Of a DNA stretch of 64,000 bases, positions 1 through 64,000 are shown piece after piece; within the stretch, counting starts at the first letter, position 1; each line of letters begins with the position of its first letter. Below the pieces are notes generated by a model. It saw only the letters and a list, made by a program, of their open reading frames with translations, did no database searches and was not told the DNA's origin. The stretch comes from Candidatus Multivoradales bacterium. Its GTDB lineage: Bacteria > Acidobacteriota > Thermoanaerobaculia > Multivoradales > Multivoraceae. The position numbers and the translations under genes are program-made. Location of the stretch: assembly GCA_965223325.1 (NCBI GenBank), contig CBDCWI010000002.1, positions 384,001 to 448,000 on the forward strand, written 5' to 3'.

Positions 1-1
1 G

Positions 2-493
2 ATGATCAAGGCCGGGCTGCTCTCTCCGCGCCAGCTGCGCGAAGCCGTTCGAAAGCAGGTCGAGCGCATTGCCTGGAGCTTCTTCGAGTACGAAGCGGGC
101 ACGGTCTGCTTTCGTATCCACGAACACCGACAGAGCAATCAGGTCACCATTCAGCTGCCGCTCCGGCAAATGATCTACGAGGGCATCCGCGACCGGGTCA
201 GCACCACCGCTGCTCTCAACCGCCTTGGCCGGCTCGATATCGCGTACAAACAGAGCTGGAACGGCGAAGACCTCATCGACATCGGTTTGACTGGCGAGGA
301 ATTCGCGCTCCTCCAGGCCCTCGACGGCAAGAGAACCCTGCGCGAGATCGTCGGTCTCGACAATGAAAAGACCGATCTCCAGATTCGTCTGGTCTACGCC
401 TTCTACGTGCTCAAACTGGCGCGCCCGGTGGATCCGAGCGATCGCACGCAAGTCACTATCCGACTGCAGACGACGGGTGACAAGTTCGACTGA
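2..493 (+). CDS. DUF4388 (PatA-N-like) domain protein, 5'-truncated by the window edge
   Basis: 'GLLSPRQLREAVRKQVERIAWSFFEYEAGTVCF' and 'MIYEGIR' followed by 'LTGEEFALLQALDGKRTLREI' match the pattern of DUF4388 proteins. Confidence 0.6.
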   Translation: MIKAGLLSPRQLREAVRKQVERIAWSFFEYEAGTVCFRIHEHRQSNQVTIQLPLRQMIYEGIRDRVSTTAALNRLGRLDIAYKQSWNGEDLIDIGLTGEEFALLQALDGKRTLREIVGLDNEKTDLQIRLVYAFYVLKLARPVDPSDRTQVTIRLQTTGDKFD

Positions 494-2393
494 ACCTTCG
501 CCCGGCTCGAGCTTCTGACAGCGCGCGATGCTGGTAGAGCTGGCCGTCTTCGAAACCCAGCTTGCGGTAGTACCCGCGGGTCCCCACCGCCGAGATGACG
601 GCGAGGTTCTTGTAGCCGGCCTGCCGCGCCACTTCCTCGGCGCGAGCCATCAGCCGACGCCCGAGTCCCGAGTGCTGAGCGCGTCCTCGACTCCGCGCAC
701 CGACCTCGACCAGGTTGCCGTAGACGTGCACCTCACGCACCATCGCGGTGCGGCCGCGCTCTCTCAACTCGTCGACGAAGACCGGTTCGTCTGGCAGTGA
801 CAGGCGTAGGAAACCCGCCAGGCGATCCTCCTGATCGACCGCTTCGAGGAAGATCTCCTCCGACTTCCCGTTGCCACAGCCGGCGGCGAAGCTCGTCTGT
901 TTCATCTCGAGGTCATCGGGAGAGACGGTCAACCCCCGAATCTCACGTGCCCTGATCTCCCTGAGCTCTAAACCACGACGACGCGCCTCGTCCTCGGCAA
1001 CCTGGCGGAGGTTGGTGAGCTTGTTACCGACCGCGATCTCTTGCGAGGGGATGTCACGGATTATGCGGGTCAGGCGGCAGTAGCGAGGCGTCGCCTCGAG
1101 GCACCGAGCCAAGACGTCGACCAGCTCGTCGTGTTCCCACGGTCGCCACTCGCCGCGCTCCCAATACTGCATCAACTCCGCACTCGGCACCAGCGAGCAC
1201 GGATAGATCTTGAGCTCGTCGGGACGAAAGGCGGGGTCGTCGAAGAGGCGGTGATAGTCCAGGACGTCCGCCTCTGGGCTCGAACCATGGAGGTTCGGCA
1301 TCCAGTGGGCGTGAACCTTGAATCCCGCCGCTCGCAGCATCGAGAGTGCGCGCCGCGAAGCCGCGACGTCGTGTCCTCGATGGTTGAGCTCGAGAACCCG
1401 GTCGTCGAGGCTCTGCAGCCCGATCTGGACTTTGGTCGCGCCCAGGCGGCGCAAGCGCAACACTTCGGCTTCGTCGATGTGATCGGGCCGGGTTTCGAGC
1501 ACCAGGCCTACCGAGCGCACCGGCGCGGCTTCATTCTCACGATGCAGCGCTTCGAGTTCTTCCCAGGTCGCCGTCTGGCCGGCGAGTTCAGACGCCACCT
1601 CCGGGTTGGAGCGGGTAAAACCGGCGAGCAGACCGTTGTAGCCCTGGCGGCCAGCCGTGTCCTCACCGGCACTCCGCCAGTCGATCGCGGAGGTCTCGCC
1701 CTTCTCCTCGATCGGGTCGTGCACCACCGTGCGGCGGCTCGGACTCCCGTCGAAATCGCCGGCGGTCATGCACTCGCCAAAGTCGTGCATCGCCTCGAAA
1801 CAGCGCGCCAGAAACCAGATGCGATATGGCTCAGGGTAGAAGGACCAGGTACCGCCGAGCACGATCAACTCCACCTTGTCGACGGAGTGCCCAATCTCAT
1901 ACAGAGTTCGCAGCCGCGACCACGTCTGGCCGTAGGGGTCAAAGGCGTGTTCTGCCGCGCGCTGAGCGCCCGGCTCGCTCGAGATGTAGCTCTTGGGCAT
2001 CCGCACATCGTTGGGACAGAAGATGCAACGCCCCGGGCAGGCGTAGGGTTTCGTCAAAACGGTCACCGGCGTCACGCCGCTCTGGGTGCGCATCGGTTTG
2101 CGCCGAATCCTCGCCATCAACGCGCGGGAATCCCAGCCGGCTGACTCGGCCTCTCCATTGCGCTCGAACCAGCGCAACGTGGCAACCAACTCGGCCTTCG
2201 AGTAGAAGCCCCCCTCTGGTCTGGCGTGCTGGCGCAGAATGCTCGCCATCTCGCGGTCTGAGAGGTGCTCGGGAGATTCCGCGACCGCACGCAGAATCGG
2301 CTCGATGCGCTCCCGGTCGGCCGCGGTCGGCGTCCTTCGTACGCTGTCGCGACCCTGCTTCAGGGCGCGCCCCCAAGAGCGCGACCACCGCAA
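456..2393 (-). CDS. elp3: Elp3-family tRNA uridine(34) acetyltransferase/carboxymethyltransferase (radical SAM + KAT domains); exact start uncertain
   Basis: RTQSGVTPV, CPGRCIFC (Fe-S motif), PKSY, GHSVDKVELIVLGGT, ETRPD, RPDELKIYP, RIIRDIP, NLRQ, and KAT motifs REVHVYG, QHSGLGRRLM, VISAVGTRGYYRKLGF. Confidence 0.95.
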   Translation of the reverse strand: MRWSRSWGRALKQGRDSVRRTPTAADRERIEPILRAVAESPEHLSDREMASILRQHARPEGGFYSKAELVATLRWFERNGEAESAGWDSRALMARIRRKPMRTQSGVTPVTVLTKPYACPGRCIFCPNDVRMPKSYISSEPGAQRAAEHAFDPYGQTWSRLRTLYEIGHSVDKVELIVLGGTWSFYPEPYRIWFLARCFEAMHDFGECMTAGDFDGSPSRRTVVHDPIEEKGETSAIDWRSAGEDTAGRQGYNGLLAGFTRSNPEVASELAGQTATWEELEALHRENEAAPVRSVGLVLETRPDHIDEAEVLRLRRLGATKVQIGLQSLDDRVLELNHRGHDVAASRRALSMLRAAGFKVHAHWMPNLHGSSPEADVLDYHRLFDDPAFRPDELKIYPCSLVPSAELMQYWERGEWRPWEHDELVDVLARCLEATPRYCRLTRIIRDIPSQEIAVGNKLTNLRQVAEDEARRRGLELREIRAREIRGLTVSPDDLEMKQTSFAAGCGNGKSEEIFLEAVDQEDRLAGFLRLSLPDEPVFVDELRERGRTAMVREVHVYGNLVEVGARSRGRAQHSGLGRRLMARAEEVARQAGYKNLAVISAVGTRGYYRKLGFEDGQLYQHRALSEARAGRRFSRTCHPSSAVG

Positions 2394-3310
2394 AGAGATG
2401 CGAAGTCGGTTGTCGCGTCGCCAACCCAGCGTCGATCGAGATAGCGCTCGAGGTAGAGCTTCTTGTCTTGCTGTGGGAGTCGAAGGCGGGTCGCCTCAAA
2501 GCCCGGCGGTGGTGCCTCGAACACCTCCTCGCCTGACGCGGTCGCCGCCGCATCCGCTCCGTCAATGGCCGGAGCTGGCCGCCGCGGCAGGGCGTAGCCG
2601 CGGAACTCCCCGTCACCGAGTGCCACCTCCCAGAGGCTGAACAACCCACGTGCGGGATCCCGTTGGGCACACAGGCCTTCCATCGGGCGGCCGCGCGCCC
2701 GCCGGCGCTCGAAGGCACGCTTGATCTGATGGTGAAGCGAAAGGACGTGCGACCCGAACTCAGTGGTCACACTCAGGTACCAAACCACCCGACTTTCCTC
2801 ACTTGCCTCTGGGAAGAGCTCCCGCGCCCGCTCGGCAGCGACCTCTTGCCAACTCGATGGGACAGGTCCGTCGCTGGCGGCGAGCAAGAGCGCGTGGGTC
2901 AGATACTCGTAGGCATCGACCGCGAGAGTCGAAGGCGCGCGCAAAGTCCGCCCGTTTGAGCCTGTCGCGCTCTCGGCGGGCTGCCAATAGACATCAGAGC
3001 GCAGAAACAGGCGCCGCGGCACTGACTCCTCGCCGAGGGTCACCGCTGGCTGATAGAACGCCATCGCCAGGCCAGGACTGTCGTGCGCCAGGATCAAGAG
3101 ACCTGCCGCGGCGCCGGTTACCACCGCCGGAAGCTCTTCGGCTTCGAGCAGGCGAGCGAGCTTCCAACCAGGAAGAGGCGCTCCAAGGTTCGATTCCTGG
3201 ACGGTGGAACGTGCCACGCGAGGGCCAACCAGATTCAACAGGACAGCCGCCAACACCGCCAGCGAGATTGGGCGCCAGACGCCAGGCGCCGCTCGAGGTC
3301 GATGAGGCAT
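2360..3310 (-). CDS. Hypothetical protein with N-terminal signal/TM segment
   Basis: 316-aa ORF filling the gap directly upstream of elp3; hydrophobic N-terminus 'ISLAVLAAVLLNLVG'; no family recognised. Confidence 0.6.
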   Translation of the reverse strand: MPHRPRAAPGVWRPISLAVLAAVLLNLVGPRVARSTVQESNLGAPLPGWKLARLLEAEELPAVVTGAAAGLLILAHDSPGLAMAFYQPAVTLGEESVPRRLFLRSDVYWQPAESATGSNGRTLRAPSTLAVDAYEYLTHALLLAASDGPVPSSWQEVAAERARELFPEASEESRVVWYLSVTTEFGSHVLSLHHQIKRAFERRRARGRPMEGLCAQRDPARGLFSLWEVALGDGEFRGYALPRRPAPAIDGADAAATASGEEVFEAPPPGFEATRLRLPQQDKKLYLERYLDRRWVGDATTDFASLCGGRALGGAP

Positions 3311-3412
3311 GATAGGGAACTATAGCCGCGGGGCTGCGACCCAGGGAGGCCGCAACAGTGCATCGCTCGCTTCTCGAGGCGAGCGTGGCCCGAAGCCATC
3401 GAACGCACAGAG

Positions 3413-4201
3413 ATGACAGCGATGACCAAGTTTTCTGAAGCTCGCGTCGCCCTCGTTACCGGGGCCGGCAGCGGAATCGGCCGCGGCATCAGCCGGGCGC
3501 TCGCCACGTCGGGATACAGCCTGGTCCTCACCGGAAGAAGGAGAAAACCCCTCGAAGAGCTGGCCGCGGATCTTGCCGTTCCAACCCTCGTCGCTCCAGG
3601 TGACGTGTCGAGCCCGGCCCACGCCGCAGGTATGGTTGGCGCCAGTCGAGAGCGTTTCGGCCGGCTCGATCTGTTGGTGAACAACGCCGGTATTGCCCGT
3701 GGCGGACCGCTAGAGTCACTCTCCGACGACGAGGTCGAGGCGCTGCTGTCGATTGATCTGGCCGGGCCCATCCATATGTTGCGCGCGGCACTCCAGCTGC
3801 TCACCGAAACTGCGCACGAGGCCGGTGAGAGTTCGGTGGTCAACATTTCGTCTTCGGTGGCCCTGGCTCCGATCAAGAACTTCTCGGTCTACATCGCCGC
3901 CAAGGCGGGCCTCGACGGCTTCACGCGGGCGATGGCGCTCGAGCTTGCCGAGCGCCGCATTCGTGTCAACGCCGTTTCGCCTGGCATCGTAGAGACTCCG
4001 ATCTTCGAGACCATGATGCCAACCGAAGCGATCAAGGACTTCCTCGCTGCTTTCGATACCGCCGTGCCGCTCGGCCGTGTCGGTCGACCAGACGACATCG
4101 CGGCGACCGTCAGCTTTCTGGCCTCGCCACGAGCGTCCTATCTGACCGGTGCGATTCTGCCAGTCGACGGAGGCCTCAGCCTGGCTGCCGACGGCAAGTG
4201 A
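3413..4201 (+). CDS. Short-chain dehydrogenase/reductase (FabG-like SDR)
   Basis: TGAGSGIG, NNAG, NISS, YIAAK (YxxxK), VNAVSPG, VDGG. Confidence 0.95.
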   Translation: MTAMTKFSEARVALVTGAGSGIGRGISRALATSGYSLVLTGRRRKPLEELAADLAVPTLVAPGDVSSPAHAAGMVGASRERFGRLDLLVNNAGIARGGPLESLSDDEVEALLSIDLAGPIHMLRAALQLLTETAHEAGESSVVNISSSVALAPIKNFSVYIAAKAGLDGFTRAMALELAERRIRVNAVSPGIVETPIFETMMPTEAIKDFLAAFDTAVPLGRVGRPDDIAATVSFLASPRASYLTGAILPVDGGLSLAADGK

Positions 4202-4968
4202 CGGACAGAAACCAAACCGCGGGCGACGCGGCGAAACGAGCCGACGAGCTCAACCGCGATTTCTACGAGACCTGTGCCGCCGACTTCAGTCGCACGCGGC
4301 GCACACCGTGGCCGGGCTGGAAGACGCTGCTCGCACGCCCGGCCATTCAACACGCACTCAACCAGGCCAGGGCCAATGCGCGCCCTCTCCGCGTACTCGA
4401 TGCAGGCTGCGGCAACGGTCGGTTCGCTTCGCTCTTGGCGGGCGAACTCACCGAGTGTGAACTTCCGCTCTCCTACCTCGGCCTCGACCGCTCGCGCGCT
4501 CTGATCGCCGAGGCGCAGAAGGGCGTTCACTTGGCACCGCCTCACCAGGGGCGCTTCGTGGTTGCCGATCTCGAGACTTCGCTCTCGGTCGCCGGGCATG
4601 ACTACGACCTGGTCTCATGCTTCGGCGTCTTTCACCACATTCCAACCCAGGAACGGCGCGTAGTTCTCTTGGCGTCTCTCGCCGGTACCGTCGGCTCACA
4701 TGGTGTGCTGGCGGTCTCCTACTGGCGTTTTCAAACCCTCGAACGGGTCGCGCGCCGGGCGATCGCCAGCGACCTGGAGCCGGGCGCGGTTCTCCTGCCC
4801 TGGGGTGGAGACCCGGCGCACCTGCGCTTCTGTCAGCAGATGTCCGAGGAACAACGCCGAGAGGTCGAGGAGGAGGCTCTGGTTGACGGCGTCGACAGCT
4901 TCACCGCCGACGGCGCCAATGGCGAGGCCAACCTCTACCGCCTCTACCGCGGCCGAACGAAGGGTTAG
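4198..4968 (+). CDS. Class I SAM-dependent methyltransferase resembling the Trm9/ALKBH8 tRNA carboxyl methyltransferase domain
   Basis: FYETCAADFSRTRRTPWP, VLDAGCGNGRF, GVFHHIPTQERR and LAVSYW parallel Trm9/ALKBH8 signature segments; GTGA overlap with the SDR stop. Confidence 0.8.
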   Translation: MTDRNQTAGDAAKRADELNRDFYETCAADFSRTRRTPWPGWKTLLARPAIQHALNQARANARPLRVLDAGCGNGRFASLLAGELTECELPLSYLGLDRSRALIAEAQKGVHLAPPHQGRFVVADLETSLSVAGHDYDLVSCFGVFHHIPTQERRVVLLASLAGTVGSHGVLAVSYWRFQTLERVARRAIASDLEPGAVLLPWGGDPAHLRFCQQMSEEQRREVEEEALVDGVDSFTADGANGEANLYRLYRGRTKG

Positions 4969-5189
4969 GGCGGCCCTTGTGTCCCTCCCGGCTGGCAGGA
5001 CACGTCGCACGACGTCAACAGCGTCACGCTCCAGCTGAACCCTCGGTCAGGATCGCAGGTGGCCCGAGCCAGCTCAGCGCAAGTCGAAAAGCGATAGCTG
5101 GCCCAACCGACGACGGCCACCATCAGCACTGCAAACGCTACTACGCCGCGGAGAGCCGTGCGGCCCAGTTTGTACCCTTGCTTCTCCAT
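4965..5189 (-). CDS. Small hypothetical membrane protein
   Basis: 74 aa, one hydrophobic helix, Cys-containing C-terminus; starts 16 nt after the sdhB stop with GGGGA upstream. Confidence 0.4.
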   Translation of the reverse strand: MEKQGYKLGRTALRGVVAFAVLMVAVVGWASYRFSTCAELARATCDPDRGFSWSVTLLTSCDVSCQPGGTQGPP

Positions 5190-5205
5190 CGCATCCCCCG
5201 GGTGT

Positions 5206-7892
<2,687 letters not shown>

Positions 7893-7911
7893 CGAACGCT
7901 CCTGTTTGCGG

Positions 7912-8586
7912 TCACGACAGAACTCCCGTCAACACGCCAATTGGCACGAGCAGAAAACCCACGGTCACCATCACTGCAAACAAAACAGCGAAGGGCCGTC
8001 GCAACCGGTCGATCGAGGGATGACGAAGACCAAGGGTTTGAAAGAAACTCCACAGGCCGTGGTAGAGGTGAGTCCCGAGGAGCAGAACCGCGACGACGTA
8101 GGCCAACGCAACCGGCCACTTTGAGAGCCCACTGGTCAGGTTGTGGTACGCGTCTCCGGCGATGAAGTCCGGGTGGGCGTTGCCGACCGTCAGATGCATC
8201 AAGTGGTACACGATATAGGCGAAGAGAATGTAGCCGCTGTAGCGCATCGTGCGTGAGGCATAGTCGAGCTGCACCCCTTGCCGACGTCGATAGTTCTGTG
8301 GACGCGCGCGACGGTTGACGAGCGTGAGCGCGGTCGCAGCCCAGATGTGAAGACCCGCGGCAAGCAGAAGACCCAGGCGCGCAATCCAGAGTGCCCCCTC
8401 GTGGGGAATGAACGGCGAACCGAAGTCGCGAATGCCCTCGGCATAGTGGTTGAAGGCTTCGGCGCCTTGAAACGCCTTGAGGTTTCCGGCCATATGGCCG
8501 ACGACGAACCCGAAGAGCATCAGGCCGGTGATTGCCATGACCGCTTTCTGGAAAATCGTCGATCGATGAAGTGTCGTCAAGGACAT
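7912..8586 (-). CDS. sdhC: Succinate dehydrogenase cytochrome b558 membrane anchor
   Basis: Five TM helices with heme-ligand His (GHMAGN, LHI, YHLMH, HLYHG); first gene of sdhCAB. Confidence 0.93.
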
Positions 8587-8845
8587 TGGTGTTTCTCGTT
8601 AGAGCGTGCGCATCAGCGGTTGAGCGAGTCGAGCACCGCGTGCTCCACCCAGATGAGCGGTCCTCTGCTCAGGACCGCCGCTGCCAGGGTCCCGGCTACC
8701 AGGCACGGGCTGCCCCTACCTGCCTTCCCCGCACACCGTCGCGTTCGACCCAGAGCAGCTCTCGTGGAAGATAGCTGAGCGTACCCGAAGAAGCAGCCAT
8801 GTTCGAGCTTCCTGCGGTTACTACGGATGTCCGAAAGGAAGGGTC

Positions 8846-10168
8846 TCATAGGAAATCGCGGTCACGGATCTTCTTGGGCAGGAACTCCTCGGTCACAAAG
8901 GAGATGCCTTTGTTCGAGAGTGCCTCCAGTTCCCATTTCACGCCCTCGGCCAGCATGTGTTTGATCTCGCGCTGCCAGGCCCGGTCTTTGAACCAGTCGT
9001 AGGCGAGAATCTCACGCGCCCGGGCCTTGTCCTGCTCGTTGAGTTTGATGCTCACCGTGTTGGCAATGCCGAACTTCGCTGGGTCATAGCTGGAGAGGCC
9101 AAGAAACTTGGCACTCGGAACAGCCATCCGCTGCGACTCGAACGCCAGATTGATCGAGCCCTGCTTCACGACCGAGTGGATGTAGTAGCCCCAGGGATCG
9201 TTGTCGACGAAGACATAGAGCGGCAGCTTCAGCTCCTTGACCATGCGAAAAAGCAGCCGACGCACACCGCGCGACGGCTGCCCCTGCCCGGTGACCAGAA
9301 TGCACTTATGCTTCTTCCAGAACTTGTCTTCGTTCAGGCGTGCCCAAACTGCCTCTTTCTCGACCAGGAGAATGAACTTCGCATTGTGTTTCACAAACTG
9401 CACGACGTTCGGTTCGACGATCCCTGGCACCGACCAACCACCTGATCCCATTCGCGCGAGATTGATGGTGTCGCCCGCATCGATGATGGTCGCCGGGCCG
9501 ACCACGGAGCCTCGCTTGGCAGCAAACAGCTTGAGCTCCTCGCGCAAAGCGCCGAGAGTGACCTCGAGATCTTCAATGATCGGATCGGATTCGCTCTGGT
9601 CGTCGAAGGTGTTCTCTTTGCCGTCGGCAAGGGTGTACTTGCTCATGTAGTACATGTCACGAATGCTGGTGGTCTTGTCCTCCTCCTGCAGCTGCGAACA
9701 GCCACGGGCGACCACGAACGTTTGCATGTACTTCTTGGCCTGATTGAGATTGAACAGGCTGCGGCGTTGCGTCACCTTGCCCATCTCGAGAATCTTCTTC
9801 TTGGGCGAGAAGGTGACGTTCGAAAGCGTGCGCGATGGAATGTCGACGAAGGGATCGATGCCCTGTTCGGCCAGCTCGACGGTCTTCTCGGCGAGGTGGA
9901 TAATCTTGAGGTCGGTGTCGAGCCGCGGCGGGATCTTGAAACTCTTGACGTTCGAGTTGTCGAGCTTCCGGGAAGCCCGTTCGAGCTGCTTGGCAGTCGG
10001 CTTCCTGGCCCGGGCCTTCTTCTTGGCCCCCGCCTTCTTCTTCGAAGCCTTCGCAGCACTCTTCTTCGCGACCTTCTTCTTCGTCGCCTTCTTCTTCGCT
10101 CGCTTCTTGGCGGCCTTCTTCTTGCTCGCGCTCCTCTTGCGTGTGGGTGTTTTCTTGCGAGTCGCCAT
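8846..10168 (-). CDS. top6A: DNA topoisomerase VI subunit A (Spo11 homolog) with Lys/Ala-rich N-terminal extension
   Basis: IRDMYY catalytic Tyr motif, FDDQSESDPIIEDLE, TOPRIM motifs VEKEAV and DNDPWG, GSI, KWELEAL; adjacent to top6B. Confidence 0.95.
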   Translation of the reverse strand: MATRKKTPTRKRSASKKKAAKKRAKKKATKKKVAKKSAAKASKKKAGAKKKARARKPTAKQLERASRKLDNSNVKSFKIPPRLDTDLKIIHLAEKTVELAEQGIDPFVDIPSRTLSNVTFSPKKKILEMGKVTQRRSLFNLNQAKKYMQTFVVARGCSQLQEEDKTTSIRDMYYMSKYTLADGKENTFDDQSESDPIIEDLEVTLGALREELKLFAAKRGSVVGPATIIDAGDTINLARMGSGGWSVPGIVEPNVVQFVKHNAKFILLVEKEAVWARLNEDKFWKKHKCILVTGQGQPSRGVRRLLFRMVKELKLPLYVFVDNDPWGYYIHSVVKQGSINLAFESQRMAVPSAKFLGLSSYDPAKFGIANTVSIKLNEQDKARAREILAYDWFKDRAWQREIKHMLAEGVKWELEALSNKGISFVTEEFLPKKIRDRDFL

Positions 10169-10202
10169 CGATTCTTCTACCTTCTAAAAGGAGCCGGTCA
10201 CC

Positions 10203-11921
10203 TCAACCGAGGTCGAGAACAGCCTGTTCCTCTGGATCTCCGCCGGCGTCGCCCCGGTCGACGATCAACGTGTTCTCGGCGTCCGCCAGCTCTTCGTTAC
10301 TCTTCTTCGAAGACTTGAGCTCGGCTAGCAACTCCGCCAGCTCCGTCTTACCGGTCGAAATCCCAACGAGGTTGTCACGAAACGGTTCTTGATCGCGCGC
10401 TGTGATGCGCTCGACACAGTTGACGACTTCGTCCAGGTAGAGGTTGAAGACCTCGCGCCGCTTGGCTTCGTTACGCGCCCGCGCCTTGCGCTTGACCCAG
10501 GTGCCCATGCGGCGACCACAAGATTGCACCGCAAGGCGGATCTCTTTGCGAATCTCCTCGTAGTCCGCGACTGCTTCCTTGCTCTCGGAACTGAAGGGCA
10601 CCCACACCGAGGCCATGTGCACCAAAACGACCAGCGGACCCGTCGGCAGAGCTCCGCGTGACTGGGCGAGGCCGTAGCTCTTCCAGCCAACGTCCATCAC
10701 CGCGCGGGTGATCGCGCAACCGCCCGCCTGATAGAGCAGCGGCACGCGGTTGGCGAAACGCAACACCTTGGCCAGTTCATCGCCCGGTAGTTCCCCACCA
10801 TAGGCCAGGCCGACTTCGATCTGGAACGGATTGCCGCGGTAGACCGTCGGTCGTCGCGTTTCGACGGTGTAGAACTCAGCCGGCAGACCGCGCGTCAGGC
10901 CAGCGAGCAGCTCGCGCATGCCAATCGGTGAGAGGCAGTTGGTCGGCGGCGCCATGATCCTGGTCGACGGGTCGTTGATCGCCCGATAGAGCTGGTCGAC
11001 GCCCCCACGCTGAATGGTGTTGGGCCGGTTGCGTGGCTTGAGGCCGGCTTTGGTGACGATCTTCGAAGCCAGTGCCGGACTGACCCGGCTGAAATCCTTG
11101 GCCAGGAAAGAGGTCACCGTTGGCTGCTTCGTGGCCTGCAACATCTTCATCAAAACGCCCAGCTCGACACCGTGCGGGTGCGGCTTGATTTCCTTCGGAG
11201 CGATTGGGTTGTCGTCGACCGTGCGCTCCCAGAGCACCTCGTCGCCGGCGGGGTTCTTGTAGTAGAGCGTCACGTGGGGATTCGCCACCGCCACCTGGCG
11301 CAGGAACTCGTCGACCGAACGCTTACCCTTCTGGTAGTCACCCTCGAGTTCGATCTCGAGCTGCGTGCCGGACCTGCGGTCCCACTTGGACAGCTTCTTC
11401 TCTTTGAGGATCTTGGGCTTGTTGGAAGTGGTGTCGATCATCACCTGCATCCACACCGCTGGCTTGCGTGGACCGGTCTTCGAGATCGCGATCATCGGCT
11501 TGCCGGTGGTCAGCTGGCCGTACATTGCCGCCGCCGAGATGCCGATCCCCTGTTGGCCGCGACTCTGTTTCATGCTGTGGAACTTCGAGCCGTAGAGCAG
11601 CTTGCCGAAAATGTTGGGAATCTGTCTCGACACGATGCCGGGGCCGTTGTCGCCGACCCGCACGACAAAGCGCTTCTCCTTGACCTTGCCCTTCTCCATC
11701 ACTCGCTCGAGCTCGACGGTGATGTCGGGCAGGATGCCGGCCTCTTCACAGGCATCGAGCGAGTTGTCGACCGCCTCCTTGACCGCGGTCAGGAGTGCCT
11801 TGCGCAGAGAATCGAAACCCAGCAGATGTCGATTCTTGGCAAAGAACTCAGAGACTGAGATCTCACGCTGCTTCTTCGAAAGGGTCTCGGCGGTGACCCG
11901 TTTCGTCTTCCTGGTGGCCAT
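10203..11921 (-). CDS. top6B: DNA topoisomerase VI subunit B (GHKL ATPase)
   Basis: [63 protein letters not shown]; start moved to ATG 11921, which has AGAGGA/GAGGA upstream. Confidence 0.95.
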
Positions 11922-12058
11922 TCCTCGGCTTCCTCTGGGTCCATGGTTCGCTAGCAACCGCAACATGAGAGATGGTAACGACTACGGTTCGAACTAGCAG
12001 CGCTCGGGCTCTGTGTCAACGAAGAGGGGCTCCGTCTGGCCGCCGTGAGCGAGGTTCC

Positions 12059-13330
12059 TCAGCCGTCGCCGGGCGCCTGGGCTTCGTTCTCGAAGCGAAG
12101 GGGAAACGCCAGCTCGACTTGAAAACCGCCGTCGCGACCGTTGCGCATGACGAAGCTCTGGCGGTCGCCGTAGAGCTGGCGCAGACGGGCCTCGGTGTTG
12201 TGCAGGCCGACCCCCGGCTTGAGTGATTCGACGGGGTTGCCTTTCATGCCCGGTCCGCTGTCCCAGACCCGCAGCTCGATGCGATCAGGAAACTGCGGCC
12301 GCGCCTGGACCTCGATCAGACCGGCCGCCGAGCGCCGCGAGATGCCGTGGCGAATCGAGTTCTCGACCAGGGGTTGCAGTACCAGGCTGGGAACCAGGGC
12401 CTGTTCGACCTCCGGGTCGATCTCGAGGCGCACCTCGAGACGATCTGCGAAACGCGCCTTCTCGATCTCAATGTACTTCTCGAGCAACTCGATCTCGTCT
12501 GACAGTGCAATGACCTGCTCGCCGCCCTGGTCGAGAGACATGCGAAGGAAGTCGGAGAGGGTCACCAGCATGCGGTCGGCGGCATCGACGTCGCGATACA
12601 TGAGGGCCGAAATTGCGTTCAGGGTGTTGAACAAGAAATGCGGGTTGAGCTGTGAACGCAACACCTGCACGCGCGCCTGCGACAGGCCGGCCTCGAGCTG
12701 ACTGGCGCGCAACTCGCGGTCGCGAAAGCGCCGGTGATACTCGAAGGCATGGACGACCGCCAGAATCGCCGAATAGACGAGCAGATAGAACTCGAGTCCA
12801 CCCAGGAGGTAGCCCCGTCCCAGACGCCAGAAGCGCGGTGGAGTCTCGGTCGTCAGGCTCAGGAGCAGCCAACTCTTGCTCATCTCGAGCACCGCGTAGG
12901 CAATCGAGACCATCACCCCGGTCACCAGGTGGATCCAGATCCGTCGACGCCAGTGTCGGCGTTCGAGGGGATAGCGGCGCACCATGGCGAGCGCCAGCGG
13001 AACGAACAACGCCCACAGGCACCAGCCCACCAACTCGCTCGCCAACCGCTCCCAGGGAACCGGCTGCTGATCCGCAACGTTCTGAAGGAGCGCCGGGGTC
13101 ACACCGACGAGTCCGACCAGGACGAAGATCAACAGGAGCTGCAGCCACCCGAGGCTCCCACCCGCATCGACGCTCGCATCCGGGATGCCGGAGTCGGCCA
13201 ACACGGACCGGTTCTCGGTTGCCTGCGCTAGCTCGAGGTGTCCGTCACCGACGTAGCGCTCGGCCGCCGACTCCAGGGGCCGCACTCCAGGAACGGCGCT
13301 CTCATCGAGCGGATCACCGGTGGACGTCAT
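12059..13330 (-). CDS. LytS/YehU-type membrane sensor histidine kinase
   Basis: Four TM helices, then QLNPHFLFNTLN, LQPLVENSIRHG, DSGPG, GVGLHN. Confidence 0.92.
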   Translation of the reverse strand: MTSTGDPLDESAVPGVRPLESAAERYVGDGHLELAQATENRSVLADSGIPDASVDAGGSLGWLQLLLIFVLVGLVGVTPALLQNVADQQPVPWERLASELVGWCLWALFVPLALAMVRRYPLERRHWRRRIWIHLVTGVMVSIAYAVLEMSKSWLLLSLTTETPPRFWRLGRGYLLGGLEFYLLVYSAILAVVHAFEYHRRFRDRELRASQLEAGLSQARVQVLRSQLNPHFLFNTLNAISALMYRDVDAADRMLVTLSDFLRMSLDQGGEQVIALSDEIELLEKYIEIEKARFADRLEVRLEIDPEVEQALVPSLVLQPLVENSIRHGISRRSAAGLIEVQARPQFPDRIELRVWDSGPGMKGNPVESLKPGVGLHNTEARLRQLYGDRQSFVMRNGRDGGFQVELAFPLRFENEAQAPGDG

Positions 13331-13344
13331 GCATCACCCGAGTT

Positions 13345-15528
13345 TCATTCTCCAAAGCGCAGGTTCACCCCGGCATGGAAGAGCCGTGGTGCACCGATGT
13401 TGACCAGGCCGCCGCCGGAGATCCCCGTCTCGACCTTTTCGTCGGTGACGTTCTCGAGCGCCAGGAAGACGTCGATCTTCTTTTGCACGGAGCGACTCAC
13501 ACGCAGGCCCCAGATGACCGCGTCGCCGAGACGGCGCGTGTTGAGTGGATCGTCCCACTGCGCGTCGACGTAGCGACCCTCGCCAACCAGGCGAACCGGC
13601 CCCTGCCAATCCAAGCGCAGGCTCGCCTGCTGCTCCGGCACCTGAGCGAGCCCCAGGCCCACCAGGTCAGTGACTGGTGCCGCTTTGATTTCGCTGTCGG
13701 TCCATAGCAGGCTGAACGCCAGAGACAGCCGGTCACTGAGCGGCCCGCGCACGTCGAACTCGAGCCCCTGTACGCGAACTTCGCCGAGGTTCTGGCGCTG
13801 GCGACAGTCTCCGCCTCCGGGAGTGAAACCGCAGGGTGCAATCACCCCGGGTCCCTGTGCGAGGGTCACGTTGGCGACTGCATCCTCGAGCTGGTTGGCG
13901 AAGCCGGTGGCCTCGAACTGCCAGCGCCGATGCGACCAGGAGCCACCGAGCTCGAGGCCCTCGACGCTCTCTGGGACCAGGAGAGGGTTGGCGGCGGTGA
14001 TGTCACTGCCCACTCGGAACGGTCGATACAACTCGTTGACGGTCGGTGCGCGGAAAGCGCGGTAGAGACTCGCAAACAGGCGGCCGCCAGACCCCGCGTC
14101 GAAGACCAGGCCGAGGCGGGGTGACACTTCGGTCTCGCGGCGATCGGCGTATCGTTGCTCGAGCCGGACCGAGCCATCTACTCGCTCGGTCTCGAGCCGG
14201 AAACCATCGCGGCTTTCCCAACGATCGATGCGTGCACCGAGGACCAGCTCGATACGCTCGCCGACCTGCATCGCGTCACGCAACCAGAGTCCGCCGAGCT
14301 CCTGCTCGCCGCCAGCCTGCCGCTGACGGTTGAAATCGGCGGTGAAGAAAAAGAGCTCATTGGTTTCGCCTTCGACCTGGCGCCATTCGAGACCACCAGA
14401 AACGGCGTGTGATACGCCCCCGAGTGTTCGATCGGCACGCGTCTGGTGCCACTGGAGCTCGATCGCCAGCGCCTCGGCCGGCACGTCGAACTGGTCGAGC
14501 GCCGGGCGCTCACTGCTGCGGTCACTCGCTGCACTCGAGAAGCGCGAACCGAAGCTCTGGTCCTGGCCGTGCACCGAAAGACCCCACTCTCCCGCTGCCA
14601 TGAACCACCCCGAAAGAGCAAAGCCATCGAGCTCGGTGTCGTTGCCGGTGAGGAAAGTGCCGTTGCCGCGTTCCTCTTCGTAGCGATCGAGAGCCACCTT
14701 CGCATTCCAGCGCTCGGTCGGATCGACGTGAAGCGTCGCGCCGTAGGTCTGGTGGTCAGACGTCGCTGGCACGTCGATCGCACCGCGCTGGTCCCCACGC
14801 AGGATGTAGTAGCCGTCGGTATCAAAGCCCTCGACCCGCGCCCCGATAGAGCCCCAAGAGAACCCTCGCCGACCTGACGCCTCGAGGCGATAGGTGGCGC
14901 GTTCGCCGGCCGCCAGGTGCAGCCCGAGGACATCGTCGCGACGCCCGCGATCGGTGAGCAGCTGAATCACGCCGCCGAGGGCATAGTTGCCCCACACACT
15001 CGAGGCACCGCCACGCACCAGCTCGACCCGTTCGAGCTCGAAACGCGGCACCCGGCCCCAGTACACCCAGCCGCCGAACGGATCGTTCAGCGGCACCCCG
15101 TCGAGAACCACCAGCGTTCGGGAGACTCCGCTCGGTCCCAGACCGCGTAACGACACTCCCTGGGTGGTGGGGTGAGCCACGACACTCGAGCTGCGCCGAA
15201 AAAGCGAGAAGCCGGGCACGGCGCGCAAAGCGTCGTCGGCGGTCAGAGCGGCAGATCCGTCGAGGTCGTGGCGATCGATCACCGTCACATGGGAAGGTAC
15301 GTCCTCGATCGACTCCTCGATGCGTGCTGCGGTCACCACCACGACATCCAGAACCGTCTCTGGAGCGGTCCCTGCCGCTTCCCCGTCATGCGTCTCGGGC
15401 TCCTGCGCCCCGGCCTCCGTCCACGGCATGAGAAGCACCGTTCCGACCAGCACGACAAACGAGGCCGTGGTCAGCCGAGCTCTCGCTCTCTTCGCTTCTC
15501 TGTTCTCTACGGTCAAGCCCTTACCCAT
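13345..15528 (-). CDS. TonB-dependent outer-membrane receptor
   Basis: Signal peptide, TonB-box-like DVVVVTAAR, plug motifs SLRGLG / LVVLDGVP / VELVRGGASSVWGNYALGGVI, FRAPTVNELY, C-terminal GAPRLFHAGVNLRF; start chosen at ATG 15528 (AGAGG upstream). Confidence 0.93.
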   Translation of the reverse strand: MGKGLTVENREAKRARARLTTASFVVLVGTVLLMPWTEAGAQEPETHDGEAAGTAPETVLDVVVVTAARIEESIEDVPSHVTVIDRHDLDGSAALTADDALRAVPGFSLFRRSSSVVAHPTTQGVSLRGLGPSGVSRTLVVLDGVPLNDPFGGWVYWGRVPRFELERVELVRGGASSVWGNYALGGVIQLLTDRGRRDDVLGLHLAAGERATYRLEASGRRGFSWGSIGARVEGFDTDGYYILRGDQRGAIDVPATSDHQTYGATLHVDPTERWNAKVALDRYEEERGNGTFLTGNDTELDGFALSGWFMAAGEWGLSVHGQDQSFGSRFSSAASDRSSERPALDQFDVPAEALAIELQWHQTRADRTLGGVSHAVSGGLEWRQVEGETNELFFFTADFNRQRQAGGEQELGGLWLRDAMQVGERIELVLGARIDRWESRDGFRLETERVDGSVRLEQRYADRRETEVSPRLGLVFDAGSGGRLFASLYRAFRAPTVNELYRPFRVGSDITAANPLLVPESVEGLELGGSWSHRRWQFEATGFANQLEDAVANVTLAQGPGVIAPCGFTPGGGDCRQRQNLGEVRVQGLEFDVRGPLSDRLSLAFSLLWTDSEIKAAPVTDLVGLGLAQVPEQQASLRLDWQGPVRLVGEGRYVDAQWDDPLNTRRLGDAVIWGLRVSRSVQKKIDVFLALENVTDEKVETGISGGGLVNIGAPRLFHAGVNLRFGE

Positions 15529-15666
15529 CGCTGCCTCTTTCGACCATGCTCTGCTCGAGCGGAAACTGCTTTCGCGAAAACGCGCTGCTGAACGTCGTGC
15601 GCCACCACCCTCCTGGCTGGAGGTCGGCATGAGTGAGCAGTCTATTCACTATGCTCCTCCCTCGCG

Positions 15667-16749
15667 ATGAAGTTCTTCGATGGCCATAACGACGTTCTCC
15701 TGAAACTGCATCAGGCGACGCGTACCCAGCAGAAGAGTCTGGCTCGGGTCATCGAGAGCTTCGGCCGCGGCCGCGACAGCGGGCATCTCGACCTGCCGCG
15801 GGCGCGGCTCGGCAGGCTGGCCGGGGGATTGTTCGCCGTCTTTGTACCTCCCCCGAGAGGCGGCCCCCCCGCGTTCGGCAAGAACCGCACTGCCGACGGC
15901 TACCGGGTTCCTCTACCCGAAGCGATCGAGCCATCCTGGGCGCACCAGGAAACCGCTTCCATGTTCGACCTCTTCGACCAGTTGATGGCGGCGTTCCCAG
16001 ATGATCTCCAGCACGTCACGGGCCGAGCCACCCTCGGCGAGGCACTGTCCTCGAACCGGATCGCGGCTGTCCTTCACATCGAAGGGGCCGAGGCGATCAC
16101 CGACCCGCAGAGCGACACCAAGGCCCTGTACGAGCGCGGCCTGCGCTCGCTCGGCCCGGTCTGGAGTCGACCGAACATCTTCGGCACCGGGGTTCCCTTC
16201 GCCTATCCCGCGACCTCGGATATCGGCCCGGGCTTGACCGAGCTCGGGCGTCGGCTGCTCGCGACTTGCGAGCGGCTCGGCATCATGGTCGACCTCGCCC
16301 ACCTGAACGCTCGCGGCTTCTGGGACTACGCGGAGTTCGCAGCCAGACCGCTCGTGGTCTCTCATACGGCCGCACAAGCCCTCTGCCCGACGGCGCGCAA
16401 CCTCACCGACGACCAGATCGATGCGGTCGGAGCGAGCGGAGGCCTGGTCGGTGTCAACCTGCACGTCGGCGACCTGCGCTCCGACGGTCGTTTCGACTCC
16501 GACACGCCCCTCGATCGCTGGACCCAACATGTCTCCTACATCGCCGGCCGCATTGGCGCCGAGCATGTCGCCATTGGCTCGGACATGGACGGTGCTCTGA
16601 TGCCGCGCGACTTCGGCGACGCGACGGGCTTCCCGCGCCTCGCCGAGGCGCTCGCGAGAAGCGGTTTCAACGCCAGCGAAGTAGAAGGGATCGCCTGTTC
16701 CAATTGGTTGCGAACCCTGAACACGGCACTCGCCAGTACTCGGAACTGA
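15667..16749 (+). CDS. Membrane dipeptidase, peptidase family M19
   Basis: FDGHND, HIEGAE, MVDLAH, VSHT, RNLTD, GSDMDG. Confidence 0.93.
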   Translation: MKFFDGHNDVLLKLHQATRTQQKSLARVIESFGRGRDSGHLDLPRARLGRLAGGLFAVFVPPPRGGPPAFGKNRTADGYRVPLPEAIEPSWAHQETASMFDLFDQLMAAFPDDLQHVTGRATLGEALSSNRIAAVLHIEGAEAITDPQSDTKALYERGLRSLGPVWSRPNIFGTGVPFAYPATSDIGPGLTELGRRLLATCERLGIMVDLAHLNARGFWDYAEFAARPLVVSHTAAQALCPTARNLTDDQIDAVGASGGLVGVNLHVGDLRSDGRFDSDTPLDRWTQHVSYIAGRIGAEHVAIGSDMDGALMPRDFGDATGFPRLAEALARSGFNASEVEGIACSNWLRTLNTALASTRN

Positions 16750-16798
16750 CCGCGCCGAGCCGGGCGAGATCACTCGGGCGCTCGGGCGGCTGACCTCT

Positions 16799-17932
16799 TC
16801 AGTCCTCGCCCAGCTCCATGCGAAGTTCGGCGACCGCGTAGTCACCGGCTTGCGCGAGACCACCTTCTTCGCGCAGTTTCTCGAGCTTGGCCTTGGCCTC
16901 GATCTCTCGCGACCGCATCTTCGAGCTTTCGAGTGAGTCCTCGAGCTCGGCGACTCTCTGGTTGCTGACTTCGAGCTGCTGCAGGAGCGTGTCACGTTCG
17001 GCTTGCGACCGGCGCACCAGGTCCTCGATGTCTTGCCAGGCGGCGTCGCGCGTCTCGAGCTGCTCTTCGAGCTCGGCGACCCTGTCCGCGACGGCGGTGT
17101 TCGAGTCTCCCGACTGCCGTTTCTCCAGTTCGGCGAGATCGTGCTCGCGGTCGATGGCTTCCTTCTTCAGGCGCTCGAGCTGGTCACCTAGCTCGGCACG
17201 CTCCTCCTCGACGGCCTCGAGCGCGGTGCTGAGGTCTCGAAGCTTTTGCTCGTTGACCTCTCCGGCCGACCGCAGCGCCTCGTCGCGAGCCTCCTGTTTC
17301 AAACGCTCACGATCGCGCTCGAACTCGGCTTCCGTTTCAGCCCAGCGACACTTCAGGTTGTCGACTTCCTTTTCCTTACCTTCGAGCCGTTCGTACAGCC
17401 CAGCGACCTCGTCCCGCAATTCGTTGCGAACCGACTGCACCTTCCGGAGCTCGTCGCGCGTGTCGGTGTGGAACTTCTTCTCTTCTTCGAAGGCGGCGAG
17501 GGTCTCGTCCTTCTCCTGGCGCCAGGCGTCGGCGCGCCTCTCGAGGCTTCCGAGATCGTTGGCCGCCTTCTCGAGTTCGCGCTCCTGCTCCTGGAAGCGC
17601 AGCTCGACATCCTCGAGCGCCTTCTCGACTTCGTCCAGCTCGTCCTCGCGTAGCCGGAGCTCGCGATCGAGAGTCGACGTCTCCTCCGCCAGGGCCTTGA
17701 TCTGCTCCCGGCTGTCGACCAGCTCGAGGTCGACTTCACGAAGACGCTCCTCAGCCCGTCGGGCGGCGAGGTTCAAGCGCGCATCGCGGCGCTCGAGCTC
17801 TTCGCGCAGGCGATGGACCTCGCCCTCGAGCTCGGTTCGTTTCAGGGTCTCGGGAGGTGCAGGCGCGGTCGCATCGCCGGCAGAAGACGGCTTCGCGTCT
17901 TTTCTGGGCGCGCGGGCGCTCGATCGAGCCAT
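16799..17932 (-). CDS. Long coiled-coil protein of unknown function
   Basis: About 377 aa of E/R/L/K heptad-like sequence with no enzyme motif; ATG 17932 with GAGGA RBS. Confidence 0.75.
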   Translation of the reverse strand: MARSSARAPRKDAKPSSAGDATAPAPPETLKRTELEGEVHRLREELERRDARLNLAARRAEERLREVDLELVDSREQIKALAEETSTLDRELRLREDELDEVEKALEDVELRFQEQERELEKAANDLGSLERRADAWRQEKDETLAAFEEEKKFHTDTRDELRKVQSVRNELRDEVAGLYERLEGKEKEVDNLKCRWAETEAEFERDRERLKQEARDEALRSAGEVNEQKLRDLSTALEAVEEERAELGDQLERLKKEAIDREHDLAELEKRQSGDSNTAVADRVAELEEQLETRDAAWQDIEDLVRRSQAERDTLLQQLEVSNQRVAELEDSLESSKMRSREIEAKAKLEKLREEGGLAQAGDYAVAELRMELGED

Positions 17933-18006
17933 CGTTTTCCTCGGCAGGATTCGCGGGGAGGGGACAGAACGGGCCACCAGACATTGAGGTCGTGCCCAAT
18001 ATTTCT

Positions 18007-18034
18007 CAATTTTCTCAGATTTTTGAGAAAATTG
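18007..18034. promoter_or_regulatory. AT-rich perfect inverted repeat CAATTTTCTCA-N6-TGAGAAAATTG, probable operator or hairpin
   Basis: 11-bp perfect arms in an AT-rich patch between the RND gene stop and the coiled-coil gene start; an extra TTTCTCA copy lies at 18002. Confidence 0.55.
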
Positions 18035-18082
18035 CCAGAAACGAGCACCAGCGCTCATCACGTTTCGATCGGAGTTCAGGAA

Positions 18083-21000
18083 TCAGGCCTTGCTATGGCC
18101 GAACCAGGAATCGAGAACCGCGTAGAGCGCCGGCACCACCAAGAGGGTCAGGGCGGTCGACGCCAACAAGCCGCCGATCACCGTAATCGCCATCGGGGCG
18201 CGAAGTTCGCTGCCTTCGCCGAGGCCAAGCGCCAGCGGCAGGAGACCGAGGACCGTCGTAGCGGTGGTCATCAGAATAGGGCGCAACCTGACGCGGCCGG
18301 CCTCGCGCAGGGCCTCGATGCGGGGCAGCCCCCCCGCCTCGCCGCCCTCTTCCCCAGGAGCGACATCAGAACTCTCGCCGCGGCGGAGCCGGTTCGTGTA
18401 GTCAATGAGGACGATGGCGTTATTGACCACGATTCCGGCGAGGAGAATCGCACCAATCAGAACCACGATACTGATCGTGGTGTTCGTCAGCACCAGGAGA
18501 ACAACCGCTCCGATCACCGAAAGCGGGACGCTGAACAGAATGACCAACGGGTGTAGAAGCGATTCGAACTGCGAAGCCATGACCAGGTAGACCATGAACA
18601 CGGCGAGCAGGATGGCGAGGCGCATGCTGTCGAAGGAGGTCTCCATCTCTTCCCGCTGGCCGCCGAGCTCGTAGGAGAACCCCACCGGGAGCTCGCTCCC
18701 CGCCATCACGGTCTCGATATCTTCACTCACCGAACCCAGGTCTCGGCCTTCGAGGTTGGCGGTGATTCGCGCGACCCGCGACCCGTCGGCGCGGCGAATT
18801 TCGGCCGGGCCGATCGTCTCGATGACCTCTGCCACCGCTGACAGCGGCAGCGAGGTGGTCTCACCCGCCCGAATGTCGAGGTTCTCGAGATCGCGCACGC
18901 TGTCGCGGAAGCGTTCATCGGAGCGCAGGCGAATCTCGATGTTGCGGTCGTCGCGGTGGATGTCGGTGGCAATGTCGCCCTGGATCTTGGAACGCAAGAG
19001 GCCGCCGATATCACCGACCGTGAGGCCAAAGGCGGCAAGTCGATCGCGATCGAAGAGAATCTGTAGCTCCGGGTTGCCACCCTCGGTCGACGACTCGACA
19101 TCCACCAGTCCCTCGATCGCACGCAGTCGCGGCAGGACCTGACTCCCGACGCGCTCGAGCTGCGCGAGGTTGTGGCCGCGGATCTCGATCTCGATCGGTG
19201 TCTTGAAGCTGAAGTACGACGGCCTTCCGAAGCGGTACTCGAAGCCGCCGGTCCGTCCTAGAGGACCCGCCTGTGGCCCCTCGCCACCCGCCGTACCCGC
19301 GGTACCCGCCGTACTGGCAGAGCTGGAATAGAGCGCGTTCTCGTCGTCGAGGAAGGAGCGCAGGTCGTTGATGCGTGCATCTTCGCGCTCGCGGTCACTC
19401 GGCTGCTGCAAAAGAAGGGTTACCTGCGCGGTGTGCTCGCGGGTTTCGCCGGCGACACCTCCCTGCTCGTTGGAGCTGCCAATCAGCGAGTACACGGTCT
19501 CGACGCCATCGAGGCTGGCGGCATACTGCTCGACGCCCTGGACCCGCCGGTCGGTCACCTCGAGTCGACTTCCCGGTGGAAGTTCGAGGTCGACCCACAC
19601 TTCGCCCTGGATCAGCTCGGGAACCAGTTCGCGACCGAGCCGGCCCGCCATCCAGAGCGCCACCAGCAGGAGAAGGAGCCCGAGGCCAATGGCAGGAAAG
19701 GGCCGACGGAGCACCGCGTCGAGGCAGCGGTCGTAGAGCCGCCGCACCACTTCGAAGCCGGCGTCGAAGGCGACGAGAATCGGTGAAAGAAGGGTCCGCA
19801 GAAGGGCCACCAGACCAAGCCAGATCGCGAGCAAGAACCTGACGATCCTCACGACTCCGCTGGTGGCACCGCGTTGCAGCGCCGCCACCGGCCGCGAACG
19901 CGCTCGCGGCGGGGCGTCATCTTCGAAGCCCTCATCGAGCTCTCGCCCGAAGTCCCGTGACGCCAGCATCGGAATGACCGTCAGCGCCACCACCAGCGAA
20001 ACGAGGAGCGAATAGGTCACCGTGAGGGCCTGGTCGCCGAACAACTGCCCGGCGATACCTTCGATGAAAACGATCGGCACAAAGACACAAACGGTGGTGA
20101 TGGTGCTCGCAATGACAGCGCTGCCCACCTCGGAGGCTCCTACCCGCGCCGCCTCCACCAGGTCGAGGCCACGTTCGCGCTGACGCTCGATCGCTTCCAG
20201 AACGACAATCGAGTTGTCGAGCAGCAATCCCACACCGAGGGTCAAGCCACCGAGAGACATGATGTTGAGCGACACGTCCGAGACGAACATCAAGAAGAAG
20301 GTCGCCATCACCGAAACCGGAATCGAGATGGCGATGATGACGGTGTTGCGCGCCGAACGGAGGAAGAGAAACAGCACCACGACGGCCAGAGCACCACCCA
20401 TGACGGCGCTCGATAGCACCGCACTGACCGACTCGCGGATATAGCGCGACTGGTCGGTGACCACGGTCAGGTCGAGGGTCGGGTCGAGGCGCCGCAGGCG
20501 ATCGCGCAGGTCGTCGAGTTGCTCGCGCACATCGTCGGCCACGGTGACGGTGTTGGTGCCGCCCTCTTTGTAGACCGCGACTTCGACGCTTTCGAGGCCG
20601 TTGATGCGGGTGATGATCTCTCGTTCGCGGGTTCCCTTGTAGACCCGTGCCACATCTTCGAGACGGACCGTTGCGCCGCCGGAGCGGTCGACGACGATCT
20701 GCTGGAGTTCGTCGGGCCGGACGATCTCGTTGATCGTGCGCACCAGGTACTCGGTCTGCCCCTCGCGCAGTCGGCCACCCGTGAGGTTGACATTCTCGGC
20801 GGCCAGCCGACTGGTGATCTGGCGAATGTCGAGGCCGAGCGAAGTGAGCTTGCGCTCGTCGACCTCGACTTGAATCTCTTCCTCGAGCCCCCCGGAAACC
20901 AGTGCCGCCGCCACACCCTCGACGCGCTCGAGCGAGCGCCGCACCTCCTCTTCGGCCAGGAGGCGTAGCCGAATCAGGTCGTCGATTCCGGTGATACCGA

Positions 21001-21415
21001 CCCGCAGAATCGGATCGAGCGATGGGTCGTAGCGCAGCAGGACCGGCCGGTCGGCATCGATCGGTAGCCGAATCACATCGAGACGCTCGCGCACGTCGAG
21101 CGAAGCGAAATCCATGTCGGTGCCCCAGGCGAATTCGAGCGTCACCTCCGAGGTATCGGCACGCGAGCTCGAAGTAACGGCAACGACGTTGTTGACCACC
21201 CCGACGGCATCTTCGATCGGCCGGGTCACCAGGGTCTCGATCTCGGCCGGCGCCGCCCCCTCGTAGTCGGTACGCACGGTCACCGAGGGGTAGGTGATGT
21301 CGGGCAGCAGATCGACCGCGAGCTGCTCGAACGCCACGACGCCAAAGACCACCGCCGCAACCGCGAAGATGAACACCGTCACCGGACGGCGAATCGAGAA
21401 GTTGACCGTACGCAA
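18083..21415 (-). CDS. RND efflux permease (AcrB/AcrD/AcrF family)
   Basis: SIRRPV start, LLDNSIVVLE, VVNNAIVLID, RLRPILMTT, 12-TM layout. Confidence 0.95.
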   Translation of the reverse strand: MRTVNFSIRRPVTVFIFAVAAVVFGVVAFEQLAVDLLPDITYPSVTVRTDYEGAAPAEIETLVTRPIEDAVGVVNNVVAVTSSSRADTSEVTLEFAWGTDMDFASLDVRERLDVIRLPIDADRPVLLRYDPSLDPILRVGITGIDDLIRLRLLAEEEVRRSLERVEGVAAALVSGGLEEEIQVEVDERKLTSLGLDIRQITSRLAAENVNLTGGRLREGQTEYLVRTINEIVRPDELQQIVVDRSGGATVRLEDVARVYKGTREREIITRINGLESVEVAVYKEGGTNTVTVADDVREQLDDLRDRLRRLDPTLDLTVVTDQSRYIRESVSAVLSSAVMGGALAVVVLFLFLRSARNTVIIAISIPVSVMATFFLMFVSDVSLNIMSLGGLTLGVGLLLDNSIVVLEAIERQRERGLDLVEAARVGASEVGSAVIASTITTVCVFVPIVFIEGIAGQLFGDQALTVTYSLLVSLVVALTVIPMLASRDFGRELDEGFEDDAPPRARSRPVAALQRGATSGVVRIVRFLLAIWLGLVALLRTLLSPILVAFDAGFEVVRRLYDRCLDAVLRRPFPAIGLGLLLLLVALWMAGRLGRELVPELIQGEVWVDLELPPGSRLEVTDRRVQGVEQYAASLDGVETVYSLIGSSNEQGGVAGETREHTAQVTLLLQQPSDREREDARINDLRSFLDDENALYSSSASTAGTAGTAGGEGPQAGPLGRTGGFEYRFGRPSYFSFKTPIEIEIRGHNLAQLERVGSQVLPRLRAIEGLVDVESSTEGGNPELQILFDRDRLAAFGLTVGDIGGLLRSKIQGDIATDIHRDDRNIEIRLRSDERFRDSVRDLENLDIRAGETTSLPLSAVAEVIETIGPAEIRRADGSRVARITANLEGRDLGSVSEDIETVMAGSELPVGFSYELGGQREEMETSFDSMRLAILLAVFMVYLVMASQFESLLHPLVILFSVPLSVIGAVVLLVLTNTTISIVVLIGAILLAGIVVNNAIVLIDYTNRLRRGESSDVAPGEEGGEAGGLPRIEALREAGRVRLRPILMTTATTVLGLLPLALGLGEGSELRAPMAITVIGGLLASTALTLLVVPALYAVLDSWFGHSKA

Positions 21416-21421
21416 AGGGGT

Positions 21422-23188
21422 TTAGCCCACGGGACGGCCGAAGGGCGACTCGCCGTTCTCTATGCGCTTGATGCGCTCTTCGATCTCGTCGTCGCTGAGG
21501 CCACGTTCCTTCATCCGCGTGCGGATCTCGTCGAGCCGCTCCGGCGTGAGCTCACCGGGCGGCGGTCCGCCGCCGCGACCGCGGCGCGCCTTCATCACTT
21601 CGAGACGCTCCTCGATCTGAGCCTCGGTGAGCCCCTCGCTCTCGAGGCGCTTGCGAATGCGCTCGACGACCTCCGGCGGTGGGCCTTCACCCGGGGTCAC
21701 CGCTCCTTCGGTTCTTTGCATCGTTGCGCTGCGCTGTCGCCCGCCGGTGGCGGGCGCCGCTTCAGTTGCCTGTGAGGCGGGCCTGGTCACCGGGGGGCTC
21801 TGTCTGGCGTCGTCGCTTGCCTCTGCAGCCTCGCGCGCCGCGGATGGCCGGCCGGCCTCTCTTCCAGTGCCACCGGGTCGCCGATCGCCGCCCGCCTGCA
21901 TCGCCTCGAGACGCTCCTCGATCTGCTCGTCGCTCATGCCGCGCTCTTTCATGCGCTGCTTGATGCCTTCGATCATCTCGGGGCTCGGAGGCCCGCCGCC
22001 AAAGCCTGGTGGGCCGGCGCCGGCCAAAGGCGGCGCGGTGGCGGCATCTGATTCAGACAGTACGTAGACCGCGGTTCCGTCGCTGACCGCTTCCTGGCCA
22101 ATGGTGATCACCCGCTCGCCCTCGCTCAATCCATTGGTCACCTCGACCATGTCCGACTCGGCGAAACCGAGCCCGATCTCACGACGCCTGGCGACCTCGC
22201 CATCCAGAACGTAGACCGTGTCGCCAACGCTCTCGAGCACCAGCGCACGCCGTGGAATGACGAGGGTGTTCTCACGCCGGTCGATCTCGAGGAAGACGGA
22301 AGCGAACATCCCGGGGCGCAGGTCACCTTCACCGTCGACTGACAGGGTGACCTTGAAGGTGCCGGTGGCAGCATCGATGACCGGGCTCTTGCGCAGGACG
22401 CGAGCGTTGAAACGCCGATCCCCGAAGGCCTCGACGCTCAAATACCCTGACTGCCCCACCGCGAGCCGCGGCAGGTCTTTCTCCGGCAGCTGTACCGGCG
22501 CCAGGAGCGGTGTGAAATCGGACAGGCGAAACAGCCTTTGACCGTTGTTGACAAACTCGGCGAACTTGATCGCCCGCTCGATCACCAGGCCGCTGAAAGG
22601 CGCTCGGATCTCGGTGTAGCCATGTTGGATCTCAACCGCCTGCAGGCGGGCGTTGGCCGAATCCAGTCGTGCCTTCGCCGTCTCGTAGGTCTCCTGCGAG
22701 ATGATGCCCGCCTCTTGCGTCTTCACCGCGCGCTCGAAAGCTACCCGTGCCTCCTCGACCTCCACCCGCGCCAGCTCGAGGTCAGACTCGACCGGTTCGG
22801 GATCGATGCGCGCCAGGAGGCGGCCGCGCTCGACGTACATTCCTTCCTCAGCTTCCAACTCGACGATCGGACCCGAGATCCGGGCGACGATGTCGACCTC
22901 GTTCTCGGCCTCGAGGGTGCCGTTGGCCTCGATATAGTCGGCAATCTCGCGCCGCTCCACCGTCTCGACCTCGACCGGAATCGCCGTGCTCCCGGCGGCC
23001 TCGCCACCGCCGAAGCCTCCAAAGCCACCGCCGAGACCACCGCGACCGCCGCCGGCTCGGCCGCCACCACGCTCGGAAGAAGCCGCTTCGCTACCGCCTC
23101 CGCAGGCTGCCAGGAGCAACACCAGCGAAGCGACGAACAGCAGACAGGCCAGTAGCCTGGCGATTGGAGAATCAGGAGATGGTTGCAT
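21422..23188 (-). CDS. RND periplasmic adaptor (MFP) lipoprotein with a long repeat-containing C-terminal extension
   Basis: Lipobox LAAC, lipoyl/hairpin motifs (TEIRAPFSG, LRPGMFA, GLSEGERV); start at ATG 23188. Confidence 0.9.
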   Translation of the reverse strand: MQPSPDSPIARLLACLLFVASLVLLLAACGGGSEAASSERGGGRAGGGRGGLGGGFGGFGGGEAAGSTAIPVEVETVERREIADYIEANGTLEAENEVDIVARISGPIVELEAEEGMYVERGRLLARIDPEPVESDLELARVEVEEARVAFERAVKTQEAGIISQETYETAKARLDSANARLQAVEIQHGYTEIRAPFSGLVIERAIKFAEFVNNGQRLFRLSDFTPLLAPVQLPEKDLPRLAVGQSGYLSVEAFGDRRFNARVLRKSPVIDAATGTFKVTLSVDGEGDLRPGMFASVFLEIDRRENTLVIPRRALVLESVGDTVYVLDGEVARRREIGLGFAESDMVEVTNGLSEGERVITIGQEAVSDGTAVYVLSESDAATAPPLAGAGPPGFGGGPPSPEMIEGIKQRMKERGMSDEQIEERLEAMQAGGDRRPGGTGREAGRPSAAREAAEASDDARQSPPVTRPASQATEAAPATGGRQRSATMQRTEGAVTPGEGPPPEVVERIRKRLESEGLTEAQIEERLEVMKARRGRGGGPPPGELTPERLDEIRTRMKERGLSDDEIEERIKRIENGESPFGRPVG

Positions 23189-26100
23189 CGAGGGCCTCAC
23201 CGGGTGTTGCCCTCGGACGGCGTCTAGCAAGCGCCGCGACCCGGCGTACGAAACGCGTCGCGTCGTCAATGAGGGAGTAGATCGTGGGAATGACCAGGAG
23301 GGTCAAGAAGGTCGAAGTCGTCAAGCCGCCGAGAATCACCAACCCCATCGGCGCCCAGTACGCAGCGCGCCCCTCGGGGCGGCCGAAGATCTCCGGCAGA
23401 ACAAACGGGGCAACCATCGGCGAGAGCCCGAGAATCGTGGTGATCGCGGTCATCAGAATCGGTCGCAACCGGTGCTTGCCACCGAGGACGATCGCCTCGT
23501 CTCGGGCCAAGCCCTCGCGGCGCAAATGACCGATGTGATCGATCAACACGATCGCGTTGTTGACGACAATGCCAGCGAGGATGATCAGACCCATGTCGGC
23601 GGCACCATCGCGCGGCTGCCCAACCGCTTTCATCACCAGCCCGACGCCGATGAACGCGAAGGGAATCGAGAACATGATGGTCAGCGGTTGAGCGAAGCTC
23701 TCGAACAGCGACGCCATGATCATGTAGATGAGAATGGTCGCAAAGATGAAGGCGAAGATCGCCGAGTTCGCGTCGTCTTCGGCATCGTCCCAGGAGCGCC
23801 CAAAGCCGAGTGAGTAGCCTTCGGGCATCGGAATGCCGGCGATCGTCCCGCTCACCATACGCTGCAACACGAACGACGGGATCGCGGTTGTCGACTCGGC
23901 ACTGATGGTGATGCGCGCATTGCGGTTCTCACGTGTGATCGAGCGCGCTCCACGTGCGACATCGAAGGTCGCCAGGCTACCGATGGGTACCGCGGCAGAC
24001 TCGAGAGCGCCGGGAGTTCGCACGCGCACCGGCAGTTTGCGCAGCTGGTCGAGAGTCTCGCGATCTTCCTCGCGGTACTGCATCACCACCCCAACCTCGC
24101 GCTCGGGGGTCTTGATGTAGCTCAGATTGCGTTCCGAGAGCGCCGAGCTCACGGTCTGCCCCACCGCCCGCGAGGAGAGCCCCGATTGGAGAGCACGGCT
24201 CGGCTCGACACTCAAGACGATCTCCTGGTCGCCGCTCTCGAGCGAGGTGTCAATGTCTTTGAGCATCGGCAGTGCGCGCAAGTGCTCGACCACCATCGGC
24301 GCCAGCAGCTCGAGAACCGCCATGTCCTCACCCTCGAGTTCGAGGTTGAGCCCCCCGCCTCCCCCAGGTGGCCCGCGCCGGCTTTGGGCGAGACGGAAGG
24401 TCACGCCCGCCATGGTCGGCAGTGCCTCCCTGATCTCGTCGCTGATCTCCTCTGGCGAACGCTCGGCTTCGGCCTCCGGGGTCAGGTAGATGTCGAAACG
24501 GTTGCTTCCACCGTGACCACGTGACCTCGAACGCGCCGCACCGAGGTTCCATCGATAGGCGACGTCGGCGATCTCCCAGGCTTCGCGATTTTCGTCCAGC
24601 AACTCGTAGACGCCACGATAGAGCGCCATCTTCTCGTCGCTCGTAGCCTGCGCCGGCGCATCGACGGAAAGGGTGAACTCACGCCCCAGCGAGGGGGGCT
24701 GCATGGAGCGACCGATCCCCATGTAGAGGTTCCACGAGAACCAGAGGAGACCAATCGAGGCGGCGGCAAACAGCAACCGGTGACGGAGGGTGAACCCGAT
24801 CACCCCGCCGTACAGGCTGATCACCCGATCGAGAACCGGCATGTGGCGGCGGGTCTCAGCGCGCAGGATGAGCGCCGCAACCATCGGCACGACGGTCAGG
24901 GAAATGATCAGCGAGGCGACCATCACCACCACGACGGTCAAGCCGATATCTCCCATGAAACGCAAGAAGCCCCTGCCGCCACCGGAAACGAAGATCATCG
25001 GTACGAAGACGCAGGCGGTGGTGATCGTCGACGCGATGATCGGCATCGCCACTGCGCTGGCGCCGTGGAGGGCGGCAGTGCGGGCATCTTCACCGAGTTC
25101 ACTGCGATGCCGGAAGATGGACTCTATGACGACGATCGAGTTGTCGAACAACATGCCGACTGCCAGCATCAGTCCCATCAGGCTCATCACGTTGAGGGTG
25201 ATGTCGGTCACACCCAACTGGCGCAGCAGGTAGATGATCACGAAGGTACCGATGAGCGACAGGGGAATCGCGATCGCGATCAAAACGGTAGTGCGAAAAC
25301 GGCGCAGGAAGAGGAACATGAAGACCACCGCCAGTCCGCCGCCAATGAAGCCAGCCTTGCTGAGCTCGGTGAGGCCCTGCGTCACGTCTTTCGAGGCGTC
25401 GTGAAAGTGCTTGACCACCAGGCCCTCGGCCTCGGGCATGGCAGCGATGTCGGCGAGCTCACGCTTGACGACATTGACGACGCTGAGCACGTTGGCGCTC
25501 GAGACCTTGTTGATCGAGAGTGACACCGACTCGGTACCGTTCAGATAGCTGAAGGAGCGCTTGGCGGGAAAGTCGTAACTGACCTCTGCAACGTCTTCGA
25601 TCTTCAGACCATCGGCGCGGATGGGCACGTTCCTGATCTGGTCGATGGTGCGCAGTTCGCCGATCGCGCGCACCAAGAGCACCCGACCGCGCTCGCGCAA
25701 GACACCTGCTGATGTGTTCTGGTTGGCCAATCGAATGGCGCTGGCAAGGTCTGAGACGTCGACACCGTGAGCGGCGAGGCGCGAGGGAATGAGGTCGATG
25801 CGCAGCTGCCGGGTGCGAATGCCGTGCACTCCGGCCTGTGCCACGCCTTCCAGGCGCTCGAGCCGCGGCTGCACCACCTCTTCGACGAACTGGTTCAGGC
25901 GTTCTTCGCTCCACGGCGCCGCCAGGTTGCTGCGCAGAACCGGAATGTCGCTACTCTGAAACCGTCGCACCCAGACCCGCTCGAGGTCGTCTGGAAGTTG
26001 GTTGCGCACCCGGTCGATGCGGTCGCGCACATCGACCGCGGCCAGGTCCATGTCAACGTTCTCAGCGAAGGTGAGGTTGACCGAGCCGCTCTCCGCCGAG

Positions 26101-26450
26101 GCATTCGAGGTCAACGTCTCGACCCCGTTGATGGTACCCAGGCTGTCTTCGAGCGGTCGTACGATCTGACGCTCGACTTCTTCGGGCGATGACGACGGCC
26201 AGGGAGCGAAGACCGAAACGGAGTTGCTCTCGAAGCTGGGCAGGAACTCGAGCGGCAGCCGCATCAGCGAGAGCACGCCGAGAACGATCAGGCCCAGGAT
26301 CGCCATGACCATGGTGATCTTGCGATCGATCGCGAAACGCACCACGGGATGATTGCGGGCGATCGAGGTGCGCTCGCGTTGCCGTTGGCGGCGCTCTGTT
26401 GAGGGTCCAGCAGCGCCTTCGGACGAAGGATCGTTTGACTCAATGCTCAT
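23172..26450 (-). CDS. RND efflux permease (AcrB/AcrD/AcrF family), second subunit
   Basis: LFDNSIVVIE, VVNNAIVLID, RLRPILMTA; start chosen at ATG 26450. Confidence 0.93.
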   Translation of the reverse strand: MSIESNDPSSEGAAGPSTERRQRQRERTSIARNHPVVRFAIDRKITMVMAILGLIVLGVLSLMRLPLEFLPSFESNSVSVFAPWPSSSPEEVERQIVRPLEDSLGTINGVETLTSNASAESGSVNLTFAENVDMDLAAVDVRDRIDRVRNQLPDDLERVWVRRFQSSDIPVLRSNLAAPWSEERLNQFVEEVVQPRLERLEGVAQAGVHGIRTRQLRIDLIPSRLAAHGVDVSDLASAIRLANQNTSAGVLRERGRVLLVRAIGELRTIDQIRNVPIRADGLKIEDVAEVSYDFPAKRSFSYLNGTESVSLSINKVSSANVLSVVNVVKRELADIAAMPEAEGLVVKHFHDASKDVTQGLTELSKAGFIGGGLAVVFMFLFLRRFRTTVLIAIAIPLSLIGTFVIIYLLRQLGVTDITLNVMSLMGLMLAVGMLFDNSIVVIESIFRHRSELGEDARTAALHGASAVAMPIIASTITTACVFVPMIFVSGGGRGFLRFMGDIGLTVVVVMVASLIISLTVVPMVAALILRAETRRHMPVLDRVISLYGGVIGFTLRHRLLFAAASIGLLWFSWNLYMGIGRSMQPPSLGREFTLSVDAPAQATSDEKMALYRGVYELLDENREAWEIADVAYRWNLGAARSRSRGHGGSNRFDIYLTPEAEAERSPEEISDEIREALPTMAGVTFRLAQSRRGPPGGGGGLNLELEGEDMAVLELLAPMVVEHLRALPMLKDIDTSLESGDQEIVLSVEPSRALQSGLSSRAVGQTVSSALSERNLSYIKTPEREVGVVMQYREEDRETLDQLRKLPVRVRTPGALESAAVPIGSLATFDVARGARSITRENRNARITISAESTTAIPSFVLQRMVSGTIAGIPMPEGYSLGFGRSWDDAEDDANSAIFAFIFATILIYMIMASLFESFAQPLTIMFSIPFAFIGVGLVMKAVGQPRDGAADMGLIILAGIVVNNAIVLIDHIGHLRREGLARDEAIVLGGKHRLRPILMTAITTILGLSPMVAPFVLPEIFGRPEGRAAYWAPMGLVILGGLTTSTFLTLLVIPTIYSLIDDATRFVRRVAALARRRPRATPGEALDATIS

Positions 26451-26538
26451 GGTGCTGGGCTCATGGTGCTGCGCTTGTCGCGCTGGTTTCTCTGCCGGAG
26501 GCAATCGGATCACCGGCTCGTCTGACTTCGCTAGGGAA

Positions 26539-26565
26539 GTCCCAATGTTTTCAGGACATTGGGAC
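26539..26565. promoter_or_regulatory. Inverted repeat GTCCCAATGT-N7-ACATTGGGAC in the divergent RND/cca intergenic region
   Basis: Perfect 10-bp arms about 90 nt upstream of the RND operon start. Confidence 0.5.
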
Positions 26566-26687
26566 GATACGACGAATCGAACGGCGACGATAGCAGCGGT
26601 GAGCTCCGGCCCGTCGACCGGCGACGTAAGCAGCAAGTAAAACCTGGCGAATGCACGCTCTTCTTGAGCCGCAAGTAGGCTCAGACC

Positions 26688-28082
26688 GTGAACAACCGCA
26701 AGCGGGGCCTTACCCCCGACGACTCACCTGCCTGGCAGACGGTGCTCGAGATCTGCCGCCGCGCCGACGTCCATGGAGGGCGTGCGCACCTGGTCGGCGG
26801 GTCGGTACGTGACCGCCTGATCGGCCACCAGGTCCATGACTTTGATCTCGAGGTCTTCGGGCTCGACGGTGAAGCGCTCGAGCGCATGCTGGCGAAGTTC
26901 ACCGAGGTCGACCCGGTGGGCCGCTCGTTCGGCGTTCTCAAAGTCAAGCATTTGCCCATCGACATCGCGCTGCCGCGCCGCGAACGCAAGGTCGGCACCG
27001 GGCATCGCGGTTTCGAAACCCTCGCCGACCCCGAGATGTCGCCCGAGGACGCAGCGGCTCGCCGCGATTTCACCATCAATGCGATTGCCTGGGATCCCCT
27101 CCGGGACCGCCTGATCGACCCCTGGGGCGGCGCCCGAGACCTCGACCGTGGCATCCTCCGGCACACCTCGGAACGCTTCGCCGAAGACCCGCTGCGCGTC
27201 TTACGCGGCATGCAGTTCATCGCCCGCTTCGAACTGTCGCCAGCACCTGAAACAGTCCAGCTGGCGCGCACCATGGGCCTCGAGGGGCTGGCCCCGGAAC
27301 GGATCTTCGAAGAGTGGCGCAAGTACTTTCTCGAGGGTCGCGCGATGAGCCGCGGCCTGTGGTTTCTGCGCTCCACCGGCTGGATTCAGTACTTCCCCGA
27401 GATCGCTGCCCTCATCGACTGCCCTCAGGATCCGATCTGGCATCCCGAGGGGTCGGTCTTTCGCCACACTGGCTTCGTACTCGACGCATTCGCGGCGGAT
27501 CGCATCGCTCTCCCCCACGAGGATCTGCGGGTCGGCCTCGCTTGCCTCTGTCACGACTTCGGGAAGCCCGCCACCACCCGTCTCGAAGGCGGGCGCTGGC
27601 GTTCTCGCCATCACGACTCCTTCGGCGTTCATCCGACCCAGAGCTTTCTTCGGCGAATGACCAATCAGGAGGACCTGATCGCGGACGTTTGCGATCTGGT
27701 CGCTGATCACCTCCGCCCGCGGCAACTCTGGGAGGTCAAAGCCGGTGACGCCGCGATCCGGAGGCTGGCACGCCGCATCGGCCGCATCGATCGCCTGGTG
27801 CGCGTCGCACGGGCCGACTCTTCCGGCCGTCCACCGTTGCCCCCAGACGACGGCGAGGCCGCCGACTGGCTGTTGGCGAAGGCCCAGCGACTCGAGCTCG
27901 AGGCGAGTGCGCCGCAACCGTTGGTTCTCGGACGCCATCTGATCGCTCGCGGCCTCGCTCCCGGTCCGCACTTCGGACCAATGCTCGACGCCGCCTTCGA
28001 GGCGCAGCTCGACGGCACCTTCGATGACGAACGAGGTGCCCTCGCCTGGCTCGACCAGTACCTCGCCAGCAAAAGGGACTAA
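26688..28082 (+). CDS. cca: CCA tRNA nucleotidyltransferase with HD domain
   Basis: VGGSVRD, DFDL, flexible loop RRERKVGTGHRGF, RRDFTINA, EDPLRVLR, WHPEG...HT, CHDFGK. Confidence 0.9.
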   Translation: MNNRKRGLTPDDSPAWQTVLEICRRADVHGGRAHLVGGSVRDRLIGHQVHDFDLEVFGLDGEALERMLAKFTEVDPVGRSFGVLKVKHLPIDIALPRRERKVGTGHRGFETLADPEMSPEDAAARRDFTINAIAWDPLRDRLIDPWGGARDLDRGILRHTSERFAEDPLRVLRGMQFIARFELSPAPETVQLARTMGLEGLAPERIFEEWRKYFLEGRAMSRGLWFLRSTGWIQYFPEIAALIDCPQDPIWHPEGSVFRHTGFVLDAFAADRIALPHEDLRVGLACLCHDFGKPATTRLEGGRWRSRHHDSFGVHPTQSFLRRMTNQEDLIADVCDLVADHLRPRQLWEVKAGDAAIRRLARRIGRIDRLVRVARADSSGRPPLPPDDGEAADWLLAKAQRLELEASAPQPLVLGRHLIARGLAPGPHFGPMLDAAFEAQLDGTFDDERGALAWLDQYLASKRD

Positions 28083-28167
28083 CAACACCGAAAGGACTCC
28101 CAGGCACGTACCGCGCACATCGACATCTTGCTATCGTGCGACAAATTTCGAACGCGGAGAATCCGAG

Positions 28168-28977
28168 ATGACGTTCCCTTCAGGTCTCGAGCGAGCCCTC
28201 GCCGTTGTATTCCTCATTGTGTTGGCGGCCACCGCTGCCCTTCCGCTCAGTGCCCAGACGACGGTTTCAATTGCCGCCAGCGCCGACACGACGCTCTATG
28301 AGTCCGCGGCCGGAGCGCTCGCCAACGGCGGCGGTCAGTTCCTGTTCGTCGGCAACACCAACGAAATGGCGCCTGGCGACGAACCGAAGCGCCGCGCCCT
28401 CATCGCTTTCGACATCGCCGGTGCGGTTCCGGCCGGCGCCACCATCGACTCGGTGACCCTCGAACTGGCCATGGACCGCACCATCGTCGGCAACGTTGGC
28501 GTCGACCTCCATCGCGTCTCCGCTTCGTGGAACGAAGGCTCCACCGACGCAGCCGGACAAGAGGGCAAGGGCGGCCCCGCGGTCCCCGGTGACGCCACCT
28601 GGCTGCATCGCGACTCGCCCGGCACGGCGTGGACCGCCGCCGGCGGCGACTATGTTCCGGCCGCCAGTGCCACCGCCACGGTCGGGGGTGCCGGCACCTA
28701 CACCTGGTCCTCGGCGACGATGACGGTGGACGTTCAGGCCTGGCTCGACGCGCCGGCGACCAGTCACGGTTGGCTGCTGCGCACGATCGAGTTCCCCGGG
28801 GCAGCCGAGGCCAAGCGCTTCATCAGTCGTGAGGGCGCCGCCGGCCCGGTCCTGCGGGTGACCTATTCAGGCGTTGCGGGTCCAGCCGCACCGATTCCCG
28901 CCCTGCCTCTCTCGGGTTTGATCGCGCTCGCCGTGGTGCTGGCGCTGGCCGGCATCTCCCGCCTGAGGCGCCCCTGA
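28168..28977 (+). CDS. Secreted DNRLRE-type domain protein with IPTL-CTERM-like anchor
   Basis: Signal peptide, ADTTLYE...N.G...LFVG...RRALIAFD pattern, C-terminal IPAL + hydrophobic helix + RLRR. Confidence 0.7.
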   Translation: MTFPSGLERALAVVFLIVLAATAALPLSAQTTVSIAASADTTLYESAAGALANGGGQFLFVGNTNEMAPGDEPKRRALIAFDIAGAVPAGATIDSVTLELAMDRTIVGNVGVDLHRVSASWNEGSTDAAGQEGKGGPAVPGDATWLHRDSPGTAWTAAGGDYVPAASATATVGGAGTYTWSSATMTVDVQAWLDAPATSHGWLLRTIEFPGAAEAKRFISREGAAGPVLRVTYSGVAGPAAPIPALPLSGLIALAVVLALAGISRLRRP

Positions 28978-29244
28978 ACGGGGGTTCCTGCCCCCTCCAA
29001 AGGCGGTAGAACAGCACAAACCAGCACGAGACGCCGCCGTTGGACCTGGGCGACGGAGAAGCCCCGGAATCACGGGCTCTGGTAGTCTGTTTCCTGATTC
29101 GAGAACACACTGCCGGCACCCTGGCACCCGCTGCGCTCCCGGCCCGAGGCCGGGAGAACTGCCGAAACAACGGCTCTCATCCGAGGAGGGCCCCGCCACC
29201 AGGGCATTCCCACGCCACGGCATTCTGCCTAGAGGAGCATCACG

Positions 29245-30237
29245 ATGTTCACCCGATCGACCCCCGAGACCCGCCTCTTGCTCGGCCTGGTTGCCAGCCT
29301 CGCCCTGGTGCTCGTCAGCCTTCCGGCCGCCGCCCAGCTACCCGGCTCGATGAGCGGCAAGATCTTCGACGAGAACTCCGAGCCGGTCGCCGGGGTGGTG
29401 ATCACGGTCACCGATCCCGAGCGCCCGGGCTGGTCCGAGACCTTTACCAGTCGCAAGAACGGCATGTACAAGGTCTTTTTGACCTCATCCCTGCCCTCCT
29501 ACACCTTCGCCTTTGCCAAGGAGGGTTATCAGTCGTTCTCGCTCAATGGCGTCAAGATCCAGGCCCGGCAGGAGATCAAGCGTAACTGGGACATCAAGTC
29601 GCAGGATGCCGCCGTCGCCGCGGCCCAGGCGGCAGGGCAGGTCGCGCCGGAACTCTCTGAGGCCGACATCGCCAAGGGCAACGCGATGAAGAGCTTCAAC
29701 GCCGCGGTGCAAGCCTTCAATGGCGGCGACACCGCCACCGCCATCGAGGGCTTCAAAGCGGCGATCGAGAAGAACCCCGAGCTCGGCATCGCCTATGCCG
29801 GCCTCGCGCGCGCGCAGCGCGCGGCGGGCAACCACCAGCAAGCGGTCGAGGCCGCCGAGCGGGCGGTCGGGCTCGAGACCGACGTCGGCGACATGAACCA
29901 GATCCTCTTTGACGCCCACTCCGCCCTCGGCAACAAAGAAGAGGCCAACGCCGCGCTCTCGAAACTCACCACCGGCGATCCCGCGAAGGCCGCCCTCAAC
30001 CTGTTCAATCAGGCTGCCGACATGTTCAACAGCGGCGACATGGAGGGAGCGATCGCCGGCTTCGAGAAGGTCTTGGCGGTCGATCCCGACCACCCGAAGG
30101 CCAACTACATGATCGGTACGGCCCTCTCCGGTTCGGATCCCGCGCGCGCCAAGACGCACCTCGAAAAGTTCCTTGCCGTCGCACCCTCTGATCCCGACGC
30201 CGAGGTCGCCAAGCAGATGATCGAGTACCTGAAGTAG
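29245..30237 (+). CDS. Secreted carboxypeptidase-regulatory-like domain + TPR protein
   Basis: Signal peptide, GKIFDENSEPVAGVVIT beta-sandwich, several TPR helices; AGAGGAG RBS. Confidence 0.85.
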   Translation: MFTRSTPETRLLLGLVASLALVLVSLPAAAQLPGSMSGKIFDENSEPVAGVVITVTDPERPGWSETFTSRKNGMYKVFLTSSLPSYTFAFAKEGYQSFSLNGVKIQARQEIKRNWDIKSQDAAVAAAQAAGQVAPELSEADIAKGNAMKSFNAAVQAFNGGDTATAIEGFKAAIEKNPELGIAYAGLARAQRAAGNHQQAVEAAERAVGLETDVGDMNQILFDAHSALGNKEEANAALSKLTTGDPAKAALNLFNQAADMFNSGDMEGAIAGFEKVLAVDPDHPKANYMIGTALSGSDPARAKTHLEKFLAVAPSDPDAEVAKQMIEYLK

Positions 30238-30275
30238 GGAGCCGCCCCAACGGCACTCTGGTGCGTACTTGATAG

Positions 30276-30301
30276 CGAAGGCTCCCGCATGGGAGCCTTC
30301 G
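30276..30301 (+). terminator. Hairpin CGAAGGCTCCC-GCAT-GGGAGCCTTCG, probable terminator or mRNA-stabilising stem
   Basis: Perfect 11-bp stem about 40 nt after the TPR gene stop; only a weak U-tract. Confidence 0.6.
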
Positions 30302-30368
30302 TCGTCCTCACTCGCCCCAAAGAAGTGAATCACCACCTCGATCAACCAAAGCGAGGGACCCCAGACCG

Positions 30369-32858
30369 ATGCTGCGTTCCACCAGACGACTCTCTACCTT
30401 CGCTCGTTTCCTCCTGCTCGCGGCGGGAGCGCTACCGGCTACCTTCGCTGCCGCCCAGGTCGAGACTCCAGCCGCCCCTCTCGCAGTCAAAGACATCATG
30501 CGCCACCCCGACTGGCTGGGGCGCGCTCCCGAGACCGTGTGGTGGAGTGAAGACGGTTCGGCAGCCTGGTTCCTGCGCAAACGCGAGGGCTCCGAAGTCC
30601 GCGACGTGTGGACCTTCCAGGTCCGCGCGAACGGCGAGCCGAGCCCGCCGGCGCTCGTTCCGCCAGCTGACTACGAGAGCGTGCCGGGACGACGTGGAAC
30701 CTGGAGCGCCGACCAAAGTGCACGAGTGGCGGCCTGGCAAGGTGACATCTATCTGTGGAGAGACGGCGCCCGCCGGCAGCTCACCCGCACCGCCGAACGC
30801 GACAGTTCACCGTTCTTTCTCGGCGGCTCGAACAGCGTTATCGCCTACCAAACCGGCAACACCTGGACGACCCACGACCTCGGTCGTGGCTTGATCGGCC
30901 ACCCGTTCGAACTGCGCACCGAAGATGAGCCCGAAGAGGCTCGGCAGGAACGCGACGAGAAGGAGGGCTGGCTGGGCGAGCAACAGGAACGTTTGTTCGA
31001 CATTGTGCGCCAGCGAACTCAGGAGGAGCGCCAACAAGAGGAGTTCGAAGCCGCAATCAGGAGCGAAAGCACCAGCACACCCGACCCACCCTGGTACCTC
31101 GGCGACGACAAGGAAGTCGGTCTCAACGAGTTGTCTCCAACCGGCGAGCATCTGCTCGTCCACCTCCTGCCCGCCGACCGCCCCAAGGCAACGCGCACCG
31201 AGATGCCCGAATGGGTGACTGCCAGTGGCAATATCGAAACGCGAGAGGTGCGCGCGAAGGTCGGCATCCCGAAGCCCTTCGATTCTGAGGTCCTGGTGCT
31301 CGATCGCCAGAGGCACGAACAGCAGGTCCTCGACTTCTCGGGGCTCCCCGGCATTACCGACGATCCACTGGCTGAGATTCGGGCCGTACAGCAGGAGGCA
31401 GACGACGATGCACAAGACGACGACGAGAAAGAGCCGGAGCCGCGCCCGCTCCAGATTCGCGACATCCAGACCAGCCCCGATGGCCGCTACGCCATCGTGC
31501 AGGCACACTCGTTCGACAACAAGGATCGCTGGCTGGCGCTCATCATCCTCGAGACCGCAACCGTCGTTTCTCTCCATCACCTTCACGATCCGGGCTGGAT
31601 CAACTGGAGCTTCAACGACTTTGGATGGCTGCCCGACAGCTCGGGTGTGTGGTTTCTGTCCGAAGAGTCCGGCTGGTCCCAGGTCTATCGTGCCCTGCTG
31701 CCGACCCAAACGGATGACATAACGGCCGGCTCGATCACCATTGAGCGCCTGACCCGCGGTGACTTCGTGGTCTCGGAACCGCAGCTTGCGCGGGATGGCC
31801 GTACCCTCTACTACCGCGCCAACACCAACGATCCCAGCGTCTGGGAGATCTGGAAGCTCGATCTCGAAACGTCGGAGGCAACCCAGCTCACCAACCTCTC
31901 TGGAGATACGTCGGCCTACCCCTCACCAGACGGTCGACACCTGCTGCTCCTGTCTTCGACCACCAACCGACCGCCCGAGCTCTTCTTGCTCAGGAACGGC
32001 GACACCATCACTCCGGTGACCTCGACGATCACAGAGGAATACCTGGCGCGTGAGTGGGTCGAGCCGCGGCTGGTCGACGTGCCATCGAGCCACCAGAAGC
32101 GGCCGGTGCGTTCGCGGCTCTACCTGCCGGCAGCGGACGCCCCCAACCGAACGGCGGAGGGCAAGCGGCCAGCGGTGATGTTCGTGCACGGTGCTGGCTA
32201 CCTCCAGAACGCCCATGCCGGCTGGTCAGGGTACTTTCGCGAATTCATGTTCCACACCCTCCTGACCGAGCGCGGCTTCGTGGTTCTCGATATGGACTAC
32301 CGCGGTTCGGCTGGCTACGGGCGTGACTGGCGAACGGCCATCTATCGCCAGATGGGGCACCCGGAGGTCGAGGACCTCAAAGACGGGGCCGCCTGGCTGG
32401 CCGAGCACCACGACGTCGACCCCGAGCGCGTCGGGGTCTATGGTGGTTCCTACGGCGGTTTCCTCGCCTTCATGTCGCTGTTTACCGAGCCCGACCTCTT
32501 CGCCGCCGGCGCGGCTCTTCGGCCGGTCACCGACTGGGCGCACTACAACCACCCCTACACCTCGAACATTCTCAACACTCCCGAAGACGACCCCGAGGCC
32601 TACGCCCGCAGCTCGCCGATCGAGTTCGCCGACGGCCTTTCGTCGCACCTGTTGATCTGCGCGCCGATGTTGGACGACAACGTGTTCTTCCAGGACACCG
32701 TGCGCCTTGTGCAACGGCTCATCGAGCTCGAGAAGGAGAACTGGGACGTCGCGCTCTACCCGGTCGAAGCGCACGGTTTTCGCCAGCCTTCGAGCTGGCT
32801 CGACGAGTACCGGCGGATTCTCGAGCTGTTCGAGGAAAACCTGCTCGATTCGCTCTAG
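30369..32858 (+). CDS. S9-family (DPP-IV/prolyl oligopeptidase-like) secreted peptidase
   Basis: Signal peptide, propeller region, VHGAGY, DYRGSAGYG, GGSYGG nucleophile, DDNV, EAHGF. Confidence 0.93.
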   Translation: MLRSTRRLSTFARFLLLAAGALPATFAAAQVETPAAPLAVKDIMRHPDWLGRAPETVWWSEDGSAAWFLRKREGSEVRDVWTFQVRANGEPSPPALVPPADYESVPGRRGTWSADQSARVAAWQGDIYLWRDGARRQLTRTAERDSSPFFLGGSNSVIAYQTGNTWTTHDLGRGLIGHPFELRTEDEPEEARQERDEKEGWLGEQQERLFDIVRQRTQEERQQEEFEAAIRSESTSTPDPPWYLGDDKEVGLNELSPTGEHLLVHLLPADRPKATRTEMPEWVTASGNIETREVRAKVGIPKPFDSEVLVLDRQRHEQQVLDFSGLPGITDDPLAEIRAVQQEADDDAQDDDEKEPEPRPLQIRDIQTSPDGRYAIVQAHSFDNKDRWLALIILETATVVSLHHLHDPGWINWSFNDFGWLPDSSGVWFLSEESGWSQVYRALLPTQTDDITAGSITIERLTRGDFVVSEPQLARDGRTLYYRANTNDPSVWEIWKLDLETSEATQLTNLSGDTSAYPSPDGRHLLLLSSTTNRPPELFLLRNGDTITPVTSTITEEYLAREWVEPRLVDVPSSHQKRPVRSRLYLPAADAPNRTAEGKRPAVMFVHGAGYLQNAHAGWSGYFREFMFHTLLTERGFVVLDMDYRGSAGYGRDWRTAIYRQMGHPEVEDLKDGAAWLAEHHDVDPERVGVYGGSYGGFLAFMSLFTEPDLFAAGAALRPVTDWAHYNHPYTSNILNTPEDDPEAYARSSPIEFADGLSSHLLICAPMLDDNVFFQDTVRLVQRLIELEKENWDVALYPVEAHGFRQPSSWLDEYRRILELFEENLLDSL

Positions 32859-32887
32859 CCGAGCACCTCCGGTGGTACCGTCCCGCC

Positions 32888-34282
32888 ATGCAACTGGGTT
32901 TTGTTCTCGACCAGGGGGCCTGCATTGGCTGCCACGCCTGCACCGTCGCCTGCAAGGCGGAGAACGACGTTCCCCTGGGGTCGTTTCGGACCTGGGTGAA
33001 GTGGATCGAGAAGGGTGAGTTCCCAGAGACCCAGCGGGCGGCTGCGGTCTTGCGCTGTAACCACTGCAGCGATGCACCGTGCATCTCGATCTGCCCCACC
33101 GGAGCGCTGCACAAACTGGACAACGGCATCGTCGACCTCGACCCGCGCTCCTGCATCGGCTGTGCCTCGTGCCTCCAGGCCTGCCCCTACGACGCGATCT
33201 ACATCGACGACCGCGTGGGCACCGCCGCCAAGTGCCACTTCTGCGCCCATCGCATCGAGGTCCAGATGGCCCCGGCTTGCGTCTCGGTATGCCCCGAACA
33301 GGCGATCAAGGTCGTCGACATGGCGGCGCCCGGAATGCTCGTCGAACTCGCCGAGCGCGGCGCCACCGTTCGTAAGGCCGAGCGTGGCACCCGCCCGCAG
33401 ACTTCGTACCTGGGGGCCGATCCGGCAACCCTCGACCCGCTCGCCGTCGATGGCACGCGCACCCTCTCGCACGCCGAAGTGCCGAACCCGCTACCCGCTC
33501 CCGGCAACACCGACGCGCGTGCGGTGTACGACGTGCCGAGGAAGCGCCAGTGGGGCTCGAAGATCGCTGCCTACATGGTGACCAAGGCGATCGCCTCAGG
33601 GGCCCTCTTGTGCGCTGCGGCCAGCCCCTGGGTGGCACCGCTCGCCGCCGAGGCCCAGGCACTCGGCTGGATAGGGGTCATCTTCACCGTCATCACCGCC
33701 ATCTTGTTGGTCAGCGATCTGCACAAGCCCAGCCGTTTCTTCTACGTCTTGACCCGGCCCAACACCACGTCCTGGTTGGTCAAAGGTGGCTGGGTGATCA
33801 CCGCGCATGGCGCGCTTTCGTTCCTGTGGGCCGTCGGAGCCGGTGCCCGACCAGGGCTGGCGACGGGGCTCGCCGTCGCCTCGGTTCCCCTGGCGATCTT
33901 GATGTCGATCTATACGGCGTTCCTCTTCCGGCAGGCGCGCGGGCGTGAACTGTGGTCTGAAGACATCTGGCTGCCGGCGGTCCTCGCGGTGCAATCGCTG
34001 GTCTCGGCTGTCGCCATCGCTGGTTTCTTGGGGGTGTCGGTTCCGGGCGGCGTCTGGGCCTGGCTGCTCCTCTACCCGATCGTCATGCTGCTCTCATCCC
34101 TCTGGCCGCAACCCACCCACCAGGCGCGGGTCGCGCACGGGCTCATGCTCCGGCACCCGGCCTTCGCCGTCGGCGCGGTGTTCTCCCTTCTGGCGCTGGT
34201 CGTACCGGTCCTTCTCTTCCTCGCCTTCCTGTTCTTCGATTGGGTCTACGTCAGAGCCGGTCAGGAGGTCGCCCTGTCGTGA
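32888..34282 (+). CDS. Fused DmsB/NrfC-type 4x[4Fe-4S] subunit + NrfD/PsrC-type membrane anchor
   Basis: CIGCHACTVAC, CNHCSDAPCISICP, CIGCASCLQACP, KCHFC...PACVSVCP, then WGSKIAAY...DLHKPSRF...SWLVKG and multiple TM helices. Confidence 0.9.
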   Translation: MQLGFVLDQGACIGCHACTVACKAENDVPLGSFRTWVKWIEKGEFPETQRAAAVLRCNHCSDAPCISICPTGALHKLDNGIVDLDPRSCIGCASCLQACPYDAIYIDDRVGTAAKCHFCAHRIEVQMAPACVSVCPEQAIKVVDMAAPGMLVELAERGATVRKAERGTRPQTSYLGADPATLDPLAVDGTRTLSHAEVPNPLPAPGNTDARAVYDVPRKRQWGSKIAAYMVTKAIASGALLCAAASPWVAPLAAEAQALGWIGVIFTVITAILLVSDLHKPSRFFYVLTRPNTTSWLVKGGWVITAHGALSFLWAVGAGARPGLATGLAVASVPLAILMSIYTAFLFRQARGRELWSEDIWLPAVLAVQSLVSAVAIAGFLGVSVPGGVWAWLLLYPIVMLLSSLWPQPTHQARVAHGLMLRHPAFAVGAVFSLLALVVPVLLFLAFLFFDWVYVRAGQEVALS

Positions 34283-36990
34283 CCGACCAGAACCATCGCA
34301 CTCCGAAACCACCGCTTCCGTTCCTTCCCGAGGGCATGTGTAGAGCGCCACCACCCGAGCGCTGGGACGACTGGGAAGAGCTCGACCCCAGCGCCTGGCC
34401 GGAGCGCAAGAAGCGCAGTCTCAGGTTGGTACCGACGATCTGCTTCAACTGCGAGTCGGGCTGCGGTCTGCTCGGCTACGTCGACCGGGCAACCGGTGAG
34501 ACAACCAAGTTCGAGGGCAATCCGGCTCACCCGGGCAGCCGCGGGCGGGTGTGCGCCAAGGGGCCCGCGACCCTCAACCAGGTCAACGACCCGGATCGCA
34601 TCCTCTATCCCTTGAAGCAGAAGGGGAAGCGCGGCAGTGGCGACTGGCAGCGCGTCGACTGGGAGGAAGTCCTCGAAGTGATCGGCGGCCGCATCGGCCG
34701 CGCGCTGGCCGAGGACCGTCGTACCGAGGTGATGTACCACGTTGGAAGGCCGGGTCACGACGGCACCATGGAGCGCATTCTGCAGGCCTGGGGTGTCGAC
34801 GGCCACAACAGCCACACCAACGTGTGCTCGAGTGCGGCGCGTCTCGGCTACGTGGTGACCTGCGGTGCCGACCGGCCGTCGCCCGACTACGAGAACGCCG
34901 GCACGGTGCTGCTTCTGTCGTCTCACCTCGAGGCTGGCCACTACTTCAACCCGCACGCCCAGCGCATCATCGAAGGCAAACAGAAAGGCGCGCGCCTGAT
35001 CGTCATGGACCCGCGGCTCTCCAACACTGCCGCCAAAGCCGATCTGTGGTTGCCGACCTGGCCAGGTTCGGAAGCCACCGTCCTGCTCGCGATCTGTCGC
35101 GACCTTCTCGACCGAGGTTGTTTCGACCGCCAGCTTCTCGACGAGCACTCCAACTGGCGCGAGACTCTCGCCCACCTCAGCCCCGGGCAAGAGGCCGGGA
35201 GTTTCGACGACTTCATCGCCGCCTTCCGCGAGCACCTCGCCCCCTTCACCTTCGAGCGCGCCGCCCTGGAGAGCCGGGTCGACATTGAACGGCTGCGCAA
35301 GGCGGCGCGCTGGATTGGTGAGCGGCCTGGCGGCCTTGCCAGTCACGTCTGGCGGGGCCCAGCGACCGGCAACCTGGGCGGCTGGCAGATCGCCCGCGCG
35401 CTGCAGATTCTGAACATTGTCAGCGGCTCGGTCGGAACCGAGGGCGGCACAGCACCCAACTCGTGGCACAAGTGGAAGGCGGCCGCGCACATGAAGCCGG
35501 CGCCGCAAACGATGTGGAACGAGCTGCTCTACCCGCGTGACTACCCGCTCGCCTTTCACGAGCTCAGTCCCCTCCTGCCCTACCTGGTCACCCCCGAGAA
35601 CCGCGTCGATACATACTTCACGCGCGTTTTCAACCCGGTGTGGACTTACCCTGACGGAGTTGCCTGGATCGATCTCTTGCGCGACGAGGAACGCATCGGC
35701 CTGCACGCAGCCCTCACGCCCACCTGGAACGAAACCGCGCGCTACGCCGACTACGTGCTGCCGATGGGCCTCGCCTCCGAGCGCCACGACATCATGAGCC
35801 AGGAGACCCACGCCGGCGCCTGGATCGGTTTTCGCCAGCCCATTGCACGGGTACTCGCCGAACGCGACGGGAAACCAGTCGAGTTCACCTGGCAGGCGAA
35901 TCCTGGCGAGGTGTGGGAAGAGGAAGAGTTCTTCTTCGAACTTTCGTGGGCCATCGATCCGGAGGGAGCTCTGGGCGTCCGGCAGCACTTCGAATCGCCC
36001 TATCGCCCGGGAGAGAAACTCACCATCGACGAGCACTACCAGTGGATCTTCGAGAATTCGGTCCCCGGCCTACCCGAGGCGGCTGCCCAGGAAGGCCTCA
36101 GCGCGCTCGCCTACATGCGACGCTATGGCGCGTTCTCTGTCTCCGACCAGGTGTACGCGCTGCATGAGCCACGTGAACGACGTCCGATGGGCTCAGACGC
36201 CCAGGAACAGCGGCCCTTCAAGACCCCGAGTGGCAAACTCGAGATCTACTCCGAGACCCTCGCGACATGGGGCTGGCCAGAGTACGCGATGCCCGGTTCG
36301 ATCGAAAGTCATGTCGCACACCGCCGACTCGCTCCAGACGAGATGGTCCTCTTGCCCACCTTCCGTCTACCCACCTTGATTCACTCACGCTCGGCCAACT
36401 CGGAATGGCTGGCCGAAATCAGCCACAAGAATCCGCTCTGGATGCACCCCCAGGACGCCGATCGACTGGGCATCGCCGAACAGGATCTGGTGCGCGTCGA
36501 AACCGAGATCGGCCACTTCGTGCTCTACCCGTACATCACCGAGGGTCTGCTACCGGGAATCGTCGCCTGCAGCCATCACCTGGGGCGCTGGCATCAAAAG
36601 CAGGACAGAGACGCCTCGCGCTGGGCCAGCGCCGAGGTGGCGCTCTTGGTCGAAGGAGACACCTGGCGCTGGCGACGAACCGGCAGCCTCGAAGGGCAAT
36701 CGATCTGGTGGAGCGAAAGTGGAGTCCACCAGAACATCACCTTTCCGGTCCACCCTGACCCGATCAGCGGCATGCACTGCTGGCATCAGAAGGTCCGCGT
36801 GGGCCGCGCCGCGGAAGGCGATCGTTTTGGCGACATCCTGGTCGACCGCAAGCGCGCCCGCGAGGTGTATGAAAAGTGGCGCGCGATGACACGCGCGCCA
36901 CAAGGCAACCTCAGGCGGCCCCTGTGGATGGCACGCCACGTGCGCCCCGATGACAACGCCTACGCGCTGCCGCCCCACCGTGGCGACTGA
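34279..36990 (+). CDS. DMSO-reductase-family (Mo/W-bis-PGD) oxidoreductase catalytic subunit, no Tat signal
   Basis: CFNCESGC...CAKG, DPRLSNTA, ADYVLP, TPSGKLE, HSRSAN, MHPQDA; GTG start overlaps the previous stop, AGGAGG RBS. Confidence 0.9.
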   Translation: MTDQNHRTPKPPLPFLPEGMCRAPPPERWDDWEELDPSAWPERKKRSLRLVPTICFNCESGCGLLGYVDRATGETTKFEGNPAHPGSRGRVCAKGPATLNQVNDPDRILYPLKQKGKRGSGDWQRVDWEEVLEVIGGRIGRALAEDRRTEVMYHVGRPGHDGTMERILQAWGVDGHNSHTNVCSSAARLGYVVTCGADRPSPDYENAGTVLLLSSHLEAGHYFNPHAQRIIEGKQKGARLIVMDPRLSNTAAKADLWLPTWPGSEATVLLAICRDLLDRGCFDRQLLDEHSNWRETLAHLSPGQEAGSFDDFIAAFREHLAPFTFERAALESRVDIERLRKAARWIGERPGGLASHVWRGPATGNLGGWQIARALQILNIVSGSVGTEGGTAPNSWHKWKAAAHMKPAPQTMWNELLYPRDYPLAFHELSPLLPYLVTPENRVDTYFTRVFNPVWTYPDGVAWIDLLRDEERIGLHAALTPTWNETARYADYVLPMGLASERHDIMSQETHAGAWIGFRQPIARVLAERDGKPVEFTWQANPGEVWEEEEFFFELSWAIDPEGALGVRQHFESPYRPGEKLTIDEHYQWIFENSVPGLPEAAAQEGLSALAYMRRYGAFSVSDQVYALHEPRERRPMGSDAQEQRPFKTPSGKLEIYSETLATWGWPEYAMPGSIESHVAHRRLAPDEMVLLPTFRLPTLIHSRSANSEWLAEISHKNPLWMHPQDADRLGIAEQDLVRVETEIGHFVLYPYITEGLLPGIVACSHHLGRWHQKQDRDASRWASAEVALLVEGDTWRWRRTGSLEGQSIWWSESGVHQNITFPVHPDPISGMHCWHQKVRVGRAAEGDRFGDILVDRKRAREVYEKWRAMTRAPQGNLRRPLWMARHVRPDDNAYALPPHRGD

Positions 36991-37044
36991 CTCCCCCTTC
37001 CTCGCGGGGTCGCCTCACACCGCAAGGTGAGAACAGGAGATCCA

Positions 37045-37548
37045 ATGAAAGAGCTCATTCTCCTCCGGCATGGAAAGTCTGACTGGGGTGCAGAAGCCTC
37101 GAGCGACCACGAGCGACCGCTCAATCCACGCGGGCGGGAAGCTGCCGCGCAGGTCGGGCGCTTCCTCGAAACGAGCGGCCGCCGGCCGGACCGTATCGTC
37201 TCGTCGACCGCAGTGCGCGCTCGAACGACCGCCGAACGCGCCGCCGAGTCAGCCGGCTGGGCCGACCTCTCAATCGAGCTCGAACCGGCGCTCTACGGCG
37301 CCTCAGTCGACCAGGTCCTGGCTGTCGCCGCGGGCAGCGCTCCGACCGTCGAGCGCCTCCTGGTGGCCGGACACGAGCCGACCAGCTCGGACGTGGTGAG
37401 GCGGTTGACCGGTGCGCGCGTGCGCTTCCCGACCGCCAATCTCGCCTGCATTCGGCTGTTCATCACCGACTGGCGCGAGGCACCCAGCGCAGTTGGGGAA
37501 CTCTTGTGGATGTGCCCGCCAAGGCTGGCCAAGCCCTTCTTCGACTGA
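37045..37548 (+). CDS. sixA: SixA-like histidine phosphatase
   Basis: LLRHGKS, DHERPLNPRG, SSTAVRA, AGHEP; AGGAGA RBS. Confidence 0.85.
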   Translation: MKELILLRHGKSDWGAEASSDHERPLNPRGREAAAQVGRFLETSGRRPDRIVSSTAVRARTTAERAAESAGWADLSIELEPALYGASVDQVLAVAAGSAPTVERLLVAGHEPTSSDVVRRLTGARVRFPTANLACIRLFITDWREAPSAVGELLWMCPPRLAKPFFD

Positions 37549-37570
37549 AGGAGAAGGGCGCACTCACCCC

Positions 37571-37630
37571 GCAGTCTGTCTCCGTGCAGTCCGTCTCCGT
37601 GCAGTCCGTCTCCGCGTACTCAGTCTCCGC
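37571..37630. repeat. Tandem 15-bp repeat, about 4 copies (GCAGTCCGTCTCCGT consensus)
   Basis: Units at 37571, 37586, 37601 and a degenerate one at 37616 that includes the stop codon of the ABC permease. Confidence 0.85.
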
Positions 37631-40600
37631 GCAATGCCGGCAGCAGTTCGAAGCTCAAGGCGCGCCGGACCGCAGCGAGGCTCGCCAGGCTGCCGACCAG
37701 GAGGACCGCCAACAGGGTCATCGCGAGACTGAGCCAGGGAACCGAAGCGCTCTGCTCGAGCAGATGCGGCCAGACGGCGACCAGGGCCGCCAGCGTGCCG
37801 ACGACCATGCCGGCGATCAAGACCAGGCCGTTTTCGGCCATCACCATCGTCGCCAGGCGGCGACCGCGGAAGCCGACGGCACGCAAGAGAGCGAGCTCGC
37901 GCCGGCGCTCCATCACGTTGCGTAGCAGAATGACTGCCAACCCCAGCGTTCCGAGCAAGAGGCCCAACCCACCCAGCGCCTGAAAGGTCCCCAGGTAGGT
38001 GTTTTCGACCGCCTGGAAGGCCTGCAGACGGGCGGCCGTCGTCGTCACGTCCATTCCGAAGGAATCAAGACCTTCCTCGAGCGTGTTGGTGATCACCGCT
38101 CCGCTCCCGACCGGGGCATCGATCAAGAACGAGGAGTAGCCCTCGATTCCCGGGAAGTGAGCGAGGAGCTGAGATTCGGCGATCACCAGTTCACTTTGAA
38201 AGACACTCTTGCGCAGAAGTCCCACGATACGGAGCCGTACCGTCTCTCCGCGCGCGTTCTCGAACTCGACCTCCTTGCCGAGTCCCGACTTGAGGATCCA
38301 GCGCACCGAATTGGCGTCTCCAAAGGCCGGCACTCTGCCACCTTCGAGGTCTTGTTCGAGTAACGACCAGGGATTCTCCGGCGGGCTCTCGAGGCCGAAA
38401 CTCTCCAGGTCGAGACCGGAGAACGTGAAACCCCCGCGCTCGATCAACTCCCGCGGTGCTCCCAGGAGCCGCGGCTCACTTGGCTGATAGAGGTTCAAGC
38501 AGCTGACGTCGTCTCCGCTGCGCACCCGGAAGGGGACGATCGTCGACGACTGAAATGCCTCCTCACTCTCTCCGCCAGCCGGGAGACCGAGCTCGAAGCG
38601 CCCGGTGGGAGTGCCCAGATCGTGATGAACGGCGATGTCTGACTCCGCCAGCAGGCTGAAGCCACCCGCACCCGAGCTGCGCTCGCGCAGCTCCTCACCG
38701 AAACGCAGTCCGTAGGCTCCCACCGAAACGATGACGAAGCACGCCGAGGCCACCAGCGCCGTGCTCAAAAGACTCCGCCCGGGATGCAGTCCCGCGTTGG
38801 CAAATGCCAGGCGACTCGGGCGACCAAAGCCGGAGCTCACACCGCCCCACCGCCCGGGTCGCAACAACATCGCAACCACCGCCAGGCCAAAACCCAGGAG
38901 GGCCGCGCCGAGGCCGAAAAAGAGCGCCGGGGCGGCTGTGCTGGCAACGGTCATCGAGGCTGCCAACAGCAGAAGAGCCAACCCCAGGCAGACCGCCGCC
39001 ACCCAACGGGCGCGCGAGGTCGAGCGTTGCTCGCCGGCATCGTCACTGGTGACGCCCCGCAGGAGAGCGGGAACCGGTAGCGCCGCCAGGCGGCGCACGG
39101 CTCTTTGCACCGCAAAGAGAATCACCAGAAACGAAGCGATCGCGCCAATGAAGAGGCTCAGCGGGCTGATGAACAACTCGAGCCGCGTTGCACCGACTGC
39201 GCCGCGCCAAAGCGTGGTGAGCGCGAAGATCATGGTTGCGGCGTAGGCGACAGCCAGAGCCACTCCGAGAGCGACGCCGAGGCCACCGAGAAGAGCGCCC
39301 TCGCCCAGGAAGCGCAGGCGAACCCCCTTGATGCTCTCTCCGATCGCCAGGCGAAGACCGAGCTCCGCAGCGCGACTCTCGACCAGGAGGCGAAAGAATA
39401 AGCCCACCAGGAGCGCCGCGGCGGCGATCAGGAACATGCTGAAGCCCAAGAACAGGCCGGTAAAGTCCGTCGCACCGCGCGCAGCATCGAGACTGCTGGC
39501 CTTGATGTCCTGAACGGCCAGGCCCGCCGCCGCCAGCGGGATGATCTCCGGCAACTCGCGACGCAGCGTCTCATCGAGTTCAGAGGAACCTCCCTCTGCT
39601 GCGAGGCGAATCTCGCTGAGCTCACCAAACCGACTCGACCACATGGCGCGCGCCGTCATCGGATGCACGAAGGCTTTCGGTGCTCCGCGATAGGCGTCCC
39701 AGTACTCTTCGTCGACCGAACGAATCAGCGAGAGGTCCACCGGAAAGGTCGGCTCCCAGTCCGACATGTCATCGACGTCGGAGACGCCCGGGTAGTCGGG
39801 GGTCAGTTCAGGATCGGCGCCCAGGCCACTCTGGCTGAGGATTCCGGCCACTTCGAAGGAACGCACCCGTTCGATCAGCTGCTCACGCTCGCCAACCTCG
39901 AAGTAGGCCAGGCCGACGCGGGCTCCAGCCGACACGTCGAGATTCTGCGCGGCCCATTCGTTGAGCAGAATCTGATCGCGCTCGAGCTCGGGCGGAGTCG
40001 AACCGTCGGTGAGCTGCCACTCTCCCAGCGCCGGCGACAGCGGGGGCGCAATCGCAGAAACCGTTGAATAGGGGATCAGGTCGGGCTCATCGCGACCGTC
40101 TCCGAAGTCAGGCCGAACCTCGACGCCGCGATCACTGATCTTCCACAGCCGATTCGCCAGGTACGTCGACACCGGCATGCTCGCCCAGCCGCGTTCGCGG
40201 GCTAGATCGAGCACTCGCCGCTCGACTTCGGGGCGCAGGATGATCTCGCGACTCCGCAACGCAACATGGTCTTCCTGCGCATTGCCCGCTCTCGAACGAC
40301 GCACCAGGATCTCGAGCCCCAGGTCGCTTTCGCTCGCCTGGCGGGCGAGCGCCTTGCGGAGGGCATCGCCGGCTACGTTCGGGGCTTCCCCGGGAGCACT
40401 GATCAAGAGCGCGTTCACCAGGCCGCGCCGATCGAGGGCACGGACCAGGACCCGCTCTTCGGCGAACGCGACGCGCGCCGAACCGCTCGGGTTGAGCCGG
40501 AAGCTCCCGACTCCACGGTCGGAAATGACCTCTCGCACGGAGAAACGAATCGACCGCACCATTGCGCTGGGATCGGTGTCACCCATCAGGGTCTCGCGGG

Positions 40601-41108
40601 GAACGTCACTCGGGCGCTCGAGCGACAGGAGGACCTCGTCGCCGTTGGTCACTGCGAGTTCCTCGGCAAGCGTCTGGTTGATCACCACCGAAGGGAAGGC
40701 CTGGCCCTCGCGGCGCTCGAACGAGAACGGCGGCTCGGTCGCTTCCGGGTCGTAGACCGAAAAGAAGCGCTCGTCGATACCCTGGACGCCGACCGCCGAA
40801 GCACGACGCCCTGTCTCGGGCGAGCGCATGGCACCCTGGAGCACGATGGCCGGTGCGACCTGCACTTCGCCACTCGGAAGGCTCTCGCCGAGATCCGCCG
40901 CCAGTCGCTCCCCGAGGTCGGCGGTGACGAAGGGCTCAGAGAGAACCGCAAAGTCCACTCCACCGAGACGCTCGAGGGTCAGTTGCCGCAGGCTGCCGCG
41001 AACCGAGTCGCCAACCAGAAGCGCACCAGTGAGAACCGCCGTCGTCGTCGCCGCGGCAAGGACAACCGCGAGACTCGAGCGCCAATAGAACTTCTGGGTG
41101 TCGAGCAT
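37620..41108 (-). CDS. Large tandem MacB/FtsX/LolE-type ABC transporter permease
   Basis: Two FtsX-like C-terminal units (SRAAELGLRLAIG; ERRRELALLRAVG) and two large periplasmic domains. Confidence 0.88.
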   Translation of the reverse strand: MLDTQKFYWRSSLAVVLAAATTTAVLTGALLVGDSVRGSLRQLTLERLGGVDFAVLSEPFVTADLGERLAADLGESLPSGEVQVAPAIVLQGAMRSPETGRRASAVGVQGIDERFFSVYDPEATEPPFSFERREGQAFPSVVINQTLAEELAVTNGDEVLLSLERPSDVPRETLMGDTDPSAMVRSIRFSVREVISDRGVGSFRLNPSGSARVAFAEERVLVRALDRRGLVNALLISAPGEAPNVAGDALRKALARQASESDLGLEILVRRSRAGNAQEDHVALRSREIILRPEVERRVLDLARERGWASMPVSTYLANRLWKISDRGVEVRPDFGDGRDEPDLIPYSTVSAIAPPLSPALGEWQLTDGSTPPELERDQILLNEWAAQNLDVSAGARVGLAYFEVGEREQLIERVRSFEVAGILSQSGLGADPELTPDYPGVSDVDDMSDWEPTFPVDLSLIRSVDEEYWDAYRGAPKAFVHPMTARAMWSSRFGELSEIRLAAEGGSSELDETLRRELPEIIPLAAAGLAVQDIKASSLDAARGATDFTGLFLGFSMFLIAAAALLVGLFFRLLVESRAAELGLRLAIGESIKGVRLRFLGEGALLGGLGVALGVALAVAYAATMIFALTTLWRGAVGATRLELFISPLSLFIGAIASFLVILFAVQRAVRRLAALPVPALLRGVTSDDAGEQRSTSRARWVAAVCLGLALLLLAASMTVASTAAPALFFGLGAALLGFGLAVVAMLLRPGRWGGVSSGFGRPSRLAFANAGLHPGRSLLSTALVASACFVIVSVGAYGLRFGEELRERSSGAGGFSLLAESDIAVHHDLGTPTGRFELGLPAGGESEEAFQSSTIVPFRVRSGDDVSCLNLYQPSEPRLLGAPRELIERGGFTFSGLDLESFGLESPPENPWSLLEQDLEGGRVPAFGDANSVRWILKSGLGKEVEFENARGETVRLRIVGLLRKSVFQSELVIAESQLLAHFPGIEGYSSFLIDAPVGSGAVITNTLEEGLDSFGMDVTTTAARLQAFQAVENTYLGTFQALGGLGLLLGTLGLAVILLRNVMERRRELALLRAVGFRGRRLATMVMAENGLVLIAGMVVGTLAALVAVWPHLLEQSASVPWLSLAMTLLAVLLVGSLASLAAVRRALSFELLPALRGD

Positions 41109-41120
41109 CAGCGGTTGCCC

Positions 41121-41828
41121 TCAGGCCTCTGGTGCCACCAACCGACCGGCTTCGAGATCGCGCCGGACGGGAAAGCGCTCGGCAAGCTCACGATCGTGGG
41201 TGACGACGATCAGCATGCGTTCGCCAACCCCCAGACCGACTTCAAAGAGGAGCTCTGAAACTGCTCCCGCAGTTTCCTGGTCGAGATTGCCGGTCGGTTC
41301 ATCGCAAAGCAGCAGACGCGGGCCGTTGATCAGAGCGCGTGCCACCGCCACACGCTGGCGCTCACCCCCCGAGAGCTCCGCCGGTCGATGACCGTGACGC
41401 TTCGAAAGGCCTACCCTGTCGAGGAGATCGACCGCCACCGCCCGCGCGTCGACCGGCGAGCGGCCAATGGCGGTCGCCGGCAGAACGACGTTCTGGATGA
41501 CATCGAACTGCGGCAAGAGGTGATGGTCCTGGAAGACGAAGCCGACGTGTCGGCCGCGATAGGCGGCGAGCTCGGGCTCGGCCAGCTCGTGCGGGCAGCT
41601 GCCGTCGACCAGGACCCGGCCGCTACTCGGACGGTCAAGGCCACCCAGAATGTGTAGCAGGGTGCTCTTTCCCGAACCCGACGGGCCGGTGATCGCCAAG
41701 GCCTCACCGTTCGCAAGGTCGAGGTCGATATCCTTGAGCACGTCGATCTGGTGCTCGCCAGTCGTGTAGGTGCGCGAGACCCCGCGAACCTCGAGCGCGG
41801 CACCCGGCGGGGCTTCAGCGGACATCAT
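41121..41828 (-). CDS. LolD/MacB-type ABC ATP-binding protein
   Basis: GPSGSGKST, GFVFQ, LSGGERQR, CDEPTGNLD, VTH. Confidence 0.95.
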   Translation of the reverse strand: MMSAEAPPGAALEVRGVSRTYTTGEHQIDVLKDIDLDLANGEALAITGPSGSGKSTLLHILGGLDRPSSGRVLVDGSCPHELAEPELAAYRGRHVGFVFQDHHLLPQFDVIQNVVLPATAIGRSPVDARAVAVDLLDRVGLSKRHGHRPAELSGGERQRVAVARALINGPRLLLCDEPTGNLDQETAGAVSELLFEVGLGVGERMLIVVTHDRELAERFPVRRDLEAGRLVAPEA

Positions 41829-41966
41829 GCGGGACCTTTCAGGGAGCGGGAGGGTCGTACGCACCGGTCTCTCAGTCGACGGCCGTAACGGTCCCACCGC
41901 AGGGATTTGAAAGAGTGCCGCAGCATACCGCGCCCGCAACCGCGGACGATCCGCGGCGGCGGCGGC

Positions 41967-42416
41967 TCAGGCCTCAGCGGGAGCCTCGGTGATGCGTTCC
42001 AGCAGCTCGCTGGGGATAGCGATCGAGCGCGGCCCGTCGCCCGTCAACTGGCAGCACACGGCGGTGATCTGCCCCCGTGCCACTTCCTTACCCTGGTGGT
42101 CGAAACAGAAACCCCAGGTGATCGACTTTCGACCGAGGCGCTCGATCCTCACCTTGATCTCGACTTCGTCTTCGAAACGTACCGGGCGAGTGAACGAGGC
42201 ACTCGACGTCACCCGTGGCCAACCGATCTGCTGGCCGCCGATTTCAGTGTGCACGCTGGTACCGACCGCGTTCCAAAACTCGTGCTCTGCCGCCTCCATG
42301 AACACGAAGTAGCGCGAGAAGTGAATGATGCCGGCCATGTCGGTGTCGGCGAACTCGATCCGCCTGCGGGTGGTGAACGCGAAGCGTCGACCCTGTTCAT
42401 CGACCTCTAGCTTCAT
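41967..42416 (-). CDS. Acyl-CoA thioesterase (4HBT/YbgC hot-dog family)
   Basis: FADTDMAGIIHFSRY motif; ATGA overlap with the glycosyltransferase stop. Confidence 0.9.
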   Translation of the reverse strand: MKLEVDEQGRRFAFTTRRRIEFADTDMAGIIHFSRYFVFMEAAEHEFWNAVGTSVHTEIGGQQIGWPRVTSSASFTRPVRFEDEVEIKVRIERLGRKSITWGFCFDHQGKEVARGQITAVCCQLTGDGPRSIAIPSELLERITEAPAEA

Positions 42417-43723
42417 GATCGGTTCTCTGCCGCCACGGCGGCAATCGCCGCCTCGTAAGCGGCGATGGTGCTCGCCGCCATGGCCTTGTCTGAGTAGCGC
42501 TCGAGTACCGAGGTCCGACCCTGGGAACCCAGCTGGCGACGACGTTCCGGATCGCGAAGCAGCATCTCGATCCCAACGGCGAGGGCTTCGGGATCCCCGG
42601 GCTCGACCAGTACCCCGCCGCCGGTCGCCTCGATCATCTCGGGGAAGGCACCGTGCGCCGGCTGTACGACGGGCACTCCACTGGCCATCGCCTCGAGGAC
42701 CGGCAGCCCCTTGGGTTCCTGATAGACCGTGGGGACAGTGAGCACGTGCAGGCGATCGAGCATGTCGAGTTTCGCCTGGTGATCGATCTCGCCGTGGACT
42801 ACAACGTGCTCAGAAAGCCCCCACTCCTCGATGAGCGCGGTTTGCTCGTCCAGATAAGCGTGGTCGCGCCCACCGAGATAGCCGGCGATCTCGAAGCGCA
42901 CCTGGCCTGCCCCGAAGCGTCGACTGAGCAGGCGAAACGCCTGGGCGGCGTGGTGGAGCCCCTTCTCCGGGCAGATCCGGGCGATGTAGCCGACGACCCA
43001 AGGCGGTCCCTCAGCTTCGACGTTCTGATGGCCGTCTGTCGCGATGCCGAGCGGGGCCGTGTGGATCTTCTCGCGCGGCACAGAGAGAAGCTCCGCCATG
43101 CGGTCGGCGTACCACATGCTGGTTGAAACGAAGAGGTCGATGTCGCGACAGCGAGCACGCATCTCGCGGAGCACCTGCTCCTTCCAGGGATCTCTCAGGT
43201 CTTCGAGGAAGATGTCTTCGCCCTGCAAAGCACAAACGATGGGCACTCCTGGCAGGGCATCACGAATGCGATGGGCGATCCCCATCAACATCGAGTTGGT
43301 GATCTGCAGCACGTCGGGGCGGACTTCTTTGGCGAGCCAGCGCACCAGTTCGTCGAGCTCGCGGCTCTGGTCACCGTGCTCGCCGCGGAGCATCGAGAGC
43401 GTCAGGCCACCGAGAGAAGAGGCATCCGTGGCGGCGTTCGAGGTGCGTAGGAGCTTCAAGATGGCCGGCGAATCGAGCCACTTGACGAGTCGACGCGGAA
43501 TGCGCCGCCACAGCGCACTCTTCTCCTCGAGGTAGATATTGATCGCGCCGTAGAACACCCGCTCCGCCTCGACGCTCCCCTCGTCTGTGCGCAACGGGGT
43601 GTAGAGAGGCACCAGGACCGCGTCGTGACCCGCGGCACGTAGGGCGCGCACCAGGGTGACGTCACGAATGCAGCTGCCGCAGATCATTCCGGCAGCACCG
43701 GCCGCGACATAGACGATCTTCAT
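42413..43723 (-). CDS. Glycosyltransferase family 4 (GT-B)
   Basis: True start MKIVYVAAG at 43723 (ATGA overlap with the symporter); ARICPEKG and EPKGLPVLEAMASG (E-x7-E). Confidence 0.9.
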   Translation of the reverse strand: MKIVYVAAGAAGMICGSCIRDVTLVRALRAAGHDAVLVPLYTPLRTDEGSVEAERVFYGAINIYLEEKSALWRRIPRRLVKWLDSPAILKLLRTSNAATDASSLGGLTLSMLRGEHGDQSRELDELVRWLAKEVRPDVLQITNSMLMGIAHRIRDALPGVPIVCALQGEDIFLEDLRDPWKEQVLREMRARCRDIDLFVSTSMWYADRMAELLSVPREKIHTAPLGIATDGHQNVEAEGPPWVVGYIARICPEKGLHHAAQAFRLLSRRFGAGQVRFEIAGYLGGRDHAYLDEQTALIEEWGLSEHVVVHGEIDHQAKLDMLDRLHVLTVPTVYQEPKGLPVLEAMASGVPVVQPAHGAFPEMIEATGGGVLVEPGDPEALAVGIEMLLRDPERRRQLGSQGRTSVLERYSDKAMAASTIAAYEAAIAAVAAENRS

Positions 43724-45225
43724 TGACGCTTTGACCGTCCTGAAGGTCCGCCGGCCACTTGCCCGGCCGGGAAGAAGCGTGCGATGTGCGCCGGCGCGGG
43801 TGCCGGGCCGAGGAGCGATCCCACGACCACGGCCACCGTCGATGCCAGAACCATCGCCGCAACCGGCATCACCCCGGTACCGAGAACCGAGTAGTCGGGT
43901 CGACCGAAACCCTGGGTGAAAAACCACACCCACGCGACGCACACCACAAAGAGCGCACACCACGCACCGGTCTTGTTCGCGCGGCGCCAGTAGAGTCCGG
44001 CAGCCAGGATCGGCACCAGAGCGGCAAAGCCCGAGAACGACCACACCGAAAGGCCGAAGATCGACGGGCCGGAAAGGAGGGAGAGCACATAGGTGACGGC
44101 AATGACGACCGCAACGAACAGTCGGCCGAAGAGCACCTGGCGTGTCTCGTCCATCGCCCCGACGAGGCCGTAGTGTCGCAGAACGTCCTGGGTGAACATC
44201 GTGCCGAGCGACAGCGACTGTGAGTCGAGCGACGACATGATCGCGGCGAACACCCCGGCACCGAGGAGCCCCGCAAGTGCCGCCGGCGCATGCAGAGCGA
44301 TCTGGCGAATCAGAATCGAGTTGGTCGCCGGGCCCTCGAGACCAGGGAAGTCGAGACGGCCGAGTGTGCCGAGAAGCACCATGGGCAGCCACACCGCTCC
44401 GATGCACAGTGGGTAGAAGATCACCGGAGGCTTGAAGGTCTCGGCTTTTTCGGCTGACAACCAGTGCAGAAAGATGTGCGGGAAGGCACCGACCGAAAGC
44501 GGCACAAAAGCATAGGTGATCGCTCGCACCAGGCTCAGGCGTTCGCCGCGCACCAGCATGTCGGGCCGTTCTTCGAACAGGCGCGTCATGGACGGTTCGA
44601 GACCACCGAGACTGCGCACGATGATCACTGCGGTGACCCCTCCCAACAGCATGAACAGCGAGGTCTGGAAGGTGTTGACCCAGGCCGTTCCTCGCATGCC
44701 ACCGAACGACACGTAGATCAGCACCACCGCACAGATCAGGAGACCGCCGAGCCACTGCGGCACTTGACCGTCGGTGATCTGAGCCAGCGTGATACCGCCA
44801 CCGAGAACACCAATCAAGAGGTAGGGCACGAGGAGCAGCACCATCACGATGAACATCGCCAGGCCAAAGGAGCTGCTCTCGAACCGATCGCGTAGGTACT
44901 GAACCTGGGTCAGATAGCCGTAGCGCTTGCCGAGCGCCCAAACCCGCAGGCCGACATAGAAGAAGACCACCGGAACGACGATCGCCGAAGACGACGCCAT
45001 CAGCGTGAAGACCCCGATGCCGACGCGGTAGCTCTCCGCAGAGGAACCGAGCAGCGCGAAGGACGTCATGTGCGTACCGAAGAGCGTCATCAACAGGACG
45101 AAGGGCCCGATCGTGCGACCCGCGACGAACCACTCCGAACCGCTACCCGCGCGAGCCCAGTGCCGCGACGAGACTCCGATGGCGGCCACCAATGCGAGGT
45201 AGCCGAGGATGATGCCGAGAGTCAC
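43720..45225 (-). CDS. Sodium:solute symporter (SSS family)
   Basis: About 13 TM helices, FVAGRTIG, YVSFGGMRGTAW, AAIMSSLDSQ. Confidence 0.93.
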   Translation of the reverse strand: MTLGIILGYLALVAAIGVSSRHWARAGSGSEWFVAGRTIGPFVLLMTLFGTHMTSFALLGSSAESYRVGIGVFTLMASSSAIVVPVVFFYVGLRVWALGKRYGYLTQVQYLRDRFESSSFGLAMFIVMVLLLVPYLLIGVLGGGITLAQITDGQVPQWLGGLLICAVVLIYVSFGGMRGTAWVNTFQTSLFMLLGGVTAVIIVRSLGGLEPSMTRLFEERPDMLVRGERLSLVRAITYAFVPLSVGAFPHIFLHWLSAEKAETFKPPVIFYPLCIGAVWLPMVLLGTLGRLDFPGLEGPATNSILIRQIALHAPAALAGLLGAGVFAAIMSSLDSQSLSLGTMFTQDVLRHYGLVGAMDETRQVLFGRLFVAVVIAVTYVLSLLSGPSIFGLSVWSFSGFAALVPILAAGLYWRRANKTGAWCALFVVCVAWVWFFTQGFGRPDYSVLGTGVMPVAAMVLASTVAVVVGSLLGPAPAPAHIARFFPAGQVAGGPSGRSKRQ

Positions 45226-45231
45226 AGCGGT

Positions 45232-45477
45232 CTAGCTCCTGGCCTCACCGGGAGCCGGCGGCTCGCTGTCATCGGTTCGAGCGGCCCACTGCTCGAGGTC
45301 ACGGGGCCAGGCAACCCGCACCAGAAACCAGAGCACAACCGCCGCTGCCAGGCAGAAGGCCACCTGATAGGCCAGCCCAATGGGCAGCCCCAAGACCAGT
45401 TGCGGGTCATTCCACCACCAGAAGTCGAGTCGCACCAGGAAGAGTGCAACCACCAGAGCTACTGCCAGACGTCTCAT
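45232..45477 (-). CDS. DUF3311-like two-TM partner of the SSS transporter
   Basis: DFWWWNDPQLVLGLPIGLAY motif; lies directly upstream of the SSS gene. Confidence 0.75.
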   Translation of the reverse strand: MRRLAVALVVALFLVRLDFWWWNDPQLVLGLPIGLAYQVAFCLAAAVVLWFLVRVAWPRDLEQWAARTDDSEPPAPGEARS

Positions 45478-45589
45478 GTGCGCCAGAGTGTAGCCTGGAC
45501 AGTGCGTCAGACGAGCGCCTTGATCCCCCGGAAAGCAGGGTTGCAGGATCAAGGTCGCGGTGGGACCAGCGTCGCAGTCTCGCGGCGGG

Positions 45590-46657
45590 CTATTCGGCCA
45601 GGAGTTGGCGATAGCGCGAAGCTGCTTCGATCGCCGCCCGGGGAATGGTCTCGACCGCGACCCGCTTCTTCTTCGCTGGCTGCTGCACCGAGGGTGCGAC
45701 TACCGGCACCATCGTCGTCGCGGTGGTCGGGCGATCGGTCCCCGTCGAGCCCTCGGCCGCCCCCACCGCGGCCGCCATGCGGGCAAGCTGCCCGCCGTCA
45801 CCACTCGCAGCCGAGTTTGCGCTCGCCGGCGGGTGCGCCGCCCCTGCCGAGCCTGCGTCAGGCAAAGACTCCTCGATCGGTGTGCCATCGATCGTCGCTT
45901 CGCCTTCGAACCAACCGTCACTCTCTGGTGTCGCGCCGGCCGGGCGCTCGACCCAACCGACCGACGCAACCTTCTCGACCATCCTGCCGAGGTCTTGGAG
46001 CGCCCGCCGGCGCTCGCTCGTGGTGCCTTCTGGAAGACGGTAGACCCGCTTCTCGATGCGTCGGGCGATGTCTCGAAAGGCCGGCGCGGCAGCGACCCAG
46101 CCCTCTGCCACCCGTAGATCGTGCCTTCTGACGACAGCCGCCACCTCGTTGACATAGTCATCCCAGCGCGCCTTCTCGTAGCGTTCGAGCCAGGAGCGTT
46201 GGTTGACTGCCTCGAACAGAATCTGGACCACACGGTTCGACGGCTTGGCAAAGTCGATCACCGTCGTGTTCGTACCCTCGGTCTTCTCGAGATGATCCTC
46301 GCGGCGCTCGAACATCGCCTCCCGAAACGCCAGGGCGTCCTCCTCCCGGGTGGTGATCTTCGGACCGCGGTCGCGCACCTTCGGCTTCGCCGCCTCCTCG
46401 GTAGCACGGGCGCTCGCCTCGAGGTCGATCGCATCGGTACGAATCATCGTCAACCGGCCAATGTGGTTGGTATAGGTGATGCGCCGGCCCTTGACCTCGT
46501 AGGGCCCCTGGGTCTCGATCGTTTCACCGTCCTTGGTCACCAGGACATCTGCAGGCAGAGAAGTCGGCGCCATCCAGGTGAAGCAAAGCGCCAGCATTAG
46601 AGTGAGCCGAGGGCCAGGTTGCGGAGGTTTCTTCACCGGTTTCTGCTCAGAGTCCAT
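45590..46657 (-). CDS. Hypothetical secreted protein
   Basis: Signal peptide then ADVLVTKDGETIETQGP, helical middle region, low-complexity C-terminus. Confidence 0.65.
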   Translation of the reverse strand: MDSEQKPVKKPPQPGPRLTLMLALCFTWMAPTSLPADVLVTKDGETIETQGPYEVKGRRITYTNHIGRLTMIRTDAIDLEASARATEEAAKPKVRDRGPKITTREEDALAFREAMFERREDHLEKTEGTNTTVIDFAKPSNRVVQILFEAVNQRSWLERYEKARWDDYVNEVAAVVRRHDLRVAEGWVAAAPAFRDIARRIEKRVYRLPEGTTSERRRALQDLGRMVEKVASVGWVERPAGATPESDGWFEGEATIDGTPIEESLPDAGSAGAAHPPASANSAASGDGGQLARMAAAVGAAEGSTGTDRPTTATTMVPVVAPSVQQPAKKKRVAVETIPRAAIEAASRYRQLLAE

Positions 46658-47213
46658 GGTCCATCCCTGTTTCCAGTACCAGGTTTTTCTATTTTAGCTA
46701 GTAATTTGCCCATCGCCAAACGGTCCGCTCCTGTCCTCGGCTTACCTCCTGACCAACGTTGCGAAGCCGCTGACCCAGGCCTCACTGGAGAGAGCGCTTC
46801 GCTCGGGGCGAAGGCCATCCCCTCGACGAGATGGACCGCTCCGGTCTTGCGACCACGAGGAAGACGCGAAGTGACGTGCCCACGACGAACGATTGGACCC
46901 CACCCGCGGGCTCGAAGAGGCGTGACGCCGGGTGGGCGCTTCTACCTGGCTACTTGCGAGAACGCTGTAGCACCGTCGAGCGCCTGATTGAAAGTGCCAT
47001 CCAGAACGCCGTCACCGATCGCGCGATCGACGCCTCCAACTGGCTCGACGAGCGTCGCCCGTGCACCTCGAAGGGGCTGCCTGGCACCACCCGCGCCGCC
47101 CTCGGTCGGCCCAGTACCTGGTCGAAACCCGAGCCCCAGTCAGCGAGCGAGGCGACGAGTCTCGACCGGCCCAATTGCTTGGATCCACAGGATGGGCCAC
47201 ACGCAGGAGTGGC

Positions 47214-48803
47214 TCACTTCCAGAAGGAAACGTCGCCCGACTCGAAGCCGTCGGCGAACAGATGGGGCCCGACCGGCTCCCCGGTTTGCCAGCGTTCCTT
47301 TGCTGGGTTGCTGCATAGGGCCGGTCGCGAGTCGAGGGGCGCTGGCCAGGGCTTGTTGCCGTAGAACGCCGGGCGGCTCTCGAGGTATAGGGAGTCGGGG
47401 ATCTCCTGCGGGAGGCCGCTCTGCCAGGTCGTGCCAGCAGAAGTGTAGTTGCCGTGCTCGATGGTGTCCTCGACGCCGGCCTCGATCTCGATCTCTTCTC
47501 CAGCGCCCACCAAATCGTTGGCGATGAGGTTCTGACGATGCGATTGGTCGCTTACGTCGAGGCCTTCGCCTTCGAAGCAGTTGCGCAGGAGGGTGTTGCC
47601 CGGGCCGGCCGGGCCCCAGTAATCCGCGATGTGTGCCTCTTGTACGACGTTGCCTTCGAAGAGGTTGAACGCGGCGTAGTGGCCGTGAACTGAGATGTCG
47701 GGGGGCGACCAGCTTTCACCCGACACGGTTTCCCGCGAGTAGTTGTAGCCGAAGACGTTGCCGCTGGCGCCTACCTGGACGAGCATGGCATGGCGCAGCG
47801 ACTCGAAGACGTTGTTCTCGACCAGACAGTCGGTGGTGTGACGGCCGAGCTCGACACCGTAGCCATGGCCGCCGCTCCCGTAGTCGTGGCTGTGGTGGAG
47901 GTAGCTGTCGCGCACCAGGCAGCCGTAGGTGACCTGGGTGCTGATGTGGGCACGCACCGTGCTGGAAGTCTCGATCCCGATGAACCAGATGTTGGCGGCG
48001 TTTCGAACCCGCACGGTTTCGCCGTCGCCATCGTCTAAACGGTTGATCGACAGATGCTCGAGGCCGACTTCTTCGATCAGACCTTGCGGCCTGATGCGCG
48101 GATTGAGCGACGGTTCGTACGGGAAGTGCAGCGGGTCGCGCAGGGTCAGACTGTTACCCGAGCGCGCAGTGACCCACACGACCTCCCCTACCGAGCCGTC
48201 AGCCCACGAAACATCCCAGCGCGGATCGGTGTACATGATCTCGGGGTCGTTTTCCTGCTCGATCTCAGCCCAACCTGGAACGGTGAACGAAGAGGCGTCG
48301 GCAACGGTGACCTGGCGGGCACCCTTCGCCGCACCCGCGGGTACGCCGGTCCACTCACCCCGGTCGTAGCGCAGAATTTCGATCGGATCTTCGTCCCGAC
48401 CCGCGAGATCGAAGACCAGGCGACTCGAGGTTCCGACTCCCCGCAGGACGACCCGCGACTCGAGTTCGAGGTGCTGCTCTAGCAGGTAGTGGCCTGCGGG
48501 TACCAGGACGGTGCCCCCCGAAGCCGGCACCGCATCGATCGCAGCCTGAAACGCCGCGGCGTCATTGGCTACGCCATTGCCGTGGGCCCCGAAGTCGACC
48601 ACCGTGTGCACCACCGGGAAAACTGGTGGACCTTCGGCCATCGCCGGCTGCCAATCGACCGTGCGGTCGCTGGTGAGATAGGCGGGGGCCCGCCGCTCAG
48701 ACTGATTGAAGGCCTGCGCGGTGAGACCGCCGGCAGCCAGAAGCGTGAGCAAGAGGAGCACGCCCGTAGCCGGGCGGGCCAGGATCGAGGAAAAGTTCGG
48801 CAT
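47214..48803 (-). CDS. Secreted right-handed beta-helix protein (pectate-lyase/GH28-like fold) with C-terminal FADGFESGD tail
   Basis: VVDFGAHGNGVANDAAAFQAAID, VPAGHY, LRGVG, and repeated Asn-ladder coils (LVENNVF, GNVFGYN, NLFEGN). Confidence 0.8.
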   Translation of the reverse strand: MPNFSSILARPATGVLLLLTLLAAGGLTAQAFNQSERRAPAYLTSDRTVDWQPAMAEGPPVFPVVHTVVDFGAHGNGVANDAAAFQAAIDAVPASGGTVLVPAGHYLLEQHLELESRVVLRGVGTSSRLVFDLAGRDEDPIEILRYDRGEWTGVPAGAAKGARQVTVADASSFTVPGWAEIEQENDPEIMYTDPRWDVSWADGSVGEVVWVTARSGNSLTLRDPLHFPYEPSLNPRIRPQGLIEEVGLEHLSINRLDDGDGETVRVRNAANIWFIGIETSSTVRAHISTQVTYGCLVRDSYLHHSHDYGSGGHGYGVELGRHTTDCLVENNVFESLRHAMLVQVGASGNVFGYNYSRETVSGESWSPPDISVHGHYAAFNLFEGNVVQEAHIADYWGPAGPGNTLLRNCFEGEGLDVSDQSHRQNLIANDLVGAGEEIEIEAGVEDTIEHGNYTSAGTTWQSGLPQEIPDSLYLESRPAFYGNKPWPAPLDSRPALCSNPAKERWQTGEPVGPHLFADGFESGDVSFWK

Positions 48804-48860
48804 ATGCCGATATTACTATAGTTCTGCGCCTTCGGCCATCCCGATCCTCAAAGCCGCTCG

Positions 48861-50135
48861 TCAGCCCGCTGTAGGAACGGACCCGGCTGCCGTCTCCTCG
48901 CGAGCCGCCGCCAACATGGCGTTCATGTCGCGGTACATGGCACTGAAGTCGGTTTCGAAGACGTCGCCGATCAGGACCCGGGTGACTGCACTTTGATGCT
49001 CTGGATGTTTCTTCAAGAACCGGCCGAAGCTGAACTCAGGGTCGTAGAACGAGCGCACCAGACCGAGCACCGCGGAGATCCCCCGCTCGAGTCGCCCCCT
49101 GAAGGAACCGATGCGCTCACCGGAGAGATCGCCCTCGGCGATCGCAAGGACGGCTGTGTCAGCCGCCATCACTCCGGCGTGTAGGGCCAGAAACACCCCC
49201 GACGAATACACCGGATCGATGAAGCTGAAGGCATCTCCCACCAGAACCCAACCGTCGCCCGCCATGCGCTCGAACTGATACGAAAAATCACGCACCATGT
49301 CGACTGGACGACACTGCACTGCACCCTCGAGCCGCCGTCTGATTTCGGGACAGCGCCTCGTCTCCTCGAAGAAGACCTCGTGCGGCAACTTGCCGCTACG
49401 CTTCATCGCCGCGGCGGGTCCCACGACGCCGATCGAGACCACGTCATCGGGTAGTGGGATGTACCAGAACCAGGAGTCGCCTTCGGGAACCGTCTGCAGA
49501 ATCAGGGTGGCGCCCTCGTCGACGCCTTCATCGCGCCAGGCTCCTTTGAACCAGGTAAAGATCGAGGCGTGACGCAGGTCGTAGTCCTTCTTGCCGAGAT
49601 CGAAGTGTCGCCCGAGAACCGTGCTCTGCCCACTCCCGTCGATGAAAACCTTCAACGAGACCTCGGCCTCGCAGCCTTCTTTGTCACGCAGGCAAACGCC
49701 GGTGACCTGCGCGCCGTCGCGAACGACGTCATGCACACTCAGGCCGCGCAAGCACTCCGCGCCCCGCTCTCGGGCACACTCGAAAAGCATCTGATCGAAG
49801 TCGGCCCGTCTTACCTGCCAGGTTCGAGCGCGCTCCTCTGGAACTTCGTCCTTGAAGTAGAACGGCGCTGAGGCGCGACCATTCCTGGCGTAGAACTGCA
49901 CACTGTGCTTCTCGACGAAGTTCGACTCCTTCAACTTCTCGAGTGCCCCCATGCGTACCAAAGCATCGTAGGTCTCGGGCATCAGCGACTCACCAATCTT
50001 GAATCGCGGTGCCTCATCACGCTCGACGAGAAGGGTACTGAGACCTTCGCGAGCCGCGACTGCCGCTGCCGCGCAGCCGGCCGGCCCGGCGCCCACGACC
50101 ACCACGTCATAGGCGTCTCGCAGAGGGGCGCTCAT
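48861..50135 (-). CDS. Flavin-dependent halogenase-like oxidoreductase
   Basis: GAGPAG, KIGESLMP, Lys in FVEKHS, WFWYIP (WxWxIP), GDAFSFIDPVYSSG. Confidence 0.8.
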   Translation of the reverse strand: MSAPLRDAYDVVVVGAGPAGCAAAAVAAREGLSTLLVERDEAPRFKIGESLMPETYDALVRMGALEKLKESNFVEKHSVQFYARNGRASAPFYFKDEVPEERARTWQVRRADFDQMLFECARERGAECLRGLSVHDVVRDGAQVTGVCLRDKEGCEAEVSLKVFIDGSGQSTVLGRHFDLGKKDYDLRHASIFTWFKGAWRDEGVDEGATLILQTVPEGDSWFWYIPLPDDVVSIGVVGPAAAMKRSGKLPHEVFFEETRRCPEIRRRLEGAVQCRPVDMVRDFSYQFERMAGDGWVLVGDAFSFIDPVYSSGVFLALHAGVMAADTAVLAIAEGDLSGERIGSFRGRLERGISAVLGLVRSFYDPEFSFGRFLKKHPEHQSAVTRVLIGDVFETDFSAMYRDMNAMLAAAREETAAGSVPTAG

Positions 50136-51520
50136 GTGTAGCGCGCCCCTTGATACTTCTCGTCATAGAACGCCGGCAGCAATTGATCGACCCGCAAGAG
50201 GCCGCCCGGAGTCAACCGGATCTCGTCCTCGCCGAAGGTGAGCAGGCCTTCGGCTTCGAGCTCCTCCCATTGCGAGCGCCACTCGAGCACTACGTCTGAA
50301 GCAAACTTGTCCTGGAAGTAGCGGGGATCGATCACCCCGTACTTGAGCTGCAGAATGAGCTCCCGAGTCAATTGCTCACGCAGCGACATCTTGAAGGCGC
50401 GGCGCACCGCCATGCCACCCAGTGCCTGCTCCGTGCGGGTTTCGATGCGTTCGAGGTAGTCGCCGAAACGATCGGCGTTCTGGAAATGCACCCCGCTCAT
50501 GTGACCGAACGACGAGACCCCGGCGCCAATCATGTCGGCACCCCGCCAGAGCTTCTCGGTGTAGACGAAGCGACAGTCGCGATCTCGCCGCAGCAGCGTG
50601 TAAGCGCTCCACTTCTCGAAGCCCGCCTTCTCCAACTCCTCGATGGCATAGGCGTGCCAGGCGCGTTTGGTCGACCAATCGGCGAACTCGAGGCCTGAGT
50701 CTCCGCGCAGTTTGTCTTTGGAGTAGACCGTATTGAACGGCAGCTCCATCTGATAGATCGTCACGCTGTCGGGGTCCCAGTCGATCGTCTTCTGGACGGT
50801 CTCTTTCCAGGTTTCCCAACTCTCCCCCACCATTCCGGCGATCAAATCGATGTTGACCTGCGGGAAATCGAGCGCCTCGAGCCAGGGCTTGACCCGATCG
50901 ATCTCGCGCGTCAGGTGGGCGCGACCGTTCTCCTCGAGAATCCGGTCGTTGAAGTTCTCGATACCGACCGAAAGCCGGGTGACACCGATCTCGCGCAGTG
51001 CTTCGAGCTTCGACTGAGTCAGCGTACCCGGCTCGCACTCGAAGGCGATCTCTTCGGTACGGTTCCAGGGCAGCGCGGCCTTCAAACGCTCGACCAGGGG
51101 CAACAGCTGCTTCACCGCGATGTAGGACGGCGTTCCGCCGCCGAAGTAGACGTAGTTGAGTGGCCGGTCGCGCACCGCCGCGGTCTCGGCCCAACGCTCG
51201 ACCTCGGTGCCCAGGGCCTCGAGGTAACGCTGGATCTGCTCGGCGTTCTTGTCTGTGTAGACACGGAAGTAACAGAACTTGCAGCGCTTGCGACAGAAAG
51301 GAATGTGCAGGTAGAGACCAAGCGGCGTGTTCGGGCGCGGGGCGGAGGCGAAGGCCCGATGAGCCGCCTCGAGATCCTCTTCCTGATCACTCCACACCGA
51401 ATATGGCGGGTAGTTCGAAACGAAGACCGAACCGACTCCAGTCGCCTCGAGGTCGAGGTGCGCCGTGGCCGGCTCACTCCGCGTCGGTCGGGGCCCGGCG
51501 TTGTCAGGAGAAGTCGTCAT
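50132..51520 (-). CDS. HemN-like radical SAM enzyme
   Basis: YLHIPFCRKRCKFCYF, YFGGGTPS, RLSVGIE, NIDLIAG; ATGA overlap with the halogenase-like gene. Confidence 0.88.
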   Translation of the reverse strand: MTTSPDNAGPRPTRSEPATAHLDLEATGVGSVFVSNYPPYSVWSDQEEDLEAAHRAFASAPRPNTPLGLYLHIPFCRKRCKFCYFRVYTDKNAEQIQRYLEALGTEVERWAETAAVRDRPLNYVYFGGGTPSYIAVKQLLPLVERLKAALPWNRTEEIAFECEPGTLTQSKLEALREIGVTRLSVGIENFNDRILEENGRAHLTREIDRVKPWLEALDFPQVNIDLIAGMVGESWETWKETVQKTIDWDPDSVTIYQMELPFNTVYSKDKLRGDSGLEFADWSTKRAWHAYAIEELEKAGFEKWSAYTLLRRDRDCRFVYTEKLWRGADMIGAGVSSFGHMSGVHFQNADRFGDYLERIETRTEQALGGMAVRRAFKMSLREQLTRELILQLKYGVIDPRYFQDKFASDVVLEWRSQWEELEAEGLLTFGEDEIRLTPGGLLRVDQLLPAFYDEKYQGARYT

Positions 51521-51636
51521 GTTGAGGGCCTCAGGAGTTTAAACAGCGCCAGAGCGCCACCGGAGCCGGCACCTACGTACGGTCGGCCAGCTGCCTCCCC
51601 GATCTTATGCGCACCCTGTCCGAGCTGCAGGTAGAC

Positions 51637-52884
51637 CTACTCGAAGCAGTAGACGACTCCGTCCAGACTCGCGATCACCAGCTTCTTCGCCGCCACTGCC
51701 GGGCTCGAGACAATCGCTGAACCGGTCTCGAACTTCCAGACTGGCTCGCCGGTTGCGGCGTCGAGGGCGAACACCTCGCCGGTCTTGCTGCCGGCAAAGA
51801 TCCGGTCGCCCACCACGACCGGCGACGAGTCGATGCGGGCGCCGCTGTTCCAGGTCCACCGTGCCTTGCCGGTCTCACGGTCCAGGAGGTGAATCATCTT
51901 GTCGCGGCCACCGATCACCGCGTACTCCTCCGTCACCGCCGCCGAGGCGTAGTACGGGAACTTGCGCTCGGGATGCTCATAGCGCCACAGAACGCGGTGC
52001 TTGTCGAGATCGACTGCCAGGACTTCGTTTTCGTAGGTACCGACGTAGGCGACACCATCACGAATCGCCGGTGAGCTCGGCGCCTGTCCACCGAGATCGA
52101 CCTTGGCAATCGTCGAGCCATCGTCAATGTTGATCAACCAAAGGTAACCGTCGCACCCGGAGACCGTCGTCGTTCGGCCGACAATTGCCGGTACGGCGTG
52201 CACGTAGCCGTCTGTTTCGACCTTCCAGGCAAGGGAGCCGTCGTTGCGCTCGAGGCTGTAGAGCGAATTGTCGTAGGAACCGATCAAGAGACGATCGTCG
52301 TAGAAGGTCGCCGACGACAGAATCTCGGCCATGGTCTCGAAGGTCCACAGCTGGTTGCCGGTGGCCGCATCGACGGCATGGAGAAACCCATACTCGTCGC
52401 CGACATAGACCACTCCTTCGAAGATCGAAGGCGTCGCCTTGATGGGGTTTTGGGCGTTGTACTTCCACAGTTCGCGACCGTCGTCGAGCGACAGCGCCCA
52501 GAGGTAGCCGTCGTAGTCACCGATATAGACGACCCCGTCGTCGATGATCGCCGATCCCTCGATGTCCGCGGCGAGATCTTTGGTCCACTTGACCTTCAGG
52601 TCGAAGGCCAGCTCACTGGCGGCGACTCCCGACATCGACAGATCGCCTCGCACCAGTGGCCAGGAGTCGGGCGCGACGGCGCCGAGACGCTCGCTCGCCT
52701 TGTCGTTGGAAGCGGCGCCGGCACCCGCGAGGAGTCCCACAGTGAGCGCCAGGATGAGAGCCCGACGCAGGCTACGTGGCGCCTTGGAGTTCTGTAATTC
52801 AGTACCCGCCGGACGGACCGGCCATTTCCTCGTTCGCACTCTAATGCTCCAGTAGGGGCCCGCGATCGCTACCGTGATCGCCAT
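51637..52884 (-). CDS. Secreted PQQ-like (BamB/AfsK-type) beta-propeller protein; start uncertain
   Basis: Repeated [ST]P.V..G.VY.G..DG...A.D...G...W blades; signal-like segment. Confidence 0.88.
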   Translation of the reverse strand: MAITVAIAGPYWSIRVRTRKWPVRPAGTELQNSKAPRSLRRALILALTVGLLAGAGAASNDKASERLGAVAPDSWPLVRGDLSMSGVAASELAFDLKVKWTKDLAADIEGSAIIDDGVVYIGDYDGYLWALSLDDGRELWKYNAQNPIKATPSIFEGVVYVGDEYGFLHAVDAATGNQLWTFETMAEILSSATFYDDRLLIGSYDNSLYSLERNDGSLAWKVETDGYVHAVPAIVGRTTTVSGCDGYLWLINIDDGSTIAKVDLGGQAPSSPAIRDGVAYVGTYENEVLAVDLDKHRVLWRYEHPERKFPYYASAAVTEEYAVIGGRDKMIHLLDRETGKARWTWNSGARIDSSPVVVGDRIFAGSKTGEVFALDAATGEPVWKFETGSAIVSSPAVAAKKLVIASLDGVVYCFE

Positions 52885-52971
52885 GGCCAGAAGGGGATTG
52901 CAGATTGTACGTGAGCGACTGGGGTTGGAGATTTCAGCCGGATTTTCAGTCGAGATTGCAAACTCCAGGGC

Positions 52972-54138
52972 TCAGAGGCACTGGCGGTAGAGCTCGCGCA
53001 GCGCCTGGGCGTCGACCGGGCGCGGATTGAAGCTGCCGGTCCACTGCTCGGCCGCTGCCTGCGCCAGCTCCGGGAGTTCACTCTCCTCAAACCCAACTTC
53101 CTGCAGGCTGCCAGGTATTCCGGCGGCCGCGGCGAACGCTTCCATGCGTGCCGCCAGCTCAGCCGGGCCCGCAACCTGCTCGAGCTCGGCGTAGCGTTCG
53201 GCCACCACTTCGGTCTCACCGTTCCAACGGACGACCGCCGGAAGAACGATCGACACGGCGATGCCATGCGTCACGTCTCGCACCGCCGTTAGAGGGTTCG
53301 CCAGGGCGTGCGCCGCGCCGAGCATCGAAGCCTCGACGGCTGCACCCGAGAAATAGGCACCGACCTGCATCTCCTGCCAGTCCGCGGGAGCGGCGTCACC
53401 GGCCAAGACAGTCTCGAAGTGCCCCGAAAGCCGCTCCCAGGCGGCCCGCGACCACATGCGAGAGAACGGATTGGCGGGTTTGCTGACCAGGCTCTCGACG
53501 GCATGCGAGAGAGCGTCCAGGCCCGTCACTGCGATCACCTCACGCGGAGCAGTCCGCGCCAACAGCGGGTCGAGCAGCACGTGACCGAAGCGGGCCTTTT
53601 GATCGCCGCAGGCCATCTTGCGATGGTCGCGCGCTCGCGAGATCAAAGCGTATGACTGTGCCTCGCTACCGGTCCCTGCGGTCGACGGCACACCGATCGA
53701 CGGCAGCATGGGGAGACTCGCCTTGCCATAGCCGAGGTAGTCCTCCATTCGGCCGCCGTTGGTGAGCAGGAAGTTGATGCCCTTGGCGCAGTCCATCGAG
53801 CTCCCGCCACCGAGACCTACCAGGAGATCGGCCGAGGCCTTGCGCGCCGCCTCGACGCCCGCCGCAACGTGCTTCTCCGTCGGGTTCTCACGCACCCCGT
53901 CGAAGACGACCGCCGCGAGCCCGGCCGCTGCAAGCGACTGCAAGGCTCGTTCGACATGGCCGGCGCGCTCGATCCCCGGGTCAGTGACCACCAGGACCCG
54001 CGAGCCACCGAGCCTCTTGGCACACTCACCGAGCGTGTCGGCTACACCGGCACCACACGAGATGCGCGCCGCGCGCAGCTCGGCGGTCCAGACAGAGGGC
54101 CCCTCCGGGCCTCGGCTTTCCTCTCGCTCATCGACCAC
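52972..54138 (-). CDS. Iron-containing (group III) alcohol dehydrogenase
   Basis: GGGSSMDCAK, PSTAGTGSE, DALSHAVES, GAAHALAN, THG. Confidence 0.93.
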   Translation of the reverse strand: MVDEREESRGPEGPSVWTAELRAARISCGAGVADTLGECAKRLGGSRVLVVTDPGIERAGHVERALQSLAAAGLAAVVFDGVRENPTEKHVAAGVEAARKASADLLVGLGGGSSMDCAKGINFLLTNGGRMEDYLGYGKASLPMLPSIGVPSTAGTGSEAQSYALISRARDHRKMACGDQKARFGHVLLDPLLARTAPREVIAVTGLDALSHAVESLVSKPANPFSRMWSRAAWERLSGHFETVLAGDAAPADWQEMQVGAYFSGAAVEASMLGAAHALANPLTAVRDVTHGIAVSIVLPAVVRWNGETEVVAERYAELEQVAGPAELAARMEAFAAAAGIPGSLQEVGFEESELPELAQAAAEQWTGSFNPRPVDAQALRELYRQCL

Positions 54139-54214
54139 CGCTGGTTCTTACCACGGGTGACACCGCACCGCGAGTGAGGCGGGCCAAAGAATCTCGCCGA
54201 GGGACGAGCGCCCT

Positions 54215-54571
54215 TCAGCGGCGGATCAGGAGATCCTTGTTGGTTTTCCCGGCTGCCAGGGCATCCTTGTACCACTGCGGGCGTCGACCACGCCCCGACC
54301 ACGTCTGGGAGCGGTCGGCCGGATTGCAGAACTTGGGAGGAAGTTTTCCGCGGCGTGCACCCCTCTTCTTGAGGCGGGGCGGTCCGGTCTTTTCGATGCT
54401 GAAAAGCGACTCGACGGTCTCCCCGACGTTGGCAGCGATCTTGCGAATTTCGCGCTTTGCTGCGGTGCGTTCGGCGCGTTTTCGCCGCCCGAGCTCGCCT
54501 TTGAGTTGGTTGAGTCGGCGCTCTAGTTCCTTGGTACTGACTTCTTCCATGATGTTCTCTCGGACCAGCAT
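54215..54571 (-). CDS. H-NS-family nucleoid-associated protein
   Basis: N-terminal coiled coil, then PPKFCNPADRSQTWSGRGRRPQW (TW[ST]GxGRxP DNA-binding motif); ATG 54571 with GGAGG/GAGG upstream. Confidence 0.85.
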   Translation of the reverse strand: MLVRENIMEEVSTKELERRLNQLKGELGRRKRAERTAAKREIRKIAANVGETVESLFSIEKTGPPRLKKRGARRGKLPPKFCNPADRSQTWSGRGRRPQWYKDALAAGKTNKDLLIRR

Positions 54572-54912
54572 CGACCTCAGGCCTCCCCGATGCTGCTTCA
54601 TTGATGTTTGACTAGGTGAAGATGGAAGCTGATCGATCTCGGTCGCTGATGGTACCGCTCGGGTCGAGCGGGGTGCCGAACCGGGACCCGCGAAGGGCTC
54701 GAGCCTCAGAAGCCCAGGCTTGAAAAGCTCAGGTCTGAGCAATCCGCGGCCATTGGCGATCTGGGGCCCTTGCAATCAAGCGCTGGAGTGGAGCGCCTTT
54801 CCTTTTCAGAAGAACTGCACACTACCCAATTTTCGGCGCCAGCGGTATCGCACGAGCCGCATGGCGCCAGAATGGCCAGGAATGGCGAGCACAGGCTGCT
54901 AAGGTCCCGTGC

Positions 54913-57165
54913 GTGTCACGTCCCTCGAAGAATGGCGGTCAGACGACTACCGCGCCGCCAGTCCTGCAGGTCGCGCCGGGAAGAGAGGGAGGCCTGGGCA
55001 CTTTTGGGGGCGTGTTCACCCCCTCGATTCTGACGATCCTGGGCGTCATCATGTACCTGCGCTTCGGCTGGGTACTGGCCAATGTCGGCCTCGCCGGAAC
55101 TCTCTTGATCGTCACCCTGGCGACGACGATCACGTTCCTGACGGCGCTCTCGATCTCCGAGATCGCGACCGACCAGCGGGTGCGGGGCGGCGGCGCCTAC
55201 TACATGATCAGCCGCTCGCTCGGCGTAGAAACCGGCGGAGCGGTCGGCCTACCGCTCTACGTCGCACTGACCCTGTCGATCGCGCTCTACACGGTCGGCT
55301 TCGCCGAAGCCGTGGTCGAGGTCTTTCCGCAACTTGATGCCCGTTGGGTCGGTCTCATCACGACTGTGCTGGTCGCTGGGCTCGCTCTCACTTCGGCGCG
55401 AGCTGCGATTCGCGCACAGTACTTCATCATGGCGGCCATCGCGCTCTCGCTCCTGGCTCTCGTTTTCGGCCAGCACCTGCCGGGTGAACCGCTGGGGCTG
55501 AGCGCTGGCCCCGCCGAGAACGCGGCACCCTTCTGGGTTGTGTTCGCAGTCTTTTTCCCTGCCGTCACCGGCATCATGTCGGGTGTCAACATGTCGGGCG
55601 ACCTCAAAGACCCGGGGCGCTCGATTCCATTCGGCACCCTGGCCGCCGTCGGCGTGGGCTACCTCATCTACATGGGGCTTCCGATTCTTCTCGCGACGCG
55701 CGCCAGCCAGGAGGCCCTGCTCGAAGAGCCGCTGGTCATGCGGCAGATGGCCGCCTGGGGTCCGGCGATCGTGCTCGGCGTCTGGGGCGCCACCCTATCG
55801 AGCGCCGTTGGAAGCATGCTGGGAGCCCCGCGGGTGTTGCAGGCGCTGGCGCGCGACGGGGTTCTGCCGCGCGGCCTGGACTGGCTGGGGCGTGGCAGCG
55901 GAACCGAAGACGAGCCACGCAACGGCACCGTCCTGACGCTCGCGATCGCGCTCGGCGCTGTTGCGATTGGCGACCTCAACATGATTGCCCCGGTCTTGAC
56001 CATGTTCTTCCTGACCACCTACGGGGTGCTCAACGTGGTCGCCGGTGTCGAGAGGTTCCTCGGTAGCCCCTCGTTCAGGCCGCAGTTTCGCGTTCACTGG
56101 GGCCTATCGATTCTCGGCGCCATCGGCTGCGCCGGTGTCATGCTCTTGATCAACCCCTTAGCGACCGGAATCGCCGGCGTCGTCGTGCTGGCGATCTTCG
56201 TCTGGCTCGAGCGTCGCGAGATGACCACGGCCTGGGGTGACGTGAGGCGCGGCGTTTGGATGGCGATCACGCGCGCCGGCCTCCTACGGTTGCGCGATCC
56301 GGTCGACGCCAAGAACTGGCGGCCGCACATGCTCGTCTTGTCGGGTGCACCAACCAAACGCTGGCACTTGATCGAGCTCGCCCGCGACCTGGGACATGCC
56401 AAGGGCCTGATCACCGTCGCGACAGTTCTTCCTCAGAAGGCACTCGAAGCCGATCGCCAGATCGCCCTCGAGTCGACCATTCGCGACTACATCGAGAAAC
56501 GTGGTGTCACCGCCCTGGTGCGGGTGGTGCCCGGCGAGGATCCCTTCATCGGCGGCGAGATGCTGGCGCAGTACTACGGGTTGGGCTCGATCGTCCCCAA
56601 CACCGTCATTCTCGGTGGCAGCGCCGAAAGCGACCATCGCCAGCGCTACTGCGAGATGATCAGCCGCTTCCATCAGGCGCAACGCAACGTCGTCCTGGTC
56701 CACGGCGGCGACGGGGGGCTCGTTCGCGGCCGGCGCCGAATCGACGTCTGGTGGGGTGGTCTGCAGAGAAACGGCGGCTTGATGACCGTGCTCGCGTACC
56801 TACTCCAGACCAGCCGCCCCTGGCGCAACGCCGAAGTCCATCTCAAGATGGTCGTCCAGGACGAACGAGCCGCCGACGGCTGTCGCAGCAATCTTGCCAC
56901 CCTGGTCGCCCGTGCCCGCACCGGCGCCCAGATCCAGGTGATCGTCGCCGAGGGGCGTCCCTTCGGTGACATCCTGCGCGAGGAGTCGGCCGGCGCCGAC
57001 GTCGTTTTTCTCGGTCTCGCCAAACCCGACCCCGACGACATGGCCGCCTTCACCGAGTACTACGCGCAGCTCATCGGGCGCATCGCTCCCCTGCCGACCA
57101 CCCTCATGGTGCTCGCGGCTGAAGACCTGGCCTTCGGCGAGGTCCTCCTCGAGCAGGACTTCTAG
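54913..57165 (+). CDS. SLC12-type cation-chloride cotransporter homolog (APC fold + cytoplasmic C-terminal domain)
   Basis: LGTFGGVFTP, GVIMYLRFGW, GGGAYYMISRSLG, FFPAVTGIMSG, APRVLQALARD, FRPQF, KNWRP, IDVWW. Confidence 0.9.
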   Translation: MSRPSKNGGQTTTAPPVLQVAPGREGGLGTFGGVFTPSILTILGVIMYLRFGWVLANVGLAGTLLIVTLATTITFLTALSISEIATDQRVRGGGAYYMISRSLGVETGGAVGLPLYVALTLSIALYTVGFAEAVVEVFPQLDARWVGLITTVLVAGLALTSARAAIRAQYFIMAAIALSLLALVFGQHLPGEPLGLSAGPAENAAPFWVVFAVFFPAVTGIMSGVNMSGDLKDPGRSIPFGTLAAVGVGYLIYMGLPILLATRASQEALLEEPLVMRQMAAWGPAIVLGVWGATLSSAVGSMLGAPRVLQALARDGVLPRGLDWLGRGSGTEDEPRNGTVLTLAIALGAVAIGDLNMIAPVLTMFFLTTYGVLNVVAGVERFLGSPSFRPQFRVHWGLSILGAIGCAGVMLLINPLATGIAGVVVLAIFVWLERREMTTAWGDVRRGVWMAITRAGLLRLRDPVDAKNWRPHMLVLSGAPTKRWHLIELARDLGHAKGLITVATVLPQKALEADRQIALESTIRDYIEKRGVTALVRVVPGEDPFIGGEMLAQYYGLGSIVPNTVILGGSAESDHRQRYCEMISRFHQAQRNVVLVHGGDGGLVRGRRRIDVWWGGLQRNGGLMTVLAYLLQTSRPWRNAEVHLKMVVQDERAADGCRSNLATLVARARTGAQIQVIVAEGRPFGDILREESAGADVVFLGLAKPDPDDMAAFTEYYAQLIGRIAPLPTTLMVLAAEDLAFGEVLLEQDF

Positions 57166-57202
57166 TCGGATCGCGGTTGTTCGTTGGGGTCCGGGCCTCG
57201 GC

Positions 57203-58702
57203 CTACTGGCTACCGGCACCCTCTTCGATTGCGAACAGCGAAGCACGCGTCGCGATGTACATCACACCGCCTTCGGCCACCGGTGTGGTGTAGATGGCAC
57301 GTCCCATGTTCTGCTCTGCCAGGACCTTTTCTTCCTTGCCGGTGGCGAGAACCACGATGTCGCCGTCCTCGTCGCCGAGATAGATCTTGCCGTCGGCAAC
57401 GAAAGGTGAGCCCCAGACCGCCGCGAAGGTGTCGTGCACCCAGAGTTCCTTGCCGGTTTCGGCATCGAGTGCGTAGAGGAATCCTGAGAGATCGGTGATG
57501 TAGACGACTCCGTCATGGATGGCGGCAGTCGAGATCGTCCGGTTGAAGGCGTCACCACCGACATGGAAAACGGCCGCCGTGTCGGTCACGTCTCCCTCCT
57601 GGGTCGCATCAAGAGCGTAGAAATGGCCTTCGCCCTCACCGTGCTCGGGATCCTGGCCGACACCAACGTAGAAGCGGTTCTTGTAGAACACCGGTGTCGA
57701 GATGACGTTGTTGCGAGTTCCAGCACCGCCAAGCTCCCACACCGAGTCTTTGGGGTTCATATCGAACTTCCACAGCAACTTGCCGGTGAGCGGCGCGTAG
57801 ACGTACAGCCACCCGTCGCCACCCGGGAAGGCAACCTGGCCAACTCCGTTGACGTCACCGTAGGCGGCGTTCGACCAGGTACCGTGGAGGATGTTGTCGC
57901 CCGGGTCGGCCGACTCCCACACCAGCTTGCCGGTGTTCTTGTTGATCGCCACGAAGCTCGGGCCCGCCGGTGACGGAATGTTGACGTGGCCCTCGTCGAC
58001 ACCGTTGCCTGTGGTCACGTAGAGAATGTCGCCGACCACGAGGGGCGAGCTGGCCGCGAGGTTGTGCGGAAAGACGTCGAGCTCGCCGATGAGATCGAAC
58101 GTCCACAGGATGTCAGCGTCGCGCTCGGTCTTGTACTGCTCGTCGGTGAACGGGCCGTCGTTCTCTCCGTCATGGAACCCATTGGTGTCGACGGCCACGA
58201 CTTCGGCGCGATTCGACAGGTACCAGGCGACTTCCCCTTCGATGTAGGGCGTCGAGCAGACCCCCTGTAACGGCCAATCGTTGACCCGCCCGGCGGGCAG
58301 CTTGTCGTGAGTGGCTTGCCAGAGCAATCTGCCGGTCTCAGCGTCGAACGCCAAGACGACACCTTTGTCACCTTCAATCCCTGAGATGAGGTTGCCCTCG
58401 TTGTTCGTGCCGACGTAGACCTTGCCGTCGTAGACCACCGGACCGGCGTAGGTCTGCGAGCCGAGCTTGGTTTCCCACTTGATGTTCTTGCCGCTTTCGA
58501 CGTCCCATTCGGTCGCCAGGCCGGTCTCGTCGGAGACCATGTTGCGACCGGGGCTACCGCCGAAGATGCCGTACTCCTTGTCCGGGTCCTCGGCGACAAG
58601 GCCGGGCACCCAGATGCTTGCCACCAACAGGAGAAGGCCAGCTACGGCCAACGCGAGACGCGCCGACCTACGAGTCGAAGAATGTGGTTGACGGTGGAGC
58701 AT
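57203..58702 (-). CDS. Secreted PQQ-like beta-propeller protein
   Basis: Signal peptide, WDVESGKNIKW, repeated blades, DWPLQGVCSTP. Confidence 0.88.
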   Translation of the reverse strand: MLHRQPHSSTRRSARLALAVAGLLLLVASIWVPGLVAEDPDKEYGIFGGSPGRNMVSDETGLATEWDVESGKNIKWETKLGSQTYAGPVVYDGKVYVGTNNEGNLISGIEGDKGVVLAFDAETGRLLWQATHDKLPAGRVNDWPLQGVCSTPYIEGEVAWYLSNRAEVVAVDTNGFHDGENDGPFTDEQYKTERDADILWTFDLIGELDVFPHNLAASSPLVVGDILYVTTGNGVDEGHVNIPSPAGPSFVAINKNTGKLVWESADPGDNILHGTWSNAAYGDVNGVGQVAFPGGDGWLYVYAPLTGKLLWKFDMNPKDSVWELGGAGTRNNVISTPVFYKNRFYVGVGQDPEHGEGEGHFYALDATQEGDVTDTAAVFHVGGDAFNRTISTAAIHDGVVYITDLSGFLYALDAETGKELWVHDTFAAVWGSPFVADGKIYLGDEDGDIVVLATGKEEKVLAEQNMGRAIYTTPVAEGGVMYIATRASLFAIEEGAGSQ

Positions 58703-58770
58703 GGGGAGTTCCTTGTTGTCTCTTGGGTTGAAGCGAAGAACCGGTTCGTTGGTGGCCAGTTCGGGGTCAC

Positions 58771-61023
58771 TCAGTTTGGGGTCACGGTGACGTTGTCAAA
58801 CGCGACCGGCGCCGGCGAGTAGCCCTGGAGGCCGGGGGTTCCGTAACGGTTGGGCATTGGGTCTTCGGCGGTAATGGTCCACTCCGCGGGCTCACTCTCG
58901 CCCCGTTTCCAGACCTTGCCCAGAACTCGACCACCGCTGTCGTGGGCTTCAACCCGCAGCTTCAAGGTGTACCAGGCGTCGACGTCCCACTCGAAAGGAA
59001 TCGTCACTGCCATCCGCTTGACCGCCGACCAGGTCCGCAGCTCGAGCTTCTGACCGTTGCCTAGCAGGTCGAGAAAGTAGCCCTGGTTGACCAGGCCGAC
59101 GTCGGTCATGCGGCGACCGGCCTGCCCGCCCCGCACGTCGGCCTGCACGGTGTAGTTCGACAGATAGGGCGTTCCCAGGAACAAGTTGGAGCGTAAGAGA
59201 CCGGCCTCGGCGACCGGCTTCTCAAGCATCTTGCCGCCTGAAGGCCCATCGACGACCTGGTAGCGGCCCAGTCCCAGCCAGTAGGGCCGGCCACGACCGG
59301 TGATGTCATCGAAATCCTCGCTCCATGGAAGCGGCGGGAAGACCCGTACGCGCCCGGTGACTTCGTGACCAGCCACTCTGACCTTGACGACGCCCGCACT
59401 CGCCGCGCTCTCGGCGGGCACCGTGAGCTTGCCGCTCGCACTGTTCCCGGTGACCGCGCCGGGCAGGCCTTCGAGCGACCAGCTCGCCTCGCCCGCTGGC
59501 TCGAGGCGACGCCCGACCTCGTTGAAGACACGCACCTCGTAGTCGACGCTCTCGCCGGTTCCCGCAATGGTCTCCGCCGGCAACAGCAACACCTGGGCAA
59601 CGTCATCGGAACCACGCTTCTCCGCCGGCTGCGGCGGCGCCGCCGACTCGCGCACCTCGAAGGCCCGGCCTTCCTCTGCCAGAGCGTAGATTCCTTCTTC
59701 GGTGGTGAAGTAGACGCGGCCGTAGGCAACTGCCGGCGAGCCGTAGATCTCAGCGTAGCGTGAGCGACGGCCTTCCTTGATCTCGACGTACTCGCGGTCC
59801 AGCACTTCGGCCGCGTCGCCCTTGTCCTCGAGAATCCAGAACAGGCCGTTGACCTCGGTGACGTAGAGCTTGCCGTCGGCCCACACCGGAGCCGCCTTCC
59901 CCACCGTCCCGAGTTCGGTCTCCCAGATCGTCTCGCCGCCGTTCAGGTCGAGCGCCATCAGGTTGGCCGAGTTGTCCATCACGTAGAGACGCCCCTCGTG
60001 CTCGAGTGGCGACGGGAAACCCATCTTGATGTCGCGGCGCCACTTCTCGTGCGTTTTCGTCACATCGCCGCTGCCGGTGGCATCGATCGCCACCAGCCGA
60101 CCGAGGGTCGCTTCGTCGACGTTCTCTTCCGAATGGCCGATGATCACCGTCTCGCCCACCACGATGGGCGAGCTGTTGATACCGCGCTTGGAGAGCTCGA
60201 AGCTCCAGATCTTCTTGCCGGTTCGTGCCTGCAACGCGTAGATGTGCCCGTCGGCGTTACCGGTGATCAGCATGCGCTGACCATCGATCACGGCGCTGGT
60301 GATGTTCGAGGACGTGTTGCGGTCGTAGGGGAAACCACCCGGGGTCGAAATCCATACCAGGCGGCCGTCTCCCTTGTCGAAGGCGTAGTAGCGATGGGTC
60401 GGGCGACCGAGCGGCCCCCACGAGGAGTTGATGTTGCTGACGATGAGCAGGTCTTCGTCGATGATTGGGCTCTGGGTGCGCCCGCCGTAGCCCGAGAAGC
60501 GACCGAACTCCTCAGACATCAGGTGCTCCCACACCAACTCGCCGTCGCGATCGTAGGCAACGACCGGCCCGGCAACGCCCTGCGCGTACACAAGGCCAGT
60601 TTCGGGGTCGACGATGGGACCGGCCCAGCCGGCCCGGTTGTACGGAACTGTCGTGAGCTGAGTCGTCAAGGTGCGCTCCCACAGCGGTTCTCCGGTTTCG
60701 GCATCGAAGGCGGCGAGAACTTCTCGGCGCGTGTTGCCTTCGCCGGCCCGACCCGTGGTGAACAGCCGCCCGCGGTGAATCACCGGCGTTGCACGGCCGA
60801 TGAAGTCGGTGCGCCAGGCCAGGTTCTCGCCGTCTTGTGACCACGACGACGGGAGGCCTGTCTCAGCGGACACGCCGCGCTGCGTCGGTCCCCGCCAGGA
60901 AGTCCAGTCGCCCGCGGTCGCGAGCTCGGGTAGAACCAGGAGCGCCAGCGCGAAGCAACCGCCAACGGCGGCCATGAACGAAGCGGTAGCGCTCGAGGCG
61001 TTCGGTCTCGAGAAGGTCAACAT
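58771..61023 (-). CDS. Secreted PQQ-like beta-propeller protein with C-terminal beta-sandwich (DUF1080/LamG-like) domain
   Basis: DWTSWRGP...GLPSSWS...NLAW N-terminus, repeated blades, WYTLKLRV...GKVWKRGESEPAEW...FDNVTV; ATG 61023 with AGGAG RBS. Confidence 0.85.
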   Translation of the reverse strand: MLTFSRPNASSATASFMAAVGGCFALALLVLPELATAGDWTSWRGPTQRGVSAETGLPSSWSQDGENLAWRTDFIGRATPVIHRGRLFTTGRAGEGNTRREVLAAFDAETGEPLWERTLTTQLTTVPYNRAGWAGPIVDPETGLVYAQGVAGPVVAYDRDGELVWEHLMSEEFGRFSGYGGRTQSPIIDEDLLIVSNINSSWGPLGRPTHRYYAFDKGDGRLVWISTPGGFPYDRNTSSNITSAVIDGQRMLITGNADGHIYALQARTGKKIWSFELSKRGINSSPIVVGETVIIGHSEENVDEATLGRLVAIDATGSGDVTKTHEKWRRDIKMGFPSPLEHEGRLYVMDNSANLMALDLNGGETIWETELGTVGKAAPVWADGKLYVTEVNGLFWILEDKGDAAEVLDREYVEIKEGRRSRYAEIYGSPAVAYGRVYFTTEEGIYALAEEGRAFEVRESAAPPQPAEKRGSDDVAQVLLLPAETIAGTGESVDYEVRVFNEVGRRLEPAGEASWSLEGLPGAVTGNSASGKLTVPAESAASAGVVKVRVAGHEVTGRVRVFPPLPWSEDFDDITGRGRPYWLGLGRYQVVDGPSGGKMLEKPVAEAGLLRSNLFLGTPYLSNYTVQADVRGGQAGRRMTDVGLVNQGYFLDLLGNGQKLELRTWSAVKRMAVTIPFEWDVDAWYTLKLRVEAHDSGGRVLGKVWKRGESEPAEWTITAEDPMPNRYGTPGLQGYSPAPVAFDNVTVTPN

Positions 61024-61232
61024 TCTGGTCACTCCTGTGGGAACCGGCGCCTGGGAGGGCGAGCGCCTGATTCTGAGCCTTCGGTACTTGGTTGGGATGA
61101 GAGCGTTGGGTCTGAGGGGTGCTCGGAAGGGATTCTCGGCCTCGAGCGCCTTTCGTACCATGGGTGCAGGCGCGGCGGGACTGAGTCCGCCCTGAAAGCG
61201 CTCCCTGAAACGCGTGCGGCCGCCGGTGAATT

Positions 61233-62723
61233 TCAACGGAGATCAGAGTATACGACGCGCCGGAGGCTCTTGCGGGTGGCCAGAAACAGCGATCGACCCT
61301 CGAAAACCGGGGACGAATAGACCCCGACAGCGAGTTCGGCCTCTGCCAAGACCTCGAGTTCAGGACCCAGACCGAGCACAGCCAGGTCGCCGTCTGTGTC
61401 GACAACCAGGACCCGATCGCCGACCACCAGTGGAGTCGCCCAGATCGGCGCCAACATGTCGTAGCGCCAGTGCTCGCTGCCATCTCCAGGGTCGAGGGCG
61501 TGGACGTAGCCATCGAGGTCGACGGCAAGCACCATTCCTGGGGCCGCCGCGACCCGTGCGATGGTGCGGCCGAAGCGTGCACCAGCAGACCCGCTGTCGG
61601 TCCCCATGCTCCAGGCGAGTACCGGTTCGCCACCGGGAAGCGCGTCGAGGGCGAACAGCCGGCCCGGCGCCGCTCCCGCCTCGGGATCACGACCCATGGC
61701 CAGGTAGATGCGGTGCTTCGCTCGGCCTCCCAGCCCTGGTACGACCACCGGGCTCGCGACGATCGCATGCCGCAGGTGTTCGGAGGCGTCCCCCTGCCCC
61801 TGGTTACCGTCGAAGCTCCAGCGCAGCGCGCCGGTCGCGGGGTCGAGAGCCACCAGGCGCCCGTCTCCGCCGCCGTAGAGCACCGCGCCACCTCCTCTCT
61901 GCGGGCCGGGCAGCCAGGTGGGGCTCGACCATTGACCGTCGACCAGATCGCCATCGGCGATCTCGAAGGTCCACAGCAGTTCTCCCGTGCGCCGAGTAAC
62001 GGCGATAAGACCGGGGCTTCGGGTGTCCCCGCCGCTGTGCTTTGCGCCGCGTCCTTCAGGCGGACCGTGGCCGGTGGCGACGAAAACCCGCTCGCCCACC
62101 ACGAGCGGCGACGAGGCCGACATGAAGTGCTGGCGAACACCCAGGCGCGCTGGCATGTCGAAGGCCCAGCGCACGCTTCCGCCTCGGTCGATTGCCGTCA
62201 GCTCACCGCGGTTGGTGACGAAGAACAGGCCTCCCGAGCCGGTGACGGTCGGAGTCGAGCAGATTCCCTGGAGCGGCCAATCGCGATCGCCGTCGGCGAG
62301 CTTTGAACGCTCGAAGCGCCAGATACGAGCGCCGGTCTCGAGGTCGAAGCCCAGGAGCACACCGAGATCTGGCGCATCGATAGCTGCGTCCGCGGCCGAC
62401 TCGCCGTTGGTTCCGACGACCACCATCTGCGGAGTGATCACCGGCCCGGCATAGCTTTCCGAGCCGAGTTCGACCTCCCACACCTCACGAGCCCTCGCCT
62501 CACCCAGCAGCCAGTCTTCGAGCGCCACCGGTCCGGAGGGCGTGACCACCGGGTTGCGCGACAGGGGCCAGACGTCTTCCGCCGCGAAAGGCGACCGCAC
62601 GCGCGCGGCGCTTGGCGACTCGCTCGCACCGTCGGTCGAGGCACAACCAGCGAGCAGAGCCAGGCTCGAAGCCACGATAAGGAGCCGCCACCGGCCTGAG
62701 CTCGCTGCCCTGGGCGACGTCAC
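61233..62723 (-). CDS. PQQ-like beta-propeller lipoprotein, paralog of 57203-58702
   Basis: GTG start overlapping the previous stop, lipobox LAGC, DWPLQGICSTP, repeated blades. Confidence 0.85.
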   Translation of the reverse strand: MTSPRAASSGRWRLLIVASSLALLAGCASTDGASESPSAARVRSPFAAEDVWPLSRNPVVTPSGPVALEDWLLGEARAREVWEVELGSESYAGPVITPQMVVVGTNGESAADAAIDAPDLGVLLGFDLETGARIWRFERSKLADGDRDWPLQGICSTPTVTGSGGLFFVTNRGELTAIDRGGSVRWAFDMPARLGVRQHFMSASSPLVVGERVFVATGHGPPEGRGAKHSGGDTRSPGLIAVTRRTGELLWTFEIADGDLVDGQWSSPTWLPGPQRGGGAVLYGGGDGRLVALDPATGALRWSFDGNQGQGDASEHLRHAIVASPVVVPGLGGRAKHRIYLAMGRDPEAGAAPGRLFALDALPGGEPVLAWSMGTDSGSAGARFGRTIARVAAAPGMVLAVDLDGYVHALDPGDGSEHWRYDMLAPIWATPLVVGDRVLVVDTDGDLAVLGLGPELEVLAEAELAVGVYSSPVFEGRSLFLATRKSLRRVVYSDLR

Positions 62724-63211
62724 ACCGGCTTGAACATGGTCACCAACCAGGCGCCGGTGCCAGCCATCGCGATTCCCAGCAGGAACGGCCAGCGAATCGC
62801 GTCCAGGCCTCCGGCGGGCGGATGAAACGACATCGCGACGAACGCGTTGACGATCGGGGCACAGCCAAAAACGATCGACATCACGACTGCCGGAGTGCCC
62901 CCGCTGCCGAACGCCAGGAGCACACCGAAGGCCCCGATCGCCCCAACGACGCCGGCCACCAGTGACCAGATCGCACCCTTGGGAGATACGGCAAAGCCAC
63001 CGCCGTTCAACCACAGAAGAGCGGCCGGCGCCAGCACCGCGGTCAAGAAGTACGCAATGCCAACCCACAGAAACGCTTTGTAGCGACCGTTGATCGGGTC
63101 TCCGATCGCCATGTTTCCCTGGTGCAGAAAGACGCCGTAGCACCCCCATGCCGCAACCGTCATGAAAGCAAACCACAGCCAACCCATCGAAGCACCATCG
63201 GTCGTTGCCAT
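62720..63211 (-). CDS. EamA/DMT-like small membrane protein
   Basis: About 5 TM helices, AAWGCYG, GTPAVVMSIVFGCAPIVN; GGAGG RBS. Confidence 0.75.
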   Translation of the reverse strand: MATTDGASMGWLWFAFMTVAAWGCYGVFLHQGNMAIGDPINGRYKAFLWVGIAYFLTAVLAPAALLWLNGGGFAVSPKGAIWSLVAGVVGAIGAFGVLLAFGSGGTPAVVMSIVFGCAPIVNAFVAMSFHPPAGGLDAIRWPFLLGIAMAGTGAWLVTMFKPV

Positions 63212-63258
63212 CTAACGAACCTCCCTTGTTCAGCCCGCAGTACTGAGTGTTTCCGCCA

Positions 63259-63311
63259 CGCGTGTTGTAAAGCTCTACCGATCTTAGCCGGTGTGAGCGC
63301 TACAACAAGCG
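63259..63311. promoter_or_regulatory. Long imperfect inverted repeat (TGTTGTA...TACAACA) between the dynamin-like gene and the propeller operon
   Basis: About 19 paired positions with mismatches and one bulge around the loop ATCTTAGC. Confidence 0.45.
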
Positions 63312-63312
63312 G

Positions 63313-63999
63313 TCAGATCTGTTCGATGCGGCCGGCGAGCTCCTCGAGCCGGTGGCGGAGTGCACGGAACGTCTCGCGCTCGCCCTCGAGCTTCTCGCGT
63401 TCGGAGCGCACGAAGCGGGTGTACGGCTGAACCGCTTCTTCGATCGAGCGCTGGCTGCGCGAGATCTCACTCTCGAACTGGCTACGCAGGCTCGCAGTGA
63501 GCTGGCTCCGCAGTTGGCCCAGGCGCTCGCGAAGTTCGGCCTTGGCCTGCCGGCGCTTGTTGGGAATCACGAACAGCCCCAACGTCGCCAGAGTGCCGGC
63601 GGCCAGAAAGCCAGTGATGTCGGCAGCGGTCGTACTCGCCAGGGCCGCCACCAGACCGCCGAGTCCCACCGCTCCGACCTGGAGGAGCGCGGTGCCGGCA
63701 ACGGCCTGTTGGACGCTCGCCGCTAGACGTTCCGACTCGTGACGTTGGTCGTAGGTCTCGACGGCCCGACTCGCGGAGCGCCCGAGGCTGTCGAGTAGGC
63801 GCGCGCGCGAGGTTTCGAACGCACTCTCCTCCACCGAACCGACGATGCGCCCCTCGTGCTCGCCCTCACGCCGGCGCACATGCGCGGTCACCGCCTGCCA
63901 CTGCCGAAGCTCACTATCGACCATCCAGTCGATCAGGTCGTTGACCATCTTCTCGATTCGATCCGGCAGGTCGCCGATGACCTCACGTTCGAAGGCCAA
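63313..63999 (-). CDS. C-terminal part of a bacterial dynamin-like protein (GTPase domain lies outside the window)
   Basis: Helical stalk, hydrophobic hairpin 'VGAVGLGGLV...ADITGFLAAGTLATLGLFVIP', terminal coiled coil. Confidence 0.7.
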   Translation of the reverse strand: MAFEREVIGDLPDRIEKMVNDLIDWMVDSELRQWQAVTAHVRRREGEHEGRIVGSVEESAFETSRARLLDSLGRSASRAVETYDQRHESERLAASVQQAVAGTALLQVGAVGLGGLVAALASTTAADITGFLAAGTLATLGLFVIPNKRRQAKAELRERLGQLRSQLTASLRSQFESEISRSQRSIEEAVQPYTRFVRSEREKLEGERETFRALRHRLEELAGRIEQI

Positions 64000-64000
64000 C

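Follow-up and report, generated by a model that had tools for sequence, protein, structure and literature searches.

The window (the whole stretch of 64,000 nucleotides that was analysed) carries elp3 and a gene encoding a Trm9-like methyltransferase in two divergent units, and the gene content suggests that this bacterium probably makes the tRNA base mcm5U. The preferred reading, considered likely, is that Elp3 makes cm5U34, that methylation by the Trm9-like enzyme turns this into mcm5U34, and that the pair replaces MnmEG. A first-pass annotation had proposed that both steps of the mcm5U route are clustered in a bacterium; the profile assignment, the gene linkage and the absence of mnmEG all argue for this proposal. 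Reviews confine mcm5U to eukaryotes and archaea (PMC7694415, PMC6382703); such methyltransferases were stated in 2017 as not detected in bacterial genomes (PMC5372719). In the literature searched, neither a measurement of mcm5U in bacteria nor a paper describing a bacterial pair of Elp3 and a Trm9-like enzyme was found.

The features of the locus are given below. The elp3 and methyltransferase ORFs are both intact, and the methyltransferase has 256 aa. The divergent arrangement initially described was confirmed. The two genes do not border the intergenic gap as had been described: each is the second of its unit, elp3 behind the gene encoding a 316-aa protein and the methyltransferase gene behind the SDR gene, the 3′ end of which overlaps the methyltransferase start by 4 nt. 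They are thus separated by 1.8 kb and two genes. The gap presumably holds the promoters of both units. Positions 400-5250 were found on a single contig, with zero letter differences, in three of the four DNA runs of one study; the DNA of the window may derive from these runs.

Features of the locus, with positions in the window
Feature	Positions	Strand	Basis or remark
elp3, tRNA U34 carboxymethyltransferase (radical SAM + acetyltransferase)	456-2393	-	TIGR01211, domains, 5l7j match
Gene of unknown function, 316 aa	2360-3310	-	upstream of elp3; hydrophobic N-terminus
Gap of 102 bp between the two divergent units	3311-3412	none	ORF layout
Classical short-chain dehydrogenase/reductase (SDR)	3413-4201	+	adh_short_C2, E 2e-61
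Trm9-like class I SAM methyltransferase, candidate cm5U34 O-methyltransferase	4198-4968	+	profile, active-site mapping, model

Elp3 is complete, as previously proposed: 645 aa (TTG start codon, uncertain), 466.7 bits against TIGR01211 (family cut-off, 350), with Radical_SAM, Radical_SAM_C and C-terminal GNAT/KAT domains. Its best PDB match is the Dehalococcoides mccartyi-type Elp3 5l7j (E 1.6e-94). The Fe-S cysteines (Cys119/123/126) are invariant in all 63 neighbouring Elp3s, and the REVHVYG, QHxGLG and YYRKLGF motifs agree with the consensus of these 63 rows. D. mccartyi Elp3 (5L7J; PMC6367351) shares the radical SAM/KAT architecture and the CX3CX2C motif; the window protein differs by a ~95-aa N-terminal extension, an insertion of ~70 residues (204-279) and the loss of three linker zinc cysteines. 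The available part of the D. mccartyi Elp3 study does not name any downstream methyltransferase (PMC6367351).

Searched as a single sequence, the methyltransferase gives only generic Pfam/NCBIfam matches, Trm9 being found at E 0.016 (rank 13). With a family profile built from 42 homologues, the best of 193 PDB matches is Yarrowia lipolytica Trm9 (5cm2_Z, E 3.6e-21, over profile positions 26-230); the next (E 5.9e-15) covers the core only. Among longer proteins, 3 of 7998 candidates fall below 1e-15; all carry an AlkB-type domain and one is named ALKBH8. The resemblance to Trm9/ALKBH8 noticed at first pass is thus recovered at profile level. No fusion of the methyltransferase to Elp3 or Trm112 was found among the longer proteins searched, which is weak evidence. 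In the reverse direction, an ALKBH8-domain profile places the window methyltransferase first of 65,447 genome ORFs (3.8e-12; next, 7.6e-9); one of three single ALKBH8 queries placed another methyltransferase first and the window gene second. Two of 46 family matches are already labelled TRM9 by automatic annotation. The rebuilt tree, which contained no archaeal or fungal rows, splits the bacterial family and ALKBH8 from 16 other methyltransferases with an SH-aLRT of only 71, and groups ALKBH8 with a bacterial subgroup (98) other than that of the window protein. A first tree was set aside: the window protein stayed unresolved at a fork, and the support of 99 applies only to the split between ALKBH8 and outgroup rows. 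The profile places the enzyme in a bacterial family for which Trm9/ALKBH8 is the nearest characterised relative, and the residues of the enzyme put it in a diverged subfamily with Cys for Tyr243. It is called Trm9-like and not Trm9 proper because the essential Y243 is Cys212.

Seven of the eight residues essential in yeast Trm9 are kept. R34, D97, H147, W176, W202 and R210 correspond to Trm9 R29, D72, H116, W145, W168 and R241 (alignment to 5cm2), and N245 to N271 (alignment to three ALKBH8-type domains); each is present in 254-284 of the 285 family rows. The eighth, Y243, is replaced by Cys212 (Cys in 244/285 rows). In yeast Trm9, the Y243 mutant has ~10% activity left and fails in vivo. The eukaryotic ALKBH8-type match P0195 also lacks the equivalent Tyr. 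Trm9 H244 is Gln in the window enzyme, His being kept in 266/285 rows. The motifs quoted at first pass all lie within the translation, but two of their pairings with Trm9 were withdrawn. The "terminal Y-W" lies inside the protein: W176, the last residue of strand beta5, corresponds to Trm9 W145, and the Tyr is shifted by one column from the Tyr of Trm9. In place of the His of the "HFS" match (Sc H24), the window enzyme has Asp29; yeast tolerates the H24A change without harm.

The model (pLDDT 94.9) shows a class I fold with a two-stranded lid (197-202, 205-213) placed after beta5 (165-176), as described for Trm9 (PMC4678810). Of the in-silico checks suggested at first pass, all came out in favour except the fold searches, which did not discriminate among class I methyltransferases or single out Trm9: 5cm2_Z is ranked 35 by E-value in Foldseek, although it has the top target-normalised TM-score (0.76) among the matches listed; in a second fold search it is not among the best 50 matches. 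Yeast Trm9-Trm112 (Y. lipolytica 5CM2; PMC4678810) and the ALKBH8 domain share with the window enzyme the class I fold, the N-terminal helix, the lid, equivalents of Y18, F25, R29, D72, H115, H116, W145, W168, R241 and N271, and a Trm112 contact through beta3 (modelled only here). The window enzyme differs in being bacterial and single-domain, in its gene being linked to elp3, and, relative to Trm9, at positions 243 and 244.

An elp3 gene lies within 10 kb of the methyltransferase gene in 56 of 80 other loci, divergently in 55; 19 of the remaining 24 genomes carry elp3 elsewhere. Divergent linkage occurs in loci titled Chloroflexota, Patescibacteria, Acidobacteriota, Myxococcota and Spirochaetota. 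Among 201 genomes of the same phylum, the same 8 carry both Elp3 and the methyltransferase, and none of them is among the 171 with mnmG. Among 121 genomes of a second phylum, the methyltransferase is found in 16, all within the 19 with Elp3; mnmG is found in 66, again with zero overlap with Elp3. Pooled, Elp3 is present in 24/24 methyltransferase genomes and mnmG in 0/27 Elp3 genomes. Methyltransferase without Elp3 was not found in three unbiased samples (0/27, 0/8, 0/16); Elp3 without methyltransferase was found in 2/29 relatives and in 3 of the 19 Elp3 genomes of the second phylum. The pairing, which the first reading had suggested checking across bacteria, is far beyond chance, although the counts overstate independence since the genomes are kin; for this reason, Fisher tests on them were set aside. 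Neither mnmG nor the pair was found in 12/41 relatives, 22/201 and 36/121 genomes; loss of mnmG thus does not require the pair.

In the genome (98% complete), mnmE and mnmG were not found (best matches: Der, Era, TrmFO), nor were MnmL, an MnmD domain or cmoB. mnmA is present, and PF01171 is represented by one gene only. The bacterial MnmE/MnmG (xm5U34) and CmoM (cmo5U to mcmo5U) systems act at the identical tRNA position, and CmoM also produces a carboxyl methyl ester; the enzymes and chemistry of the Elp3/Trm9-like route differ, and mnmG never overlaps with Elp3 in any sample.

The window carries no Trm112 gene, as first reported; one Trm112-type homologue (94 aa) is encoded elsewhere in the genome, at about 3948551-3948835 (G000:C2), unlinked to the pair. 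Bacterial Trm112 was without known function in 2017 (PMC5372719). The modelled complex with the methyltransferase adopts the known Trm112 docking mode (0.76 versus 0.01 for the best of three controls; contact agreement of 93% or more; pLDDT of the partner, 82 or more), at a mark reached by 116/157 solved pairs and 2/215 mismatched pairs, and this score may reflect likeness to already solved complexes. Trm112 as a co-evolving member of the pair was rejected, since all 41 relatives have it whether or not they have the pair. Of 21 distant carriers of the methyltransferase, 12 gave no Trm112 match, and the family as a whole probably does not depend on it.

The 316-aa protein has no match in Pfam, NCBIfam or Atlas. 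Its homologues (27-28% identity) occupy the corresponding place in 3 of the 14 relatives' regions fetched; it is an optional neighbour of elp3. The SDR is a lineage-specific neighbour, translationally coupled to the methyltransferase: orthologues (42-52%) lie directly before the methyltransferase only in same-family relatives and in loci titled Thermoanaerobaculia/Multivoraceae. It still adjoins the methyltransferase in two genomes with elp3 on another contig (G003, G004). It is missing between the two genes in three genomes with the same gene order (G007, G025, G030), elp3 and the methyltransferase gene adjoin directly in three others (G028, G036, G039), and it is absent from the pair loci sampled in other phyla. 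A third gene is therefore not required, and the SDR was rejected as an obligatory third enzyme.

From family-level knowledge, stand-alone Elp3 would bind tRNA, take acetate from acetyl-CoA and use a 5′-deoxyadenosyl radical to join it to C5 of U34, giving cm5U. Active-site conservation and gene linkage suggest that the methyltransferase then transfers the methyl of SAM to the carboxylate, giving mcm5U34. By analogy with yeast Trm9, the carboxylate would be held by R34 and H147 and the uracil recognised by H146 and N245, with W176 and W202 stacking. Binding of the Trm112 homologue to strand beta3 may activate the enzyme. MnmA would add the 2-thio group on tRNAs for Lys, Glu and Gln (hybrid mcm5s2U34). 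As elsewhere, the base would serve the accurate decoding of codons ending in A or G. The archaeal minimal route (mcm5U in Haloferax volcanii; PMC6144793) follows the same Elp3 + Trm9 logic without Elp1/2/4/5/6, and elp3 and trm9 are clustered in Sulfolobus (PMC6144793), as in the window. It differs from the present case, where the host is bacterial, MnmEG is missing and thiolation would be by MnmA.

That a generic methyltransferase lies near elp3 by chance is very improbable: generic single-sequence matches and the two unrelated genes in between would fit, but this reading is refuted by the 56/80 linkage, divergent in five titled phyla, and by the matching presence and absence in both phylum samples. 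Trm9 likeness alone is not proof, since hTRM9L, a human paralogue of Trm9, fails to form mcm5U in yeast (PMC3598078). With this precedent, the weak tree support, the separate subfamily and the few genomes having Elp3 alone, a Trm9-derived protein with another job (methylating a different carboxylate or another site in RNA, or binding tRNA as a partner to Elp3) is conceivable. It is judged improbable against near-invariant catalytic residues over 285 rows and a methyltransferase not found without Elp3 in the three unbiased samples. The carboxy-methyl candidate, CmoM, was rejected (NF008264, 18.1 versus a cut-off of 366), the upstream cmoB being missing here.

The methyltransferase could also act on the Elp3 product with a mature base other than mcm5U, either because the ester is processed further, for example to ncm5U or to some novel derivative, or because the diverged lid suits a variant substrate; in this lineage, such a step could involve the coupled SDR. 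The family-wide Tyr to Cys change and the SDR staying with the methyltransferase away from elp3 point this way, as does H. volcanii without Trm9, where cm5U is not seen and presumably turns into another product (PMC6144793). All carboxylate- and uracil-binding residues are nevertheless kept, P0195 likewise lacks the Tyr and the SDR is missing from same-order genomes and other phyla, so that this alternative is rated unlikely, if less so than the preceding ones.

The chemistry itself is already known and some members are already labelled TRM9, which caps the surprise. A wider reading is held tentatively, at somewhat under even chances: several bacterial lineages would run a complete Elp3 + Trm9-like route instead of MnmEG and make hybrid mcm5s2U34 with MnmA; Trm112 (YcaR-type) would be the activator in the window lineage, and carriers devoid of Trm112 would run the enzyme alone. 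If true, the bacterial Trm112 (YcaR-type) family would gain a defined partner. If conversion of cm5U34 to mcm5U34 by the pair holds, many bacteria without mnmEG would have a named pathway where their wobble modification was missing one, the fate of the cm5U made by bacterial Elp3 would be explained, bacterial Trm112 would get a testable partner, and biochemistry would have the Elongator/ALKBH8 route in a minimal form of two genes.

The elp3 and methyltransferase genes are intact ORFs where the first-pass annotation had placed them, and the motifs quoted for the methyltransferase are present in its sequence. They belong to divergent units, as had been claimed; each is the second gene of its unit, not the first. 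A 316-aa gene of no assigned family lies ahead of elp3, and an SDR gene lies ahead of the methyltransferase gene (4-nt overlap). The TTG start of elp3 is located 34 nt inside the upstream gene, and this start assignment is uncertain. Four DNA runs come from a single study that may be the source of the sequence; in three of them, positions 400-5250 lie in one contig with zero differences. The genome carrying the window (G000; 6.69 Mb) is assembled in 2 contigs, C1 and C2 (completeness 98.2%, contamination 0.11%).

Features of the window and of two other loci. SDH/FRD: succinate dehydrogenase/fumarate reductase.
Feature	Position	Strand	Remarks
elp3	456-2393	-	Intact ORF; second gene of its unit
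Methyltransferase	4198-4968	+	Intact ORF; second gene of its unit
74-aa hydrophobic ORF	4965-5189	-	No family match; between methyltransferase and SDH/FRD operon
SDH/FRD operon	5206-8586	-	Converges on methyltransferase; 3 of 14 regions from relatives likewise have it downstream of that gene
Topoisomerase VI B + A	8846-11966	-	In a bacterium; subunit A has a Lys/Ala-rich tail (~65 residues) at its N-terminal start
Halogenase-like flavoprotein, radical SAM gene, iron alcohol dehydrogenase, 4 PQQ-type beta-propeller genes	47214-63182	-	Grouped together
Trm112 homologue	G000:C2:3948566-3948742 (L004:1486-1770)		94 aa
Locus in relative G005	L146:8400-8992		SDR followed by another frame and the contig end

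Used singly, the methyltransferase sequence gives generic-looking matches only. A word-index search gave 46 proteins (source label TRM9 on 2), 42 of which were aligned as a profile, A1 (P0036 and P0044-46, short or marginal, were omitted). Of its 193 PDB matches, the one to Y. lipolytica Trm9 ranks best (5cm2_Z, E 3.6e-21). This match takes in the C-terminal 'W...RY' lid, unlike those next in rank (5.9e-15 and weaker). Among 7998 longer candidates, the three beyond 1e-15 are all AlkB-domain fusions, one named ALKBH8. In the reverse direction, a profile of the methyltransferase domains of these three fusions places the window methyltransferase at the top (3.8e-12) of the 65,447 stop-to-stop ORFs in G000, with the runner-up at 7.6e-9; as single queries, two of these domains rank it first and one second. 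The proposed affinity with Trm9/ALKBH8 rather than with generic profiles is supported by the 5cm2_Z and ALKBH8-type matches. The family comprises 2,715 representatives at E <=1e-30, which may include non-bacterial proteins.

The predicted structure (pLDDT 94.9) has a visible lid. Fold searches, by which class I methyltransferases are not separable, place 5cm2 at rank 35 (Foldseek) and outside the 50 rows of a second search. The tree separates the family plus ALKBH8 from 16 G000 paralogues weakly (SH-aLRT 71), joins ALKBH8 to four 'RYY-type' rows (98) and sets apart the 28 rows of the 'RYC-type' group of the window (84). A 'RYY/YYY' subgroup (P0037, P0038, P0040, P0042) keeps the Trm9-type lid and groups with ALKBH8. 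The window protein is classed as Trm9-like, not as Trm9, because it lacks the Y243 equivalent, fold searches do not separate it and the tree is weak.

Eight residues are described as essential in yeast Trm9: R29, D72, H116, W145, W168, R241, Y243, N271 (Letoquart 2015, PMC4678810). The window equivalents are, in order, R34, D97, H147, W176, W202, R210, C212, N245 (mapped via the 5cm2 alignment; the N271 equivalent required the ALKBH8 alignment). Conservation was scored in 285 partly redundant family rows (99 locus translations and 186 proteins, excluding P0036, P0044-46, P0114, P0119, P0193 and L099, the locus of the window itself): R34 is kept in 284, D97 in 280, H147 in 279, W176 in 284, W202 in 254, R210 in 283 and N245 in 275. 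The Y243 position is Tyr in 7 rows and Cys in 244. The window protein thus keeps seven of the eight residues and lacks Y243. Y23 is kept in 285 of 285, F30 in 284. The residue after C212 is Gln213, a minority state; most rows have His there.

Elp3 scores 466.7 bits with TIGR01211 (cut-off 350), has radical SAM and GNAT domains, and matches nine solved-structure sequences of bacterial, archaeal and eukaryotic Elp3 (best 5l7j, E 1.6e-94). It has an insertion of ~70 residues at 204-279. The three zinc cysteines of the linker, described as a conserved feature of bacterial/archaeal Elp3, are missing here at residues 477-482; these positions vary among 63 neighbouring Elp3s (Cys in 31, 22 and 22).

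The methyltransferase profile splits 41 related genomes cleanly: 27 at E <1e-50, the other 14 no better than 5.8e-17. Elp3 is present in 29, i.e. all 27 carriers plus G005 and G040. The pair is divergent within ~4 kb in 24 carriers, tandem in 1 and on separate contigs in 2. In G005, the putatively transposase-like frame following the SDR and the contig end may account for the missing methyltransferase. Among the best 80 of at least 347 confirmed GTDB loci (a pattern-limited number), 56 have elp3 no more than 10 kb away, in 55 cases divergently oriented; of the remaining 24, 7 have an upstream flank <1 kb, and 19 belong to genomes that carry Elp3 elsewhere. Locus titles include Chloroflexota, Patescibacteria, Acidobacteriota, Myxococcota and Spirochaetota; some genomes are possibly identical to relatives. 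Five loci titled Pseudomonadales (L007, L024, L044, L045, L050) carry the family in genomes of 1.1-1.5 Mb without mnmG; these records may be mistitled, or their genomes may be reduced.

In two unbiased phylum samples, only some candidates per genome were scored and kin genomes are not independent. With these limits, 201 genomes of the window's phylum (including the unpublished G127) have methyltransferase and Elp3 in the same 8, and mnmG in 171, none of them among the 8. In the second sample, 121 genomes from the phylum to which G072 belongs, Elp3 is found in 19, 16 of which have the methyltransferase (15 as divergent neighbours), and mnmG in 66, with zero overlap with Elp3. Neither Elp3 nor mnmG is found in 22 of the 201, 36 of the 121 and 12 of the 41 relatives (G002, G008, G026, G027, G029, G031-G035, G037, G038; all >=91% complete).

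In most of the same-family relatives examined, as in loci titled Thermoanaerobaculia, an SDR orthologue (42-52%) directly precedes the methyltransferase, even with elp3 on a different contig. In the neighbourhoods compared, the SDR is missing from G007, G025, G030 and other phyla; the 316-aa gene has counterparts in 3 of the 14 regions. The pair needs neither gene; the SDR could have a role within this lineage.

Neither mnmE (searched in G000) nor mnmG was found above cut-off in G000, the best matches being Der, Era and TrmFO; mnmG was not found in any of the 41 relatives, nor in the 50 tested of the 80 locus genomes, many incomplete. MnmL, an MnmD-type domain and cmoB were likewise not found in G000. 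G000 carries mnmA, one PF01171 gene, tRNA-Sec and twelve sense-codon tRNAs with U34. C1 (2.1 Mb) holds just 3 of its 51 tRNA calls; two long tRNA-Arg(GCG) calls and a second tmRNA call overlapping tRNA-Ser seem doubtful. Trm112 is absent from the window, as had been stated; a homologue is encoded on C2, upstream of a putatively polyprenyl-synthase-like ORF. It has 83-95 aa and a conserved insert across the window's order (the usual bacterial form is shorter, 60 aa). All 41 relatives have Trm112, pair present or not; in distant pair carriers it is found in 9 of 21, several weakly. The methyltransferase-Trm112 model passes the score mark at 0.76 (best of 3 controls 0.01; contact agreement >=93%, partner pLDDT >=82). 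In calibration, 116 of 157 solved pairs attain this mark, against 2 of 215 mismatched ones, which applies roughly here. Modelled methyltransferase residues 119-124 (beta3) lie against Trm112 residues 64-73, as in the beta-zipper described for Trm9-Trm112. Since similar complexes were already solved, the model indicates likeness, not binding.

Elp3 is described as forming cm5U34, in archaea and bacteria probably by itself (PMC13315578, PMC6367351). For yeast and H. volcanii, formation of mcm5U by Trm9-Trm112 is described (PMC6144793). Genes, families, residues, linkage and absence of the standard route are direct observations. Quite probably, the Trm9-like enzyme methylates the cm5U34 made by Elp3, by the same SN2 step as Trm9, and MnmA adds sulfur; Trm112 may activate the methyltransferase. 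That the route leads from Elp3 to some other end product is unlikely. A change of job of the methyltransferase has a precedent in TRM9L (PMC3598078) and is less likely still. The co-occurrence with elp3 that had been predicted is found (56 of 80 loci linked; 8 of 8 and 16 of 16 methyltransferase carriers with Elp3 in the phylum samples), and a chance neighbourhood is highly improbable. Methylation of cm5U34 by the Trm9-like enzyme is the preferred reading.

A bacterial route is denied or omitted in passages of three reviews (PMC5372719, PMC7694415, PMC6382703). Full-text searches, in which most subscription papers are not covered, turned up no description of an Elp3-Trm9 pair in bacteria; a 2026 preprint on YhcC proved not relevant to it. 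The pair is a real and widespread predicted bacterial variant of a known pathway.
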